Part shown: positions 1 through 64,000 of the stretch, piece after piece
How positions within the stretch are numbered: position 1 is the first letter of the stretch
Layout: the number at the start of each line of letters is the position of its first letter
DNA from: Dictyostelium discoideum
Lineage: Eukaryota
Reading direction: 5' to 3'
DNA: 64,000 nt
Assembly: GCA_000004695.1 (NCBI GenBank)
Contig: CM000153.2
Location: 1,152,001 to 1,216,000, forward strand
Translations under genes and position numbers: made by a program
The notes under the pieces: generated by a model
What the model saw: the letters and a program-made list of their open reading frames with translations, nothing else
What the model was told of the DNA's origin: nothing
Database searches by the model: none

Positions 1-349
1 TAATGATTATTACTATTATTACATACCAATTAAGAAATCACCATCAGAGTTATAAAAGGATTTATTTTCCATACTCTTTGTTGCTGTATAAATATGAATT
101 GCAAGACCATGACGTACTGATGCATGACCAGCACCAGCGATTGTAATGAGACCCTCAACGAAATCGTGTGGTTTATCTTCTGTAATTGGGAATGGTTTCC
201 ATCTTAATTGATTTGGATCAACATGTAAATTATTTAAATCACAAACTAATCCTGAATCAATTGGTTTAAGTGGTGTATGACAAACTGATGGTCTAATACG
301 ATATAACCATCTATTATTTTATTTTATTTTATTGTGTTTAAAGAAAAAG

Positions 350-408
<59 letters not shown>

Positions 409-640
409 TTGTTAGAAAATATATACGTATACTAGATGAAATAAATATAAATACGTACGATCTTTGTTGGGTATGTCTTGGTGCTGTGAAAGCATTACCA
501 GAGAGTTGTTCAGCATATAAATCGAGTGGACAATTTTGTGGTGCATTTCTTCCCTTTGGTAATGTTCCTTTAATTGCTTCACTTTCAAAGGAATTACCAA
601 ATCCACTTTGATATTCATAATCTATTTGTTCTAATGCCAT
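1..640 (-). CDS. hgd: homogentisate 1,2-dioxygenase, 5' part of gene (exon 1 640..459, exon 2 310..27, rest beyond window start)
   Basis: Minus-strand ORF 338..640 begins [61 protein letters not shown], which aligns with the HGD N-terminus (human ...ISGFGNECSSE...[39 protein letters not shown]). A GTACGT donor lies at 458..453 and a TAATAG acceptor ends at 311. Exon 2 (310..27) reads [16 protein letters not shown]...[40 protein letters not shown] and matches the HGD core. A GTATGT donor at 26..21 means the gene continues past coordinate 1. Confidence 0.85.
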
Positions 641-1652
641 TTATTTGTTAATATATATTGTATTTGTTTTTTATTATTATTGTTATAATTATTATTATTA
701 TTATTATTATTATTGTTAAAGAAAAAAATAAAATAAAATTTTTGAAATTTCTGTCTTATTTTTTTTTTAAAATTTTTATTATTTTTTGTTTTTTTTTTTT
801 TTTATTTTTTTTTTTATTTTTTTTTTAATTTAATTTTTATTTTTTAATTTTCAAAATATCTTTGAACGAAAGCGATAATTGGATTAGTTTTCATTTTTGG
901 CTATCTTCTATTTTTTTTTATATTTTTTTTATTTTTTTTATTTTTTTGATTACTCACATTAAGATTATATACAATCAAAAAAAGAAATTTCGTTTGTGTG
1001 TCGATTTTGGATTCTTTTTCAAAAAAAAAAAAAAAAAAAAAACAAGGTTTATTTTATAACTTAATTTTAAAATTTAAATATCTGGGTTAAAAAAAAATAA
1101 AAAATTAAAAAATATAAAACTAGAAAAAAAAACTAAAAAACTAAAAAACTAAATAATAAAAATAGAAAAAGGAAAAAATAAAATAGATCAAAAGAAATTA
1201 TTTTAAAAAAAATAAAAAAAAGGTATAAAAAAAGTGGAAAAATGAAAAAATTATATCAGTAGTTTTATAAGACCTTTGAGGTATAAGTTTTTTTTTTTTT
1301 TTTTTCTGTTTAAAAAAAAAAAATAAAACTAAAAAAAGGAAAATATTGGAATCCTTTGGTATAAGTTCCAAAATAAAAAAAAAAAAAAAAAAAAATTGCT
1401 TTTGGAATATTCCAACCTTTTTTTTTTTTTTCAAATTTTTTTTTTTTTTTTTTTTTTAATTTTAATTTTTCACACTTTATTATTAATTTCTTTTTTTTTA
1501 TTTTTTTTTATTTTTTTTTTATTTTTTTTTATTCATTTATTATTTTTTTTTATTTTTTTTTTTTCCTTATTATTAATAAAAACTAAAATTTTTTTTTTTT
1601 ATTTTTTTATTTTTTATATTTTCATACAAAAATAAATAAACAAATAAACAAA

Positions 1653-1687
<35 letters not shown>

Positions 1688-1702
1688 AAAAATAAAAAAT
1701 AA
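641..1702. promoter_or_regulatory. divergent intergenic/promoter region between hgd (-) and FYVE-esterase gene (+); poly(A)/poly(T)-rich
   Basis: About 1 kb of >90% A+T non-coding DNA with long homopolymer runs lies between two divergently transcribed start codons (640 on -, 1703 on +). No specific motifs were identified. Confidence 0.3.
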
Positions 1703-3501
1703 ATGTCAAATCCATTAAATTCCTCTTTGGCAGAAGAGGAGGAGGGCGAATTTGTGTCACCCTTTGCAAGAAGTGATAATATAAATACCACCACCACCAC
1801 TACAACTACATCAAATACATTATCATACCCAACTGAAGAGAAGCAAGAGGAACAATCATCACCATCATCACAACAACAAGAACAACCAACACAACCACAA
1901 AAACCAAAGAAAAAGAAACCAGCACAACCAAAAACAGATACAGATACATCAACAACTACTGAACCAGTTGCACCACCAGTAGCATCAAAGAAACCGGAAT
2001 GGGTACCTGATAACTCTTCAAATAAATGTGAAATGTGTAGTTCAACCTTTACATTCCTTAATAGAAGTATTTATCTATTTTTACTATAGTACAATTTTTA
2101 AAAAAAATCTAAATTCTAACACTATATAATTTTATTATTATTTTTACAATCAGGACATCATTGTAGAAGATGTGGACATTTATTTTGTGGAGATTGTTGT
2201 TCATTAAATACATCACTACCACAAGAATATGGATATACTGAAAGAGTTAAAGTTTGTTCAAAATGTTTTACAACTACAATTAACGAGAGAGCATTGGAAG
2301 AAACAACCATCACAATGAATATTGGTGGTGTTAGTAAAGAGACTAAAGTTGTTTCAGGTGTTCATAAATTATTATTATGGAGAATGGGTGCACATGACGA
2401 TGGAGAATTTAATAGAGATGTTTTTGATTCATATGAAAATCAACCATCAACCCCAATACCAGTATCAAGAGTGCAAGATCTTTATTTAGATGGAAATGAT
2501 TTAGATGTTCAAGGTTGTACAGGATTTAGAGTTAGAGTTTATAATCCAGCTTTAGAACCAGGTGAAAAACCAACTACCTATCCAATTTTAGTAAGTATTT
2601 AATTTATTTAATTTATAAAAGACAAGTAAAAATTTATAAATATTCTAATTATTAATATTATTATTATTATTAATTGTTATCTAATTAGATGTGGTTCCAT
2701 TCTGGTGGTTTTGTATCAAAATCAATTCAAACTCCATCAGTTGATGGTTTATGTAGATTACTTTCAAATCAATCAGTAAGTTTATCAAAATCATATATTG
2801 TTAATAATTATACATATTAATATGTTTATTTTGTTTTATTTATTTTTTTTTTTAAAAAAAAAAAGAGATGTGTTGTAGTATCAGTTGATTATAGATTAGC
2901 ACCAGAAAATATGTTTCCAGCAGCAGCTTTAGATTGTTTTGCAGCAACTTGTTGGGCAGTAAAGAAAGCAGCAACATTTGATGGTGATCCAACACGTATA
3001 GCAGTAGCAGGTGATAGTGTAGGAGGAAATTTAGCAGCAGCAGTAGCCTTAATGGCAAGAGATAAAGAGACACCAAGATTATGTGGTCAAGTTTTGGTTT
3101 GTCCAATTTTAGATTTAAAGAAAAACGAAGAGAAATATTATACACGTGTTGTACACAACGATGGTTATTTAATGCCGATGAGTTTTTTCAAATGGTTCTC
3201 TAGCAAATATTGCAGAGAGGCAGATATTGAAAATCCTTACGCATCACCTTTAAAGGCTGCCACTTCAACAAAGGCATTATGTGGTTTACCTGTAACTCAT
3301 ATGATCACCGCTGGTTTTGATCCATTTTGTGACGAAGGGGAACTTTATATTAAAAAACTTAGACAATCTGGCGTTAAGGTTTATCATACACGTTATACAA
3401 ACTCACCACATGGATTCTTTGCAATTGGTTTGGATGAATCAAATGAAGCTTTAATGGAAGTTTCAATAATTTTAAAATATATGTTTGGTTCTAAAAAATA
3501 A
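1703..3501 (+). CDS. FYVE zinc-finger + alpha/beta-hydrolase fold-3 (hormone-sensitive-lipase / arylacetamide-deacetylase-like) esterase; CDS join(1703..2066,2154..2590,2689..2775,2866..3501)
   Basis: Exon 1 ends ...WVPDNSSNKCEMCSSTFTFLNR at a GTATTT donor (2067). Exon 2 starts after CAG (2153) and continues RHHCRRCGHLFCGDCC...VCSKCF, the canonical FYVE RRHHCRRCG motif. Exon 3 (after GTAAGT at 2591 and TTAG at 2688) is MWFHSGGFVSKS..., carrying the HGGG oxyanion-hole motif. Exon 4 (after AAAAAG at 2865) is RCVVVSVDYRLAPE...GDSVGGNLAA...DPFCDEG...SPHGFF, giving the nucleophile GDSxG plus Asp and His of the catalytic triad. All junction phases check out. Total is about 507 aa. Confidence 0.8.
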
Positions 3502-3502
3502 A

Positions 3503-3533
<31 letters not shown>

Positions 3534-3676
3534 TAAAAATATTGCTATTATAAATAATAATGTATGTTAACAATCAATGAAATAAAAAAAAAAAAAAAAA
3601 AAAGATAAAAAAGAAAAAGTAATAAAAAATTTTTTTAAAAAACAAAGCAAATTATAGTTTTCTTTATAGTTTTATT

Positions 3677-4358
3677 TTATTTTCTATTAAATAAACTGAA
3701 TTTCTTTTTCTTTGTTGCAGTTACCGGGAATTGAAGAGGAGCCAAAGTAACATCAGAATGAGATACCTCTCTTTTGATTTTAAAAGGTTTGATAGTGACA
3801 ACAAAAGTGGATCCACTAACTAAATCGACTACTGCATCATACCAACCATCACCGCATTTAACTTTACATTCATCACCTACTCTCGGTGGTTGTACATTTA
3901 CAACAACTGATTCAACTTGTGGTACATTTGAATTGTTGAAAGAGAGACTAGAATTGGAACTTTGTTCATCTTCAATAATATCACTATCGTCATCATATTC
4001 ATCACCACTTTCATTATTATTATTATTATTAGTAAAACTACTTATTGGACTATTGTTATTAAAACTATTTGATCCACTATTTAAATTATTATTATTATTA
4101 TTATTGTTGTTGTTGTTGTTATTGCTATTATTATTATTATTATTATTATTATTGTTACTATTTGGATTTCTATCTAAAGATTGATTGAGTAATGAAAAAC
4201 TTGGTGCAATTGGTTGTGATGATTTTCTATTTGGTGTAAATTGATCTGAATTTGATATCTTTCTTGACGGTGATGTTCCAAGTACATTGTTAATATTATT
4301 TGTATTAATATTATTTGTACTATTAATATTATTTGTATTATTATTACTGTTACTATTT

Positions 4359-4444
<86 letters not shown>

Positions 4445-6750
4445 GTTTACATTATTATTATTTAAAGAATTTAAACTCTTATTTGAAGGTTCTTTTTGTA
4501 AAACTGGGATTGAAGTTTTCCCACTTCCTTTTTGTTTTAAACTATTATGACCACCTATTGTTACACTAGGATTTAAATGGTCCCCGTATGATAGTGCACC
4601 ACTAAGTGATACTGGCTGGGTTATTGATAAGTGAGTTTTTTCACTTGAAGTTCTTAAATACATATCTACATTGGTATTGCTACCTAAATTATTATTATTA
4701 TTATTATTATTGTTATTGTTATTATTATTATTAGTGTTATTAATATTATTATTAGTTAAATTATTTTGATTTGTGTACAAATGGAGATTACCACTAGATT
4801 GATAATAAGCTCCAAGGTTTTGATTTGATGCTGGTGTTGTTGTGGTAGTAGTTGTTGTTGTTGTTATATTTATATTGTTGTTATTGTTATTGTTATTGTT
4901 ATTATTATTAGTATTATTATCAGATTCCAATTCAAATTTAGTAGTTAATCTTGAATTCTTTGATAATGAAGATGGTGAAGATGATGCTGTAACTTTTAAA
5001 TTCTTTTCAAAATGTTCATGAAGGAATAAATCATTGGTTGGTGAATGTTGATCATCATCTGATGGTGGATGAAAGAAATCGTTGGTTAGTATTGAAGATC
5101 CTCTTTCTTTGTTATTTGATACACCAGAGGTTGAAGCTGATGCAGAGGAATTACTTAGTGATGGTGAATGAATTTGATGAGTCGATATGATTTTTCCAGG
5201 TGCAGTGAGTGGTGCAGATGAAGAACGTGTGTGATTAGTGTATGGTGAACCACTGCCACCACTTCCCAAAAGATTACCTTGACTAGATTCTTTATTCAAT
5301 AGCTCATTTGAACTATCCAATGAGGATTTTGAATTTAAGGTTGCATTTGCTAGGATTGGTGGTAATGGTGGTGGTGTTAAACCTAATTTAATCATATATT
5401 CATCTCTTTCCGTTACCAATTGAGAAATCATATCCTTCATTACCTTCTTCTCTTTCATTGCACGTAAAAAATGTAATTTCAATCTTTTGATTGTCTCTGT
5501 CATTTCTTTCTTTTGTGACTCCAATTGTTGAATACGATCATGGTCGCTGCCATTATTACTATTGGTTGTATCATCATCTGACTCTACATCATAACCTTCA
5601 GCATAAGTGTTGATTGATAGTTTCGACCCACTTCCACTAGATTTAATTCTTGATGGTTCAGGTGATGATGCTGGTTGTGATTGAGATGGTTCATGAATGT
5701 GCTGTTTTATCCATGGATGCTCTAAAAGTTGTGATGCTGTTGGTCTTTTATTTATATCTCTAACAAAACATGCCAATAAAAAGTGTTTTAAGTCTGCTGA
5801 TATATTATTTGGAATTGGTGGATGTGGATTATTAACCATTGCAAACATTGCTGGCATTGTTCCTAAATCCCAATATGGTGGATTACCCGTTAACATCTCT
5901 AATAATGTACAACCTAATGACCAAATATCACATGCTGTACTTCTTGCATTCATATCCATTTGTATAACTTCTGGTGCCACTATAAAATATATTAAAAAGA
6001 AAAAAATAAAAAAAAAAACATTATTAATATTTGACACAATCTATTTTCACTACAAGTCAATTAATATTATTTTTTTTAAAAAAAATAAACATACTCCAAA
6101 ATGGTGTACCAACAACTGTTAATTTTCTATCGATCGCTGAATAAGTACATGAACCAAAATCTGCTAATTTAATTACACCTTCTTTTGTTATGAGAATATT
6201 ATCGCTTTTTATGTCTCTATGAATTACACCTTTCTCATGAAGATATGCTAAACCTTTTAAAACTTGACTAAAGTATCTCGAGAGTAATGGTTCTTGAAAA
6301 CAACCATATCTCTTGGCAATCTTTGCCAATGATCCACCCTCTATAAATTCCAATGCAAAATAAAGATATCTTGAGGTTTCGTATGATTCTATAAACTTTA
6401 CAATGTTTGGATGTTGAAGTGTTTGCAATAATTTTATCTCTTGAATGATTGATGGTAATTGTTTCTCTGATATTATGGTTTTTTCAATCTGTTTAATTGC
6501 ACAGAAATCACCTGTTTCTGCATTTAATGCTTTAAAAACTTTACCAAATGCACCTTTACCAACAGCTTCTCCAATTTGCTAAAAATAAAAATAAAAAAAA
6601 ATTTAAATTTTAATTTTGATTTTGTTTTTTTTTTTTTTTTTTATTTTTTTAATAAAATAACTTTAGTATATTTCCATTGTATTTAAAACTATAAATATTA
6701 GTAATACATACATATTTACTAAAAGAGTCCGTTTCTTTTATTGTGTCCAT
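3677..6750 (-). CDS. Ser/Thr protein kinase, Cdc7(S. pombe)/Cdc15/septase-like, with long poly-N/S C-terminal extension; CDS join(6750..6712,6578..6095,5979..3677)
   Basis: Exon 1 is [13 protein letters not shown] with a GTATGT donor at 6711. Exon 2 follows a TTTTAG acceptor and reads [31 protein letters not shown]...HPNIVKF...[27 protein letters not shown]...VVGTPFW, ending at a GTATGT donor. Exon 3 follows TTATAG (ending 5980) and reads MAPEVIQ...[22 protein letters not shown]...HPWI, then about 600 aa of N/S/T-rich low complexity ending at 3677. Kinase subdomains I-XI are present. The best resemblance is to S. pombe Cdc7 / S. cerevisiae Cdc15 (GKGAFGxVY, HPNIVKY, [13 protein letters not shown], G(S/T)PYWMAPEVIE). 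This may be the Dictyostelium septase; the symbol is not asserted. About 941 aa. Confidence 0.8.
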
Positions 6751-7818
6751 TTTAGTATATGTGCGTATTTTTATTTTTCTATGTTTTTTATTATTATTAT
6801 TATTGTTATTATTATTATTATATACTTTTAATTTTTATTTTAATAAATTATTTGTTTTGAAACATCCAAAAAAAAAAAAAAAAAAACTATATGTAATTTT
6901 TTTCCTTTTTTTTTTTTTTTTTTCTTTATTTTATTTTATTTTATTTTATTTTATTTTTTACAAAAATATATTTAAAAAAGTATTTGAATCGGTTCCAATT
7001 GTAATCTATTTCGTTGTAATAGTGTAAAAAAATGGGGTCGCTTTCTTTTGTGAAGGTGATACAAATTTATTTGTATGTTTTTTGCTGAGAATTGAAAAAA
7101 AAAAAAAAAAAAAAAAAAAAAGTTAAAATTTAGTTTTTTTTTTAAAATTAAAAAAAAAAATAAAAAAAAAAAAAACCAATAAAAAAAAAAAAAACAATAA
7201 AAAAAATAAAAAAAAATAAAAAAAAATAAAAAAAAAAAAAATTTTTGATGGATAGATGAGGGGTGTTTGGTGTTGCCAATTGTTTTGGATATAAAAATTA
7301 AAAATTTTTTACAAACAAGCAAACAAGGGAAAGGAATAAATTAAATAAAAAAATAAAATAAAAATAAAACCAAAAAAAAAAAATTAATTTAATAGTACGA
7401 AAAATAGTAATAACTCTTATTATTTTTACTAAAAATATTGGGGTAAAAATGTATATTTTTAAATTTATTAATATATTTTTTTTTTTTAAAATTAATAATA
7501 CACAAAATATGGAAAATAATTAATTTGATGTGGCTAATAAATATAAAATATTTAATTATTTTAAATAAAATTATAAATTTTTTTATTTTTTATTTTTTAA
7601 AAAAACCATGTAAATAGATTTGTTAACTTTCATCACTATTTTTTAAAAAGGAAAAAAAAAAAAAAAAAAAAAATAATAAAATAAATAAATAAATAAATAA
7701 ATAAAATTAAAATAAAAATTAAATAATATATTTTTTAAAAATTACAATAAAAAATGTAATGTACATACATTTCAGTTAATGAAATAAATAAAATTTTATG
7801 AAAGAGTGAAAGTGTATC

Positions 7819-7849
<31 letters not shown>

Positions 7850-8699
7850 AGATAAAAAATTAATAACAATATTAAAAAAAAAAAAAAAAAAAAATAATAT
7901 AAATGAAAAAAAAAAAAATTCTAAAAATAATTATTACATATAATCTTAATACAGTGAAAATGTATTCGATTGTGACATGCAAAAATTTGTGAGTTTATTA
8001 CCACCATACCTTAAAGGGTGATTACTCATGTGGAAAAAAAAGCACCTCTTTATTTTTTTTTTTTATTTTTTTATTTTTTTTTTAATATTTTTTTTAACTA
8101 TGTGGGAATTTTATTCTTAATTTTTATTACTATTATAATTATTTCAAATATTAAAATTATTTTTATTAAAATAAATAATAATAGTAATAATAATAATAAA
8201 ATAAAAATATTAAGTTTTTTTTTTTTTTTTTTTTCCTTCTTTCGACTCTAATTCAATGAATTTTCAAAAATGATAAGAAATAGATTTTTAAGGTATTTTT
8301 GGTATTTTTCCAATTTGTTTTATTTTAAAATTTTTTTTTTATTTGTTGGAATTATATATAAAAGATAAAAATAATAAATATATATAATAATGAAGATGGT
8401 GGGATTTTTCCTTTTTTTTTTTTTTTTTTTTTTTACAAAAAAAAAAAAATTTATATCCAATTTAATCCCTTTTAAAATAAAATCTAAAAATTTGTTTTAA
8501 TTCAGAAATTAATGGAAATTTTCATTTTCAAAAAATTTTTTGTTAAATTGGCTAACTAAAAAAAAAAAAAAAAAAAAAAAAACCAAAAATTAAAAAAATA
8601 AATAAAAAAACTTTTTTATTTTTTTTTTTTTATTTAGTTATTTTATTGGTTGTGTGTTAAGACACACATAAAATTTACAATTAAATAAATTAATGAAAT

Positions 8700-11137
8700 A
8701 TGAATAAAGATAATAGTATTAATAAAAATAATGTAAACAATGATAATAATAATAATATCAATAATAATGTAATTAAAAAATTAAAAGAAGAAGTATCATT
8801 AAAGGTTAGATCATCAGTTGTAATAGTTTCATTGGAACAAGCTATTGAAGAGATAATATTTAATTCAATAGACGCAAGAGCAACAGTAATATCTATTTCA
8901 ATAAATTTATCGAATCTATCATTCGAGGTAAAAGATAATGGATTTGGATTGTCATATGAAAATTTAAAATTTGTTGGAGATCGTAATTGTACTTCAAAGA
9001 TCAACTCACTCTCTGATCTTAAATCATTAAAAACATTTGGATATCGTGGCGAATCATTAGCAAGTTTATCAAATATATCATCATTAGATATAATTTCAAA
9101 TTCATTTGGTTCAACCATTCAAAAATCAATTTCATTTGGCAAAGTTGACCAATTTAAAATTTTAGATAATAATAATAGTAGTAGTTGTGATAATAATAAT
9201 AATAATGTTAATAATAATAATATTAATAATAATAATAATAATTCAATAGCTAATGGCACAATTGTAAAGATTAGAGATTTATTTAAAAATTATCCTGTAA
9301 GAAGACAAGGTTTATATCATCCAAATTTAAAACTAATAATTAAAAAGAGAATTGAAATCATAGCTTTATCATTCCCAAAGATTGTATTCTCAGTTTATGA
9401 TGAAACAAAGAGTTTAACTATACTAAAAACACCAAAAGATACATCATTTCTTTCTTATTTCAAACATTTCTACGGTCAAGAGATGATGAATAAATTAGAA
9501 TACGTAACCTCTGAAAATTATAATAATACCACCAACAATAATAGTAGTTCTTACTATTTATCTGGTTATCTTTCTTCACCTCATAAAAAAGGTCATCCAA
9601 ATAAATCTTTTCAATATATTTGTAAGTTTTTTTTTTTTCTTGAACAATGAAAAAAAAAAAAAAAGAATTAATATTAATAATCAATTAATATATATATAAA
9701 AAGATTTAAATAATAGAATAGTTTTAAATACAAAATTACACAGACATGTTAATCAATTATATCAAAAGTATAGATTATTTAATGCAACCAGAAAAGCAAA
9801 CGCAAATGTATCAAAAATTGCAAAAAAAGAGGTGATTGATAGTAATCCAATATTCATACTATTTTTAAGATGCTCACAATTAGAATATGAACGTTCTTAT
9901 GAACCTTCTTCAAAAACATTTTTAGAATTTAATGATTGGAAGAAACCTTTGGCTGAAATTCAAAATGTTTTAACAAAATTTTTAACAAAACATAGATCTG
10001 ATGATGGTGGAAATTCAAGAGGTAAATCAATAACTACAACAGCACTACCATCATCTCAACCAAATAATTATGATGGAAAATCAACATCAACATCAACAAC
10101 AACAACAACAACAGCAGGTGATATTTCAATATTTGAAGATGATGATTTATCAAATGTTGTTCAAGACACCCAAGAAGATGATGGTGATGGCTTTGATATG
10201 GGATATAGCAGTAGTATCGATGAAGATGAAATAATGAGTTCTCAAAATGTTCGTGGTACAAGTGTTGACCAAGATAATAATATATATGAAAATGAAGATC
10301 ACCAAGGAATGCAAATTGGTTTTGATGATTTAGATAATAACCAAATCGATAGTAGTGAGGATGAGGAACATTTAAAAAGATTAAAAGAAATAGAAGAGGA
10401 AAAACAATACATTAATGATATTTTACCAGACTCTTTCTTTATGAATGATAAAAATGCAACAACAACTACCACAACAACAACAACAACAGGTACACCAACT
10501 AAAACAACAACAACTACAAATAATTCTATATCACCATTTAAAACAATCAAGAACATCTTCACAACAAACATCACCATTCAAATCTATAGTATCACCTTTA
10601 CAAATTTCTCCACCAAAAACAACTCTTTCGCAAAGTCAAATACAGAAATCATCACCTCTTAAACTATCAAATGTAAATAATCAAATAATTGACCAATCAC
10701 CACAATCTTCTTATGATGAATCAATAGAAGTTACACAACAACCATCTACTTTACCATTGTCTCCAATTCCTTCACCTCGTATTCATAGAAATATTCCACA
10801 CAATAAAAAAGATGATACTGCTTCCACATTACAAACAACAGATCCTTACGAGAGTTCGTCAAGGGATGTAACAGATTCTCGATCATCAGCGGATTCAGAT
10901 GCAACCATTTTAGATGATAGCCCACCTCCAAGACCACCAATATTCAATTTCCCACAAACTAAAAATTCAATACCCACAGATGAAAATCACTTTCATTCAA
11001 ACATAGAAGATCAAGAGGAAGAAAGAAGTGAAGATACAACCACAATGACTCCAACATCTAAATTAAACATATCATCCCAAACACCACCTACACTTCCACC
11101 AACTACCATTCCACATATCACAAATAACTCAACCCAA

Positions 11138-11214
<77 letters not shown>

Positions 11215-13945
11215 TAATAATAATGAAAATAAAGATTTGGTTCCATTTGTTAAAGTGGAACAAAATAATGATAAGCAATTAGCAATATATAAAAATGAAT
11301 CAGACGATGATGATGAGGAAGAAGATAATAATAATGATGATAAAGAAAAAAGAAAATACCAATTAAAAGTTTCAACATTTAGAGAAGTAATTGATGTCGA
11401 CCAAATGGATGTAACAACAATTACTACAACAACTACAACTATTAAAAGTGTAAAAACAGTTACTACAAAAACTTTATCACCATTTAGCAAGGCTGCACTG
11501 GCATCAGATGCTTTAAAAAAGAATCAATATAAGGTAAAGACAGAACATCCAATATTAATTAAAGAGGAAGATTATAAAGAATTAGACTCTTTGAAAAATA
11601 CCTCCAATAATGATCAACTAAATGATTCTTCATTATTTAGTAATTCATGTCTTGATATTGTTCCATTTGAAATTAGTGATGATGAAGCAGATGAAGACGA
11701 TGACAATTTAACAGGTTTAAATGGGCAAAAATTATTATTTTTAGAAGATGGTAAACCAACAAATAATGGTAATAGTAATAATACTCTTGCAGCAGCAGCA
11801 ACAACAACAACAACAACAACTACTACTACTACTACTACTTCACCTTTTCAAAGTAGTCCACCATCTTCACCATTATCACAACCAATTAAATCTATAATCT
11901 CTCAACAAACAACACCTCCAAAAAATGTAAGAAAAAATGATATTTTTGATGAAGATGAAAAATCAAACACATTATCATCACCAATTAAAAAGTTAAAGAC
12001 TGAAAATGACATTCAAAATAATATTGCTGACAGTAATGGTAATAAAAACAAAAACACTACAACCGATAATATTGAAATAATAGTTTTGGATGATAGTGAT
12101 GAAGATTTACCTCAAAATGAACAAACAACGTCAAAATATTTTAAATCAAATGAACAATTATCATCAACAGAGTCAACAAAATCAAAACTAAATCAAATTA
12201 TTTGTAAATTAGAAAAAGAATCGTCACAATCACAACAACTAACAATACCAATAACATCAACAACCTCAACCTCGGACTTAGCACCAACCTCAACCTCGAA
12301 CTCAGCATCAACCTCAACACCAACTATCCAAACTATAAAGACAACGTCAAACCCACTTACAATTCCTGAAATATCATTCTTGAGAAAACCAACGGCTAAT
12401 GAAGAAAAGAAATCTTTATTCAGTGATTCTGAATTATCAACCACTGAAAGTGAGGGATCCTATAATGAAGGTTTTATTTTGTCATCATCATCATCATTAT
12501 TAAAGAAAAGAGTTTTATTTAACATGGAAGGCAATCAATACTATTCACCACCTCAAATTCAAAATAACTCCTCCAGTGACCAAGATGAAGAGTATAATGC
12601 TAGTCTAACTTCACCACCACCATCACCAAAACAACAATACCAAAATCACTATGAACAAAATGAAAAAGGAAATCTTTTTATTAAAGAAGAAAAAGAAAAA
12701 GAAAAAGAAAAAGAAAAAGAAAAAGAAAAAGAAAAAGAAAAAGAATTAGAAAAAGAAAAAGAATTAGAAAAAGAATTAGAAAAAGAAAAAGAATTGGAAA
12801 AAGAAAAAGAATTAAAAAAGAAAAATGATGACGAGGTACAACAAGTACAAGAAAAAGAACATGATGACCATTGTTGTCCAACTCATAACATTGGTGATCA
12901 TTTAACACTTAGTGGTATTGGTAATATTAAAGAACATCAAGACGATGAATCTCTTGGAGATGATGATGAAGAAAAAGAATTTATTCATGATTCTGATTAT
13001 AGTAAAATTGAATTGGCGAAAAAATATAATTATACTGATGATAGAATTAGTCCATTCTTTGATAAAAGTATTAAACCTGGTGTTGAAATGAAAGATATCA
13101 ATATTAATGTTAGTGGTTTTATTAAAGAAGTTCTATCTCAAAAATGTACAGAGGTAATACCAAAGGAAATGTTACAAAACTTTAAATTTATCACTCAATG
13201 GGATAACAAGTTTTTAATTTGCGAAGCAGATGGTATTGTATTGATTTTAGATCAACATGCCGTTTCAGAAAGAATCAAATTGGAAATATTAGAAAGAAAG
13301 TATTTTGGTGAGAATAAATTCGACCTTTGTCCAATGCCAGAGAGAACAAGATGGTCATTAACAGAGTATGAATTGGAACTAATGAGAATCTATACAAAAC
13401 CATTGGAACAATGGGGATTCAAATGGACATTCAATAAAACTTCAATAAACATTTCACAAGTACCAATGTTTTGTTTAGTAGGTTTGGGTGTAAACGATCT
13501 CAGAGAATTTCTTTATCAATTAGAAAGTAGTAAAGGAGCAACTTCAAATAGACCTCCTGCTGCTCATAGAATTTTAGCTTCAAAAGCATGTAGAAGTATG
13601 TATCAATTTTAAAAATTAGTAGTATTAGTTTTATTGAATTTTTCAACACATTAATATTAACTTTTTTTTTTTTTTATAAAAACTAAAAAAAATAGCTGCA
13701 ATTAAATTTGGTAATAAACTTTCAAGAGAGATTTGTATAAAACTATTAGAAGATTTAAATGAATGTAATATTCCATTTCAGTGTGCTCAGTGAGTATTTC
13801 TTTTTTTATTTTATTTTGATTTTTATTTATTATCTCATTATAAATTTACTAATTATTATTAATTTTATTTTTTAGTGGAAGACCAAGTATAATCCCTTTA
13901 ATTAATTATGGTAAACTCTTTAGTTCAGTAAAAGGTTTATATTAA
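8700..13945 (+). CDS. mlh3: DNA mismatch repair protein MutL homologue MLH3; CDS approx join(8700..9621,9797..~10489,~10590..13595,13696..13789,13876..13945) with an unresolved frame break near 10445-10660
   Basis: The N-terminal GHKL ATPase region reads IKKLKEEVSLKVRSSVVIVSLEQAIEEIIFNSIDARAT...VKDNGFGLSYENL...TSKI...TFGYRGESLASLS and matches MLH3 (VIDNGFGM, YGFRGEALA). The C-terminus carries the MutL endonuclease motif DQHAVSERIKLE. After two short 3' introns (GTATGT at 13596, GTGAGT at 13790) the protein ends SKACR-TAIKFGNKL...CNIPFQCAHGRPSIIPL, matching the MLH3-specific AIKFGD...PFQCAHGRPSM. A very long S/T/N/Q/E-rich linker includes an (EK)n tract. The first-intron acceptor was chosen as the first phase-compatible AG (9796), which is uncertain. 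The ORF frame switches between 9832..10662 and 10445..13612; see findings. Confidence 0.75.
12686..12830 (+). repeat. (GAAAAA)n / GAATTAGAAAAA-type hexamer array inside mlh3 CDS encoding (EK)n-ELEKEKELEK
   Basis: The direct tandem gaaaaa gaaaaa ... is visible and translates to KEEKEKEKEKEKEKEKEKELEKEKELEKELEKEKELEKEKELKKK in the mlh3 frame. Confidence 0.8.
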
Positions 13946-14069
13946 TTTTAAATTTTTTAATAAATAAATGTAAATTTAAAAAGTAAATTTTTTTTTTTTT
14001 TTTTTAATTTTTTAATTTATTTATTTATTTGTTTGGAAATTTGTAATTTCCCTAATTTAAGAGTGTATA

Positions 14070-14305
14070 TTAATAATTTGTTAAAGCAACTTGTTTTTGA
14101 AAAGAAGGATAAAAATTTTTCTTTGGATATTTGAGGGCAGAAGAGGTTGTTGTTGCTACTGCCCCAAAATCACCATTATCATTATTATTATTTTCATTAT
14201 CATTGTTAATATCATTATCATTATTTTCATTATTATTATTATTATTATTATTGTTATTATTATCCTCATCATTATTAATATTATTAATAATATTACTATT
14301 ATTAC

Positions 14306-14375
<70 letters not shown>

Positions 14376-14393
14376 AATATTATTAATATTATT

Positions 14394-14424
<31 letters not shown>

Positions 14425-15758
14425 TTGATATTATTATTATTATTATTTGTGTTTGTATTATTTAGAAAATAATTATTATTATTATTAATATTATTTAATT
14501 CCAATTTTTTAAAAGTTTTTATTGTTTCGTTAAATGTTGAAGAGGTTAGCTTTTGTTGATCCTTTTTTGGATCTTTATTTTCTTTAATTTGTACAGTTTT
14601 ATTGTTATTATTATTATTATAATTATAATTATTAATATCGAAGTTTTTTGGAGGTTGAACTTGTTGAGTTGGATACCAATAGTTTCCATGAGGATTAACA
14701 TTTCCTAATCCCATTACGTTTGTTGAATTATTTTCATAAAATTCTTTCATCATTTCAATATCGGTTAATTTTAATTCATACTCTTTGGCATTTGTATTGG
14801 ATCTACAATATAATTTATCAAATAATACTTTTCTGAACTATAATTTTTAAATAAAAAAAAAAAGAAAATTATTTATTATTAATATAAATATATATTTCAA
14901 ATTATTATTACTATTTATTATTTATTATTTATTATTTACATTAATTTTTGAGAAATAACTGTGTGGTGAAATTGTATAATATAAATCCTCATTTCCTTTG
15001 TCAGAAATATAAATTGGTCTACCATCAGTTGAGAATCTATCAAAACCTAAATAAAAACTAACTTGATCGACATCTACACCATAGTATTTTTTTATTAATT
15101 GATTTTTAGTTGGTCTATAATTATATTTTTCAAAAAAGTCTATTGAATTTTCAATGATTGTTTGTGATGGCTCTTGAATTGTTGTTCCAAATAAAATGGT
15201 GTGGGATATGTTATCTTTAGTTAATTCCATTATTTTATTGAAAGTTTCAAGTAGAATTGGATCATTACCACGTTCTAATAATTTTATATATTCTCCATAG
15301 AATATTACACGAATACCACATTCTTTGTATAATTTTACCAATGTTTCATTTTCAAGTAATGCCTTTAATCCACTTAAATATTTAATAAACTTTGGTAAAT
15401 ATTCTGGCCCACGATCTTCAAGTGTGCAAAACCACATTGGATAAACTATTGTCTTTATACCATGTTTAAACATCATAACCAAATCAAATAATAATTTTGA
15501 AATTGCCGTTTTACAATAATCATCATAATCAATTGTAGTTTTTTCATCTTTTCCAGTAAATTTGCATTTATTATTATGAATTCCATTAGTTTGTAATTTA
15601 GAAATTGTATTTTCAATTAAGTAAGATCTTCTTGTACCATCATATGCATAAACCATAGTATTGCAATTATTTAATCTTGAGTTTATAATTTTACTAATCT
15701 CATTATCTGTTAATTTATTAAATTCTTGAAAATTACTATAATGGGATATTGGTGTCAT
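14070..15758 (-). CDS. paralogue A of a lineage-specific protein family (distant cis-prenyltransferase/UPPS-like fold?) with internal poly-N; CDS join(15758..14940,14837..14070)
   Basis: Exon 1 reads MTPISHYSNFQ...MVYAYDGTRRSYLI...IVYPMWFCTLEDRGPEYLPKFIKYL...GIRVIFYGEY...FYLGFDRFSTDGRPIYISDKG...SPHSYFSKIN with a GTAAAT donor at 14939. Exon 2 follows TTATAG (ending 14838) and reads FRKVLFDKLYCRSNTNAKEYELKLTDIEMMKEFYENNS...poly-N...ALKYPKKNFYPSFQKQVALTNY*. It is about 528 aa. A second copy lies 3 kb away (next feature). Spacing of xAYDGTRRSY / VYPMWFxxLE / GIRVIFYG weakly recalls the DGNRR, TxYAFSxEN and R(V/L)xxGD motifs of UPP synthase/NgBR; this is a hypothesis only. Confidence 0.7.
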
Positions 15759-16357
15759 GATTTATATATAATTATTTTATAATTATTATTATTTATTATT
15801 TATTATTATTATTTTACTTCCTTGTTGTTAAAAATTGTTAATTTTTTTTTTTTTTTTTATATTTATTATTTTAAATACTTTTTAATTTGAAAATTATTAT
15901 AATTTAAATTATTATTTAAAAAATTTAATATTTATTAAAACAAATGATTTGATCAAGATTTATTGAAAAAAAAAAAAAATTATAAATAAATAAATTTTAA
16001 AACAAAAAATAAAAATAAAACAAAATTTAAAAAAATATAAATAAATTTTAAATAATACACGTGGGTGTAAAATAAAATAAAATAAAAAAATAAAATTTAA
16101 AATGAAATAAAAAAATTTTAAGAAGAATCTATAACAAGAGTATGTAGGAAGTATATTTTAATATTAAAAAATGTGGGAAGGGTGATATACTTGAGAAATT
16201 AAAAATTATGATAATTTAATTATTTAAAATTTATTATAAAAAAATAAAATAAATGTTTTTATAACCTTTGTGATGATAATACTGATAAATCAAAGATATA
16301 ATTAAAGATTGATCTAATCGATTATTATAAAATATATATACGAGGTTTATATTTTTT

Positions 16358-16388
<31 letters not shown>

Positions 16389-16540
16389 TTTTAAAAAAAA
16401 AATAATAAAAATAAAAAGAAAATATGAAATGATTGTATTTGAGTGATGATAAAAAAAAAAATTAAAGTTAACAATTGTTTTAACTAAAAAAAAAAATAAA
16501 AAATAAAAAAAATAAAAATTTTAAAATAGAATAAAAATAG

Positions 16541-16576
<36 letters not shown>

Positions 16577-18093
16577 ATTAAAATTTAGGGAAAAAATTTA
16601 TGGTTTGAAAAAAATTATATGTTTGTTTTTAATTTTTTAAATTTGGATAATAAAAATCAAATAAAATTGAAAATAATATTTTTGGTTTGAACAAATTGTT
16701 ATAGATTATTGCTCTACACAATTAATAAATAATTTACAAAATTATTTATTTAAAACCTTTAAATTTACAAATAACTATATACGAAAAAAAAAAATTAAAT
16801 AAAAAAATAATAAAAAAAAAATGAAATAATTAAAAATTTTAATATTAAAATAAGAGAAAAAAAAAAAGTATTAAGTAATACTCAAAATAGCAACATAAAA
16901 AATAATAAAAATAATAATAATAATAAAAAAAAAAAAAAAAAAAAAAAAATCGTCAAAATAACAAACATACCAATAATTCCAACCACATAAAAAATATTAT
17001 AATTTAACAATACTATAAATATAATTATCCATTCATTATAATTATCATTATTTAAATTTTTAATTATCAACTCTTCAATTCACACAAATTAATAGTATTC
17101 ACCACCCTTTTTGGAATCCTCATTAGATTTTTATTCTATAAATTTTAATGAACAAAAATGAGAGAAGAATTTTATTATTTAAAAAAAAAATAAAATAAAA
17201 TAAAAAAAAATTAAATAAAAAAAAAAATAAAAAAAAAAAAACAATCAACTACAAATTCATCAACGATTTTTTAAAGTATATGTGTGAAAATTAATTTTTA
17301 AAAATCATTTAAGTATAAGAGGGTATAAGTTTAATTATTTATATGAGAGAGTTTATGAATAATCTGTTAAAAGATTTATAAATATTTTTTTTTTTTTTTT
17401 TTTTTTGTTTGTGTTAATAAAGGTGTTGTTTTTACTTGTATTTTTTTTGGGGGGGTAGTTAAGTGGTATTCAGTAATATTTTTTTGGAAAATTAACGGAG
17501 ATAATATGTTGATTTATCGAATACAATCTTTTGAACATTTATGTGTTAAAAGTTAACCCTAAAATGGAATATTTTAAAATGAAAAAATATTAAAAGTAGG
17601 ATAAATTGTGGAAAGTATTTATTTTGATAAATAGTTGTAAGGTTTTATTATACCTTTATCATCATATGTATCATCATTTTCTAATTTGTGGATTTTTAAT
17701 ATTAACAACATATTTTTTTAAAAAGGGTGAAAAAAAAAAATAAAAAATAAAAAATAAAAACAATTTGGCAGTTGTAATTTAATTATTTTACAAATATAAA
17801 ATAACAATAACAAGAAAAAAAAAAGAAAAAAAAAAAGAAAAAAAAAGAAAAAGATACATTAACATCAACATCAACATTAGGAAAAAATACATACATGTAT
17901 AGGTATATATTTAAATACACACACTTATTCAAAATTAGAAATTTTAACCATTTGCGCTCTAATCATATTTTTTTTCATGTTTCCATTTTAAATCATTACT
18001 AATTATTGAAAATCTACATTTAGAATTGAATGGGTATCAAAGGGTTTAAATTATTTTTTGTATTATAATTTTAATTCTTTAAATATAAATAAA

Positions 18094-18129
<36 letters not shown>

Positions 18130-18816
18130 GTGAACAAACTATTACACCATTGAATAATCATATTATTTAAAATTCATTAGTTATGGTGATTGGTAAATTA
18201 TCATAAACAAAACGATTAGTTGTATTCTCGCAATTCTTTCAAATTCCAACATTTCTATTTTAATAATTATTTTCAAATGAATTTTAAGTGGTGTTTTATG
18301 AGAAAAAAATAAATAATATTCTAATGGTAAATAATCATTTTTAAATATATTGGTGGTTAAAAGATTTATTTAATTTTTGTCTTGTGTTGTTTATTATTTG
18401 AATTTGGTTTTTTTTTTTTTTTTATTTTTTTTTTATTTTTTTATAATTATTTGTTTATAATTATTTGTTTTATAAATATTATTTTTTGATTGGGTAAATG
18501 TTTGACTTGTAAAATTAAGTTTGAAAAAAAAATAAAATAAAATAAAATAAAATTATTTTTTATATTTAATGAATGTGTTTATTTGAATTTGAAAAGTCAA
18601 AAAACTAAAAAAAAATAAAAAAAAATTATCTTTTGGAAAGTGTTTCTATTTTTAGAATAAATGCACAGTAATTTTTTAACAGATAAAAAAAAAAAAAAAA
18701 AAAAATCATTTTTTTTTTTTATTCATATTTGTATTTTTTTATTTTTTTATTTTATTTTTTATTTATTTAAAATTATAAAAAATATATTTTATATTATACA
18801 TTAAAAAAATCAATTA

Positions 18817-18843
<27 letters not shown>

Positions 18844-18849
<6 letters not shown>

Positions 18850-18989
18850 AAATTTGTCAAGGTATCTTGGTGATGATGGTGATCCCATTGAAATGTTTTG
18901 TTTAATTGTTAATGTTTGACAATATTGATATTGATTTTCTTCATTTATAAATGAATTATGTTGTTTACATCCCATTAAATTATTATTAC

Positions 18990-19046
<57 letters not shown>

Positions 19047-20176
19047 TACCATTATTATTACTACCATTATTACTATTATTACCATTATTACTATTACTAT
19101 TATTGTTATTATTATTATTTAAATTTGAATTAATATCAAGTTGTTTGAAGAGTTTAAATGCTTCATTTGTTGGTGATGATAAAACTATAGTTTGATTATC
19201 ATCATAATTTGGTTTTTCTATTGATTTTTGAGGTAATTCAACTTGAGGGCTAGGATGCCAATAATTTCCATTTGGGTTTACATTACCAATACCCATTATA
19301 TTATTTGAATTATTTTCATAAAATTTTTTCATCATTTCAATATCATTAACTTTTAATTCATATTCTTTAGCATTTGTTATAGTTCTTTGATAAATATGAT
19401 CATATAAAACTTTTCTAAACTAAAACATTATTTAAGTTAATATTATTAGGGAATTGAATATAATTTAATTAAATTAAAAAAAAAATAAAAAAAAAATAAA
19501 AAAAAAAACATACTCCATTAGTTGATAAGAAAGAATGTGGTGAAACTGTATAATATAAATCTTCTGCACCTTTATCAGATATTAAAATTGGTCTTCCATC
19601 TGTGGAAAATCTATCAAATCCTAAATAAAATGATACATCATCAATTTGGGTATTAACACCATAATAATGTTGAATTAAATCATTTTTAGTTGGTTCTGAG
19701 GAAAAAAAAAAAAAAAAAAAGGGAGAAAGGGGGGAAGGGGTTAGAAGTTGATCGAAAAACAAAATTTTCAAATAAAAAAAATTAAATATTAAAAAATGAA
19801 AAACATACCCCTTCCAAATTTTTTATAAAATGATAATGTATTATTAATTATAGTTTGAGATGGTTCTTCGATATTAGTACCTAATAATAATATTTTATTT
19901 GAATTATTTTTTGTTTTATCCATAATCTCTTCGAATTTTGATAAAAGTTCATTATCATTACCACGTTCTAATAATTTTTTATATTCACCATAAAATATAA
20001 TTCTAACCCCATTCTCTTGAAATAATTTAAAAAAATCATAATTTGGATCTAACAACTTTGATAAACCCCATAAATATTGAATAAACTTTGGCAAATATTC
20101 TGGCCCACGTTTTTCTAATGTACAAAACCACATTGGGTAAACAATATTTTTAATTCCATGCTAAAAAAAAAAAAAA

Positions 20177-20216
<40 letters not shown>

Positions 20217-20651
20217 TAATTAATTATAAATAAATAATAAAATAAAATGGAAATTAAGTAATTAAAAACTTACTTGGAACATCATAATTGATAAATATAA
20301 AAAATTATGAACTGCGGTCTTACTATATTCATTGTAATCAATTTTAATTTCTGTATTTTTATTATTATTAATATTATTATTATTACTATTATTATTATTA
20401 TTTGAAATATTATTTGAATTATTATTTAAATTATTATAATTGGCAGAATTTGAAGTATTGGCAGATGTAGCCAATGGAGAATTACAAACTTTTAAATTTT
20501 TTAAACCTTGAGAAATGAGATAAGATCTTCTAGTACCATCGTAGGCAAAAACCATTGTTGAATTTTCACCTTTTAAAGAGGTATATAATTTTGAAATTTC
20601 ATCATTTGAAAGTTTATAAAAATTTTCTTCTAAAATATTATTATTGGTCAT
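18844..20651 (-). CDS. paralogue B of the same family; CDS join(20651..20274,20160..19809,19695..19514,19419..18844)
   Basis: Exon 1 reads MTNNNILEENFYKLSNDEISK...MVFAYDGTRRSYLI...poly-N...LYLSIMMFQ with a GTAAGT donor. Exon 2 reads HGIKNIVYPMWFCTLEKRGPEYLPKFIQYL...VRIIFYGEYKKLLERGND...KKFGR and ends at a GTATGT donor in phase 1. Exon 3 reads EPTKNDLIQHYYGVNTQIDDVSFYLGFDRFSTDGRPILISDKGAEDLYYTVSPHSFLSTNG with a GTATGT donor. Exon 4 reads FRKVLYDHIYQRTITNAKEYELKVNDIEMMKKFYENNS...*. It is about 495 aa and colinear with paralogue A, but has three introns against one in A. Confidence 0.7.
19691..19760. other. G-rich block (gggagaaaggggggaaggggttag) inside intron 2 of paralogue B; atypical composition
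   Basis: Runs of 4-6 G in a genome with about 22% G+C. It lies within the intron between exons 2 and 3. Confidence 0.5.
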
Positions 20652-21251
20652 TTTTAAAAAAAGTAAAGTTGGAAAAAAAAAAAAAATAAAAAAATAAAAA
20701 ATATATAAAAAAAATTAATTTTTAAAAACGATTTGTTTAATTTTTGATGTCTTTTGAAATAATCTGATTGTGTTATTGTTAATTTTATTTTTATTATAAA
20801 CAACAAAAAAAAAAAAGTTTTCTTTTATTTTAATTTTTTGTTTTTTTTTTTTTTTGTTTTTTTTTTTTATTTTTTTATTTTGTATATTTTTTATTATTAT
20901 TTTATAATACTATTAAAAAAAAAAAAACTCTAAAAAAAATAAAAAATTTTATATCTTTTTAATAAATGATTTTTGAGTTTTAAATGAATGAAAATAAAAT
21001 GTTAAATAAAAAGAGTTCTGTATAATCCAATTTATACTAAAAGATCTCTGCGAGAGATTGGGAAAAAAAAAAAAATAAAAAAAAAAATAAAAAAAAAAAT
21101 AAAAAATAAAAAATAAAAAATAAAAAATAAAATAATATAAAATAAATTGTTAATATCACAATGCCAATAAAAAAGTGATTTTTGTTAGATTATAAAAATT
21201 AAACTTTACCAATATTAATAGTATGGTGTATATAATTATAATAATTATTAT

Positions 21252-21284
<33 letters not shown>

Positions 21285-22587
21285 CTTTACCCCTTAAAAA
21301 ATAAATCGTGAATTCAACTTGGTACCTGTTTTCAATAAAAAAATTTTCTAGCTATTTACTCCCTTACACCTCATCAAGAAATAAAATTATTGGTTTTTTA
21401 AAGGATAATTATTTTTTTTTAAAAAAAAAAATAAAAAAAAAAAAAAAATCTCAACCTAATATTTTTGACTAATATTATTTTGTGGTTTGACAATTTAAAC
21501 CACACACCAAAATTAAATTTAGACGTAATAACATATGAGCCCTACTTTATTTCATAATTTTATTTTTATCTTTTGGAAGATATTCACAAATTTATTTAAT
21601 TAAAAAAAAATAAAAAAATAAAAAAAACAATTAAAAATATAAACCAATAAAAAAAATGTTTGACCTTAAATGTTTGTGGTGTTAATTCGGATTTTTTTTG
21701 TGATTATCTTTTTTTTTTTTTTTTTTAAAAATTAAAAAAACAAAAAAAAAAAAAAAAATTAAAAAACAATTATAATACACACTGCACAAAATTAAAAAGA
21801 GTTAAACAAAAAAAAAAAACCAACCTAAAGGTAAGAACGAATCTTTATCAATACAACCAAAATATTTCAATAGATCATAAATTTTATTTTAATTTTTTTT
21901 TTAAATATTAAAAAAATGATAATTGTAGAAATTTAATATAATTTTAGAGAGCAACTCGTGAGGTTTACTCAAATTTACAAACTTTAACTTGGAAAAAAAA
22001 TAATAAAAAAAATAATAATAAAAAAAATTGTAATTTAAAATTAAAAGAGTTTAATATAAACGATAATTAATTAATGTGATTGAATTTTTTTTTTTTTACA
22101 AATAAAAAAAATAAAATAAAAAATCAATAATTGTAGTGGTGGCTCATTTTTAATCAGACTTCCTCATTGTTGTGTTTATTTGTGGCTACCACAAAACTAG
22201 ATTTTTTTTTTTTTTTTTGATTTTATTTTAACGATTAAATCGCTTCAAATAAAATTTAAGTAAAATAAAAGGGAAAAAAAAAAAAAATCAATCCTGTCTC
22301 AAAATGATTAAATCACAATCTTTTTTTTTCTTTGATTTAAAATGGACTTTATAAAAATAGCCCACGGTTTGTAGAGAAAAAAAAATAAAAAAAAAATAAA
22401 AAAAATAAAAAAAAATTTTATTATAATAATCAATTTCATCTTTAATATTTATTCATTTTAATTAATTATTGTCATCAATATTATTATTATTATTTTTTTT
22501 TTTTTTTTTTTTTTTTTTATTTTATTTTATTTTATTTTTTATTTTATTTTATTTTATTTTTTTTTTTTTTTTTTATTTTATTTTATT

Positions 22588-22619
<32 letters not shown>

Positions 22620-22976
22620 ATTTTATTTTATTATATTTTTAAAAATATCTATCTACGATTACTATTTTCTGTTATTATTATTTATTATCAATTTTTAAAA
22701 AAAAAAAAAAAAAAAAAAAATTGGAACTCAATTTTTTTTTTTTTTTTCCGAAACCTGGTAAGAAAATAAGACAATTATTATTATTATTATTATTTTTAAA
22801 AGTTTTTTTTTTTTATTTTATTTTTTTTTATACACTATATATTTAGTAATATTACCAAACAAACCATGATTGATTATGATTAAATTATTTGTTTTTTTTT
22901 TTTTTTTTTTTTTTTTGTTTGTTTTCTTTTTTTTTTTTTTCAACAAATTTTAATTATATTAATTATTGAAAACCAC

Positions 22977-24878
<1,902 letters not shown>

Positions 24879-24926
24879 TTTGTTTATATCACAATCTTAT
24901 AATGAGTAAATAAATTGAAAAAAATG

Positions 24927-24958
<32 letters not shown>

Positions 24959-25036
24959 TTTCCATTTTTTTTTTTTTTTTTATTTTTTTTTTTATTTTTT
25001 TTTTTTTCCAAATCACACGAAATTCAAAGCCTCGCT

Positions 25037-25076
<40 letters not shown>

Positions 25077-25276
25077 CGTATTTTATTTGTTTTTTTCATT
25101 GACACAACTATTTTTTTGTTTTTTTTTAATTTTTATTTTTTAAAGTAGTACTACAAAAATTTTTTTTTTTTTTTATTAGTTCAGTTTTAAAAAATAATAT
25201 AAATAACAATAATAAAATACAAAATACAAAAAAGAATTCAAAAAACGAAACAATAATAATAATAATATAGCAAAAA

Positions 25277-25982
25277 ATGAATAATATGATAAGAAGTAGT
25301 ATTTCAAATATTATTAAAGGTGCTACATATACACAACGTTTTGCATCTACATCAACAACAACACAAGTTGCATCAGGATCAACCATAATCAATAACAATA
25401 AAAGAGGATTAAAAGACTTTTTTGAACATACATATCCAATTGGAACATATCCATTAGCAGGTCGTTCATGGGCTGCTTCTGATCTTCGTGGTAAATCTTT
25501 CAATGATTTACATGAACTTTGGTTCGAATTATTAAAAGAAAGAAATAAGCTTTTAACTGAAAAAGAAATAACTAAAAATAATCAACTTCAAAATCCACAA
25601 CGTGTTACAAAGGTAAATAATAAATAATAATAAATAATAATAAATATTAAATAATAAATAATAATTATATATTTATATTTGTTTATTTATTATGTGGTGG
25701 TTAAAATATATATTTTAGGTTAGAAAATCAATGGCAGCAATTAAAGTAGTTTTAGGTGAAAGAGATCAATTAAGCAAAAGTTTATATTTATTAGCAAAAG
25801 CAAGTCAAGATGGAAATCACAAAAAAGTTAAAGAATTAAAAGAAAATATTAAAAGATTAAATAAACTTGTTGGTGCTGTTTCTCTTAAACCAGGTTTAAA
25901 AGAACTTGAAAGTTTACAAGATACCATCAAAGTAGATGAAACTTTAGAAAAGAATATAGATTTATTATTAAAACAAAACTAA
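25277..25982 (+). CDS. mrpl47: mitochondrial ribosomal protein L47 (uL29m family); CDS join(25277..25612,25719..25982)
   Basis: Exon 1 reads MNNMIRSS...RGLKDFFEHTYPIGTYPLAGRSWAASDLRGKSFNDLHELWFELLKERNKLLTEKE...QRVTK and matches the MRP-L47 signature RSWxAxELRxKSxxDLHxLWYxLLKEKNML. A GTAAAT donor is at 25613. Exon 2 follows TTTTAG (25718) and reads VRKSMAAIKVVLGERDQLSKS...LLKQN*. It is 200 aa with an N-terminal presequence. Confidence 0.8.
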
Positions 25983-26220
25983 AAATAAATCAATTTAATA
26001 TATAAGAAAAAAAAAAAAACAAAGAAAAAAGTAATAATAAAAATAAAAAAATAAAAAAAAAACAAAAAAACAAAAAAAAAAAAAAACAAAAAAGAATAAT
26101 TTATTTAAATTTACAATATGTACAGTTTTTTTATTTGTTGTTGTTGTTGTTGTTGTTGTTGTTTTATATGTTTTAAAGGAAATATTATGAGGAGGAATGA
26201 TAGAAAAAAAAAAAAAAAAA

Positions 26221-27642
<1,422 letters not shown>

Positions 27643-28564
27643 TGCATAAAAATGTTTTATTTATTTTTTTTATTTTTTTTTTATTTTTTTATTATATGTA
27701 TATATATATTAAATATAATATATATATATATATATGTTATATATAAATATTTTTAAAATTATAAACAACCAACATATATTTTTATTTTATAATTATTTGT
27801 TATTTTTATGTTTTTTTATTTATTTTTTTATTTTTTTATTTTAATATTATTATAGTATTTAATTTTGATTAAAAAAGTTGGTAGAAAATAAATAAATAAA
27901 TAAATAAATAGGAAATAAATAAATTAATTAAAGAGAAAATGAGAAAAAAAAAAAAAAAAAAAAATTATTTAAAAATAAAAAAATTTTAAAAAAAAAAAAA
28001 AAAAAAAAACTTAAAAAAAAAACAAAAAAAAAAAAAAAAAAAAATTATTATTAAAAATTTAAAAAAAAAAATTAATAAAGGGTTTTTAATTTCAAATAAT
28101 ATTGGAATCTTAAATTTTTGGATTATATCGAATGTTTTTCAGAGTTTAAATAACTTTTTTTTTTTATTTTTTATTTATTTTTTTTTTTAACAATGATTTA
28201 ATTTTTTTATTTTAAATCAATTTTTATTTTTGGAATTTAATTATTAAACATTATAATAAATCAAAAAAATTAATGAATTTAATCTGGATTAATTGTTTTT
28301 TTTTTTTTTTATTTTAATTTTATTTTTCAAAATATCTTTCATCTATTTTTATTATCACAGCACAAGAAAATATCACATTTTAATAGCATTATCCGAAAGT
28401 TTTTATGAATTATTTTTTTTTAATTTTTTAATTTTTCAACTTTTTAAAAATATTTTTTTCTTTTTTTATTTTTTAATTTTTTTTTTATTTTATTTTTTTT
28501 CATTGTAATAAAATTTTCAAAGCCTTAAAAACAGGTTGATTTTTATGTTTTTAACAGCACAAAA

Positions 28565-29635
28565 ATGACAAATCAATCGAATTGCCAAAATTGTGATTGT
28601 AAAACATTTGACCCCAACCCTTTTAAACCATTATACTGTTCAATATGTCTCCATAATCATAAAGTGAAGAATGCAAATGTTTCAGTGAATGCGACATCAA
28701 CATCAACATCGGCAGCACCACCAAAATCAAGCTCCACTAATAATAAAGGCGCAACAATTAGTGGTTCACCATCAACATCATCATCCTCTTTAAATCAACA
28801 ACAAAAGAGTAAACCATTACCACCAAAAACTCCTTCAAAATCACCATCAAGTCCAAATTTAACTTCTTCTTCTCCTTCTTCTTCTTCAAGTGGTGGGGGT
28901 GGTGGCAGTGGTGGTAGTACAGCAGTAAAAAAGAGACCAGATGCTCAAAACTTTTCAAAACAATCCTCTTCATCCTCATCATCATCATCATCATCATCAT
29001 CATCAAGTCCTTCAGCAACATCACCAAAAACTTCATCAGGTTCATCATCATCATCCAAATCATCAGGATCATCATTTATGAGTAAAATTGGATCATTTAA
29101 AGATGCAGTAACAGATAAAGTAAATACATTAAAAGAGAGTACTTTTTCATCTTCGTCGTCATCATCTAGTGAACCAGAGGTTAAAGGATATGAAATTTCA
29201 GGGCCAACCGATTATAAACATAATACTCATATTGGTATTACAGAGAATGGTGGTATTTCAACTAGAAATATTCCAGAAGAATGGAAACAAACTTTCCAAA
29301 AAGTTGATCAAGCATTAAAACAAAATGGTAAAAGAGGTATTACAAAGAAAGAAGCAACATTCATTTTAAACGCTGTATTAAGTGGTCAAACACCAAGTCC
29401 AAATGTTTCATTAAGAACTACACCAGTTGCAACCTCTGCAAATGCACCTGCTTTACCACCAAAACCAAATGCTAATAATAAACCATTACCATCTGCTCCA
29501 AAAACTATACCATCGGCATCACCATCAATTTCTTCAACTACTACTACCACTACTTCAACCTCATCCTATAATAGTAGTGTAAAATCTACACCATCATCAT
29601 CTGTATCATCATCTGTATCATCATATTCATCTTCT

Positions 29636-29680
<45 letters not shown>

Positions 29681-31282
29681 TATAATAAGAATACAACTTC
29701 ATCATCATATAATAATGGTGAAATTGAAAAATTAAGAGATAAAATTAAACAATTAGAAAATAAATTAGCAAATGAAGAAAAAGAACATAATTTATTATTA
29801 ACTAAATATAAAACATTAGAATCGAAATATACTGGTGGAGAAACCAATCAAAATCAAGCAGTTAATGAAGCAAAAACTGCTAAAACCAAATTGGAACAAT
29901 TAGAACGTGAACATAGTTCATTATTGAATAAGATAAAGGTATTGGAGACTAATAATCAATTGGTTCAAAATGAGAATAAGAATCAAGAGAATGAATTATC
30001 AAATTTAAAGAAATCCATATTAGATTCTAAAAAGAATATGGATGCCGATAAGGGACCATTGATTGAAAAGATTTCAACATTGGAGTCGAAATTAAAGGAT
30101 TCCGAATTTGAAAAGAGATCAATTCAATCAAAGGACCAAGAACTTGAGAAAAAGCTAAAGGAACTAACTAACCAATCCAAAGAATCTGAACAACAATCAT
30201 TTGAATACCAAGTGAAGATTAAAGAATTATCAAGTCAATTGGACTCCCTAAAAGAGGCATTGTCAAATAATAAAGATTTGTCATCAAAGATTCAAGAGAT
30301 TTCAAATCAATTCCAACAAAAAGAAAAGGAGTTGAAAGAAAGCTATGAGAAACAGTACAACCAAAGATTGAATAACCAAAAGCTTGAAATTGATCAACTC
30401 TCTAGCACCCTCTCAAAGGAACAACAGAAATCGAATAAATTTGAAATGGAATTAACCTCTAAGCAAAGGGACTTTGAATCAACTCAAAAACAAAGAGACG
30501 AATTTAAATTGCAATTTAGTAAATCTCAATCTCAATCCGATCAATTACAATCAACAATCGATCAATTGGAGAATCAACTTAAACAAATTAAACTCTCACA
30601 AGCTCAATCTCAAAATATTTTAGATTCTAATAATAAACAACAATCGGATCAATTGAAATCATTATCTGATTCAAATAATAAATTAATTAAAAAGAATGAA
30701 GAATTAGAATCGATCATTGATAAATCAAGAAAGGATTCAATTGATATCAAAGGTAATTATGAACAAAAGATTGTTGAATTAGAATCTAAAATTAAAATCT
30801 CTCAAAATGAATCAAATAATCAACATGATCAAAAATTATTTGATCTTCAAAATAAATTTAAATCTGAAAAAGATGATTTATTATTAAAAATTAAACAATT
30901 ACAAGATCAATTATCAACAACAACAACAACAACAACAAAACATCAATCACATTCTTCTTCTTCTTCAGCTGTTCCTGCTGCTACTACTACCTCTACTTCT
31001 ACTCCATCATCACCACCACCTCCACCACCTGTTGCACCACCACCTCCACCATCTTCATTCAAACAACCTTCATCAGATACTTCTAGAAATAATTTATTGG
31101 AATCAATTCGTCAACCAAAAGAATTGAAAAAAGTTACTGAAGCTGATATGACTCACAATAATCAACAAGAAGATGATGGCTCAATGGTAAATATATTAGT
31201 TAGAGCTCTCATTGATAGAAGACAAAATATGAATGAAGACGATTACGATGATGAAGATGAGGAAGTTGCTTGGGATGATTAA
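28565..31282 (+). CDS. CRIB-domain, coiled-coil, proline-rich, WH2-central-acidic (VCA) protein; WASP-family-like nucleation-promoting factor lacking a WH1/EVH1 domain; single exon
   Basis: It is an uninterrupted 905-codon ORF. The N-terminus is Cys/His-rich (CQNCDCKTF...YCSICLHNH) and is followed by S-rich low complexity. A CRIB/PBD consensus is present (EISGPTDYKHNTHIGITENGG, ISxPxxFxHxxHVG). About 400 aa of heptad-like coiled coil follows (KLANEEKEHNLLLTKYKTLESK...). Then come poly-Pro (SSPPPPPPVAPPPPPS), a WH2 motif (RNNLLESIRQPKELKKV), a central/connector-like helix (GSMVNILVRALIDRRQNM) and an acidic tail with Trp (DDYDDEDEEVAWDD*). Confidence 0.8.
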
Positions 31283-31307
31283 ACCTCTTAAAAAAAAAAT
31301 CAAAGAT

Positions 31308-31342
<35 letters not shown>

Positions 31343-31399
31343 ATTTATTTAATTAATTTATTTATTTATTTATTTATTTACCAATGTACTTGTGTAATA

Positions 31400-31577
31400 T
31401 TAAACAAAAAATTTAAAATAAAATGCTACCATTAAAACTAAAACTGAAATTATAATAATTAAATATGAATTATTAGTTTGTTTTGTTTGTTGCTGTGATG
31501 TTGATTTTGTTAGATTGGATTGAGTATCTTTATTTTCTTTAATTTCATTATTTTCTTTTTTATTTGATAGTTTACTA

Positions 31578-31636
<59 letters not shown>

Positions 31637-32878
31637 TTTTGAAGATTCAATTGAATTGATTTTTGGAGAAGTAATTTGTAATAAATCATTAATTATTTTA
31701 TAACAATCATCAATTGTTCCATTTGAAGATAAATAATCACAAATTGATATTTTATTTGATAACCATTGGATATTCACTCTTCTTGGTAATTCTAAAATTG
31801 GTGATTCTTTTGAAAGTTTTATATTATCTTGATCATTATCATTATTATTATTATTACTTGAAATTTCATTAAATAATAAATCAAATCTTGATTCTACTGA
31901 TTTAATGATATCTTTTTTAATAAATTTAAATGCAGTTTTAATTTGTTCAAGTTGATGAATATAAGCAATACAATGAGTATTGTTATTATTATTAAAATTA
32001 AATTCAAGTGATGAAGTTGAAATTGAATCTAATTGATTTATTAATAAATCAATATTTAATTTTGATTTTGATTTAAATTGTTGTGATATTATTTCATTAC
32101 CACTAACAAATTCATTTTCAATTAATAGAGTCGATTCTTTAAATAATTGATTTTCAAAAATTTCTATAATATCTTTTTTAAGATTTTCAAATGATATCAT
32201 TCCATTTTTAGATTTTAATTTTATATCAATTGGTAAAATACAATGTAATGATAAAAATTCATTTTCTAAATTATTAATAACTTTAATTTCTGTTGATTTT
32301 AATCTATACTAATGATATTGTTAATAAAAAAATTATAATTATTAGTATTGGTATGGAGTGGGTGTTGTTAAAAAGAAATTATAATATTTTATTTTTTTTT
32401 TTTTTTTTTTACTTACTAGCTGAGTTGAATTTGTTGCTTTACCATTAATTAAACCAGTTTTTTTAGAATATGAAATGAATTGAAGTGATTTGGAGTTTAT
32501 AATTGTATGAATTGATTTTAAGAGTTTCATTATGAATGATTCATTATTTTTTTCATTTAAAGTATCTGAATCTGGTATAATCATATAAATACCAACTATA
32601 TCAATTCCACCATACAACATTATATTAACTTGATGACAATACTCTAATATCCATTCTTTATCAATTGATGAAATTGAATCAATATTAATTGGTTTATTAT
32701 TATTATCATCATCTGTATTACTAATATTTAATGGTGTTGGAAATAATCCTAAAACAAAAGTTTGTTGTTCACTAATTTCACTTTCTTGACCAATTAATAA
32801 ACCAATTTCAATATGTGATTGCTCTAATTTGTTTGATCTTTCTTCAAGTGTGATCTTAATATTTGAATTTATAATCAT
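31400..32878 (-). CDS. ODR-4-like tail-anchored membrane protein; CDS join(32878..32417,32308..31400)
   Basis: Exon 1 reads MIINSNIKITLEER...IGLLIGQESEISEQQTFVLGLFPTP...KEWILEYCHQVNIMLYGGIDIVGIYMII...INGKATNSTQL and ends at a GTAAGT donor at 32416. Exon 2 follows CATTAG (32309) and reads YRLKSTEIKV...MISFENLKK...LELPRRVNIQWLSNKISICDYLSSNGTIDDC...poly-N...NNSYLIIIISVLVLMVAFYFKFFV*, a C-terminal TM tail anchor. Motifs GLLIGQ, EWxxEHxxQVxxMLxGG and VLPxRVxxxLxxxxxxCDY parallel human ODR4. About 456 aa. Confidence 0.6.
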
Positions 32879-33328
32879 ATTTAATATCTATTTGTAAGTA
32901 ATTAATTTTAATTTTTGGGAAAAATGAAAAAAAAACTTTTTTTTTTTTTATTTTTATTTTTTTTTTTGTTTTTTTTTTTTTTTTTTTTTATTTTTTTTAT
33001 TTATGGGAATCCAAGCTTTTTTATCCCTTTATAGGAAAAGTTAAAATTGGAATTATTTTAATTAATAATTGAACTTGTCAATAATAAAGATAAAATTAAT
33101 TAAGGTAATCACATATTTTAGGTGAATAAAAAAAATGGATTTATAAAATATTGTATAAGTACGATGAGGAATTAATATTAAACAATTCTAAAAATAGAAT
33201 TTTAAAAACAATAATTGTAATTACAATTATTATTATTTCCTAATTTAAAGATAGGAATTTTTTTATTTTTAAATATATATTTTATTTTTTATTTTTTATT
33301 TTTTATATATTTGGTTAATTTTGATTTA

Positions 33329-34423
<1,095 letters not shown>

Positions 34424-35327
34424 TTTTGTTTGTTTGTTTATTTTTTAAAAAAAAATTCTTTTTTTTTTTTTTTTTAATTTGTATGTGAAAATATTTGTTT
34501 TTTTTTTTTTTTTTTTTTAATTTGTATGTTTTATAATAAAATTTTACAAATTTCTTTTTTTTTTTTTGACAAACAAAAACCAAATATTATGTAGGTATAA
34601 GTTTATTATTTATTATTATTATTATTGTTATTTGTGTGTTGCTTTAAAAATACAAATAGATTGGAACATATGATATTTTAACGTTTAATATAAAAAAAAA
34701 AAAAAAAATGAAATTTTTTTTTTTTTTTTTTTTAATTTTTTTTTTTTTTTTTTTTTTTTGCATATTTGTATTTTTTGATGTGGCAATTTGTTTTATCCCA
34801 AACAATTATTTTTTAATTTGTTTTATTTTTTTTTTTAATTTGTTTTATTTTTTTATTTTTTTTTAAATTTTTAAGAAATCTAAAATTTTTTTTTACGATC
34901 CAATGAAAATTAATAATTTAATGGGCATAAAAAAAAAAACTAAACATCCATTTTCGTTTTTAGTCAAAAATAAAAAACAATATAAATAAAAAAAACTAAA
35001 TAAATATCCATTTTCATTTTTAATCAAAAATCAAAAATTTAAAAAAATGAAAAAAAAATAAAAAAATTAGATATAAATCTTTATAGGTTAACATCAATTA
35101 ATTATTTTATTAGAGCGATCAATGGTATGAATTTTTTTGAAATTTAAAAAGAAAAAAAAAAAAAAAAAAAGATATCTTTTTTTTGACAATAAAAAAATAA
35201 ATAATAAAAATAGATATGGATTTTTAAAATTAAGTCCATATATAGATTTATTTTTTTTTAAATTAAAATAAAAAAAATAAAAAAATAATAAAATTTTGAA
35301 ACAGATAATAGATACTGACTTTATTAT

Positions 35328-37092
35328 TTATTTTTTAGAAGTTATTGATTTTAATTTTGTGCCAACTGAGATTTTCTTTAATTTTAGGAAAATTGAAATT
35401 CTTTCTTTTTTTACATAGAGTGTAACAGCTACAGCTGCAATAGCAACTGCACCAATTATTGGACCAGCTACCCAGGCTTTACTAGTGATTGGTTTTGATT
35501 CATTATTATCACCATCACCATCACCACCATCAGATGGGGTACATGATCTTAATAATAATGAAAACTTTGAAGAGGAAGAAGATGTTGATATGCAATCATT
35601 TGATAAAACCTTTTCAGTATTACTTGATTTATCATACGATTTAAATATAATTTTATCCAACCCCAATGTATTTTTATTATTTTGGTTTGTTGTTGGTGTT
35701 GGTGTTGTTGATGAATCACTACTACTACTACCATCAATTAAAGTATTAAAAGAAATTAAATCAATTTTTGATGTGAAATTATTATTTGAATATTGTTTTA
35801 AAATTGTCTGTAAAAATTCAATATTAATTTTAATTTCTACTAAACCACCATTAATGTAAAATTCATTTAAAATTTCAATAAAAGAGAAATCATTTTCATT
35901 CTCAACATTAAAGATTATTGTTGCATTTGAATCATGTTTATAATTTCCAGAGATTTTAAATTTATTTATAATTGATGTATTTGAATCACCAATTGTTGCA
36001 GCTGAATTTGAAACATTACCAATGAATGAACCATTACCAATAATTGAACCACCTTGGAATTGAATTATTGATTTACTAAACATTGAACCACCTTTTTCCA
36101 TTGAAAATAAACCACCAATTTCTTGTTTAAATTTTTCAATTTCAACTTGATTTTTACCAATTATTAATTTACCACTACTATTCATTTCTACTTGAACTTT
36201 TGAATCATTTATAAATTTAAATGAACCTTGATTTTGGAGAGATTGTAATTCATCATTTTTATCATCATTATCATCATTATTATTATTATTATTATTATCT
36301 GATAAAATATCAGAAGATAAAATGAATTCATTATCATTTTTAATTGTTGAACCTGGTGATAAATGAATTTGACCACCTGATATAACTTTTCCACCATTTT
36401 TCATAGTTGTACCTTTTAATGTAATACTTGTATTTTCCAATGTAATAAATTGACCCATTTCAATTAAAATATTACAAAAGTTACAAACAAATGTTGAATT
36501 CTCTTTAATTGTTAAATTACCTGTAACAACTGTAATCTCTAAATTCTCACCAAAGAAATTACCTTTAATTTCCATAGTTCTATAAACTATGAATGTACTA
36601 TTAATTGAACTAAATGAACCAAATGAATAATAGTAATTTCTAATTGCAACTAATGAATTTTCAATAAACAAATTTGGTGCTTCACAAAAGAAAGAACCAT
36701 CTGAAAATATATTTAAAACTGTATTGTTAAATGTAATTGGTGCATTAGTTGACATAATCACATAATTACCAATATTGATTGAACTATTGTCCGAGTGGAA
36801 GCTAGTATTTGTAAATGCTCCAAAATAACCAAATACATATAATGTTGAGTTTTTAATATCCAAAATACTTGAATTTGTCATAAATAAATTACCTCTCATT
36901 TGAAATATTGAATTTTCAATTGAAACATATGAAAAATGTTTTGTATAAAAATCTGCATCTTGAATTATTAAATTTGAATTATTAACTAAAATACTTGAAT
37001 TATCTCTTAAATCAATTGGTCCTTCAATTGCAAATGTTGAATTATTAATTATCTCAATTTTACTTTTATCCTATTTTTAAAAAATAAATTAA

Positions 37093-37126
<34 letters not shown>

Positions 37127-37997
37127 CCCAACCAAAACTTACTAATAAAATACAAAATGTTTGAACACTTAAATCACTTATACCAACAACATAATAAGAT
37201 TCATCAATTTGTAATAGAGATGAACCAGACATAGTTAATTTTGTATCATTTGAAACTATAGAACTATTAAATACTAATAATTTTGAATTTTCCTTTTAAT
37301 TTTCTTAAAATATTAGTATATATATATATATATAATTATTATAATTATTAATTTCTTTTATTTTAAAATATTTTTAATACATACAGCTAACCTAATATAT
37401 GAATTAAATGCAGTTAAAAGACTCTTTTTTGAAAGATTAATTACAGAATTATATTTAATATTAAAAAAATAATTTGATAAAATTAATTGTGAATCAATAA
37501 CATTAAATTCATTAGAGCTCTAATTTTTTTTTTAAAAAAATTAATAAAGTAGTTAGTAATTTTATTTAAATAAAAAATTTCCACTTTTTTTTTAAAAAAT
37601 GTGAACACACTTACACCTAACGAATTATACATTAATAAACCATGTGTATCATTTAATAAAAAGTACATAACTGAATCAGTTAATGTAAAATTAGCTCCTT
37701 CACTTAATTCAACATAATTATATGAAACTAATGTTGAATGTTGAATATCTATTATTGAATCTCCATTAAAAACTGTAAATCCATGTATTTCTAATTTTTT
37801 AATTGAATAAAATTCCAATTTGGCTTGATTTATTACCCAAAAATTACCATAAATGTAAAAATCATCCAATTGAATTAAAAATGTTAATGAACCTGGATCT
37901 GATGTAAAGAATGAACTATAAAATGCAAGTGGAGCAATAACATTATTATAAAAATCATATCTATTAATTACATCTTTATAAAAAATAACTCCATAAT

Positions 37998-38065
<68 letters not shown>

Positions 38066-38669
38066 ATATGTTAGAATGAAATATAAAAAATAATAATTAT
38101 AATAATTTTGAAATTTATTTATATCTTACATAAAGAAAAAGCTCCAAAATTTTCAACAGTTGCATTGAAATAAGTTGGACCTCTAATTTCCGTAATATAG
38201 GTATTATTGTAAATTAATGCTGTAATGTTATTATAAATTACAAATTCACCATAATAATTGAAAATTATATCTTTACATGTTAAAGGTCCTTTTACCTATA
38301 AATTATAAATTAAAAATTAAAAATTATTACAATAAATTAGCTTTTCAATATTTTGTATTAATTTTTTTAAAAAAAGACTAAAATACTAACTTTGATATAA
38401 CCAAAATTATTGGTCAAAGCATACATTGATATTGGATCATTAATTGTAAGATTATCATAAGTAATTCCGTCAACAACTACATTACTTTCAATTGTTGGAA
38501 CTCCATTTGGGTCCCAATTTTGAGGGTTTTCAGCATCACCATTACCAACTCCAGATATACTAATCCACTCTTTTAAAAATGGTTGTGAATTAACAAAACT
38601 ATTTTTTAAAATAAAAATACAAATTAAAATAAATAAAAAGAAATAAGTATTATTTCCTTCTTTTTTCAT
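35328..38669 (-). CDS. large N-glycosylation-site-rich type I membrane glycoprotein (signal peptide, repetitive beta-rich ectodomain, C-terminal TM); CDS join(38669..38391,38295..38130,37997..37615,37519..37385,37292..37143,37070..35328)
   Basis: Exon 1 is MKKEGNNTYFFLFILICIFILKNSFVNSQ..., a signal peptide, ending ...FGYIK at a GTTAGT donor. Five more exons join with consistent phases at GTAAGA/GTAAGT/GTATGT donors and T-rich...AG acceptors. The last 1.74-kb exon ends with the TM AWVAGPIIGAVAIAAVAVTLYVKKERIS...*. There are many NxS/T sequons and F/N/S/I-rich repeats. About 951 aa. No specific family was recognised. Confidence 0.65.
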
Positions 38670-39438
38670 TTTTTTTTTTTTTTGTTTGTTTTTTTTTTAT
38701 GATATTTTTTTTTTTTTTATAGTTTTTTTTAGTTTTTTCGCATGAGAATTTTAGAAAACCAACTTTTTTTTTTTTTTTATTTTTTCGCATGAGAAAAACT
38801 AAAAAAAAATAAAAGTTGGTTTTTCTAAAAAAATAAAAAAGATATTTTCAATTGATTGGAAATTTTAATTTTTTTTTAAAAATTTTTCTAAAAATAAACT
38901 GGGATTTTTCAAGTTTTTATGCAAATTTCAAAAGATAATTATTTAATTTTTTTTTTTTATTTTTATAAAAAAAAAAAAAGAGGATCCAGTGTAAAAATAA
39001 AAAAAAACACCAGCGAACTTTAAAGATTATTATTTATTTTTTATTTTTTATTTTTTGTAAATAATAGAAATTTAATATTAAAAGTGATGTTTTAAATAAA
39101 ATATTCCATAAAAAAAAAAAAAAAAAAAAACCATTTAAAAAAAAATCATTTAAAAAAAAAAAAAAAAGAAATTCTTTGGGTTTATTTCTTGATTTTTTGA
39201 TAATAATTAACTTTCAAATCTGGAGTAATCACATTGTTGTTTGTTGAAAATTCATATTGAAAAAAATTCTTAAAAAAAAAAAAATAAAAAATAAAAAAAA
39301 AAAAAAAAATAAAAAAAAAAAAATAAAAAAAAAAAAAAAAAAATTCGAAATGAAATTCATTTTTTTTTGAAAATCTCACACACATACATACAGATACATT
39401 TATATATTTATTTATTGTTATTATTATTAAATTATATA

Positions 39439-40760
39439 ATGTTTTCAACATCAACAACTACAAACCCAAATAATGATATTGAATTATCAAGTCCACCAAG
39501 TGATGGTGTATCTTGTTTAAAATTCTCACCAAAAGCAAACAATTTTATAGTAGCAGGTTCATGGGATCAAAAAGTTAGATGTTGGGAAATAAATCCATCA
39601 ACAAAATCATCAATGCCAAAAGCAATCATAAGTCATGATGCTGCAATTTTATGTACAGATTGGAGTGGTGTAAGTTTATTTTAAAAAATAAAAATATCAA
39701 ATAAAATAATAATAACTAATAATAATAATAATATTTTTTTTTAAATTTTTAGGATGGTACAAAAGTATTTACAGGTGGTGTTGATGGTAAAGGAAAATGT
39801 TGGAATTTAGCAACTAATCAAATGGTACAAGTAGCACAACATACAGCACCAATTAAAGAATGTTTTTGGATTGAAGAGAGTAATGTATTAGTTACAGCAT
39901 CATGGGATAAAACATTGAAATATTGGGATACAAGACAACAAACGGGTACACCTGTTTTATCATTAGAATTAACTGAAAGAATATATGCAATGGATATGTT
40001 ATACCCATTATTAGCAGTTGCAACAGCAGATAAAAAAATTTATATTTATGATCTTAAAAATCCACAATCACCTTATAAAACTGTAGACTCATTATTAAAA
40101 TTTCAAACAAGATGTATATCTTGTTTCCCCGATAAAAGTGGTTTCGCTTTAGGTTCAATTGAAGGTAGAGTTGCAATTCAATCTTTAGATGATTCAAAAC
40201 AAGAGTAAGTTTTAAAAATTTTAAGAAAATATATAAAAAATTTAAAAGAAAATAACAAAGAATGATATTAATTATACCCTTCTTCTTCTTATTCTTTTTC
40301 TCTTTTTCATCACCCTTTACTTAAATAAATAAAATATATTTTATTTTTGGATAATTTATTATTATTATTATTATTATTTGGGATGATTTTATAAAAAAAA
40401 AAAAAAAAAAATAGAAATTCATTTACATTTAAATGTCATAGAGAAAATGATACAGTAGCATATGCAGTTAATAATATTTCATTTGCATTACCATATGGTA
40501 CATTCGCAACAGCAGGTTCTGATGGTGGTTTCAGTTTTTGGGATAAAGAATCCAAATTTAGATTAAAACAATTTTCAAAATTACCACAATCAATTTCAAC
40601 AGCAACTTTCAATCTTGATGCTTCTTTATATGCTTATGCATCATCTTATGATTGGAGTAAAGGTAGTCAATATTTTGATCCAAATCAACCAAATTCAATT
40701 TTCGTTCGTGTGGTTGGTGATGAAGCAAAAAAAGGAAATAGACAAACTAAAAAGAGATAA
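39439..40760 (+). CDS. rae1: mRNA export factor Rae1/Gle2 (WD40 repeat); CDS join(39439..39669,39753..40204,40415..40760)
   Basis: The protein reads MFSTSTTTNPNNDIELSSPPSDGVSCLKFSPKANNFIVAGSWDQKVRCWEI...DWSG|DGTKVFTGGVDGKGKCWNLATNQMVQVAQHTAPIKECFWI...SWDKTLKYWDTR...GFALGSIEGRVAIQ...|NSFTFKCHREND...GSDGGFSFWDKESKFRLK...YASSYDWSKG...*. It is nearly colinear with human RAE1 (SSPPDDSIGCLSFSP...NFLIAGSWANDVRCWEV...GSWDKTLKFWDTR...GFALGSIEGRVAIHY...DNFTFKCHR...GSDGRFSFWDKDARTKLK...YASSYDWSKG). Donors are GTAAGT at 39670 and 40205. About 342 aa. Confidence 0.85.
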
Positions 40761-40877
40761 ATAAAAATAAAAATTAATAAAAAAAAAAAAAAATAATAAT
40801 AACAACAATCAATACAAATAGTACAATGCAAATAATACAGACTTCAAATGAATATTTAATGTAATCATCCAAGAAAT

Positions 40878-40910
<33 letters not shown>

Positions 40911-40980
40911 CTAATAAAATATAAAAGAATAATAATAATCTTTTTTCTTTTTTTTTATGTAAAGTTACAGAGTGTTTTTT

Positions 40981-41011
<31 letters not shown>

Positions 41012-41105
41012 TAATCAATTAACAAATAAAAAAAAAAAAAAAAAAAAAAATATCTTTTTCTTTTTTTTTTTTTTTTTCTTTTTTTCTTTTTTTTTTTTAT
41101 TTATT

Positions 41106-42626
41106 TTAAGAAGTATATTTAATTCTCATTCTAACAGCAAGATTACCTGGAAGTGCTGGATCAGTGATTGTAATTTCATCATCTTCTTGAACATTTAATT
41201 CTGATAAAGTTTTTTCAAGATTTGGAACAGTTGATTGATGAAGGAGTCCTTGCATATAAAGGTTTCTACCATTTGAACGAAGTGATGGTTTTTTAAATTG
41301 GAAACGAGAATCGGTTGTAATCTTTTCGAGAAAAGTAGAGAGTGTATTTGATTTATCGATTTCAAATGTTACCAAATTTGTACCACAAACTGCACAACCT
41401 TCCTTAATTTCGTATTCAAATGTGAATGTGTAAACACCATTCAAACCATTATACATCATATAGTTATTTAAATAACCACTACTATCGGTACAAAATTTAA
41501 AAACTTCATTACAACATGCTGCTGCAATGATTGCATTGGTTGATGCAATTGCTGGAATAATATTTTTAGCAACACCTTGAGTTAATTTGTATGTGACACC
41601 ATTAATATTGAATTTTTCAGCTCTCTTTTTTGCACATTCAAATAACCAATTCATATGATCTGGATTATCATTATCAAATTGTTCTTTTTATAAAAAATAA
41701 AAAAAATAAATTATATATATATTATATTTTATTAATATTTTTTATTTTTTTAAATATGTTATTAATTATTATTATATTATTAAACTTACTTGGATCAAAT
41801 GGTTTTTCAAGAGTGGCATCTTGAAGTCCAAATAATAAAGCCCATTGAATACAATGTTCTGGTACACGTGGAGTATTTGCAATTGTACATATAGCATAAG
41901 AAACTTGTGGTGGGAAAGCATCCAATGAACATTCAAAACATGAAGAAATCTTTGGAAGAATTACTCTTGCTTGACCTTTGAAACCCTCTGTACCACCATC
42001 AACCAATGGAATGATTGTATCTGGTTCAATATCACCACTATCATTTACAACAACTAAATTAACTAATAAACCATTAATCCATCTTCTTGCTTCTATTGAA
42101 TCTAAACCTGCAATAACAATTTTAAATTGTCTATAATAATCTTCATCTTTATCTTGAATTCTACATTTATGTCTTTTAAAAATAAAATAAAATAAATAAA
42201 ATTAATAAATTATAAAATTAAATAAAAAAAAATAAAAAAAATTTATTTTACTTACGGAGTTACATTACAACCAGTAATTCTTGAATTAATAAAAGCTGCA
42301 GCAACTTCAGCTTTTGATTTTCCAACATCCTTTCTTCTGAAAAGGAATTGTCTATTTAAATTTGAAATATCAATTGTATCCATATCGATAACATCGATAT
42401 TTCTGAAACCAGATAAAGCAAGATTCTTTAAGATTTCACAACCTAAACCACCAGCACCAATAACTAATACCTTGAAATCATTTTGTAAACCATTCATAAT
42501 ATTTGGTGATGCTTTTGTATCTGGTTCAAAACTTGGTGAAGCAAATGGACCTGTTCTCTTTATAATCTTTTCAATATCTATCCATCTACCTGGTAAATCA
42601 ACTGAAGTATCCATTGTTTCCATCAT
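41106..42626 (-). CDS. uba3: NEDD8-activating enzyme E1 catalytic subunit (UBA3); CDS join(42626..42256,42172..41790,41683..41106)
   Basis: Exon 1 reads ...[74 protein letters not shown] and matches human UBA3 ([63 protein letters not shown]), with a GTAAGT donor. Exon 2 reads [16 protein letters not shown]...[57 protein letters not shown]...PFDP, carrying the catalytic Cys in LDAFPP context. Exon 3 reads [63 protein letters not shown]...MRIKYTS*. Phases are consistent. About 444 aa. Confidence 0.85.
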
Positions 42627-42929
42627 TAATATTTTATTTATCTAATTAAATTATTTATTTGTATATATATATAAATAAATAATCTTAATAAATTCCAAAA
42701 ATTAAAAAAATTAGAAAAAAAAAAAAAAAAAATTAAAAAAAAAAAAAAAAAAAAATGATATTTTTGAAATTAAAAAAAAGAAAAAATAAAAAAAAAAAAA
42801 AAAAAAATAAAATTAATTGTTTTTTTTTTTTCCTTTATTATATTTTTAAATAATTCATTGAAAAATCCTAATTGGAAGATCACCTTTATTTATATTTTTT
42901 ATTATTAATTTTTTTTTTTTTTTTTTTTT

Positions 42930-43271
42930 TTACAATTTTGATAATTTAATATAATTGTTTCTACGATTTTGATAAATCGTTTTTTCTATAAGATCAATTA
43001 TTTTTAAATTTTTAATTTGAGATATATTAAAGTTATTATAATTTGAAAATAAATATATTTTAATTTTTTCAGCACTTTCGTCACTTATTTTATATTGATC
43101 CAATGTTTTATCTAATATCAATGCACAGGTTTCTATATCTAATTCCTTTGAAATTAAATTAATAATATCATTTTTAATTTCCTTATTATTTTTTTTATTT
43201 ATTTGATTGTTGGTTTTTATATTTTTTTTATTAATAAATAAAGTATTAATGGAATTTAATGAAGAAATCAT
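42930..43271 (-). CDS. hypothetical small N/K/I-rich protein (113 aa), possibly spurious
   Basis: It is an intact 113-codon ORF, MISSLNSINTLFINKK...DIINLISKELDIETCALILDKTLDQYKISDESAEKIKIYLF...*, just upstream of uba3 on the same strand. A stop-free run of this length is unusual in such A+T-rich DNA, but no homology was recognised. Confidence 0.25.
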   Translation of the reverse strand: MISSLNSINTLFINKKNIKTNNQINKKNNKEIKNDIINLISKELDIETCALILDKTLDQYKISDESAEKIKIYLFSNYNNFNISQIKNLKIIDLIEKTIYQNRRNNYIKLSKL

Positions 43272-43556
43272 TATATATATTTATATAGAAATATATTTTT
43301 TTTTAACTTTTAATTTTTAAAAACAATGGCAAATATTTGAATAATATTTCTTTTTTTTTTTTTTTTTTTTTTTATCATTTAATTTAATTTAATTTTAAAA
43401 TAATTAATTCAAATAATAAAAAAAAAAACAAATTATCTTTAAAAACTCAATAATATTTTTTAATACATTAATACATGTATTATAATAATTTAAACTTGTA
43501 TAAATTAGACACATAATGAAAAAGGATAAAATTAATAGGATATGAAAATAAATTAG

Positions 43557-43562
<6 letters not shown>

Positions 43563-43635
<73 letters not shown>

Positions 43636-43830
43636 TTTTTGGGGGGGGAAAAAAAAAAAATCCCCGGGGGGAAATTTTAATTAAAAAAAAAAAGTCCTTT
43701 TTTAAGGGGAAAAAAAAAAAAACCGGGGTAAACCCCCCAAAAGGGAAAAAGGGTTAAATTTTTTTTTTTTTTTTTTTTTTTTTTCCAGGTTTTTAGTTTT
43801 CCCCAATTCCTTTTTTTTTTTTTTTTTGTT
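43563..43830. other. anomalous block of alternating long homopolymers including poly-G and poly-C (a60, t9, g8, a12, t, c4, g6, ...); likely sequencing/assembly artefact or unclonable region
   Basis: The sequence aaaa...ttttttttt ggggggggaaaaaaaaaaaatccccggggggaaattttaattaaaaaaaaaaagtccttttttaaggggaaaaaaaaaaaaaccggggtaaaccccccaaaagggaaaaagggttaaattttt looks as if every base has been stretched into a run. G and C runs of 4-8 are essentially absent from the rest of the window. Confidence 0.6.
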
Positions 43831-43916
43831 TTTTTTTTTTTTTCTTTTCAATTTATCTGTTAATAATTATTATCTCTATTATCCATTGTGTTTTTTATAT
43901 GTATTTTTAAATAAAA

Positions 43917-43973
43917 ATGAATAGTTTATCTCAAGGGAAATTTATATCCTTAATAAAAAAAAACAAATGGTAA

Positions 43974-44004
<31 letters not shown>

Positions 44005-45356
44005 AATAATTAAATAAAATTACACAACAATTAAAAAAAATACTAATTATTCTTTTTTTTATTTTTTTATTTATTAGGACAATATTTGAAAATGACCTTA
44101 ATATAATTCGTTGTGGTTCAACAATATCAGAATTATGTACAAGTTTTAAATTTAATTCTTGTTTGAATATTATTATTCATGAAACTGTAAATACAAATAT
44201 TGTAACACCAAAAGTTTTACAAAATCCAAACAATAAAGTATTCACAGAGAATGATAATGCTGGACCTTCTTTTATTATCGCATATTATGAAGGACCAAAT
44301 TGTAAACCATTAGAGAAACAACAATTTCATGATTCTTTTTTAAATTTAATTAAAATGTTATCTGTAAGTATTTTATTTTATTTAATTTTATTTTTAATTT
44401 TCAAAACTATATTTGATATTAACTTTTTTAAAATATTTAATTAATTCATTTCCATTTTCATTTTCATTTTCTTTTAATTTTTATTTTTGGAAAAAAAAAA
44501 AAAAAGAAAAAAATAAAAATTAAAAAAGTATTCAACTTTTGTCAACAATATAAACAAGATCAATTATTTGAACAACATTTAAAAAAATATTCATTTAAAT
44601 CATCATTTTTTAATAAAAATCAAAATCAAAATCAACATTGTGAAAATAATATTTCAGATATTATTAATAGAATTGGTGATAAAGAATCAATTGTATTTAA
44701 TTCTCCCAATTCTTATGATTCAATCAGTTTTTCATTATTATCAAATATTGTTGATGTTAAACCATTATTAAAACATGGTAGTATTTTTGTTTATAAAAAG
44801 AATTATAAAGATTTAATTTATGTTTTATTAGAAGAACCAATTTCAAAATCATCTTCTGCAATTCAAAAAATTAAATCAAATTTATTATTTCAATATATTT
44901 ATATATTTTTAACTGTTTGTATCATCTTCCTTTTAAATAATAATAATAATAATAATTATTTAAAATAGTTTATTAACATATATATTTTTTTTCCTTTTCT
45001 TTTTTTTTATTCTTATTCACCAATAGGAAAGTAATAAATTTAATATTGAAGTTATTAAACTAACATCACAATTACAAGTTAATTCATTAGAAGAGATAAT
45101 TTCATCAAATTCATATCATGACGGATACCATTCAATTCAATCACCTGGTGGATTTAGTTTATCAAATAGTTCAATGGGAGGTTGTAGAAGAATATTTAGA
45201 GGTTCTTCATGTTTTTCCGTACCATTGATCTCACCATCTTTATCTCTTAAATCTTCAACTGAAAATTCACCAAATTTAAAGAAACGTGTTTCACCTCATT
45301 CCTATTCACCAATAGTTTCCAAAAATTCAATAAATAATAATAATAATAATAATAAT

Positions 45357-45398
<42 letters not shown>

Positions 45399-46139
45399 GG
45401 AAATAGTATAAATGAAAATAATGAAAATAATAATAATAATGAAGAATACACTTTAACATCACCATCGGCAATTAGTAATATTAATTTAGAAACATTATCA
45501 TCAAATCGACTATCACCAGCTATTTCTTTAAAATCATCTAGATCTTCAAATTATATGTTTACATTACCATTAAGTCCAACAAGTAATACAATTGAGCATG
45601 TTAAAGATAACCAAGGAAATGAAATTACAAAGATTAATCAAGTATCATATATTGAACCTCACATAATGTTTAAAGCATTCCAAGAATTTAATGAAAGAAA
45701 GATTAATTGGTTATTAGTTGGATATGAAGGTAAAAATATGAAATTGGTTGGTAAAGGTGTTAATGGTTTACCAGAATTAAAACAACAATTAAATGAATCA
45801 AAAGCTTATTTCGGTGTTGTTGGTATAACTTTCTCTGATTCAAGAAATTTTGGAAATAATACAAATACACTAACCTATAAAGGACTTTTTATAGAATGGT
45901 TAGGTAATAATTCATGTACAAGAGAAAGGGCAATGATTGGCAGTCATTCACCTGCTGTCACTTTATTATTTAAACAAAAATCAGCAATTCATTGTGATTT
46001 AAGATGTGATGATATTGATGATTTATCAGAAGATTATGTACTTCAAAAAGTTACAAGTTTTAGACAAGAAATTCAATTCAAAAAAGTTGTCAACTCATTA
46101 ACAACAAGTTCAAATAATTTAATTGAAACTGTTATTTAA
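43917..46139 (+). CDS. ADF-H (actin-depolymerising-factor homology; coactosin/drebrin-like) domain protein with N-terminal region of unknown function; exons 43917..43969, 44078..44363, 44507..(3' boundary unresolved, <=44957), 45027..46139
   Basis: Exon 1 is MNSLSQGKFISLIKKNK with a GTAATT donor in phase 2. Exon 2 follows TTATTAG and reads W/TIFENDLNIIRCGSTISELC...KPLEKQQFHDSFLNLIKMLS with a GTAAGT donor at 44364. An open coding-like frame runs 44507..44957 (KKIKIKKVFNFCQQYK...IGDKESIVFNSPNSYDSISFSLLSNIVDVKPLLKHGSIFVYKKNYKDLIYVLLEEPISK...), but its donor could not be fixed. The last exon follows CAATAG (45026) and reads ESNKFNIEVIKL...poly-N...KINQVSYIEPHIMFKAFQEFNERKINWLLVGYEGKNMKLVGKGVNGLPELKQQLNESKAYFGVVGITF...*, the ADF-H consensus (xWxLxxYEG..xxLxxxGxG.GlxELxxxLxxxKvxYgxvRv). 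Confidence 0.6.
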
Positions 46140-46185
46140 AATTTTTAAAATTTGAAATAAACATTTATTATTTATATATTTTGTT

Positions 46186-46218
<33 letters not shown>

Positions 46219-46221
46219 ATT

Positions 46222-48727
46222 TTATTGAATGATAGAATCAGAATTTGAATCACTACTTTCAGATTCAGAATCTGAATTTTCAATAACTTCATCTTTTTCA
46301 ACTACAACAATGTTTTCTTCTTCTAAAATTGGAGATAGTGTTATCATCATATTATGATATTGTCTTGGTGACATTGGTTCTTCAACTCGTGGTGTAGCTA
46401 ATGAATTAATTGAACGTGGTGTTAAAATTCCATCAGTACGTGGAGTATTTAAATCATTTGTACGTGGAGTACTTAAATCATTTGTACGTGGAGTTATTAA
46501 ATCATTTGTACGAGGAGTTGTTAAATCATTTGTACGAGGAGTTGTTAAATCATTTGTACGAGGAGTTGCAGTTAAAGTACGAGGAGTTGGATTTGGTTGT
46601 TCACTTGATTCTGTATAAGTTGGTTGTTCACTTGGTTCTGTATAAGTTGGATCATCATTATAAGTCATTTCATTTGCAGCTTCAGAATTTGGTTGAACTG
46701 ATTCAATAAAAGTAAAAACATCCATACATTCAATGGTATCACCTTTTGAGGAGGAGGATGATTGTTTACTTTCTTCATCATCATCAGTAAAGTCATAAAG
46801 GAAAAGGTTGACTCTTTTTGGAGCATTTTTAGAACTCTTTTTAGAAATTGAATCTAAATTTGTTGGGTCATTAGTTGTTGAAGATTTATTTTTTCTTTTA
46901 GAAGTTGATGATGAAGATTGTCTAAATATTTCATTTGAACCTTCAGCACCATAAATTTTTAAAGCCCAGAATTTTGGAATGAACATTATTGTAATTATAG
47001 CCGCAACGATGAATATAAAACCTGAGCAAAGTATTTCAGTATTGTGACCAGTTTTTGAAATGGTTAGAGGTGCAATTATTAAAAGACAAAATACAATAGA
47101 ATATAAACTGTAGGCAACTGATTTGGATTCATTAAATTCTTCAATATCGACTATTCTAATTTTCCAAGATACAAAAATACCAATCATTACAATTATTGCA
47201 AAATAACCTAATAAAAAGTATAACGCAATTAAACCACCATCCATCATTTCACATTGTATTTCATATGATGAAAACTTTTCATCATTAGGGAAAACTTTAA
47301 ATGGTGTTAATTTTCCAAGACCTGTAATCAATGATAATAGGAAAACATTTAATAAAAACATTCCAAGTACCCATGGAAGTAATTGAAGATTGGTGATTTT
47401 AATATGATAAAGTTTTGGATTATCAAAAATTAACCAAATTCTAAAATTCTTTACCACAATACCACCAATCATCGTTGTAAGACCTAATGAAATTAACCAA
47501 AATTTTGCATTACATGTGAATACATTTACACCACTAACCCAAATAATTACTCCAATATATACAAATATCCCTCCAATCACTATAAATATTAAAAAAGTTG
47601 GACTTGCTGATTTAAATGATGGTTTATTTTTATATTTAATAATACAAATTTGTATTATAATTAATGCACCAATTAAAATACTTGAAACTATTGTTATACC
47701 ATATTCAATTGTTTTTGAAATTGGTTTCTTTTTATTTTTTAAAAAATTTATTATTAATAAATTATTATTATTGTTTATTATTATAATTAAAATTATTATT
47801 ATTGTTTTTTACTTACAAATAATATATAACCACTTATAATACCTAAATCAATTATACTTTCATTATTTAATTGATTTGTTAAAATTATATTTGTATCATT
47901 TAAAATTTGATTTTCTATCATTGATAAATTTGAATTAATATTATTAATTATTAAATTTGAAATTGATGGGTTAAAAATTAAATTAATATTAAATTGTGAA
48001 TTGGTTGATTCGTTATTATTTGTATTATTATTATTATTTGTATTTGTATTATTAATTAAATTCGAAATTATTGGTAAAATATATAAAGTTAAATTATAAA
48101 CTGAATTAAATAAAACATGATCTTTATTTAATGGTGGTGAAATTAAGAAACCATTGGAACCAATAATTTTTATATTTTGTTTTAAAAGTATATTACAAAA
48201 TGTTAAATATTCATTATTTTCAAATGATGATGAAATTAAATCAACACCATTCTTTAATAATGATGATACTGATAATTCAATAATTTCTTGAAATGGGAAA
48301 TTATTATTTGAAGCATTTTTAAAATCATAATCAATGGTGTAAAACATTAATTTAACCATTGGATTCGATAATCTTGCTCCAAAATAAAATGTATCCAATA
48401 GTGTTTGATCTTGGATTTTATTGGTTTTTAAATATCCTATTATATTCGTTTCACTAATTAATCCAGAAATATATCCACTTAAAAGTGTTGAAATTTTGAA
48501 TGGGTAGTTTATTTCATAAAATTTATTATTATTATTATTATTATTGTTTGTATTACTGATTATATTATCATTTATTATTATTGTTGTTAAATTGTTAAAT
48601 GTTTTCGATATATTATTCGCATTTTCAGAAAATATTGATTTATAAAATATTATTAAATCGATTTTCTCTTCAATAATTATATTATATAGTATATCATTTT
48701 TATTATTTATATTATTACTATTATTAC

Positions 48728-48817
<90 letters not shown>

Positions 48818-49079
48818 TACTATTACTATTATTTAAATTATAAAATTTAATATTATTATTTGGTATTCCAAGATCTAAAGTAATTTTAATTAAATCTTGC
48901 TCAAACATATAGTTTAAACCAAATTTATTTAAATTGTCTAAATACCCATCTACAATTCCTAAAATTTTAAAATCTATAGGATTTAATGAATTTATTATAT
49001 TTATAATATTTAATAAAATAAAAATTAAAAAAAATTTATTTATTTTATTTTTACTATTTATTTTATGGGTGTATAATTT

Positions 49080-49082
<3 letters not shown>
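46222..49082 (-). CDS. family-3 (metabotropic glutamate/GABA-B-like) G-protein-coupled receptor: signal peptide, Venus-flytrap/ANF-receptor-like ectodomain, 7TM, Thr-Pro repeat tail; CDS join(49082..47817,47727..46222)
   Basis: Exon 1 reads MKLYTHKINSKNKINKFFLIFILLNIINIINS, a signal peptide, followed by a roughly 400-aa ligand-binding-domain-like region ending ...GIISGYILF at a GTAAGT donor (47816). Exon 2 follows AAAAAG (47728) and reads KPISKTIEYGITIVSSILIGALIIIQICIIKYKNKPSF...IVIGGIFVYIGVIIWVSG...MFLLNVFLLSLITGL...GLIALYFLLGYFAIIVMIGIFVSW...YSIVFCLLIIAPL...GFIFIVAAIITIMFIPKFWALK (7 TM helices). A cytoplasmic tail follows with 6-7x TPRTNDL repeats and an acidic Ser-rich end. About 924 aa. 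The topology matches the Dictyostelium Grl (GABA-B-like) receptor family; the individual member was not identified. Confidence 0.75.
46437..46560. repeat. 21-nt tandem repeat x6 (aaatcatttgtacgWggagtWNtt) in GPCR 3' coding region, encoding TPRTNDL heptad repeats on the minus strand
   Basis: Direct repeats are visible on the plus strand (gtacgtggagtatttaaatcatttgtacgtggagtacttaaatcattt...). They translate to LTATPRTNDLTTPRTNDLTTPRTNDLITPRTNDLSTPRTNDLNTPRTDGILTPR. Confidence 0.85.
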
Positions 49083-49115
<33 letters not shown>

Positions 49116-49130
49116 CTGAATGATTATTAT

Positions 49131-49247
<117 letters not shown>

Positions 49248-49811
49248 ATTTATTTTATATTATTTTTATTTATTTTTTATTTTATTTTATTATTTTATTT
49301 TTTTATTTATTTCTTTATTTTTTTATTTACTTATTTATTTATTGTATTATTAAATTACTTTGCAACAGTGCAAAATTTTGGGAAAAAAATAAATAAAAAA
49401 CTAAGGGGGTAGGCTTGTGTGTTTTGGAGAATAAATCATGTATTCAGTTTTTAAGTGAAATACAACAATTATTTGTAAAATAAAAAATAATAAAAAAAAA
49501 AAATAAAAAAAATGTGGTAGTGGTAAAAATAGATTATGGTTTTTTTTTTATTTTTTATTAATTTTGTTTTATTTTTTTTTTTTTTTTTATTTATTTAAAT
49601 TTATTGGGTGATTTATTGTACAACTAACTATTAATCTTTGGTTGTCTATTAATTAGCGTAAAATAAAGGTTTCTGATTATATTATTAATTTTTTTTTTAT
49701 TTTTTATTTTTAATTAAACAATTGTTGATGATTTATTAAATTCTAAATTTTATATTATTTCATTATCTAAAATTATTTTTTTTTTTAAATTAAATCATCA
49801 CCAATTTTTCT

Positions 49812-49845
<34 letters not shown>

Positions 49846-50381
49846 CGGAAGGATTTTTTTTATTTTTTAAAAAAAATCTTGAGTTGATTAAAAAAAAAAA
49901 AATTTGTAGAGTGAGATAAAAATAAAAAAAAAAAATGAATATAAAAAAAAAATAAAACCAAAAAAAAAAAAAAAAAAAAATTATATTAAATACATTCACA
50001 TTTGAGAATTTAAATTTAGCGAGTGATTGTATGAAAGATTGTGACAAAGTATGTGTGAGTGTGTTGTTGATTGTTTTTTTTATTGAAAAGAAGTAAAATC
50101 TAAATTAATCACATGTGGGGGTATTTTTGACAACAAATTTTTCAAATTTGAGTGTGATAACTGAAAAAAAAAAAAAAAAAACACATATTCTTTGATTATA
50201 TTTTTTAATAATCATTGTACATCTTTTGGGTTGAGCGAGGCAAAAAAAAAAAAAAAAAAAAAAATTTAATTATCACATTTTAATTGTATTATAATAATAA
50301 AAATGATTAAACATCTTTAAGAAATAATTATGAGTTTTTTTGTAATTTCTAAAAAAAAAATGGTTGGATTAAATCAATTTG

Positions 50382-50415
<34 letters not shown>

Positions 50416-50485
50416 CATGAAAATTTGAAAAAATTTGAAACACTTCACCATCACCCAACAATTGTTTTTAATTAAAAAAAAAAGA

Positions 50486-51661
50486 ATGAAGTCTCTCAAC
50501 AATAAAGTGGGATTCTCAAGTTTAAATATATCAATAGTCTTATTGATTTTAATGATATCTTTGTTGGCCAGATATTTAGTTTCCTTAAATGGTTATTCTG
50601 GTCAATCAAAACCACCCATGTTTGGAGATTATGAAGCACAAAGACATTGGATGGAGATAACAACAAACTTAGATATTCACCAGTGGTACTTTAATTCTAC
50701 AGATAATGATCTCATGTATTGGGGCTTAGATTATCCACCTCTTACTGCATATCTTAGTTGGGTTTTTGGTAAAATGTAATAATAATATAGTATATATATA
50801 ATTATAAAAAATAAATAATATAAAAAAAAAAGAAAAGATTATTTATTAATATTAAAAAAAAAAAATGATAATTATTTTAGTGGAGAATTTATTGAACCAA
50901 AATCAATGGAATTATTTACATCAAGAGGTTATGAAACAGATTCAGGTAAATTATTTATGAGAATGACAGTAATAGTTTCAGATTTATTTATTTGGTTACC
51001 ATCAGTTTGGTTTTTTGTTAAAACATTTTATAAACAAAGAAATATTTCTCAACAAATTTCAGCATTTCTTTTCATTTCATTACAACCTGGTTTGTTATTG
51101 ATTGACCATGGTCATTTCCAATATAATGGTGTTAGTTTAGGTTTAGGATTATTCGCAATCACTTTTATAATTAGGGATCAACAACTTTTAGCAAGTTTCT
51201 TTTTTGTTCTTTCTTTAAATTATAAACAAATGTGTTTATATTATTCACCAGCTTTCTTTTTTTATTTATTATTATCAAATTTTGAATTTACTCTTAAATT
51301 TTCAAAAATGTAAGTACAACAAACAAAAAATGTTAATAAATATTTATTTAGGGATGATTATTAATTTAAAATCATAAATTTATTAGATTTTCATCAATTT
51401 TTAAAATTTTAAAGATTGGAATTGTTGTAATTTTTACATTTATTTTATGTTGGATTCCATTTTTATCAATTGAACAAGCATCTCAAGTTTTGTTTAGATT
51501 ATTCCCATTCGCAAGAGGATTATATGAAGATAAAGTGGCAAATTTTTGGTGTTTTATTTCAATAATAATAAATGTGAAAAATTTATTTACAACTGATCAA
51601 TTAATTAAAATTTGGTAATTATAAATATTTATTAAATATTATTATTGTATAATTAATTAAT

Positions 51662-51694
<33 letters not shown>

Positions 51695-52316
51695 CATTTT
51701 AAAAAGTTTAATTTTAACTTTAGTAACAATGTTACCATTAGTATATGGAATAAAAAGAATACCAAAGAACAAATTTGTATTTATACATTCATTAATTAAT
51801 AGTTCATTTTCATTCTTTTTATTTTCATTTCAAGTTCATGAAAAAACAATTCTATTAGTATCATTACCAATTTCATTATTAATATTACATCATCCAAATA
51901 TGGTTTGGTGGTTTATTTTAATTTCAACATTTAGTATGTTTCCATTACTTTTCAAAGATGGATTAGTAATTCCATATTTTGCAATAATGATATTATACAT
52001 TGTTATTGGTTATCAATTTAAAAATTCAATAACTAGATCAAATAATCAATTCAAACATCAAAACTCTCAAGAAAATCTTTTAGCATCATCAGATAAATCA
52101 TTCTATAGTATTTATTTAAATTATTGGTTTTATTTAAATATTATTGGAATGGTTGTTTGTCATCTTTTGTATCAATTTGCACCACATCCACCTCATTTAC
52201 CAAGTTTATGGTTACTTTTAGTGTGTAATTTTAGTTTTATTCATTTCATATTAACATTTTTTTATTTCATTAAAGAAATGACAACTTTTTCTCCGATTAA
52301 AATAAAAAGTAATTAA
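50486..52316 (+). CDS. alg6: dolichyl-P-Glc:Man9GlcNAc2-PP-dolichol alpha-1,3-glucosyltransferase ALG6; CDS join(50486..50768,50886..51309,51387..51614,51707..52316)
   Basis: Exon 1 reads [95 protein letters not shown] and matches ALG6 ([13 protein letters not shown]...QWYFN...[12 protein letters not shown]). Exon 2 reads [41 protein letters not shown]...[20 protein letters not shown]...[18 protein letters not shown]. Exon 3 reads [56 protein letters not shown]... Exon 4 reads ...[21 protein letters not shown]...[10 protein letters not shown]...*. It is nearly colinear with human ALG6 (HTSRGYESQAHKLFMR, LIDYGHFQYNSVSLG, NYKQMELYHALPFF, LCWLPFF...[39 protein letters not shown]). The exon 2 acceptor (GTGGAG|AA at 50885) is the only phase-compatible AG and is atypical. 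Confidence 0.8.
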
Positions 52317-52397
52317 ATAATGATATATATATATATATTTTTTTTTTTTTTTAATTATTTTTTTATTTATTTATTTATTTTTTTTTATTTTTTTTAA

Positions 52398-55300
52398 TTA
52401 TTTTTTATTTGATTTAACAGATTTATATAATTTTAATAAATATTCATTTGAATCTTTGTTATTTAATAAAACATTTTTTAAGAGACCTTCATCATCAAAG
52501 AATTCCATTTCATCTTGGAATTCTTTTAATTCATTTTCGAAACAATTTAATAATTCTTTAACATCTACCTGAATCTTTGTACAATTTGTTGATAAATGAT
52601 TTTTAGTTTCTTGAATCCAATTTTCTTCGGTACATGAGGATGGTTTAATGATTGAATGGAATTTTGATAACAAAGAGAAGAATATTAACCAAGGACGAGT
52701 GATATCGAAAAGTTTATCTTTTGATGGTTCATCTGGAGAACTTAAACCATTCTTTGTATTAGTGGTGAGATAATCAACAAAAGCATAAGCCAATAGTTTT
52801 GTGAGGTAATTGAATTTTTGATTTTCAAATTCTTTTGGTGAATGTAAAAAGATTGAAACCACTAAAAAGTATGGTACATTATCGGATAGCATTTGATACA
52901 TTGAAGTGATTGCAGTTTCCAATGGTAAAGTTGTGAATTGTGCTAAAGTCTTTTCAAATTGTGGACGTCTTAATTGATTGGCAGAGTTACCTCCAACCAA
53001 CTTTTGATCCAATAAAAACATACCAAGTTGGACAAACATTGGTGCAATTCTAATATTACTTTCTTTGCCACCACCTTTAGAATCGGTACTGAAAGATTCA
53101 TCCTTTGCCAAACGAATCAATAAGAATTTGAGATCATGAGAGAGTATACGGAATTTTGGTCCTTCGACACGAGAGATATTGTTGAGATTAACCCAGAATT
53201 TATCAGAGTAGGGAGTGAATGCATCACTATTCATCTTTGGTGGAAGTACAGGGAAAAGACCATTACATTTGGTTTGTTGATTTCTGAGTGCAGCACCTTC
53301 CCATTCTTCTTTTGGTACCTTCATACTTCTATCTGCTTTGGTTGCATCACGATGACAATTGAAATGAATGAAATTGAAATGAGTTACTGTAGTGAAACCA
53401 TAATATAAAGCACCACCACCACCACCTCCACTACTACTTGGGGAGAGAGAAAGTGAAGCAGCGACATTGGTTGTTGATGATGGTGGACAAGTTGTTTCAC
53501 CCACTGATGTTAATGGAATTCTCTTTGAGAAGGTATAGATACCTAATACATCGGTTGGTTTAAATGAATAACCTTCTCTACAAACCATACAAGTGAAACC
53601 TTCATCATCATCCAAATCTTCAATTGAACCTGGAACAACGTTTGCCATAATATGTTTACCTTGTTGAGCTAAACCCAATTGTTTCAACACATCTTCTCTA
53701 TGTTTTTGAGCATGACTTAATTTTTCCATCTTCGATTCCTTACGAGTATCACTTACAATCTTTGAGGTTTTTTCATTGCCTTCAGCGATTGACTCTAATA
53801 AATTCTCAGCTAAACTTCCAATCTTTGCACTAGTACCAGCTGTTTCTTCAAGTATATGAATTCTTTTGATAAGGTTAGATTCTAGAGTCATATTTTGAGT
53901 TGGTTCATGACCCATTGCTAAACCTTTTAATAATACTAAAACGAATGGTAAAGCTGGTTTCTCCAAAGAGGAAAGCCATTCTTGGCTAGTCTTATCACCA
54001 TTTTCAGGGAAGTAATTTAATAAGTAATCAACCAATGATTTAGTGATACCACGCTTAATAATGATTGAACGAATACTTCTACCATTTGAATCTGGACGAG
54101 TATTTTCCATAAGTTTGGTAAAGAAATCAAGATGATAAACATGATTGGTATCTTTTGATTTTGAATCATCAAACTCTTGGAAATTTAAATATGGTGTGAA
54201 AAAGTCAACGAGATAATCCATAATTTCAGTGTGACCATAGGTAAGGAATGGAATAATTCTTGTGATTGCTTGAATGATCTTTGGATTTGACATTACTTGA
54301 GCACCGTTTAATTTATCTAAAAACATATTCATTTGTTCTTGAGCTTCATTGATATCTTTATGATGTGAGAGTGAGGTAGAAGAATTTGAACCACGAAGAT
54401 AATCACGATTTGCTTCGCTAACTACCGATTCAATGATGACCAATAAATGTTCGGAAAGTTCTGGTTGATGGAAAGCTTGTTTTAATTTCTCCAATAATCT
54501 ACCAACAGTATTGAGTGTAAGTAATTTTTGACGATTAATTTTAATCTTACAACAATGGTAGAGTAATTTAATTACTAATTGTGCCAATTCCTTCTCGATT
54601 GAGAAATCATTGATACGTTCAATCATTGAGATCATTGATTCCAAACCACCGCATTCAGCCATAACACTTGTGATTTCATATTCAACTTCTGGATCCTTTT
54701 CTTCAGAGTTATTATCATTAAGAGTTTCAATGATTTCTTCAGTTGCTTCACCATCTAAACCTTGAAGACGATAAACTACATTCATTGGAATATTGATATC
54801 TGCTGTTCTTAATGCTTGTGGACTCTTTTTCCATACTAATTCGTAAACTTTTTTAATTGGTAAATCCAATTTAATGATCTTATTATCGACTAATAACTCC
54901 ATACCATTATCATCATCTAAGAAACTACCTAAATCTAAAGCTTTACAAATCTTATTCTTTACATCTCTCATGAGTGGACCACCAAAGGTATTGGAAGTAT
55001 ATGGGTTACGATTCATTGAACCTCTAATGTATTCCTCTTGAGATGCAGCTTTAAAGAGTATCAATTGATAGATTGGATCTGGTTTGGTTGGACAAACAAT
55101 ATTACAAAGTTGTTCGAAAATAAATATTGGAGTTCTACCATCCGATTGATATTTAGCCAATGCTTTAATATTAGCAGCCATAAACTTCTTATTGTCTTGA
55201 ACAGATTCATTGTTTAGTGATTTCATCAACTCTTGGAGATAACGTACAGAATCCTCGGTTAACTTATTCTTTTGAACGATAACACCACGAAGTGATAAGA

Positions 55301-57073
55301 AAGCATCCAATACCTTTTCTAACATATTATCTTTCTTCATCTTTGCTTTAAGAGTTGGTACATCGAGGAATGATTTAAGTATAGCAACTAAAGTTTTCAA
55401 AACAAAACCTTGTGAAACATCAGTACTAAATGAACCTTCCTTTGATTTGATATGTTCAATCTCCTTGATGATAGCATCACAAATGAATGGAATGAAACCT
55501 TTTACAGCTAAATAAATCTTACGATCTTGAGAGGTTGAGATAAAACTATTGAAAAGTCCGAAAAACTCTGCAGAATATTCACCTGCCTCTGTTGCATTTG
55601 GAAGAATCTTTGTAAGGAGATCCAAGAATTTAAGTGATCTACTATTGCTATTCTTACTTAAAATACCCATCAAAGTGATTATTTCAAGACGAATTGATGA
55701 TGTTGAATTGAATAACAATTTCTCTAACCATTTCTCTTCAAACAATACCTCGAAACTTGATTGAGTTGCATAACCAATACCTGAAGATTGTTGTTGTTGT
55801 TGTTGTTTTCTCTTTTTAACTTGAGCATACCATCTCTTGAAATATTTACTCTTTAATTCATCTTGGCTAAGTGGTTTCAAAGATTTTGATATTTCACCGA
55901 TTGAAGAGTTTACATTGAAATTAGATAAATAGTTTTCATATTTTGATGACCAAGCATTTGCAATTGGATTATCATCACCATCCCATGATTCGTTAGCACC
56001 TGCATTTGAAGTATCATTATCAAAGATTGATAATATGTTTGGATCTTGAGATGAAGATATTGAACCACTACCACTAACACTACTACCACTACTACTTCCA
56101 CTACCACCACCACCATTTTCGCTACCAGTAGCACCAACACCAGATGGAGATGATGAGGAAGAAGATGGTGATAAAATCTTTAAACCTGAAACAGATTCAT
56201 TCAATTGTTGTTGCTGTTGTTGAATTTGTTGTTGAATTTGTTGTTGTTGTAAAGCGATTTGTTGTTGAATTTGTAATTGCATTTGTTGTGGTGAAAGTAA
56301 TGATGATGCAACAGAAAGTGCAATATTATTCACAGTATTTGGTGAAAGTAATGATGATAATGCTTCAATCTTCTTTTCAATGGTTGAGGTTAATGAAGCA
56401 TTAGCTGCTGTTGCTGTTGCTGTTGCTGTTGCAGCCAAAGCAATGGCTTGTTTCTTTGATGATTTTAATTTTTCAAATCTTGTTGCTAATAATTTTTGAG
56501 AGATTTCAAGATCTTTTGCATCCTTTGTAATGAAAGCACCTTTACGATCAAGAGTACATAAATAAATTATGATTTTGAGACATGGTAAAATAATATACTC
56601 TGAAACCACTGGACTTTGAGAGCCACTTGATAAAGCTTTAAAGAATAACTCCATTATGAATGATAATCTTTGTGGCCAAATATTATCAGAGAGTGAGGAA
56701 CATTCTTTCAACAATGAGATTTCACTTGAGACCATGTTTGGAACATCCAATGATGAATAATAACAAAGTGTGTAGTAAATCTTGTCTTTAATCCATTGAT
56801 TAACCATTGAAGTACAATCAATATTTGATTTGGTAAGATAGGATAATGATGATTTAGCCCAACCCTTTGCAATACTCTTTCCATGATGAATATTATTAAA
56901 GAATATTTCTTTTGGTAAACCTTTTTCAATCAAAAGATTCTTAATTGGTGTTAACTCTGAATTTCTACAGAAGGAATTTAATAAACATAAAACCTGTTCA
57001 ATGTATGAATTTGAACAACCATAACATTTATTTTCTTCACGTAAATGAATTGAAACAGGACATTGTCTGGATG

Positions 57074-57109
<36 letters not shown>

Positions 57110-60100
57110 CATTGGAAGAGGGTTGACCACCACCAGAAATGAAATTCATATATTTTGAAATTTCCATTCTATTGGTTTGTAAAATTTGAACACTCTTACT
57201 TAAACCTTCATAAATATTTCTACATTCTCTTTCATATAATCTACTAAGGTAGCCAATCTTTTTATTAATTCTAAGTGTAAGGAATGATGAATTATTGGAT
57301 GTACCACTTTGATTGATAACACCACCACCACCACTACCAACACCGCCACCACCATTTCCACTTGAAGATTGATTGGAAATACCAAAGCTTGAAGAAGATG
57401 AAGATGAAGAATTTGTTGAAATATTACCACTACTACTATTGATAGATTGATTATTGCTACCAGTTGAATTGGTTGAAGTATTAGCGATACTAATTGTACC
57501 ACCTGAACTTTTAATTAAATCATCCTTTGACCATGGTTCTTGAGTTTCAAAAGAATTGATTAGACCAGAGATAACTTTTTTAAAACCAATTAATCTTTGG
57601 TACTTTTTATGAGCATTTTCAGATTCTTTCTCTATGGTTTGAATAGCTCTCTTGTGATCCTCTTGATTTTCAATCTTTTCAATTGCAATGGTTGGTTTAC
57701 AAACAAAGGAGTAATCAAATTTGGCATGTTTACAGAAACCACATTCATTACAGAGGAAAGCGTCTAAATTTTCATAGTTGATATTACGACAATGTTTACA
57801 TTGATAGGCATTCTCATGACAATTCTTACAGATACCATGCTTATCAGTGACGATTCTACTACAACGTGGACATTGAAGTTTTTCAGAGGAAGCAGCTTGA
57901 AGGTTATCGTGGAAATCAAAATATTCAATCATAAAGTTTCTAGCAGAGATTGGGATTTGGAAAACAACAGCCTTTTCAGTTTGAGATGGAGTGAAATGAA
58001 CTTGTTTCAACTTTTTCCATTGATTAAATTTACCCTTGAGATCACCAATGTCTGCAACTGGTTTATTGTTGTAGAAAAGATTGATGGTTTTAATCATCTT
58101 TCCTTTCTTGACATCATGTAATTGAATCATAATCTTGGAGATATTATAAACACCATTGAATTTGATCAATTGTGAATACTCTGAGAATTTAACCTCTTGT
58201 TTCAATGATTCTAAACGTGATGTTTGATATTGTACCTCTGGATTATTACAAACTAAACATGGTTCACTCTCTAAATAATATCCATCAAATTCTAAAATCT
58301 TTCCCAAACTATTATAAATTTGTGAATTTGGATGATTTAATGAAATTTGATTTTGTTGTTTAAAGCTTTCAATTAATTTATTTGAAAATTCTATTTTTTA
58401 TAAAAAATAATAATAATAAAATTAATATTTCAAAAAAAAAAAAAAAAACAATTAAAAAAAACAATTAAAAAAAACAATTAAAAAAAACAATTAAAAAAAA
58501 AAAAAATATATTAATTTTCACAATATATTATTGTTTCAAAAAAAAAAAAAAAAACAATTAAAAAAAACAATTAAAAAAAAAACTAAATACAAACCATTAT
58601 GTTGATCCTTCCAAGATTGTGAATCAGTTTCATTTAAAAAGTAGGTTAGTAAATCCATAAATTCACTTGCATTTTTACCATATGACGCAACATTATTTAA
58701 TTTTGACCAAAGTGATTTATTAATGAAAATTCTTTGTTCATTATTTGATGACTAAAAAAAAAAAAAAATTTAAATTAGTAATTTGAAGAGGAATAAAAAA
58801 AAATAAAAAAAAAAAGGCAATAAAAAGGTAAAACTTACTCTCCATAAATAATAAATAAAACTACTAGCTATTGATCTTAAATCAGAAGAGTTTGATTCTA
58901 ATAATATATTAAATATTAAAACATTGAAATATTGTTCTTGAAGGAATATTGAAATATGTTTTGCTTTAGTGTCAACATCTTGCATTAAAATATCATTGCT
59001 GTTGTTGTTGTTGTTGTTGTTTGATGATTCTTGTTGTGTATCTTGAGATGTTGATGATAATGGTTGTTCTGCTATTTCATCAACAAATACATAGGTTAAT
59101 AATTCCAATAACAATGAAGATGGTTCTTCTGCAAGATTGAATAAGATTTTGTAGAGTTTTGGTAATACATCATTATGAGCACAAAAGAATTGCCAACTCT
59201 TTGGTCTATCACTTGCTACTTCTAACATTAAGGTAAGATAAGAAATTAATTTGGCCAAATGATCATAACCAATTTCATCAGAGAAACCTTTTGTTTTACC
59301 TTCTAAATCCAAGATACCAGCAAACTTCTTTTTCAATAAGAATTCATCGCGAATTGAATAATAGGATGACTTGGTTTGATAAATTAAAAACAATAGTTTC
59401 TTTGGATATTTTACAATTGAAACAGTTTTCTTTGAATGAATGAAAGAACAGATTAGGTTAGTCCATTCGGATGGTTTTATCAATGTAGGTGTAGTTTGAG
59501 TAATCGATTTCTTTCTTCTCTCACAACGATAGAATGTAATCATCAATTTGAAGATTGCTTTTGAGAGTAATAAATGAATTGAACCCATTGATTGTGGAAG
59601 GTATTTTCCAAAGAATGGAGTGAATCTATTCTTTGGTAGAGTTTGATTTTCATCAATTGATGGAACTAACAATGCACCAAAAGGTGAATCTCTTTCCTCA
59701 CCAACCGATAACCCATGTGATTCAGAGATACAGGTATACAATTGTTCAATCCATAATCTTAAAAGTTGAATTATATCTCTATCAATAAATAATTTTGATA
59801 AATGATAAATTAATGTCGATGGTAAACTATGTGGAGTTGTTACTACTGAAGGAGTTGTTACTGTAGCTGTTGCTGTTGTTGTTGTTGTTGCTGCTGCTGC
59901 TGCTGTAGTTGTTGTTTGTTTACTTTGAATCTTTTGTCTCTTTTGCTCGTCAGAATCTAATAATAAACTTAATAATGAGAAAATTAAAATATCACCTTCA
60001 AGATTATTTGATTTGGTTGATAAGAATTTGGAAAGATTTGATTTATGTTTGGAAATTAAATTAACAAGAGTTGTTACAAGTTGATTGGATAATTGATTAT

Positions 60101-63100
60101 TGTTGAGGATGAATGTAGTATTATGTAAAATTGTTGAATAAAGGATTTGCATATATGGAATCATAAATGAAAAACCTTTTTCATAAGATACTATAATCTC
60201 TTCAATAATTAATTTAATGAAACCAACCATTGGTTCTTCATTTGTAGTTGGAGTTGTTTTATTTGTGGTTGTTGTTGTTGTTGTTAATGTTGATGTATCC
60301 ATTGATTCATTATTATTATTATTATTATTATTGTTATTTAAACTCATTGAAATTGCAATTTTAAGTTCTTCATCATATTCAGAATCATCTTGTAAATCTT
60401 GTTGTAATTGTTGATCCTGTTGTTTTTGTTGTTGTGGTGGTTCATTTGTTGATTCTTTTTCATCACCATCTTTCATTGGTTCATCAATTATGAATTCTTT
60501 AAATATATGATCCTTTGGATGGTCTTTTTCTGGATTTTGATAACATTGATTACAAAGATCAAAATCACCACAATTACTACAATTCCATCTTTTACCTGTT
60601 ATTGGATTAATATTACAAAGATCACAAGAGAATAAAACTTCATCAACCATTTGTATATCACCTTCATTTTCTTTATTGGTGTTATCGTTGTCGACAACAT
60701 TTTCATTTGATGATGATGATGGTGGTGGTAATAAATTGGCAACGGTTGAATTATTACCAGATTTCGAAATAAATGAAACTAATATTAAAGATGATCTAGT
60801 TCTAATGATTTCATTTGAATGTGATAATAATGATTTTAATAAGGTAAAGATTAAATCTGTTGAGAAAATCTTTGATCTTTGACAATTCCAAAGTAATTGA
60901 ACTAAATTTGAAATGAAAGAATCAGAGTAGAGTAAAGCATTTGAAGAGACTGCTCCATTATTGCTACCACTTTGGGTATTGGATGGTAATGTTGATGTTG
61001 CTGTTGTTGTTGATGATGATGATGATGCTGATGCTGATGATGATTTACCTTTACTAGAGGATGGAGAGGTTGTATTACGATAGATTGTTAAAAGATCAGA
61101 TAAAAAGTTTGGATGATCTTTGAATAAATATTTCTCTAAATTATTTGGATTTGATGATGAAATCTTTTTCAAAGCTGCAACTAAATAATCCAATTTTTCA
61201 AGATCAGCAGAGTTTGGGATTGTACCACCACTATTTGATAAGATTGATGAAACTGTTTGACTTGCATATTTTAATTGAATACTATGTTTCAATGTTTGAT
61301 AATGTTCACTATTGGTTGAAAGAATCTTTAACAATTTCTTAATAGATGATCTAACAAAAGATAATTGTGAATCTGTAATCATTGATGGAAGAATTGATAA
61401 AGTTTTCTCTTTAAGTTCAATGAATTTTTGACTGTCATCATTGGCTACATGATTTGAGAAATAGTTTTTCAAAGAATTAAAGCAGTGAAGTATAACAATT
61501 TCTAATGGTGTATGTTTATCAGCAGTTGAATCATTTGTGCCAGCAACACCGCCACCACTACCACCTGCACTTGTGGATAAACCAGAACTTGTAACATTTT
61601 CATCTACAGTTGGGAATTCATCATCGGAATCATCTGAATCATTGAAACCAAGGGAATCTTTATTTTTAGCGTAAACTTCAACTTGATCGATGATTGGTGA
61701 TGTTCCCATTGTAAATGTTGATCCAGCAGTAAAAGAAACCTTTTTAATGGATCTTAAAGTTTCTTCAGTGGTGAATGGAATATCATACCATCTTCTTTGA
61801 CCTTCCTTTAATTGAATAGTACGATTGAAAACTCTAATCTCTGTTGGGATATGCTTAGTGGATGCATTACCAACCAAAATACGAATACCACAAATAGCAT
61901 TATTGAAATTATTATTCATAATGACCAAAGTAAGGGTTTCTAATGATTGACAAACAATGTATTCATCATTTGAGGCAAGTTTTTGTTTAATTACATCTTG
62001 AGAGAACCATTGTAATGGATCGCCACCATATTTAACATTTGGTGTTATACATTCTGTACTTTCAAAGAAATCAATTGGGAATACTGGTGAAGTTGTTGTT
62101 GTTGTTGTTGGTTGTAATAATAATGATGAAAGTGGTGGTGGAGATTTTATAACAGCTGATGTGGATGTTGTAGATGATGATACAGTAGCAACATTGTTAC
62201 CACTACTATTAATACTACTACCACTATTATTCTTATTAATTGAATCTTGATATTTTGATTTCAAATATAAAAGAATATCTAAACCTTTTTTATCAGACTC
62301 ATTGATTGAATCAGTGGTGGTTGAGGTTGTTGGTAATGGTTGTTGAATGGTATTTTCAAGATTAAAGTCATATCTACCAATTGAACCATCATCAAATAGA
62401 ATTAATAATTTTGGAGAAGAACGATTTAAAATGGTCATACCCTCTACTCTTTGAGTAAGTTTAAGATTTTGAATGGAAATATCTTTTGTACCCATTTTGA
62501 AACCCAATAAATAACCACCACGTGCTGCTAAACAAGCATAAACATTTGGAAACATTGGTGATAAATTGATAAAGTATTGAGCTGGCATTGGTAATTTCTT
62601 TGCTGGATCCATGATTGGGAATGAACGAGTTACGTTGGTCATTGTATCATTGACTTGGAAAGCATAACATTCACCATTGGTATAACTTGCAATCACTAAA
62701 TCCAAATCGATATTATAGTGAACACTAACACCCGCTGAAATTTTATTGATTGGCACTTGGAGAGTTTCAATCATAATACAAGATTCATTATCGATTGAAT
62801 CTTCAATGGCTTGGAAATATAATAAACCATAGTTACTAAGGGCGAGGATATGATTTTTACCATTCTTTTGAACCAAACACATATCTTTGATAGAGTCTTC
62901 GAGTAGAGAGAAGAAATGAATTGGTGAGAGATTATCTTTAGAGAGATCATAAATCTTGATAAACTCGTTGGTTACAATTGCCAATTCAACTTGACTACCA
63001 ATGATCCATTCAACCTTTATAATATAAATAGTTTCACCTAAAGCATCCAAAGATAAATCGATTACCAATTGATCGACAATTTCATCCTTTTGATTGATAG

Positions 63101-64000
63101 TGAGGATCTTTACTTCTTTGAAACCAACAACTGCAAGGAATCTTTCATTGAGTGGATTGAATACCATACTAACGATTGGATAGGCTACGGAACTCTTTGA
63201 TAATGCCTTGCTAAATGAATGTTTATCCAATTGTGCATCATCATCTAAAATCTTTGAAGAATTAAACAATGAAACAGAATCACCTTCAGCAATTGCCAAT
63301 AAACCTTTGGAAGTTGAAGCTATTGCTTTTCTTTGGATTGGTCCACTTGAGAGGAAAGTCTTTAATTGATTACCTTCAACACCTTCAAGTTTGAGTTTAG
63401 CTTCAAAAGTACCATTTTTTGATACTTTTTTAGTGGTAAAGATATCAGTCTTTGAAATGATTTCTCTACTACTGATGGATTGGGTTGAAGATTCTTCAAA
63501 CACCTCTAATTTATTACTATTTGAATCTGATTGTGGTTTAATAAGGTCTGTTTGTACTTTTTTATACATTTCAATTAATTTTGGATAAAGTTCTGATAAT
63601 TTTGAAATGATATTAGATTTATCATTAAAGATTTCATTGAATAATTGTTCTTTATCTTGTTGAGTTGGTAAATTGAAAAAGTAATTATTAATCGATGAGA
63701 ATGTATTACCACTACCTGTGGTACCATTGTTATTATTATTATTATTATTATTAAATGATGGTGATGAATTTGACGAAGATGATGATAAACTATCTGGAAT
63801 AATTGGTTGATCATTAGTATTTGTTGCTGATGAAGTTGTTGAAGCTACTTGTTGTTCTTCTTGTTGTTGTTGTGGTTGTTGTTCAGCTGCAACATTCTTT
63901 TGTTGGTCTTGAGGTGGTTGTTGTGGTTGTTGTTGTTGTTGTTGTTGTTGTAATTGTTTTGGTGGTGAATAAAGTCTTGGTTTAAGAGCTTTACATGGAT
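52398..64000 (-). CDS. giant UBR4/BIG/Pushover-like protein, 3' ~11.6 kb (window contains >3700 codons; N-terminus beyond window end); CDS join(>64000..58838,~58751..58594,58390..52398)
   Basis: Two huge minus-strand ORFs, 58770..63569 and 52398..58307, are colinear. The frame of 58770..63569 stays open upstream through 64000. A GTAAGT donor at 58837, a 52-codon micro-exon (SSNNEQRIFINKSLWSKLNNVASYGKNASEFMDLLTYFLNETDSQSWKDQHN) and a TAG acceptor ending 58391 join them in phase. Content includes a ZZ-type zinc finger (CDLCNINPITGKRWNCSNCGDFDLCNQCY), long Leu-rich/armadillo-like helical stretches, and a Cys/His cluster in the last exon (CLVCNNPEVQ...CPRCSRIVTDKHGICKNCHENAYQCKHCRNINYENLDAFLCNECGFCKHAKF). 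A long conserved C-terminal module is consistent with the UBR4 E3 C-terminal domain. The identification rests on architecture and size, not on a checked alignment. Confidence 0.6.
58449..58580. repeat. 13-nt tandem repeat (CAATTAAAAAAAA)n, 4+2 copies, inside intron of UBR4-like gene
   Basis: acaattaaaaaaaacaattaaaaaaaacaattaaaaaaaacaattaaaaaaaa is visible at 58449..58500 and recurs at 58555..58580. Confidence 0.8.

What the first reader, a model, noticed from the sequence alone, without database searches (positions are those of the whole stretch)
1703..3501. FYVE finger fused to an HSL/AADAC-type esterase
Exons 1-2 encode a complete FYVE domain with WxxD-like, RRHHCRRCG and RVC elements. Exons 3-4 encode an intact alpha/beta-hydrolase fold-3 catalytic domain: HSGGF oxyanion motif, GDSVGG nucleophile, DPFxDEG acid and HGF histidine. 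A PI3P-targeting module on a lipase/esterase body suggests an endosome- or phagosome-recruited lipolytic enzyme. This combination is uncommon outside amoebozoa.
Basis: partly seen in the sequence, partly recalled or inferred. Interest (0 to 1): 0.5.

Follow-up and report, generated by a model that had tools for sequence, protein, structure and literature searches.

The report
Annotated Dictyostelium FYVE–esterase fusion gene
This is a real four-exon Dictyostelium discoideum gene, already annotated as DDB_G0283819, that joins a membrane-lipid (PI3P)-binding FYVE zinc finger directly to an intact bacterial-type esterase; its function has never been tested.

Summary
Exons 1703-2066, 2154-2590, 2689-2775 and 2866-3501 (+) splice into a 507-aa protein. 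It has a FYVE finger (aa 99-162, E=3e-21) and an Abhydrolase_3 / HSL-family esterase (E=7e-66) with oxyanion motif, Ser347, Asp448 and His478 intact.

The fusion does not depend on splicing: exon 2 alone encodes the second half of the FYVE finger and the start of the esterase fold. mRNA-type contigs from relatives carry both domains in one ORF.

It is not new. The protein is identical to DDB_G0283819 / Q54QI3, and a 2010 FYVE survey listed one protist FYVE+Abhydrolase_3 protein. No paper on the gene was found in the searched library.

Corrections:
- The third FYVE motif is R-V-K-V-C, so Lys154 sits where the canonical RVC has Arg.
- The esterase fold starts in exon 2, directly after the FYVE helix.
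- It resembles prokaryotic family IV esterases more than human HSL, and lacks AADAC's membrane anchor.

New here: relatives have lost catalytic residues. D. purpureum has His→Asn, and a FYVE-fused sister clade has Ser→Gly.

The most likely role is a cytosolic esterase recruited to PI3P-positive endosomes and phagosomes. That is inferred, not shown.

The parts
1703..2066 (+). Exon 1. Encodes aa 1-121 plus the first base of codon 122: a disordered, low-complexity N-terminus (aa 1-~95) and the first half of the FYVE finger (WVPD at nt 2000-2011; Cys109, Cys112).
   Evidence: Gene model and translation. pLDDT is below 50 for aa 1-18 and 22-88. Motif coordinates.
2067..2153 (+). Intron 1 (87 nt, GT..AG, 14% GC). 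It interrupts the RRHHCRRCG motif after the first base of codon 122 (the second Arg).
   Evidence: The P. violaceum genomic gap sits at the same place relative to the intronless contig L004.
2154..2590 (+). Exon 2. Encodes aa 122-267: the second half of the FYVE finger (RHHCRRCG, R-V-K-V-C at nt 2243-2257), the conserved junction, and the esterase N-terminal cap helices and first beta-strands.
   Evidence: Uninterrupted frame 2156-2590. PDB esterases align from aa 212-236. Helix 157-169 runs into cap helices 183-199 and 210-216 with pLDDT 78-89.
2591..2688 (+). Intron 2 (98 nt, GTAAGT..AG, 9% GC).
2689..2775 (+). Exon 3. Encodes aa 268-296 and carries the oxyanion-hole motif H271-S-G-G-F (nt 2698-2712).
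2776..2865 (+). Intron 3 (90 nt, GTAAGT..AG, 10% GC).
   Evidence: The P. violaceum gap is at the equivalent position.
2866..3501 (+). Exon 4. Encodes aa 297-507 plus the TAA stop. It carries the nucleophile elbow G-D-S347-V-G-G (nt 3010-3027), the acid D448 in DPFCDEG (nt 3319-3339) and the catalytic H478 in HGFF (nt 3409-3420).
1997..2275 (+). FYVE zinc-finger domain (aa 99-162; genomic span includes intron 1).
   Evidence: Pfam PF01363 E=2.9e-21. Aligns with the solved FYVE domains of ZFYVE16, Lst2, RUFY1, Hrs, Vps27 and EEA1.
2297..3498 (+). Complete family IV / HSL-type alpha/beta-hydrolase domain, including the N-terminal cap (approximately aa 170-507; genomic span includes introns 2 and 3).
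   Evidence: Pfam PF07859 E=6.9e-66. Foldseek TM-scores of 0.85-0.92, normalised to the target, against whole family IV esterases.

Best explanation
Window 1703-3501 is the single protein-coding gene DDB_G0283819 of Dictyostelium discoideum. It encodes a soluble cytosolic protein with three parts: a disordered N-terminal tail; a FYVE zinc finger; and, rigidly attached to the FYVE C-terminal helix with no flexible linker, a complete family IV (HSL-family) carboxylesterase with an intact oxyanion hole and Ser347-Asp448-His478 triad. The gene structure, domains and conservation are shown here. The function is inferred. The FYVE finger most likely docks the enzyme on PI3P-rich cytosolic faces of early macropinosomes, phagosomes and endosomes. 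That would place the esterase cap and active-site entrance next to the membrane, where it would hydrolyse an ester-linked lipid or small ester. The substrate is unknown.
For: - The gene model gives 507 aa with canonical introns and is identical to XP_638888.1 / Q54QI3.
- Both domains score far above the Pfam cut-offs.
- The eight Zn-binding Cys, WxxD and RRHHCR are present.
- Catalytic motifs align residue-for-residue with solved esterases such as Est8, with HGGG/GDSAGG/DPLxDEG/HGF equivalents.
- The AF2 model has pLDDT 80.7 and pTM 0.79, with no confidence dip across the junction. It superposes on whole family IV esterases.
- Exon 2 alone spans both domains.
- The same fusion occurs in every sequenced dictyostelid group, at 64-80% identity over the best local alignment; from about aa 96 on conservation is high, while the tail is barely conserved.
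- Transcript-type evidence comes from relatives. Four Polysphondylium-like contigs from four samples share a 5' end and lack the three introns present in the P. violaceum genome. A polyadenylated contig (L008) and Trinity transcripts encode the fusion in one ORF.
- There is no signal peptide or transmembrane segment, consistent with a cytosolic, peripheral membrane protein.
- In Dictyostelium, PI3P marks newly closed macropinosomes and phagosomes, and a FYVE domain is needed for endosomal targeting of AdcA (PMC3001460).
Against: - No transcript, localisation, lipid-binding or enzymatic data for this gene were available, and no paper names it.
- The third PI3P-contact motif has Lys154 instead of Arg in all dictyostelid orthologues. 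Only 6 of 197 FYVE domains sampled have Lys there.
- In AdcA the FYVE domain alone, or even as a dimer, was not sufficient for endosome recruitment (PMC3001460).
- The D. purpureum orthologue has Asn in place of the catalytic His. The closest FYVE-fused clade outside Dictyostelia has lost the nucleophile Ser. Catalysis is therefore not what is universally conserved in this family.
- The interdomain geometry could not be inspected, because no coordinates or PAE were available.
Confidence: 0.6

Rival explanations
1. The conserved function is non-catalytic. The esterase fold would act as a ligand-binding or scaffolding module held on PI3P membranes, a pseudoenzyme or sensor comparable to the HSL-family gibberellin receptor GID1. 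Hydrolysis in D. discoideum would then be dispensable or vestigial.
For: D. purpureum has CAT->AAT (His478->Asn) in an otherwise intact, 79%-identical orthologue. The sister clade (P0277, P0011, P0021, P0022; 45-50% identical) has GDGAGG in place of GDSxGG and HTG(N/H/F)F in place of HxGGF. Two of its members also have His->Asn. These proteins still keep the FYVE finger and the strongly conserved junction motifs (GGxSxETK, WxMGA..G.FDR). GID1 structures appear among the sequence-level PDB hits.
Against: Nine of ten dictyostelid sequences, including all D. discoideum-complex strains, keep every catalytic residue and both oxyanion glycines. A third FYVE-fused clade (P0278, P0281) is also intact. 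Retention over that depth of divergence argues for selection on catalysis in this lineage.
Confidence: 0.17
2. The protein is an active esterase, but the FYVE finger does not target PI3P. The Lys154 variant would bind another lipid or a protein, or serve only as a structural zinc module on the cap. The enzyme would then act in the cytosol or at another organelle such as lipid droplets.
For: Lys replaces the canonical RVC Arg in all dictyostelid orthologues, a 3% minority state. The FYVE domain was insufficient for membrane targeting in Dictyostelium AdcA (PMC3001460). The FYVE finger is rigidly packed against the esterase in the model, rather than tethered.
Against: WxxD, RRHHCR, all the Zn ligands and a hydrophobic turret (F-T-F-L) before RRHHCR are intact and invariant. 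Lys conserves the charge. The related fused clades have the canonical RVC, which suggests an ancestral PI3P-binding role.
Confidence: 0.2
3. The fusion is an annotation artefact, and the FYVE exons and esterase exons belong to two separate genes.
For: One D. cf. discoideum assembly annotates two adjacent proteins of 273 and 221 aa (P0128, P0123) instead of one. No D. discoideum transcript data could be consulted.
Against: That split falls inside the esterase domain: it reads into intron 2 and skips exon 3. P0128 still contains the FYVE finger plus the esterase N-terminus. Exon 2 is one open frame across the junction. Every other assembly and species annotates one protein. mRNA-type contigs encode both domains in one ORF.
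Confidence: 0.02

Closest known systems
Prokaryotic family IV (HSL-family) carboxylesterases, e.g. Est8 (4YPV), EST2 (1EVQ), AFEST (1JJI), Sto-Est (3AIK)
   Same: The whole alpha/beta fold with its N-terminal cap is shared (Foldseek TM 0.85-0.92). Sequence identity is 42-51% to bacterial homologues. The oxyanion H-x-G-G, GDSxGG, DPxxDEG and HGF motifs all align.
   Different: Those enzymes are stand-alone proteins of about 310 aa. This one carries a FYVE finger and a 95-aa disordered tail, has spliceosomal introns, and has Ser or Thr at the first Gly of HGGG and Val after the nucleophile.
Mammalian hormone-sensitive lipase (LIPE, 8ZVQ) and AADAC/NCEH1
   Same: They share the Pfam family (Abhydrolase_3), the triad type and the HGGG oxyanion class.
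   Different: The similarity is much weaker (88 bits to HSL, against 181 bits to Est8). No HSL N-terminal domain or regulatory insert was detected. There is no N-terminal signal-anchor such as AADAC/NCEH1 have (my own knowledge): the maximum 19-residue hydropathy is 1.49, at the nucleophile elbow. Membrane targeting here would be through a lipid-binding finger on the cytosolic face.
FYVE-domain proteins with catalytic or adaptor partners (PIKfyve/Fab1, MTMR3/4; Dictyostelium AdcA)
   Same: The logic is the same: a PI3P-binding finger places an effector domain on endosomal membranes. AdcA shows FYVE-dependent early-endosome targeting in the same organism (PMC3001460).
   Different: The partner here is an esterase. 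In the 2010 survey this pairing occurred once among all FYVE proteins (PMC2837644, suppl. file 2). The RVC Arg is replaced by Lys.
GID1 gibberellin receptors (plant HSL-family pseudoenzymes)
   Same: An HSL-family fold whose catalytic His was lost and which works by ligand binding (established knowledge). This parallels the D. purpureum His->Asn change and the Ser->Gly sister clade. GID1 is among the PDB hits.
   Different: The D. discoideum protein keeps the full triad. No evidence of ligand-receptor function was obtained here.

Membership tests
FYVE zinc finger (PF01363) | Profile match above the curated threshold | tested here: met
   75.8 bits against a cut-off of 27.8, E=2.9e-21, aa 99-162, profile positions 1-64 of 67.
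FYVE zinc finger (PF01363) | Eight zinc-coordinating cysteines in four CxxC pairs | tested here: met
   Cys109, 112, 125, 128, 133, 136, 156 and 159, plus an extra Cys137. They align with the Cys of solved FYVE domains.
FYVE zinc finger (PF01363) | WxxD motif | tested here: met
   W100-V-P-D103, conserved in the dictyostelid orthologues.
FYVE zinc finger (PF01363) | R(R/K)HHCR motif | tested here: met
   R121-R-H-H-C-R126, split by intron 1 and invariant across complete orthologues.
FYVE zinc finger (PF01363) | RVC motif (Arg contacting the PI3P head group) | tested here: not met
   The sequence is R152-V-K154-V-C156, and HMMER aligns Lys154 to the canonical Arg. All Dictyostelia have Lys. Among 197 FYVE domains in the top representative hits, 183 have Arg and 6 have Lys. 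The change conserves charge.
FYVE zinc finger (PF01363) | Specific PI3P binding and endosomal localisation | not testable with these tools
   Needs a liposome or lipid-overlay assay and live imaging.
HSL family / bacterial lipolytic family IV (Abhydrolase_3, PF07859) | Profile match above the curated threshold | tested here: met
   222.4 bits against a cut-off of 25, E=6.9e-66, profile positions 1-209 of 210.
HSL family / bacterial lipolytic family IV (Abhydrolase_3, PF07859) | HGGG-type oxyanion-hole motif | tested here: met
   H271-S-G273-G274-F. The two Gly aligned with the GG of HGGG are kept. The first Gly is Ser here and Thr in the other dictyostelids.
HSL family / bacterial lipolytic family IV (Abhydrolase_3, PF07859) | GxSxG nucleophile elbow (GDSAG type) | tested here: met
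   G345-D-S347-V-G349-G aligns with GDSAGG of Est8 and the other esterases.
HSL family / bacterial lipolytic family IV (Abhydrolase_3, PF07859) | Catalytic Asp (DPLxD) and His (HGF) | tested here: met
   D448 in DPFCDEG and H478 in HGFF align with DPLKDEG and HGFF of Est8.
HSL family / bacterial lipolytic family IV (Abhydrolase_3, PF07859) | Alpha/beta-hydrolase fold with N-terminal cap | tested here: met
   In the AF2 model the esterase region has block-mean pLDDT 76-98, mostly above 85. Foldseek gives TM 0.85-0.92 over whole family IV chains.
HSL family / bacterial lipolytic family IV (Abhydrolase_3, PF07859) | Carboxylester hydrolase activity | not testable with these tools
   Needs recombinant enzyme and a pNP-ester or lipid substrate panel.
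AADAC/NCEH1-type microsomal esterases | N-terminal signal-anchor placing the catalytic domain in the ER lumen (feature known from the literature) | tested here: not met
   The N-terminus is hydrophilic and disordered (mean hydropathy -0.70 over the first 30 aa). The most hydrophobic 19-mer (1.49) is the nucleophile-elbow helix.
Mammalian hormone-sensitive lipase (LIPE) | HSL N-terminal domain and regulatory insert | tested here: not met
   Pfam reports no such domain. Human HSL matches only in two partial stretches at 88 bits.

The most novel reading that the evidence does not exclude
FYVE-esterases would form a small eukaryotic family in which the PI3P finger is rigidly fused to the esterase cap. 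PI3P-membrane docking would then gate or orient the active site, a form of interfacial activation by a signalling lipid. The family has repeatedly crossed from enzyme to pseudoenzyme: D. purpureum has His->Asn, and a sister clade has Ser->Gly with His->Asn in two members. This implies a conserved non-catalytic role, such as lipid sensing or scaffolding on early phagosomes or macropinosomes, alongside or instead of hydrolysis.
Probability: 0.15. Interest if true: 0.6.

Novelty: already known. Interest (0 to 1): 0.27.

Why it matters
As a sequence feature it adds nothing to public annotation. The gene, its exon structure and its two domains are already on record. Its value is as a candidate. To my knowledge, and in the literature searches made here, no FYVE-anchored lipase or esterase has been characterised in any organism. 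Dictyostelium is a leading model for macropinosome and phagosome maturation and for intracellular pathogens. A PI3P-recruited esterase acting on the cytosolic face of these compartments would be a new link between phosphoinositide identity and ester-lipid turnover. The natural catalytic-residue losses in relatives offer ready-made comparisons between active and inactive forms.

Tried and rejected
- A second word-indexed homology search with only the FYVE-to-cap segment (172 aa) collected just 14 candidates and was uninformative. The exhaustive representative search and a profile search replaced it.
- The Logan member P0129 was checked as possible transcript evidence. It reads from exon 2 into intron 2 ('PILVSI*'), so it is genomic.
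- The AFDB50 fold library, which would have given named organisms for the architecture, was unavailable.
- Full-text searches for DDB_G0283819, Q54QI3 and FYVE + Dictyostelium + esterase found no paper on the gene.
- The taxonomy of the non-dictyostelid fused homologues (P0277, P0011, P0021, P0022, P0278, P0281, P0207) could not be established. Their sources give no organism names.
- The two-gene reading suggested by the split annotation in one assembly was considered and rejected.
- A specific AADAC or HSL orthology was considered and rejected.
- dN/dS analysis was not attempted. Synonymous sites between dictyostelid species are expected to be saturated, and the strain-level differences are too few.

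Full report
**What is in the sequence**

The window is very AT-rich: 9-15% GC between genes, and 32-38% GC in the exons of this gene. Long poly-Asn and poly-Thr tracts are also present. This composition is typical of Dictyostelium.

On the + strand, four open segments join through three short GT..AG introns. The exons are 1703-2066, 2154-2590, 2689-2775 and 2866-3501. The introns are 87, 98 and 90 nt long and 9-14% GC. Together they give a 1524-nt CDS and a 507-aa protein.

**Domain content**

- Pfam finds a FYVE zinc finger at aa 99-162 (75.8 bits, cut-off 27.8, E=2.9e-21).
- Pfam finds Abhydrolase_3 at aa 267-481 (222 bits, E=6.9e-66).
- The best matches among solved structures are prokaryotic and metagenomic family IV (HSL-family) esterases: Est8 4YPV at 181 bits, then the Sulfolobales esterases, EST2 and AFEST.
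- Human HSL scores only 88 bits, in two stretches.
- In these alignments HSGGF (271-275), GDSVGG (345-350, Ser347), DPFCDEG (448-454, Asp448) and HGFF (478-481, His478) fall on the HGGG, GDSAGG, DPLxDEG and HGF motifs of the enzymes.
- The FYVE part aligns with the solved FYVE domains of ZFYVE16, Lst2, RUFY1, Hrs, Vps27 and EEA1. It has all eight Zn-binding cysteines, WxxD (W100-D103) and RRHHCR (121-126).

**Two corrections to the observation**

First, there is no literal RVC motif. The sequence is R152-V-K154-V-C156, and Lys154 occupies the position of the canonical Arg. This Lys is conserved in every dictyostelid orthologue. It is a minority state: of 197 FYVE domains in the top representative hits, 183 have Arg and 6 have Lys.

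Second, the esterase fold does not begin in exon 3.
- PDB esterases align from about aa 212-236.
- An AlphaFold2 model (pLDDT 80.7, pTM 0.79; aa 1-88 disordered) superposes on entire family IV esterases, with TM 0.85-0.92 normalised to the target.
- The FYVE C-terminal helix (157-169) runs straight into the esterase N-terminal cap helices (183-199, 210-216). Block-mean pLDDT stays at 78-89 across the junction.
- There is therefore no flexible linker.

**One gene or two?**

That can be set aside.

- Exon 2 is a single open frame. It reads from HHCRRCG through RVKVCSKCF to GFRVRVYNPALEPGEKPTTYPIL, which is the second half of the FYVE finger followed by the first strands of the esterase.
- The spliced protein is identical over its full length to the annotated D. 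discoideum AX4 protein DDB_G0283819 (XP_638888.1, UniProt Q54QI3, 'FYVE-type domain-containing protein').
- The same architecture is annotated in D. purpureum, D. firmibasis, D. citrinum, Tieghemostelium, Polysphondylium violaceum, Heterostelium, Acytostelium and Cavenderia. Over the best local alignment identity is 64-80%, mostly from about aa 96 onward, whereas the N-terminal tail is barely conserved.
- Four JGI contigs from four samples encode a Polysphondylium-like orthologue (P0005) as one uninterrupted 539-codon ORF. They all begin within 9 nt of each other, about 100 nt upstream of the ATG. The P. violaceum genome (80-90% nucleotide identity) shows three gaps relative to them, two at the positions of D. 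discoideum introns 1 and 3. These contigs behave as spliced mRNAs.
- A more distant fused homologue (P0281) lies on a contig ending in a poly(A) tail. Another (P0277/P0012) is a Trinity transcript.
- One D. cf. discoideum assembly annotates two proteins (273 + 221 aa). That split reads into intron 2 and skips exon 3, so it cuts inside the esterase domain. It is a prediction artefact.
- Direct D. discoideum transcript data were not available to me.

**Already known?**

Yes, as annotation.
- The gene model matches the public record exactly.
- A 2010 comparative survey of FYVE and PX proteins lists Abhydrolase_3 as a FYVE partner found in exactly one protein, in a protist (PMC2837644, table and supplementary file 2).
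- D. discoideum was in that survey, so this is almost certainly the same protein. That identification is my inference.
- No paper in the searchable library mentions DDB_G0283819 or Q54QI3. The function appears uncharacterised.

**Family survey**

An exhaustive HMMER search of 1.84 billion representatives and a profile search found the fusion in only a few groups outside Dictyostelia, none with organism names.

| Clade | Members | Relation to the D. discoideum protein | Active site |
|---|---|---|---|
| A | Dictyostelia | 64-80% identical over the best local alignment | intact, except D. purpureum His478→Asn |
| B | P0277, P0011, P0021, P0022, P0145 | 45-50% identical, same tight FYVE-cap junction | nucleophile Ser→Gly (GDGAGG); second oxyanion Gly lost (HTGNF, HTGHF or HTGFF); His→Asn in P0277 and P0022 |
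| C | P0278, P0281, P0248, P0207 | about 35% identical, long linker | intact where the sequence covers it |

- Where the FYVE finger is covered, clades B and C have the canonical RVC (P0277, P0011, P0021, P0278, P0281). P0207 is the exception: it has a degenerate FYVE motif.
- P0145 is a FYVE-plus-linker fragment without the catalytic region.
- P0207 is truncated after the oxyanion motif, and P0248 ends before the acid and His.
- Within Dictyostelia all catalytic residues are conserved, with one exception. D. purpureum has Asn for the catalytic His, and I confirmed this in its genomic DNA as CAT→AAT.
- The junction motifs (GGxSxETK, WxMGA..G.FDR) are invariant even in the dead clade.
- So the FYVE-cap unit is conserved more universally than catalysis, although catalysis appears to be maintained in D. 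discoideum and most dictyostelids.

**Origin of the esterase**

Apart from the fused homologues, the nearest relatives of the esterase domain are bacterial 'acetyl esterase' / family IV proteins, at 42-51% identity. Human HSL is much further away. There is no AADAC-like signal-anchor and no HSL N-terminal domain. 'HSL-family' is therefore right at the Pfam level, but 'AADAC-type' is not specifically supported. A bacterial origin followed by fusion is plausible, but I did not test it phylogenetically.

**Mechanism**

*Shown:*
- one gene;
- a cytosolic-type protein with no signal peptide or transmembrane segment;
- a FYVE finger with two of the three head-group motifs canonical and the third conservatively changed;
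- a complete esterase active site;
- a rigid junction in the model.

*Inferred:*
- The FYVE finger docks on PI3P, which in Dictyostelium marks macropinosomes and phagosomes just after closure (PMC3001460).
- This would bring the esterase cap and active site to the cytosolic leaflet, where it would cleave an unknown ester substrate.

*Caveats:*
- the Lys154 variant;
- the finding that AdcA's FYVE domain was necessary but not sufficient for targeting;
- the catalytic losses in relatives.

I put about 0.6 on the PI3P-recruited active esterase. The rivals are a non-PI3P role for the finger (about 0.2), a mainly non-catalytic, GID1-like role (about 0.17), and a two-gene artefact (about 0.02).

**Verdict**

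It is an already annotated, uncharacterised gene, and its domain pairing was catalogued in 2010. It is a reasonable wet-lab candidate, but not a surprise. Interest 0.27; novelty: already known.

Noticed in passing
L007 3168-3203 (D. purpureum genomic), equivalent to window 3394-3429: The D. purpureum orthologue has AAT (Asn) where D. discoideum has CAT (catalytic His478). The flanking residues also change, Pro->Thr and Gly->Ala. The rest of the protein is intact and 79% identical.
   Followed up: partly
P0277, P0011 (L005), P0021, P0022 (environmental or transcriptome homologues): A FYVE-fused sister clade, 45-50% identical, has GDGAGG in place of the GDSxGG nucleophile elbow and has lost an oxyanion Gly. 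Two members also have His->Asn. These look like FYVE-anchored pseudo-esterases of unknown taxonomy.
   Followed up: partly
window 1730-1775 and 1820-1835 (aa ~10-25 and ~40-44): The otherwise unconserved, disordered N-terminal tail carries two short motifs conserved across Dictyostelia. One is an acidic run followed by [FY]-x-[SN]-P-F (NPF in Polysphondylium). The other is L-S-Y-P-T. They may be short linear motifs that bind endocytic adaptors.
   Followed up: no
P0128 and P0123 (D. cf. discoideum assembly, locus tags ACTFIZ_008683 and ACTFIZ_008682): In this assembly the gene is annotated as two proteins of 273 and 221 aa. The first reads into intron 2, and the second starts with a spurious 11-aa leader before exon 4, so exon 3 is skipped. 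It is probably a gene-prediction artefact, or an intron-2 indel in that strain.
   Followed up: partly
window 3677-6428, minus strand: The convergent neighbouring gene encodes a Ser/Thr protein kinase. The catalytic domain is split by an intron near 6040-6057. A long C-terminal region follows, with several poly-Asn tracts of more than 20 residues. Only about 175 nt separate the two stop codons.
   Followed up: partly
window 1628-1702: An (AAATAAAT/AAACAAAT)n microsatellite-like run lies directly upstream of the ATG. It sits within a stretch of about 600 nt at roughly 9-14% GC, with long poly-T and poly-A tracts. This is presumably the promoter and 5'UTR.
   Followed up: no
P0013-P0020, P0238, P0246 (bacterial and metagenomic hits): Many of the best non-eukaryotic hits are proteins of about 650 aa made of two tandem Abhydrolase_3 domains. 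In P0238 the first copy has a degenerate nucleophile elbow (GGDRASD).
   Followed up: no
L001 1722-3064: One of the mRNA-type contigs continues after the 3'UTR into a cyclin-domain ORF. The four contigs diverge from each other about 25 nt after the stop codon. This is probably chimeric assembly across AT-rich low-complexity sequence.
   Followed up: partly

Follow-up and report, generated by a model that had tools for sequence, protein, structure and literature searches.

Two tandem genes of Dictyostelium discoideum encode members of the Rv3378c enzyme family

Two neighboring genes on the minus strand of the window (the whole 64,000-nucleotide stretch of DNA analysed here) raise the question of what kind of protein they encode, and whether it is still an enzyme. 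The first-pass annotation regarded them as tandem paralogues of a lineage-specific family, with faint cis-prenyltransferase-like motifs and possibly no catalytic activity. The two genes, termed copies A and B, and the spacer between them are laid out as follows.

14070..15758, minus strand: copy A gene, 528 aa, 1 intron
14940..15758, minus strand: copy A exon 1
14838..14939, minus strand: copy A intron, 102 nt, GT..AG, phase 0, directly before the FRKV codons
14070..14837, minus strand: copy A exon 2, with the stop codon
14654..15758, minus strand: copy A Rv3378c-like catalytic domain, aa 1 to ~335, split by the intron; placed by phmmer against Rv3378c in the PDB, AF2 model with Foldseek, and residue mapping
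15641, 15632, 15629, 15518, 15413 and 15401, minus strand: codon starts of copy A D40, R43, R44, Y81, R116 and Y120
14201..14471, minus strand: copy A Asn-rich low-complexity tract in the C-terminal tail, aa 396-486
15759..18843: non-coding, AT-rich spacer between A and B, 3085 bp
18844..20651, minus strand: copy B gene, 495 aa, 3 introns
20274..20651, 19809..20160, 19514..19695 and 18844..19419, minus strand: copy B exons
20161..20273 (113 nt), 19696..19808 (113 nt) and 19420..19513 (94 nt), minus strand: copy B introns
19236..20651, minus strand: copy B Rv3378c-like catalytic domain, aa 1 to ~366
20540, 20531, 20528, 20327, 20109 and 20097, minus strand: codon starts of copy B D38, R41, R42, Y109, R144 and Y148
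20369..20425, minus strand: copy B Asn-rich insertion, aa 77-95, in the loop that connects the DGTRR helix to the Tyr51-equivalent helix
18844..19235, minus strand: copy B C-terminal tail
18982..19115, minus strand: Asn-rich tract of the copy B tail, aa 407-450

The proposed tandem duplication is borne out by the proteins themselves, which are 51% identical over 413 aa (BLASTP, E=5e-134) and share every motif that had been quoted as a sign of colinearity, while their Asn-rich tracts do sit at differing sites. The count of one intron in A and three in B (all GT..AG in B, with phases 0, 1 and 0), the common intron lying exactly before FRKV, is matched by independent GenBank models of the tandem pair ACTFIW_001599 and ACTFIW_001600 in GCA_054859355.1, which have the same four splice junctions. 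ACTFIW_001599 (P0068) is 95% identical to copy A over 390 aligned columns (BLASTP) and has an identical intron junction; the three junctions of ACTFIW_001600 (P0067) match those of copy B, which can also be read in the D. purpureum orthologue. Spliced in this way, both proteins align colinearly with bacterial homologues and with a P. violaceum copy, all of which are intronless. The Asn-rich insertion of copy B maps to a low-pLDDT loop of the copy A AF2 model, and its terminal peptide GSPSSPRYLDKFI, which follows the Asn-rich tract of the tail, is kept in B-type orthologues across Dictyostelia. The spacer (15759..18843) holds no ORF of at least 63 aa (the longest, of 62 aa, is low-complexity), no tRNA or Rfam match and no tblastn trace of a third copy.

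The structure and profile searches called for by the first-pass annotation lead first to Rv3378c and then to UPPS and DHDDS. Against the PDB, phmmer matched copy A to Rv3378c at E=7e-39 with a score of 137 bits; the match spans chain residues 47-293, and the DGTRR segment is aligned too. In BLASTP, Rv3378c is 28% identical to copy A across 320 aa (E 6e-45) and 27% identical to copy B across 256 aa (E 2e-38). A profile of 62 family sequences scores 363 bits on 3WQK. For the AF2 model of copy A (pLDDT 78, pTM 0.77), the top Foldseek matches in the PDB are 14 Rv3378c chains (E 1e-20 to 1e-18, target TM 0.74-0.77), and the C-terminal extension of Rv3378c (FY..N....G.G.....W.P) is found in the alignments of both copies. 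A profile of 21 dictyostelid sequences retrieved 249 proteins among 1.84e9 representatives, and all those examined are Rv3378c-like. Membership of A and B in the Rv3378c enzyme family is confirmed, as new eukaryotic representatives of an already known family. The description as lineage-specific does not survive the direct phmmer match and the hundreds of bacterial members.

In M. tuberculosis, Rv3378c passes a prenyl group to N1 of adenosine, and the product is a lysosome-blocking terpene-adenosine lipid; with water as the nucleophile, the family yields prenols, both in vitro and in Herpetosiphon (PMC11476799, PMC7321100, PMC8131916). The kolavelool synthase of Herpetosiphon aurantiacus is cited in PMC8131916 and is a Chloroflexota member of the family. 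Since A and B are only ~28% identical to Rv3378c, its substrate specificity is not transferable to them.

The cis-prenyltransferase fold that had been guessed from the motifs is present. Foldseek matched the copy A model to UPPS, DPPS and DHDDS/NgBR with E values of the order of 1e-7 to 1e-6 (3e-7 to 5e-6 for UPPS, DPPS and DHDDS) and a target TM of ~0.7, and the 62-sequence profile reaches UPPS and DHDDS in the PDB at E 2e-9 to 1e-5 (C. jejuni UPPS 2e-9, E. coli UPPS 8e-6, DHDDS 5e-6). All four suggested motif pairings recur when the profile is aligned with C. jejuni UPPS: DGTRR pairs with DGNRRW, VYPMW..E.R with FAFSTENWKR, (I/V)R(V/I)IFYG(E/D)Y with VRLRAIGDL and GFDRFST with RVGNAKRLSNF. 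The guess was right about the fold but too vague, the Rv3378c family being closest. Profile homology to UPPS and DHDDS, together with the alignment of motifs I to III and V, would also suit divergent conventional cis-isoprenyl diphosphate synthases, which join IPP to an allylic primer and make dehydrodolichyl-type or short cis-prenyl diphosphates. This identity is very unlikely for A and B. Neither protein matches Pfam PF01255 even at E<=10. The profile alignment places C. jejuni UPPS 'LRVGNAKRLSNFLLWQ' over the family consensus 'IgfdkfsvfdlPllis', and the Arg, Arg and Ser of UPPS motif V, which we equate with R194, R200 and S202, the residues of E. coli UPPS that bind IPP, become G238, T244 and G246 in copy A. 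On these two grounds, UPPS/DHDDS-type chain elongation was rejected. Both copies also carry the C-terminal extension specific to Rv3378c, and their closest characterised relatives, Rv3378c and kolavelool synthase, are described in PMC8131916 as working without IPP.

Whether the catalytic apparatus persists can be judged column by column. Columns were counted as conserved where at least 85% of 105 bacterial members agree; there are 31, and all 31 are kept in A and B, with changes limited to the conservative I/L, F/Y and I/V. The diphosphate/Mg loop, (D/N)-G-T-R-R, reads D40-G-T-R43-R44 in A and D38-G-T-R41-R42 in B. In Rv3378c numbering, 88% of the bacterial members keep R37 and 94% keep R38; the counterparts of Tyr51 and Tyr90, which are Y81 and Y120 in copy A and Y109 and Y148 in copy B, are conserved in 88/105 and 96/105 of these members. 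Equivalents of D34, R37, R38, Y51, R86 and Y90 are present in 17/17 canonical dictyostelid sequences. Roles for D34, R37, R38, Y51 and Y90 of Rv3378c were reportedly described by Chan et al. 2014 (JACS), who are said to give Y51 and Y90 a catalytic role, and by Layre et al. 2014 (PNAS). Titles of PDB entries list Y51F and Y51F/Y90F as mechanistic mutants of Rv3378c. Measured against the orthologous pair in GCA_054859355.1, dN/dS comes to 0.09 in A and 0.22 in B. Both copies are under purifying selection, and the value of 0.09 for the A domain shows that all of it is constrained.

A paralogue shows what loss looks like in this family. DDB_G0275279 of D. discoideum AX4, 54% identical to copy A, groups with P0014, P0016, P0018 and P0020; this group has lost R37, R38 and Y51 and has K in place of R86, and it is the only one in which loss of conserved residues is seen. 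Non-catalytic family members probably exist, as these sequences suggest, in the same genomes as A and B. An I-TASSER model of DDB_G0275279 had PDB 3WQM as its closest structure (MicroPubl Biol 2021, PMC8280847); that paper, in which BLAST gave nothing, names the protein a structural analogue of a 'hydrolase' and draws no family, evolutionary or functional conclusion. In the literature searched, this structural note is the sole published link between the amoebal family and an Rv3378c structure, and the sole exception to the lack of any report of the Rv3378c family in eukaryotes. The degenerate sister group, the fold, and the divergence of the amoebal family with its long low-complexity tails could all be read as signs that A and B are themselves non-catalytic, serving as NgBR/Nus1-like accessory or regulatory subunits or in lipid binding. 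We consider this unlikely, and with it the earlier suggestion of a non-catalytic pair, since none of the residues conserved across the family is missing from A and B, the diphosphate-binding arginines and both tyrosines among them, and since dN/dS shows the A domain to be constrained throughout.

On balance, A and B are probably an old tandem pair of eukaryotic Rv3378c-family members that ionise prenyl diphosphates and have a Chloroflexota-like origin. Their most likely function is that of Mg-dependent allylic prenyl-diphosphate transferases or hydrolases. As in the Rv3378c branch of the cis-prenyltransferase fold, no chain elongation with IPP would take place; an allylic prenyl diphosphate would be ionised and the prenyl cation handed to a nucleophile. 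Mg2+ and the prenyl diphosphate would be bound at the D-G-T-R-R loop (D40, R43 and R44 in A; D38, R41 and R42 in B), joined by R116 in A or R144 in B, while Y81 and Y120 (A) or Y109 and Y148 (B) may help the diphosphate to leave and the cation to be handled, in the way that has been proposed for Y51 and Y90 of Rv3378c. What is released would be a prenylated small molecule or a prenol, with adenosine, water or another compound as candidate acceptors.

The bacterial relatives bear on both the donor substrate and the origin of the genes. There are hundreds of bacterial family members, and the best 80 of 192 matching genomes are all Chloroflexota; in 73 of these 80 loci, a class II terpene cyclase lies directly downstream on the same strand. 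Natural fusions join the transferase to a class II cyclase (P0084, P0087) or a HAD domain to the transferase (P0150). The best BLASTP matches of A and B (P0061, P0078 and P0060, ~30-32% identical) are Chloroflexota-group metagenome proteins, and the closest named genomes to P0078 are Anaerolineae. By tblastn, neither the 64-kb window nor any of six dictyostelid loci contains a class II (DxDD) cyclase; the genome-wide cyclase search of dictyostelids covered 120 of at least 2000 matches. Since none of these loci has a linked class II cyclase, the prenyl donor would most likely be linear, for example GGPP or FPP.

Among eukaryotes, members were found only in Dictyostelia. The survey of other dictyostelids, also proposed earlier, recovered them in all major groups (C. 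fasciculata, H. album, A. subglobosum, T. lacteum, P. violaceum, D. purpureum and D. discoideum), and allowed intron positions to be compared across orthologues. Dictyostelia are monophyletic in 100/100 NJ bootstraps and sister to the M. tuberculosis complex in 0/100, in a tree that is midpoint-rooted only and does not resolve the bacterial sister lineage of the amoebal clade. The gene order B-A-MLH3 is conserved in D. purpureum. The copy A intron is homologous to intron 3 of copy B, a position occupied also in D. purpureum, P. violaceum, H. album and the 320-aa paralogue of D. discoideum. By the orthologue comparison, intron 2 was present ancestrally and has been lost from A, and intron 1 is confined to group-4 B orthologues, so that the proposed intron change after duplication stands. 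A single dictyostelid clade with common introns implies that the transfer was ancient and separate from the mycobacterial one, and the computations show that the amoebal and mycobacterial genes have separate origins. A gene of bacterial origin, whose donor was most plausibly Chloroflexota-like, would have entered the ancestor of Dictyostelia, gained introns I2 and I3, and been duplicated in tandem before the split of D. discoideum and D. purpureum; I2 would then have been lost from A, with an extra I1 carried by the group-4 B lineage.

A transferred gene might also be a decaying relic, or the pair an assembly or contamination artefact, in either case functionless. Both proteins lack functional annotation and a Pfam domain and contain much poly-Asn, and the bacterial partner gene was not found in the window or the six dictyostelid loci. 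Against this stand intact reading frames, canonical introns, AT-richness like that of the host window, the MLH3 synteny kept in D. purpureum, orthologues in all major dictyostelid groups and strong purifying selection. The introns and the host-typical flanking genes exclude contamination, and the relic or artefact explanation is largely refuted and scarcely credible.

A more speculative extension of the transferase/hydrolase reading, and a rather doubtful one, is that social amoebae make terpene-nucleosides or related prenylated metabolites with Rv3378c-type enzymes for their own use, with paralogues as partners. An example would be adenosine carrying a geranylgeranyl or farnesyl group, isomeric with or analogous to the lysosomotropic antacid 1-TbAd and put to use in these professional phagocytes for endolysosomal control, developmental signalling or microbial warfare. 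The DDB_G0275279-type paralogues could then be NgBR-like non-catalytic heterodimer partners. If this were true, amoeba and M. tuberculosis would have independently acquired the same Chloroflexota enzyme, and its chemistry would have had a part in encounters of soil phagocytes with their prey well before there were macrophages.

Among known systems, the canonical enzymes of PF01255 (UPPS, DPPS Rv2361c and DHDDS) share the fold, profile homology and alignable motifs I, II, III and V with A and B, which differ in having an extra C-terminal subdomain, in not keeping the residues that bind the IPP diphosphate and in their predicted prenyl transfer or hydrolysis in place of elongation. NgBR/Nus1 also has this fold, and NgBR-containing complexes occur among the Foldseek matches; A and B, however, keep their catalytic residues, have no evident transmembrane region and show no sequence relationship to it beyond that of the superfamily. 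The likeness to NgBR/Nus1 lies with the degenerate DDB_G0275279-type paralogues, whose catalytic residues are lost, whereas A and B are intact. The Rv3378c-like genes of Chloroflexota belong to the same family as A and B but encode proteins of ~300 aa without tails, mostly have Asn as the first P-loop residue where A and B have Asp, and stand directly upstream of a class II cyclase (73/80 loci) or are fused, neither of which applies to A and B. Rv3378c itself (tuberculosinyl adenosine transferase / tuberculosinol-isotuberculosinol synthase; 3WQK, 3WQL, 4CMV, 4KT8) is homologous to A and B along its full length and has the same fold; it shares the DGTRR with Asp, and its Tyr51, Tyr90, R86, Y121-G122, D246, R251 and C-terminal extension are all matched. 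Unlike Rv3378c, A and B are eukaryotic and intron-bearing, with Asn-rich insertions and low-complexity tails of 150-200 aa, and adjoin neither a class II cyclase (the Rv3377c equivalent) nor a HAD phosphatase (the Rv3376 equivalent). The amoebal genes have, moreover, expanded into several paralogue groups, from an origin independent of the mycobacterial gene.

The two tandem duplicates, copy A and copy B, lie on the minus strand of AT-rich, Dictyostelium-type DNA next to a convergent mismatch-repair gene:

15758-14070, minus strand: copy A, from ATG at 15758 to stop at 14070, one intron, 528 aa
14939-14838, minus strand: intron of copy A, 102 nt, GT..AG, phase 0
20651-18844, minus strand: copy B, three introns, 495 aa
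20273-20161, 19808-19696 and 19513-19420, minus strand: introns I1, I2 and I3 of copy B, all GT..AG, phases 0, 1 and 0
8697-13612, plus strand: MutL/MLH3-like mismatch-repair gene, multi-exon with long poly-N/T/Q tracts, adjoining copy A in convergent orientation

Their proteins share 51% identity across 413 residues (E=5e-134) and carry all of the motifs quoted in the first-pass annotation, as well as Asn-rich tracts at non-homologous positions (residues 396-486 of A; 77-95 and 407-450 of B). The 3085-bp spacer between the genes holds neither an ORF nor a tRNA, matches nothing in Rfam and shows no remnant of a third copy; tRNA and Rfam scans of spacer and flanks were both empty, and a modest GC bump at 17250-17700 contains no ORF or RNA match. 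The splice models appear well supported, since splicing as modelled renders A and B colinear with the intronless bacterial homologues and an intronless P. violaceum copy, and since the GenBank models made independently for this tandem pair (ACTFIW_001599 and ACTFIW_001600 of GCA_054859355.1) use identical junctions. Identity between the window and a GenBank assembly labelled D. discoideum is about 90% at the DNA level. The ACTFIW_001599 model, the copy A orthologue, additionally splices out part of the poly-Asn tract (9376-9615 of locus L081, at aa 418/420); the counterpart at 14201-14471 in the window is an unbroken poly-Asn reading frame, and this extra splice in low-complexity sequence is probably an annotation artefact.

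Against Pfam and NCBIfam, A and B gave nothing but noise from the low-complexity tails. A phmmer search of PDB sequences with copy A retrieved Rv3378c (3WQK, 3WQL, 4CMV and 4KT8; E=7e-39), the M. tuberculosis tuberculosinyl-adenosine transferase/(iso)tuberculosinol synthase, whose entries are labelled "diterpene synthase". The match spans chain residues 47-293, with the DGTRR segment aligned too. Foldseek gave the same answer for an AlphaFold2 model (pLDDT 78, pTM 0.77) based on 21 dictyostelid sequences: the top 14 PDB matches were all Rv3378c chains (E 1e-20 to 1e-18, target TM ~0.75). These were followed by cis-prenyltransferases at E ~1e-7 to 1e-6 and target TM ~0.7, namely UPPS, decaprenyl- and dodecaprenyl-diphosphate synthases, Z,Z-FPP synthase, lavandulyl-type synthases and the human DHDDS/NgBR complex. 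From the phmmer match and the 14 leading Foldseek chains, A and B can be assigned with near certainty to the Rv3378c family specifically.

Likeness to cis-prenyltransferases had been the guess of the first-pass annotation, and both structure and profile searches reach UPPS and DHDDS, the profile search by sequence only (62-sequence family profile: C. jejuni UPPS 2e-9, E. coli UPPS 8e-6, DHDDS 5e-6). Every motif pairing that it proposed is reproduced in the profile alignment to C. jejuni UPPS: DGTRR with DGNRRW, the VYPMW..E.R strand with FAFSTENWKR, (I/V)R(V/I)IFYG(E/D)Y with VRLRAIGDL, and GFDRFST with RVGNAKRLSNF. The idea was therefore correct at the level of fold and motif but not specific, the family being that of Rv3378c. 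Chain elongation is a different matter. The Arg, Arg and Ser positions of UPPS, which we take to be its IPP-binding residues, align to Gly, Thr and Gly in the A/B family, and neither A nor B matches PF01255 in Pfam; a chain-elongating cis-prenyltransferase identity is thereby ruled out.

The active site is conserved. Family members from bacteria (105) and dictyostelids (22) were aligned residue by residue; conservation among the bacteria reaches 85% or more in 31 columns, and A and B keep 31/31 with only I/L, F/Y and I/V changes. Equivalents of D34, R37, R38, Y51, R86 and Y90 (Rv3378c numbering) are present in 17/17 canonical dictyostelid sequences, and in the tandem pair correspond, in that order, to:

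Copy A: D40, R43, R44, Y81, R116, Y120
Copy B: D38, R41, R42, Y109, R144, Y148

PDB titles record Y51F and Y51F/Y90F as the mechanistic mutants of Rv3378c crystallised with substrate, and a catalytic interpretation of the two tyrosines was reportedly given by Chan et al. in 2014. The dN/dS ratios relative to the orthologous genes of GCA_054859355.1 are 0.09 (A domain) and 0.22 (B, full length). The earlier suggestion that the pair is possibly non-catalytic does not suit A or B, which keep all family-conserved residues. Judging from these residues, Dictyostelium members in which they are intact make up an unannotated set of prenyl-transfer enzymes that are probably active.

The non-catalytic label would instead fit a separate, degenerate paralogue group, in which R37, R38 and Y51 are lost and R86 is replaced by K, with other fold-defining residues kept. 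This group includes DDB_G0275279 (P0015, on AX4 chromosome 2), ACTFIR_006953 and the homologous proteins P0014, P0016, P0018 and P0020, and forms a group-4-specific clade in 99/100 bootstraps. Its members are candidates for a non-catalytic, NgBR-like partner or for a neofunctionalised enzyme. DDB_G0275279 is the sole family member found in the AX4 protein set. In the literature searched, no paper ties Rv3378c to Dictyostelium genes, one match having both words in its text but no such link. The only relevant item is a micropublication in which the I-TASSER model of DDB_G0275279 was nearest in structure to PDB 3WQM, an entry that it terms a "hydrolase", BLAST having found nothing (PMC8280847). 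We rate A and B as new eukaryotic members of a known enzyme family.

A word-indexed search with copy A returned dictyostelid "hypothetical proteins" only. The family is borne by D. purpureum, D. firmibasis, D. citrinum, D. dimigraforme, D. discoideum, P. violaceum, T. lacteum, A. subglobosum, H. album and C. fasciculata, and thus by all major dictyostelid groups. Out of 1.84 billion representatives, exhaustive HMMER searching with a dictyostelid profile picked out just 249 proteins (E<=1e-3). A score gap separates the dictyostelid sequences (1e-113 or better) from the next matches, which run from 2e-53 downward and are bacterial-type proteins of ~300 aa. B-type orthologues across Dictyostelia also share a conserved terminal peptide after the variable low-complexity tail. 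Running in each case to the stop, it reads GSPSSPRYLDKFI in the window (18844-18890, the end of copy B), SPPSPRYLNNYV in D. purpureum (about 5900-5955 of locus L082) and SP(S/A)LL(N/K)R(M/I)QPFLQ(S/P)S in P. violaceum and T. lacteum. At the protein level it lies at the C-termini of P0005, P0007, P0011 and P0017. A-type and 320-aa paralogues are without this peptide, which resembles a short linear motif with a role in regulation or localisation.

The locus has a long shared history. D. purpureum has a B-type gene that shares all three introns, then an A-type gene whose sole intron is the FRK one, then an opposite-strand MLH3-like gene (HATPase_c_3, MutL_C). This matches the window, where the MLH3-like neighbour occupies 8.7-13.6 kb. 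An MRP-L47 gene near 25.3 kb in the window also neighbours the T. lacteum orthologue. These shared neighbours indicate that local synteny has been kept across long evolutionary distances. A same-strand tandem pair is likewise found in P. violaceum (AJWJ01000463.1, 3201-4982 and 6323-7309; L083), consisting of the B-type P0005 with one intron and then an intronless 328-aa copy; the tandem arrangement either predates group 4 or arose twice. In H. album, two cytosolic purine 5'-nucleotidase models (PF05761; GL290985.1, 7545-9618, locus L085) lie directly downstream of the Rv3378c-like gene on the opposite strand and are absent from the other dictyostelid loci. As an adenosine supplier this neighbour could be meaningful; it could equally be there by chance.

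That introns were lost or gained after duplication, as the first-pass annotation had proposed, is borne out by the dictyostelid survey and refined by intron positions across species. I3 (before FRKV, phase 0) is shared by A, B, a D. discoideum 320-aa paralogue, D. purpureum A and B, P. violaceum and H. album. I2 (between ..FGR and EPTK) occurs in B, D. purpureum B, T. lacteum and H. album, and splits a codon in B (phase 1), T. lacteum and H. album. I1 (between MMFQ and HGI) is confined to the B orthologues of D. discoideum and D. purpureum. This distribution implies that I2 and I3 are older than the dictyostelid radiation and that I2 was lost from A after duplication, while the D. purpureum pair with its matching introns places the duplication before the split of that species from D. 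discoideum. I1 may have been gained by the B lineage of group 4, or else be ancestral and have been lost several times. Contamination and pseudogene explanations for A and B were rejected on the strength of the introns, the synteny and the dN/dS values.

Rv3378c condenses tuberculosinyl diphosphate with adenosine to give 1-TbAd and also yields (iso)tuberculosinol (PMC11476799, PMC7321100); among enzymes of the cis-prenyltransferase family, hydrolysis of an allylic diphosphate is known only for it and for the Herpetosiphon kolavelool synthase (PMC8131916). Building on the family membership, fold, active-site conservation and selective constraint observed here, a mechanism can be proposed for the amoebal pair. 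The DGTRR loop of A and B would be the binding site for Mg2+ and for an allylic prenyl diphosphate, the two tyrosines would help to ionise the diphosphate, and the prenyl cation would then be delivered to a nucleophile, the candidates being adenosine, water or another molecule. This general chemistry, Mg-dependent ionisation followed by prenyl-cation transfer, we consider somewhat probable; adenosine itself is an unlikely acceptor. By tblastn, no class II cyclase or HAD phosphatase partner was found in the window and six dictyostelid loci, and a class II cyclase search of a 5.8-billion-protein database gave at least 2000 matches, of which the 120 listed are all bacterial. The volatile-terpene TPSs of dictyostelids are presumably class I enzymes. 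The dictyostelid terpene synthases reported are of this volatile-terpene type, class having been assigned only to Physarum enzymes (PMC6902781). Given such TPSs and no class II cyclase or HAD gene near a family copy at the dictyostelid loci searched, the donor is most likely a linear diphosphate, e.g. GGPP or FPP.

The product of Rv3378c, 1-TbAd, is an abundant M. tuberculosis lipid that neutralises lysosomes; its m/z is given as 540.354 (PMC11476799), which its isomer geranylgeranyl-adenosine would share. The gene is viewed as a virulence gene that is nearly TB-specific and was gained by horizontal transfer. A 2024 study of the TbAd locus failed to find orthologues outside mycobacteria and inferred the donor from nucleotide composition alone (PMC11476799). 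With Rv3378c as query, metagenomic relatives and an Anaerolineales MAG protein were retrieved, some of the former named "tuberculosinol/isotuberculosinol synthase" or "adenosine tuberculosinyltransferase". Scanning 185,579 species genomes of bacteria and archaea yielded 192 confirmed loci, the best 80 of which are Chloroflexota without exception (80/80; Anaerolineae, Caldilineaceae, Thermoflexales, Promineifilaceae, Aggregatilinea). Chloroflexota thus constitute a large natural reservoir of the family, almost always cyclase-paired: a class II terpene cyclase lies directly downstream on the same strand in 73/80 of these best loci (L001-L080). Natural fusions of transferase and class II cyclase also exist (P0084 and P0087, 828 and 803 aa), with Pfam SQHop_cyclase domains and the JGI label "halimadienyl-diphosphate synthase", as does a fusion of HAD phosphatase and transferase (P0150, 559 aa).

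The nearest non-mycobacterial relatives of Rv3378c are metagenomic (P0025-P0029, 53-57% identity), and in trees built by NJ only (100 bootstraps, midpoint root) the mycobacterial pair is nested among them. The dictyostelid sequences form one clade in 100/100 bootstraps, and this clade is sister to the mycobacterial pair in 0/100. The simplest reading is that two independent transfers would have left a Chloroflexota-dominated bacterial pool, one reaching the dictyostelid ancestor and the other that of the M. tuberculosis complex. The reservoir and the metagenomic relatives offer a concrete lead on the origin of the TB locus, and the reservoir, together with the amoebal clade, bears on the donor question raised by the TbAd-locus study. 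On the eukaryotic side, the A/B locus is a clean, datable case of differential intron loss or gain after duplication of a gene probably acquired horizontally. The dictyostelids, as phagocytic amoebae, represent a whole eukaryotic lineage that kept and expanded the family throughout its history with catalytic residues intact, and D. discoideum, being genetically tractable and not pathogenic, provides a way to study the role of Rv3378c-type chemistry in a phagocyte.

Within the Rv3378c family, the amoebal branch is unusual in having no cyclase partner at the loci searched, in its paralogue expansion (degenerate branch included) and in its low-complexity tails. Among the metagenomic relatives of Rv3378c, the one locus examined, L087 (ENA metagenome contig k141_423999, GC 0.46), shares the transferase-cyclase arrangement. 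Its Rv3378c-like gene (P0026, 4833-5732) stands in an apparent operon ordered FemAB-like, sulfotransferase, ICMT/PEMT methyltransferase, Rv3378c-like and class II cyclase. The gene trio of the TbAd locus in M. tuberculosis, Rv3376-Rv3377c-Rv3378c, is mirrored by the Chloroflexota pairs and the natural fusions.

Follow-up and report, generated by a model that had tools for sequence, protein, structure and literature searches.

Gene structure and identity

The window, meaning the whole stretch of 64,000 nucleotides of Dictyostelium discoideum DNA that was analyzed, contains a complete single-exon gene on the forward strand whose features are listed in Table 1. Its reading frame of 905 codons opens with ATG and runs without interruption to a TAA-type stop codon, and the closest in-frame stop upstream of the ATG is 12 codons away. 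Orthologs of the 905-residue protein are colinear with it and begin at the same Met, which supports the reading as one exon and agrees with the first-pass annotation, where a single 905-codon exon had been described.

Table 1. Coordinates of the gene and of the features of its product. Positions are those of the window; residues are numbered from the initiator Met.
Feature	Residues	Position	Strand	Basis
Complete single-exon gene, 905 codons plus stop; product D. discoideum WAWH_A		28565..31282	+	ORF listing
N-terminal Cys/His module, CQNCDCKTFDPNPFKPLYCSICLHNH, CxxCxC-x12-CxxCxHxH	7-32	28583..28660	+	Conservation, weak profile matches
Ser-rich low-complexity linker, 41% Ser, including a TCA trinucleotide repeat	36-205	28670..29179	+	Composition
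GTPase-binding domain (GBD): CRIB, beta-hairpin, two helices	210-272	29192..29380	+	Pfam PBD, hhalign, AF2
CRIB motif, ISGPTDYKHNTHIG	211-224	29195-29236	+	Pfam PBD
Pro/Ser/Thr/Asn-rich disordered linker, including a poly-Asn tract	273-383	29381..29713	+	Composition
Long coiled-coil region	384-786	29714..30922	+	Heptad contrast, AF2 helices
Proline-rich region (…SSPPPPPPVAPPPPPS), polyPro at 815-829	804-830	30974..31054	+	Read from sequence
WH2 (V) motif, core LLESIRQPKELKKV (844-857)	838-861	31076..31147	+	Pfam WH2, ortholog profile
C (connector) helix SMVNILVRALIDRRQN and acidic tail MNEDDYDDEDEEVAWDD with Trp903	873-888 and 889-905	31181..31279	+	Conservation, profile, AF2

That annotation had also called for a comparison with the Dictyostelium WASP-family proteins. 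Residue for residue (905 of 905), the translated ORF is the same as DdWAWH_A_fl, which is part of the supplementary alignment (Additional file 1) of Kollmar, Lbik & Enge 2012, who defined the WAWH ("WASP without WH1") family (PMC3298513). The gene is therefore not new: positions 28565..31282 encode the already published DdWAWH_A, a type-II WAWH. Exact matches to the protein and to five neighboring products were absent from a collection of 15 billion proteins. A scan for bacterial promoters and terminators, which is irrelevant to a eukaryotic gene, gave nothing beyond shuffles.

Low-complexity tracts (poly-Ser, poly-Asn, poly-Thr, and poly-Pro) make up about half of the protein, a composition that could be taken to indicate a pseudogene or an open frame that arose by chance in such DNA. 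This interpretation is refuted by the probability of finding 905 stop-free codons at the composition of the window (77% A+T), which is about 1e-38, by comparisons with shuffles of the same protein, where the CRIB regular expression matched 0 and the WH2 regular expression 3 of 20000, and by the presence of full-length colinear orthologs in many Amoebozoa. Moreover, both WH1-less WASP genes of D. discoideum have already been GFP-tagged and knocked out (reviewed in PMC8305917), and we assign an artifact a negligible probability.

The homologs were collected by an exhaustive HMMER search, whereas a word-indexed search yielded only two because low-complexity words swamped the candidates. The precomputed annotation of both homologs includes PF24161, which was not recovered in our Pfam scans. 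The whole architecture also occurs in Synstelium, Clastostelium, Mastigamoeba, Mastigella, and Thecamoeba, as well as in four further dictyostelids in the alignment of PMC3298513, and relatives are present in transcriptomes of Archamoebae, Protosporangiida, and Discosea. The type-II WAWH architecture is spread across Amoebozoa.

N-terminal module and GTPase-binding domain

In the N-terminal Cys/His module, all 13 orthologs compared share C7, C10, C12, N18, F20, C25, C28, and H30, and H32 is almost invariant. The top PDB match of the module profile is the zinc ribbon of ribosomal protein eS31/S27a, a weak match at E=0.023, and there is a similarly weak Pfam match to zf_Tbcl_2 (E about 1e-3), which falls under the cut-off. 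AlphaFold2 (AF2) modeling with 9 sequences gives pLDDT values of 76-83 over residues 10-30. The 300-residue N-terminal AF2 model is largely disordered, and a Foldseek comparison of it with the PDB accordingly gave no match better than E=0.6. On the strength of its conservation and of these weak matches, the module is a probable zinc ribbon and may bind zinc. The Ser-rich linker that follows has AF2 pLDDT values below 50 and includes tandem repeats at 28970-29075.

The Pfam PBD model matches residues 210-254 with E=5.6e-7 and 30.2 bits, exceeding the gathering cut-off of 21.3. When the GBD profile is compared with the PDB, it finds the CRIBs of PAK1, N-WASP, and WASP (E=4e-4 to 3e-3) in alignments that end right after the CRIB. 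The hhalign comparison with the GBDs of type-I WAWH and WASP/N-WASP covers 65 columns and reaches into the post-CRIB helices with a probability of 99.3% (E=2e-20), and AF2 places a hairpin at residues 222-234 and helices at 238-253 and 261-272 with pLDDT of 70-82. The sequence after the CRIB (IPEEW…) is PAK-like at least as much as it is WASP-like, and this, together with the PDB alignments ending after the CRIB, means that an autoinhibitory domain of the WASP type is not established. The residues preceding the CRIB are SSSSSSSSEPEVKGYE, and no basic region is found there. The CRIB resembles that of PAK1, but a PAK-family kinase was rejected as Pfam detects no kinase domain. The second linker, between the GBD and the coiled coil, contains an AAT-type repeat at 29637-29693 and has AF2 pLDDT below 50 across residues 273-383.

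Coiled coil, proline-rich region, and VCA

In the coiled-coil region, the contrast between heptad a/d and other positions across residues 401-795 exceeds that of shuffles with z=8.5, there is one Pro in approximately 400 residues, and AF2 predicts helices at 384-423, 429-566, and 573-786 with pLDDT of 75-86. Weak Pfam matches to Filament and Tropomyosin are found in the same region.

The proline-rich region is a probable binding site for profilin or SH3 domains. P814, P817-819, P821, and P825-829 do not vary among three homologs, and the underlying DNA contains a CCA-type repeat at 31011-31051.

The WH2 motif scores slightly short of the Pfam gathering cut-off (E=1.4e-3, 18.7 bits versus 23.1), and the ortholog profile matches the WH2 repeats of N-WASP (3m3n_W) with E=3.4e-15. 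It agrees with the pattern given for WH2 in PMC3298513 except for the linker, which has 4 residues compared with x10 in the paper. In the C and acidic segments, L878, A881-R885, and W903 are invariant both in a three-way alignment and in an alignment of six orthologs, the latter adding R886 and M889, and AF2 places a helix at 874-887. A profile of the six orthologous C-termini aligns across V, C, and A with the VCA of N-WASP (6uhc_H, an Arp2/3-bound entry) at E=2.1e-10 and with the VCA of WAVE1 at E=1.3e-4.

The WH2 segment also matches the WH2 repeats of Spire (3mn7_S), with E=0.01 for the single sequence and E=8.8e-7 for the profile, and the combination of oligomerization, polyPro, and WH2 recalls the logic of VASP. 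One could therefore imagine a protein that does not act through Arp2/3 at all, but serves as a coiled-coil oligomeric scaffold for monomer delivery or filament elongation by means of its WH2 and poly-proline segments, in the way of Ena/VASP or of Spire and other WH2 nucleators. We consider this quite improbable, as the alignment of the profile with N-WASP and WAVE1 continues past the WH2 into their C helix and acidic tail, neither the terminal Trp nor the LxxALIDRR helix varies, and only a single WH2 is present whereas tandem-WH2 nucleators require several.

Relationship to known nucleation-promoting factors

By definition, the N-terminus of a type-II WAWH carries two CxxC motifs, which are followed by a Ser-rich region, a GBD, and a long coiled coil; a proline-rich region and a VCA complete the protein (PMC3298513). 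The present protein agrees with this definition and with the published DdWAWH_A throughout, including a GBD without a preceding basic region: the CxxC motifs are C7xxC10 and C25xxC28, the Ser-rich region occupies residues 36-205, the coiled coil separates the GBD from the proline-rich region, and the latter is followed by the VCA (WH2, central helix, and acidic tail with Trp) characteristic of the WASP family. Pfam searches found no WH1, SCAR/WAVE, or WHAMM/JMY domain in the protein, even at E<=10; the authors of PMC3298513 also sought a WH1 domain and found none.

The first-pass annotation had described an unusual architecture in which WH1/EVH1 and Scar-homology domains are missing and a Zn-ribbon-like, Cys/His-rich N-terminus is combined with a canonical CRIB, a coiled coil of about 400 residues, polyPro, and a WH2-C-A module. 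Every one of these features is borne out by the data above. The architecture is not novel, however, since type-II WAWHs were defined by it in the literature. What our analysis adds to the description of DdWAWH_A is the five-Cys/two-His module with its weak likeness to eS31/S27a, the AF2 helix boundaries within 384-786, and the relatives in Archamoebae, Protosporangiida, and Discosea.

WASP and N-WASP (wasA in Dictyostelium) share with this protein a CRIB/GBD, a proline-rich region, and a VCA in identical order. The 905-residue protein differs in having neither a WH1/EVH1 domain nor a basic region before the CRIB and in possessing one WH2 compared to two in N-WASP, while WASP has neither the zinc-ribbon-like head nor the 400-residue coiled coil. 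The type-I WAWH of the same organism (DdWAWH_B), a member of the same published family, is likewise WH1-less and contains CRIB/GBD, proline-rich region, and VCA, but its N-terminus is a short basic stretch immediately before the CRIB, it lacks both the Cys/His head and the coiled coil, and its post-CRIB helix (GIKKKDLKNPETVQFIYSII) is more WASP-like.

WHAMM and JMY, class-I nucleation-promoting factors (NPFs) confined to metazoan-side lineages, likewise have a long coiled coil in their center, with a proline-rich region and a VCA behind it. [quoted passage not shown] Membership in this group was rejected because the present protein contains a CRIB and no WMD. A SCAR/WAVE assignment was rejected because no WHD is detected (Pfam, E<=10).

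Assignment to wasB or wasC

D. discoideum has two WH1-less WASP-related genes that contain a GBD and a WCA, namely wasB (WASP-B, Q7KWP7) and wasC (WASP-C, Q54QH4) (Veltman & Insall 2010, as summarized in PMC8305917). Because there are only two such genes, the 905-residue protein must be the product of one or the other. The same 64-kb window contains a giant gene for a UBR4-type E3. We take this gene to be DDB_G0283893 on chromosome 4, adjoining the Q54Q… accession block, whereas Q7KWP7 (wasB) is presumably a chromosome 2 accession. On account of these chromosomal neighbors, the gene is probably wasC. WASP-B and WASP-C are both located at clathrin puncta; WASP-B binds active RacC, Rac1B, RacA, and RacB, and WASP-C has been implicated in control of the actin cytoskeleton, in adhesion of cells to the substratum, and in phagocytosis (PMC8305917).

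Proposed mechanism

The literature assigns a Rac-regulated role in promoting Arp2/3 nucleation to this family. The profile matches described above lend support to a reading of the present protein as an Arp2/3 activator that lacks WH1 and is regulated by Rac. In the mechanism we propose, the CRIB/GBD would bind GTP-loaded Rac and the protein would thereby be recruited; by analogy with WASP, Rac binding may also free an autoinhibitory contact between the GBD and the C helix. The WH2 of the VCA would then recruit an actin monomer, the C helix and the acidic tail with its Trp would engage Arp2/3 so that a branch can start, and the poly-proline stretch probably supplies profilin-actin or docks SH3 proteins. 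The coiled coil of about 400 residues most likely makes the protein a constitutive dimer or higher oligomer, which would offer two VCAs per Arp2/3 complex, an arrangement reportedly found by Padrick et al. in 2008 and 2011 to raise both affinity and potency. The zinc-ribbon-like module would replace WH1 as a head for targeting or partner binding. Rac binding by the GBD, autoinhibition, dimerization, zinc binding, and Arp2/3 activation are properties that we only infer.

WASP-B is described as having "an attenuating role" in actin polymerization, which fits awkwardly with a simple activator, and wasB-null cells form extra lateral and rear pseudopods and exhibit increased and mislocalized RacC activity (PMC8305917). 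These observations would suit a protein that acts mainly as a brake, where the coiled-coil scaffold captures active Rac via the CRIB and removes or sequesters it, the role of the VCA is minor or local (endocytic), and the net effect on F-actin is negative, in parallel to the proposed restriction of active Rac by WASP. Jeon & Jeon are said to have observed in 2020 that wasC-null cells contain more, not less, F-actin (~1.5-fold), a result in favor of a brake and likewise awkward for a simple activator. On the other hand, the C helix and the acidic tail with its Trp are among the best-conserved parts of the protein across Amoebozoa, which argues for a selected Arp2/3-binding function, and the roles of brake and activator can coexist. 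We regard a predominantly inhibitory protein as a serious but rather unlikely alternative. The overall interpretation, in which the locus is the DdWAWH_A gene, its product is a type-II WAWH among the WASP-family NPFs, the gene is wasB or wasC (probably the latter), and the protein works by the activating mechanism proposed here, has in our estimate a probability of about 0.85.

Implications

Publications of 2010-2012 already described the gene, its architecture, and its family, and the present results carry little weight as a discovery. We speculate that the Cys/His module could be a zinc ribbon like that of eS31/S27a, present throughout Amoebozoa and taking over from WH1 in targeting, for example to clathrin-coated pits, and that the coiled coil could make this protein the sole constitutively dimeric NPF of the WASP family; both notions are tentative, and the odds are somewhat against them. 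If the protein is indeed a constitutive dimer, Rac would switch a pre-assembled unit with two VCAs. Type-II WAWHs can be viewed as a natural experiment in NPF design, where the CRIB and VCA of WASP were kept, WH1 was swapped for a tiny Cys/His module, and an oligomerization rod was inserted. The potency conferred by the rod, compared with the two-VCA potency known from artificially dimerized WASP, and the identity of the partners of the head would be informative about the ways in which Arp2/3 activators in general are directed to their sites and adjusted in activity.

Identity of the gene

The 905-codon single exon proposed in the first-pass annotation is an uninterrupted reading frame, and all motifs quoted there sit at their reported positions in the translation. 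With a 0.092 probability that any given codon is a stop, the chance of an ORF of at least 905 codons is ~1e-38. The ORF ranks fourth in the window by stop-to-stop frame length, and its nearest upstream in-frame stop lies 12 codons 5' of the ATG. The window is 77% A+T, with G+C down to ~10% in intergenic stretches. The coding sequence contains four in-frame trinucleotide repeats typical of D. discoideum genes (see Table), which are likely to show length polymorphism from strain to strain.

The translation is identical at 905 of 905 residues to the degapped sequence DdWAWH_A_fl in the supplementary alignment (WAWH.fas) of Kollmar, Lbik & Enge 2012, who defined the WASP subfamily WAWH, "WASP without WH1 domain" (PMC3298513). 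The gene is therefore the published type-II WAWH, and the window is D. discoideum DNA. The alignment also contains orthologues with the labels Dif, Dcp, Ppp and Ays (PMC3298513), all of which share with WAWH_A the N-terminal Cys/His module (head), the CRIB, the C helix MVNILV[KR]ALIDRR and the …WDD end. The second D. discoideum protein, the type-I DdWAWH_B, is in the alignment too; it is shorter, has a basic stretch before the CRIB, and lacks both head and coiled coil. The architecture that had been called unusual is real but not novel: the genes were named in 2010, and the exact sequence and architecture were published in 2012 (PMC3298513). A look-up of the exact protein sequence in a large protein collection found no match.

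The gene is probably wasC, because the giant UBR4-type E3 ligase gene in the same window is, we assume, DDB_G0283893 of chromosome 4, which we place near the block of Q54Q… accessions that includes wasC (Q54QH4). The wasB accession (Q7KWP7) is presumably one of chromosome 2. DDB_G0283893 is described as an unusually large gene (PMC5052037).

Domain architecture

The CRIB, the very long coiled coil, the VCA module and the absence of a WH1/EVH1 or Scar-homology domain, as initially proposed, are all borne out. For the VCA module, the final ~80 residues of six type-II orthologues were built into a profile and compared with PDB sequences. The profile matched the Arp2/3-bound N-WASP of cryo-EM entry 6uhc_H (E = 2.1e-10) in one continuous alignment spanning V, C and A (profile 6–78 vs N-WASP 424–497), as well as the N-WASP WH2 repeats (E = 3.4e-15) and the WAVE1 VCA (E = 1.3e-4). 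Given these matches, the objection that the terminal region might not align to WH2 and acidic profiles falls. The Pfam WH2 score is slightly under the gathering score (E = 1.4e-3), and the WH2 regular expression matches 3 of 20000 shuffles of the protein. WAWH_A carries an intact, conserved WASP-type VCA after a proline-rich stretch. The sequence observation is confirmed, and the predicted role as a WH1-less Arp2/3 activator is supported.

The CRIB scores over the Pfam PBD/CRIB gathering score (E = 5.6e-7), and its regular expression matched none of 20000 shuffles. A profile of seven type-II GTPase-binding domains (GBDs) matched the PAK1, N-WASP and WASP CRIBs with E = 4e-4 to 3e-3, in alignments that stop shortly past 'IPEEWKxxF', a segment that resembles PAK no less than WASP. 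Profile-profile comparison with type-I WAWH and manually entered human WASP/N-WASP GBDs gave 99.3% probability (E = 2e-20, 65 columns) and extended, with a five-residue insertion, into two post-CRIB helices. AlphaFold2 with nine sequences predicted a hairpin (222–234) and helices 238–253 and 261–272 (pLDDT 70–82). From the profile-profile match and this model we conclude that a GBD is present; a WASP-type autoinhibitory surface within it is plausible.

The central region has a heptad periodicity of z = 8.5 relative to composition-matched shuffles and a single proline across ~400 residues, and AlphaFold2 models residues 384–786 as three long helices (pLDDT 75–86). Pfam found no WH1, WAVE-homology or WHAMM/JMY domain in the protein even at E ≤ 10.

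The Cys/His-rich head was also correctly recognized, with eight positions (C7, C10, C12, N18, F20, C25, C28, H30) invariant in 13 of 13 orthologues and F15 and H32 almost so. Among PDB sequences the head profile best matches the C4 zinc ribbon of the ribosomal protein eS31/S27a (E = 0.023), and the two have the pattern C…C.G..F..N.F…YC..C in common. Pfam gave only a below-threshold zf_Tbcl_2 match ('probable treble clef zinc finger'), AlphaFold2 pLDDT is 76–83 for residues 10–30, and a structural search with the mostly disordered N-terminal model had no match. 'Zn-ribbon-like' is a fair description, and the head may bind metal.

Distribution in Amoebozoa

When 1.84 billion representatives were searched exhaustively with HMMER, 607 proteins matched at E ≤ 1e-3, 87 of them at E ≤ 1e-10. 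By a crude motif classification of the best 150 of the 607 matches, 14 have the N-terminal Cys/His motif, and 5–7 of these have the full head–CRIB–coiled-coil–WH2–acidic-Trp architecture. About eight more of the 150 lack only the head, in some cases perhaps because the model is truncated; the rest include many type-I or WASP-like matches and fragments. The complete relatives, from Synstelium polycarpum, Clastostelium recurvatum, Mastigella eilhardi, Mastigamoeba balamuthi and Thecamoeba quadrilineata, are all from Amoebozoa.

The last ~60 residues of the S. polycarpum orthologue (P0001) depart from all others directly past MVNILVRALIDR and lack the acidic-Trp tail, most likely through a 3'-end gene-model or assembly error rather than genuine loss. 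The type-II relative in M. balamuthi (P0013) has two additional CxxC…CxxC zinc-ribbon-like repeats (…CPSCSAALSAGSKFCTGCGAPI… and …CARCGAVPAKPEQKFCTACGG…, residues ~243–315) inserted between GBD and coiled coil, which Dictyostelium WAWH_A lacks.

Neighboring genes

The divergent upstream neighbor is an ATG14/Barkor homologue. Since ~920 bp of ~10% GC DNA separate the two start codons, the region between them probably serves both genes as a bidirectional promoter. The stop of the convergent ODR4-like gene lies ~117 bp from that of WAWH_A, and the 3' ends are therefore tightly packed. A second actin-binding gene, 14 kb away, encodes an ADF-H domain behind a poly-Asn/Ser-rich N-terminus starting with MGGC, a possible acylation site. 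The UBR4-type gene (Pfam E3_UbLigase_R4, E = 0; UBR4 domain; ZZ zinc finger) extends toward the window end. A marginal PBD match in the L47 ORF (E = 3.9e-4, 21.1 bits vs cut-off 21.3) is probably spurious.

Table. Features of WAWH_A and neighboring genes in the window (aa, residues of WAWH_A unless noted)
Feature	Position	Strand	Description
WAWH_A	28565..31282	+	905-codon single ORF
Cys/His motif	aa 7-32		CQNCDCKTFDPNPFKPLYCSICLHNH
CRIB	aa 211-224		ISGPTDYKHNTHIG
WH2	aa 844-857		LLESIRQPKELKKV
C helix	aa 873-888		SMVNILVRALIDRRQN
Acidic tail	C-terminal end		…DEEVAWDD
Poly-Ser repeat	28970..29075		TCA; WAWH_A coding sequence
Poly-Asn repeat	29637..29693		AAT-type; WAWH_A coding sequence
Poly-Thr repeat	30915..30946		ACA-type; WAWH_A coding sequence
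Poly-Pro repeat	31011..31051		CCA; WAWH_A coding sequence
Protein kinase	3677..6037	-	C-terminal half
Mismatch-repair homologue	10445..13612	+	MutL_C-containing, 1055-aa ORF
Mitochondrial ribosomal protein L47	25277..25982	+	two exons
ATG14/Barkor homologue	26527..27642	-	
ATG14/Barkor last exon	26527..26721	-	ATG14 C-terminus match, E=1.8e-9
ATG14/Barkor first exon	27319..27642	-	N-terminal CxxC…CxxC cysteine repeats + coiled coil, Pfam ATG14 E=1.2e-13
ODR4-like protein	31400..32878	-	two exons, Pfam E=8e-36, 1.6e-27
ADF-H ORF	45174..46139	+	321 aa; one C-terminal ADF-H/cofilin-type domain, its aa 167-292, E=7e-17
Family-3 GPCR	46222..49082	-	7tm_3, grl-type
Giant UBR4-type E3 ubiquitin ligase	52398..63569	-	ORFs of 1969 + 1599 codons

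Possible function

Arp2/3 is said to have two VCA sites and VCA dimers to be far more potent (Padrick et al., 2008 and 2011). GTP-Rac binding to the CRIB would recruit and perhaps unlock WAWH_A, and two VCAs could engage one Arp2/3 complex because the coiled coil would form a parallel dimer. The proline stretch may bring profilin-actin or SH3 adaptors, and the head could serve as an address label in place of WH1. Alternatively, WAWH_A could chiefly restrain or remove active Rac, a possibility worth taking seriously because of the null phenotypes. Jeon & Jeon in 2020 reportedly observed more F-actin in wasC-null cells. The wasB-null cells have additional pseudopods and elevated RacC activity (PMC8305917). 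Such restraint is compatible with local Arp2/3 activation in endocytosis, as has been put forward for WASP as well (PMC8305917).

The two WH1-less WASP genes of D. discoideum have already been tagged and knocked out. WASP-B and WASP-C both localize to clathrin puncta; the WASP-B GBD binds active RacC, Rac1B, RacA and RacB, and wasB-null cells have polarity defects and misregulated RacC; WASP-C is implicated in actin cytoskeleton regulation, cell-substratum adhesion and phagocytosis (PMC8305917). To this known gene and architecture our analysis makes small additions: a fuller ligand pattern of the head with a weak eS31-like zinc-ribbon likeness, boundaries for the coiled-coil helices, a PAK-like character in the segment after the CRIB, and a broader amoebozoan sampling.

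Follow-up and report, generated by a model that had tools for sequence, protein, structure and literature searches.

Stretched single-base runs in a Dictyostelium discoideum divergent promoter: very probably a blurred copy of conserved DNA

When a short block of intergenic DNA is made up almost entirely of stretched single-base runs, is it a true component of the genome, or a product of the way in which the genome was read? This question is raised by a block found in a 64,000-nucleotide stretch of DNA of Dictyostelium discoideum, referred to here as the window, that is, the whole of the sequence analysed. The window has a composition of ~78% A+T and short introns, and it therefore fits a Dictyostelium genome. 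The first-pass annotation of this DNA, made from the letters alone, had described the block as a series of base calls that had each been expanded into a run, and had attributed it to an artefact rather than to biology.

The run-length encoding of positions 43540-43860 confirms that such a block exists. The encoding begins with the runs a71 t9 g8 a12 t c4 g6 a3 t4 a2 t2 a11 g t c2 t6, continues with a2 g4 a13 c2 g4 t a3 c6 a4 g3 a5 g3 t2 a3, and ends with t26 cc a gg t5 a g t4 c4 a2 t2 c2 t17 g t15. The pattern of runs listed previously stands, but the A run given there as 60 bases is actually 71 bases in length (43561-43631). The further claim that G or C runs of four to eight bases are otherwise absent from the window is incorrect, as 25 others are found outside the block, including a G7 at 17449, a G6 at 19729, and three G5 runs.

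The clustering of these runs is nevertheless extreme. Of the 32 G/C runs of at least four bases in the window, seven fall in the 165 bp between 43641 and 43805, where 0.083 would be expected for a span of this length (Poisson P ~5e-12 per 165-bp span, uncorrected for the ~390 spans in the window), and these seven runs include both the longest G run of the window (eight bases) and its only C run of more than four. From 43662 onward, only four of 30 consecutive runs are single bases, in comparison with a window median of 19, a 1st percentile of 12, and a count of seven in the next most extreme region, while the mean run length is 4.24 in 43641-43763 vs 1.66 in the whole window. The block is the most extreme run-length outlier of the 64 kb window, far beyond chance.

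Independent sequences of the same locus were reached through the neighbouring 113-aa ORF. An exact look-up of the product of this ORF led to the 5.58-Mb chromosome of the D. discoideum assembly GCA_054883475.1, where the locus is called L001, and its orthologue was found by homology search in six more assemblies: one other assembly of D. discoideum (GCA_054859385.1), two of D. cf. discoideum (GCA_054859205.1 and GCA_054859235.1), two of D. citrinum (GCA_054859145.1 and GCA_054859325.1), and one of D. dimigraforme (GCA_054859025.1). The seven assemblies belong to a group of ten de novo genomes based on Nanopore and Illumina sequencing (Holland et al., PNAS 2025; PMC12745789, PRJNA1300491), a reference-independent set which includes the lab strain AX2-214 (PMC12745789). 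The features of the locus, as they emerge from the comparison of the window with these assemblies, are listed here.

43559..43758, no strand: block that is very probably mis-called, the sole stretch in ~6.4 kb that differs from L001 beyond homopolymer length
43561..43631, no strand: A71, which would be an inflated homopolymer; L001 has A17-T-A4, and the A-tract of the other assemblies has roughly 20-30 bases
43632..43648, plus strand: T9 G8, which would be the true TTATGGGGGGT in blurred form; the G-rich box itself is real
43649..43758, no strand: runs that would be a blurred copy of the true TAAAAATTAATAATTTCGATATGGAAATTTTAATTATAAAATAATAGTTCATTTCTTAATGGTAATATAGACTAAATCTGGTTAAATCCATCAAAATGTAAGATTGTTTTAG, which contains a ~95 bp block conserved across four species
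43759..43784, no strand: T26, real and identical in L001, the right-hand boundary of the artefact
43785..43810, plus strand: CCAGGTTTTTAGTTTTCCCCAATTCC, a real, conserved element, with a c4 run (43801) that is genuine
43811..43843, no strand: T17 G T15, a T-tract that is real according to the alignments, and lies upstream of the ADF-H gene
42930..43271, minus strand: 113-aa ORF, the left member of the divergent pair, with 63-100% aa identity in the seven assemblies
43917..43919, plus strand: start codon of the ADF-H gene (Cofilin_ADF, PF00241), the right member of the divergent pair; the gene lies at 195-2417 in L001

Both the extent and the setting of the block require adjustment in the light of these features. 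The extent had been given as 43563-43830, of which only the part within 43559-43758 can be retained, since 43759-43830 (the T26, ccaggtttttagttttccccaattcc, and a T-run) is normal sequence. The region had also been described as the divergent intergenic DNA between uba3 and the ADF-H gene, which is right for the ADF-H gene, but not for the left-hand neighbour, which is the 113-aa ORF, with uba3 lying further to the left.

The global alignment of L001 with positions 39925-46333 of the window contains zero substitutions outside the block, over a flank of ~6.2 kb, and 99 of the 112 differing columns fall at 43559 and at 43578-43758. The other differences outside the block are four changes of homopolymer length, AAA at 41028, AA at 42735, TTTT at 43351, and TTTG at 43825. 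The comparison with an independent assembly, which had been proposed as a check on the block, thus yields a near-identical locus that differs massively only at 43559-43758. Given the lack of substitutions in its flanks, L001 is probably the AX2-214 assembly, a strain label that derives from this identity, and on the same grounds we infer that the window is the AX4-lineage, Sanger-era reference.

At 43559-43758, the DNA of all seven assemblies is normal, complex, and AT-rich, without the runs of the window, and all seven share the same order of elements, with an A-tract, a G-rich box, the ~95 bp conserved block, a T-tract, and a CCAGG..TTTTCCCC (CCAGG..TTTTCCC) element. The locus reads ...AAATTAGTAAT-A17-T-AAAA-TTATGGGGGGTAAAAATTAATAATTTCGATATGGAAATTTTAATTATAAAATAATAGTTCATTTCTTAATGGTAATATAGACTAAATCTGGTTAAATCCATCAAAATGTAAGATTGTTTTAG-T26-CCAGGTTTTTAGTTTTCCCCAATTCC... 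in L001, where the run-length spectrum is normal (mean run length 1.67), and its true (L001-like) version can be summarised as ...GTAATA(17)TAAAATTATGGGGGGTAAAAATTAATAATTTCGATATGG...GATTGTTTTAG-T26. The remaining six assemblies align to L001 with a divergence that matches their relatedness. Between 43641 and 43763, the window deviates at 28 of the 91 columns that are unanimous among the four discoideum-group assemblies, and at 17 of the 51 that are unanimous among all seven, whereas it deviates at none of the 109 unanimous columns between 43764 and 43917. The 22-mer ACTAAATCTGGTYAAATCSATC occurs once in each of six of the seven assemblies, and is not found in the window even when three mismatches are allowed. 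Metagenome scans for either version of the string, artefact or true, returned no matches, and were uninformative. The first-pass annotation had conceded that the block might be a bizarre but real element if independent reads were to reproduce it exactly; none of the seven de novo assemblies does so.

This disagreement might, in principle, be laid at the door of the long-read assemblies, with the window being correct and all seven of the others in error, through Nanopore homopolymer errors, for example. Nanopore assemblies do mis-measure homopolymers, and L001 is off by 2-4 bases in four runs. It also lacks the G at 43828, in the T-tract of 43811-43843, where the window has TTTG and L001 no bases at all; a G is also found at this point in two other strains, and here it is the window that may be the more accurate, and L001 that may be in error. 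Errors of this type alter the length of runs, however, and cannot turn G8-A12-T-C4-G6 into the complex GGGGGGTAAAAATTAATAATTTCGATATGG. The seven assemblies, from four species, also provide mutually alignable complex sequences with a divergence consistent with the phylogeny, and this agreement between species already refutes the explanation in effect, which is so improbable that it can hardly be entertained.

The form of the discrepancy is as informative as its position. To the right of the A-tract, the block is colinear with L001, with 80 matches, 38 mismatches, and seven gap columns in 125 columns. An exact AAATTTTAATT is found in the middle of the block, and GT.C, AA, CC.GG, and AAA are all in their correct places. 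At 31 of the 38 mismatches, the base in the window is the immediately adjacent true base (22.4 +/- 2.6 for random wrong bases drawn from the composition of the block), and at 36 of the 38, it is a true base within 2 nt (27.2 +/- 2.5 for the random bases). A true T is lost in 26 of the 38 mismatches. The A-tract has 71 bases in the window vs ~22 in L001, with 54 extra bases. The limits of the error are also sharp, given that the first wrong base, 43559, is at the start of the A-tract, and the last, 43758, is directly before the T26.

The neighbour-copying was formalised in a blur model, in which every true base adds a Gaussian peak to the signal, and the base with the strongest sum at a given position is the one called there. 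The model was run with a sigma of 1.8 nt and weights of 1 for A, 2.5 for C, 2 for G, and 0.85 for T. The true sequence, when blurred in this way, reads ...ggggggggaaaaaaaaaaaattcccgggggggaatttttattaaaaaaaaaaagtcccttttttaaggggaaaaaaaccaaaaccggggtaaaccccccaaaaagg..., and its identity to the core block of the window rises from 64.8% to 82.4%. The same family of models, refitted to control sequences, reached 56.4 +/- 3% (maximum 65.7%) with 20 shuffles of the true core, and 51.7% (maximum 55.2%) with 10 other segments of the window. Approximately 18% of the positions, plus the 54 extra A's, are left unaccounted for by the model. Since the register is kept, the wrong bases are copied from their neighbours, and the blur fits, the block would be the real sequence, read out at low resolution.

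The kept register also bears on the possibility that the block is arbitrary filler, introduced during the manual or automatic closure of a gap at a contig join, with no blurred read being involved. The block does have a long homopolymer on either side, a setting in which shotgun contigs often end, and the 54 extra A's could have come from the overlap of two unaligned read ends. Filler would not be expected to follow the true sequence in order and register (matches in 80 of the 125 columns, with few gaps), however, nor to be regenerated by the blurring of that sequence, and this origin is extremely improbable, although a join between two low-quality read tails would be compatible with the artefact explanation. 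The suggestion of a read end, a gap fill, or a contig join in the first-pass annotation holds, then, insofar as it invokes an artefact, but not in the sense of arbitrary filler.

The block might also be a real, strain-specific allele, in which slippage or templated mutation made the runs and expanded the A-tract. Homopolymers are abundant in Dictyostelium genomes, where slippage rates are high, and the length of this A-tract varies among strains, from roughly 20 to 30 bases. Such an allele would nevertheless demand, within 200 bp, at least 38 substitutions as well as an expansion of 54 bases, against no substitutions in the surrounding 6.2 kb; these changes would strike 17 of the 51 positions that are otherwise invariant across the four species, and would destroy the conserved 22-mer ACTAAATCTGGTYAAATCSATC. 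Errors that copy their neighbours, keep the register, and can be reproduced by blurring are, in addition, the signature of measurement, and not of any known mutational process. An allele of this type is very unlikely. That the strain truly carries the block, with a local event having rewritten a 200 bp promoter and tripled the A-tract within a few decades, between lab lineages, is an even more strained proposition, although if it were true, the block would represent a new kind of “homopolymerising” local hypermutation.

Given this, 43559-43758 can be regarded with high confidence, by comparison with the other assemblies, as a base-calling or assembly artefact, a blurred copy of real, conserved promoter DNA. 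The original verdict of an artefact, and not biology, is borne out for this interval, where seven assemblies disagree with the window and the blur fits quantitatively. The marks of an artefact found here are the lack of reproduction by independent sequencing, the kept register with bases copied from their neighbours, and the limits set by long homopolymers.

Dye-terminator reads lose phase and resolution after a long homopolymer. In the mechanism proposed here, the consensus at 43559-43758 would have been drawn from a signal without single-base resolution, most likely from the tail end of a Sanger read, or of a few such reads, just past a long homopolymer, which would be the T26 on one side, or the A17-T-A4 on the other. 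Each call would then represent the locally dominant base over ~2 nt to either side, so that minority bases, mostly T, would be replaced by their neighbours, G and C signals would be widened to runs of 4-8, and the A-tract would be over-counted to 71. The 54 extra A's may correspond to a single over-called broad peak or to two merged read tails. The sequencing chemistry, the read direction, and the Sanger-era AX4 identity of the window are all elements of the account that we infer.

The block has much in common with the artefacts of Sanger read tails, which start at homopolymer boundaries, contain neighbour-copied bases in register as well as over-counted homopolymers, and form a short stretch between perfect flanks that independent assemblies do not reproduce. 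It differs in the size of the A-tract, as 71 vs ~22 A's is a large discrepancy for a single read, and may reflect two merged read tails. The block also resembles the natural intergenic A/T tracts of Dictyostelium, given that the A-tract, the T26, and the T17-G-T15 recur in the seven assemblies, and the window contains many A or T runs of 20-58 bases. These natural tracts are composed of A or T only, however, with a normal run-length spectrum between them, whereas the G8, C4, G6, G4, G4, and C6 of the block have no counterpart in the other assemblies, with the exception of a single G6-G8 box.

The real DNA that is obscured by the artefact is, on the evidence of the alignments, an ordinary Dictyostelium divergent promoter region, which ends 160-190 bp upstream of the ADF-H ATG. 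The intergenic region has 583 bp in L001 vs 645 bp in the window, and is thus ~62 bp shorter. Within it, the ~95 bp block (L001 2583-2692, minus strand) is far better conserved than the rest of the intergenic region, over the range from D. discoideum to D. dimigraforme. Its most conserved stretches are TTTCGATATGGAAATTTTAAT and ACTAAATCTGGTTAAATCCATC, and TTCGATATGGAAATTT and AAATCTGGTTAAATCCATC are motifs of the real promoter block. The motif AAATCTGG is located 160-193 bp upstream of the ADF-H ATG, and a G-box-like site lies 75-85 bp upstream of this motif, with one match per intergenic region, at a conserved position, in all seven assemblies. Extra copies of the conserved promoter motifs were searched for in the window, and none was found there.

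The response element for G-box binding factor (GBF) has the consensus (T/G)G(T/G)G(T/G)G(T/G), and functional G-boxes are usually described as paired sites (PMC2257962). The true sequence under the T9-G8 fits this consensus in all seven assemblies, but there is a single site near the conserved block in each assembly, rather than a pair. The pattern is also short, with 25 merged matches in the window vs ~11 in shuffles.

The ~95 bp block was also evaluated as a structured non-coding RNA, a candidate that was dropped after Rfam and tRNA searches and consensus folding on both strands. Rfam returned only chance-level matches to the real conserved block at E<=10, with no tRNA, and RNAalifold gave consensus energies of -0.91 kcal/mol (plus strand) and -0.46 kcal/mol (minus strand), with no convincing covariation. 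As the block appears to have no RNA structure, it is probably a cis-regulatory module of the divergent promoter shared by the ADF-H gene and the 113-aa ORF.

A DUSE-like element on the C-rich strand (CCCCCCATAA) was likewise considered and rejected, given that the box varies between GTGTGGG and GGGGGGT among species, which fits a G-box better, and that there is no RNA-like conserved element downstream on the C-rich strand.

A protein search with the 321-aa ADF-H exon toward D. firmibasis, D. intermedium, and D. purpureum found nothing at E<=1e-10, probably due to the poly-N low-complexity stretch. In the second D. discoideum strain (L002 ~2680-2760, alignment columns 225-300), this intergenic region contains an insertion of ~75 bp, which repeats the flanking AAAACAAATTATCTTT, and would, on that account, be a local duplication or an indel polymorphism.

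The left member of the divergent pair, the 113-aa ORF (42930-43271, minus strand), lies between uba3 and the block, and has a length of 113-115 aa in the seven assemblies, which represent four species. The new assemblies label it a hypothetical protein; it contains no Pfam domain, and has no homologues detectable beyond this Dictyostelium clade. The ORF is likely to be a genuine small gene, restricted to this lineage.

The first-pass annotation had mentioned, together with the block, two smaller G-rich oddities (17447-17456 and 19691-19760), which do not turn out to be similar artefacts, as an independent D. discoideum assembly also contains both, with slight differences. The 13-27 kb region was reached in this case by way of the paralogous gene at 18.8-20.7 kb, a homologue of which led to locus L008 of the second D. 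discoideum assembly. At 19720-19745, the window reads gggagaaaggggggaaggggttaga vs gggagaaagggggggagaggagggttaga in L008, and at 17441-17459, it reads ttttttttgggggggtagt vs ttttttttgtgggggtagt. Judged from this agreement, the G-rich elements at 17448-17456 (G7) and 19720-19745 (gggagaaaggggggaagggg) are real. The former fits the GBF response-element pattern. The latter is apparently intronic, within the minus-strand gene at ~18.8-20.7 kb, based on the ORFs and the paralogue, and on the coding strand it is a C-rich tract ahead of the acceptor.

The paralogous genes of this region are ~4 kb apart, one being a single ORF of 277 aa (14925-15758, minus strand), and the other a multi-exon gene (~18844-20651, minus strand), the orthologue of which is annotated as 460 aa in the second D. 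discoideum strain. The two share the motif SFYLGFDRFSTDGRP, and have homologues across the Dictyostelia, with no Pfam domain on record; an exact look-up of the 277-aa ORF found no record. Elsewhere in the window, the G+C content reaches 31-37% over several kb at 53001-58000 and 59001-64000, vs ~20% in the remainder, with long coding regions or a mobile element as the probable cause.

The signature described here, a run-length outlier with G/C runs between long homopolymers, could be used to flag similar blocks in old Sanger assemblies with no recourse to reads. The block itself has little biological importance, as it represents a local error of ~200 bp in an assembly that appears to be the Sanger-era D. 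discoideum reference. This error would, however, mislead motif scans, the design of primers or guides, promoter constructs, and the mapping of reads at the locus, wherever the sequence of the window is used. What it erases is a promoter block conserved across at least four species of Dictyostelium, including a G-box-like site.
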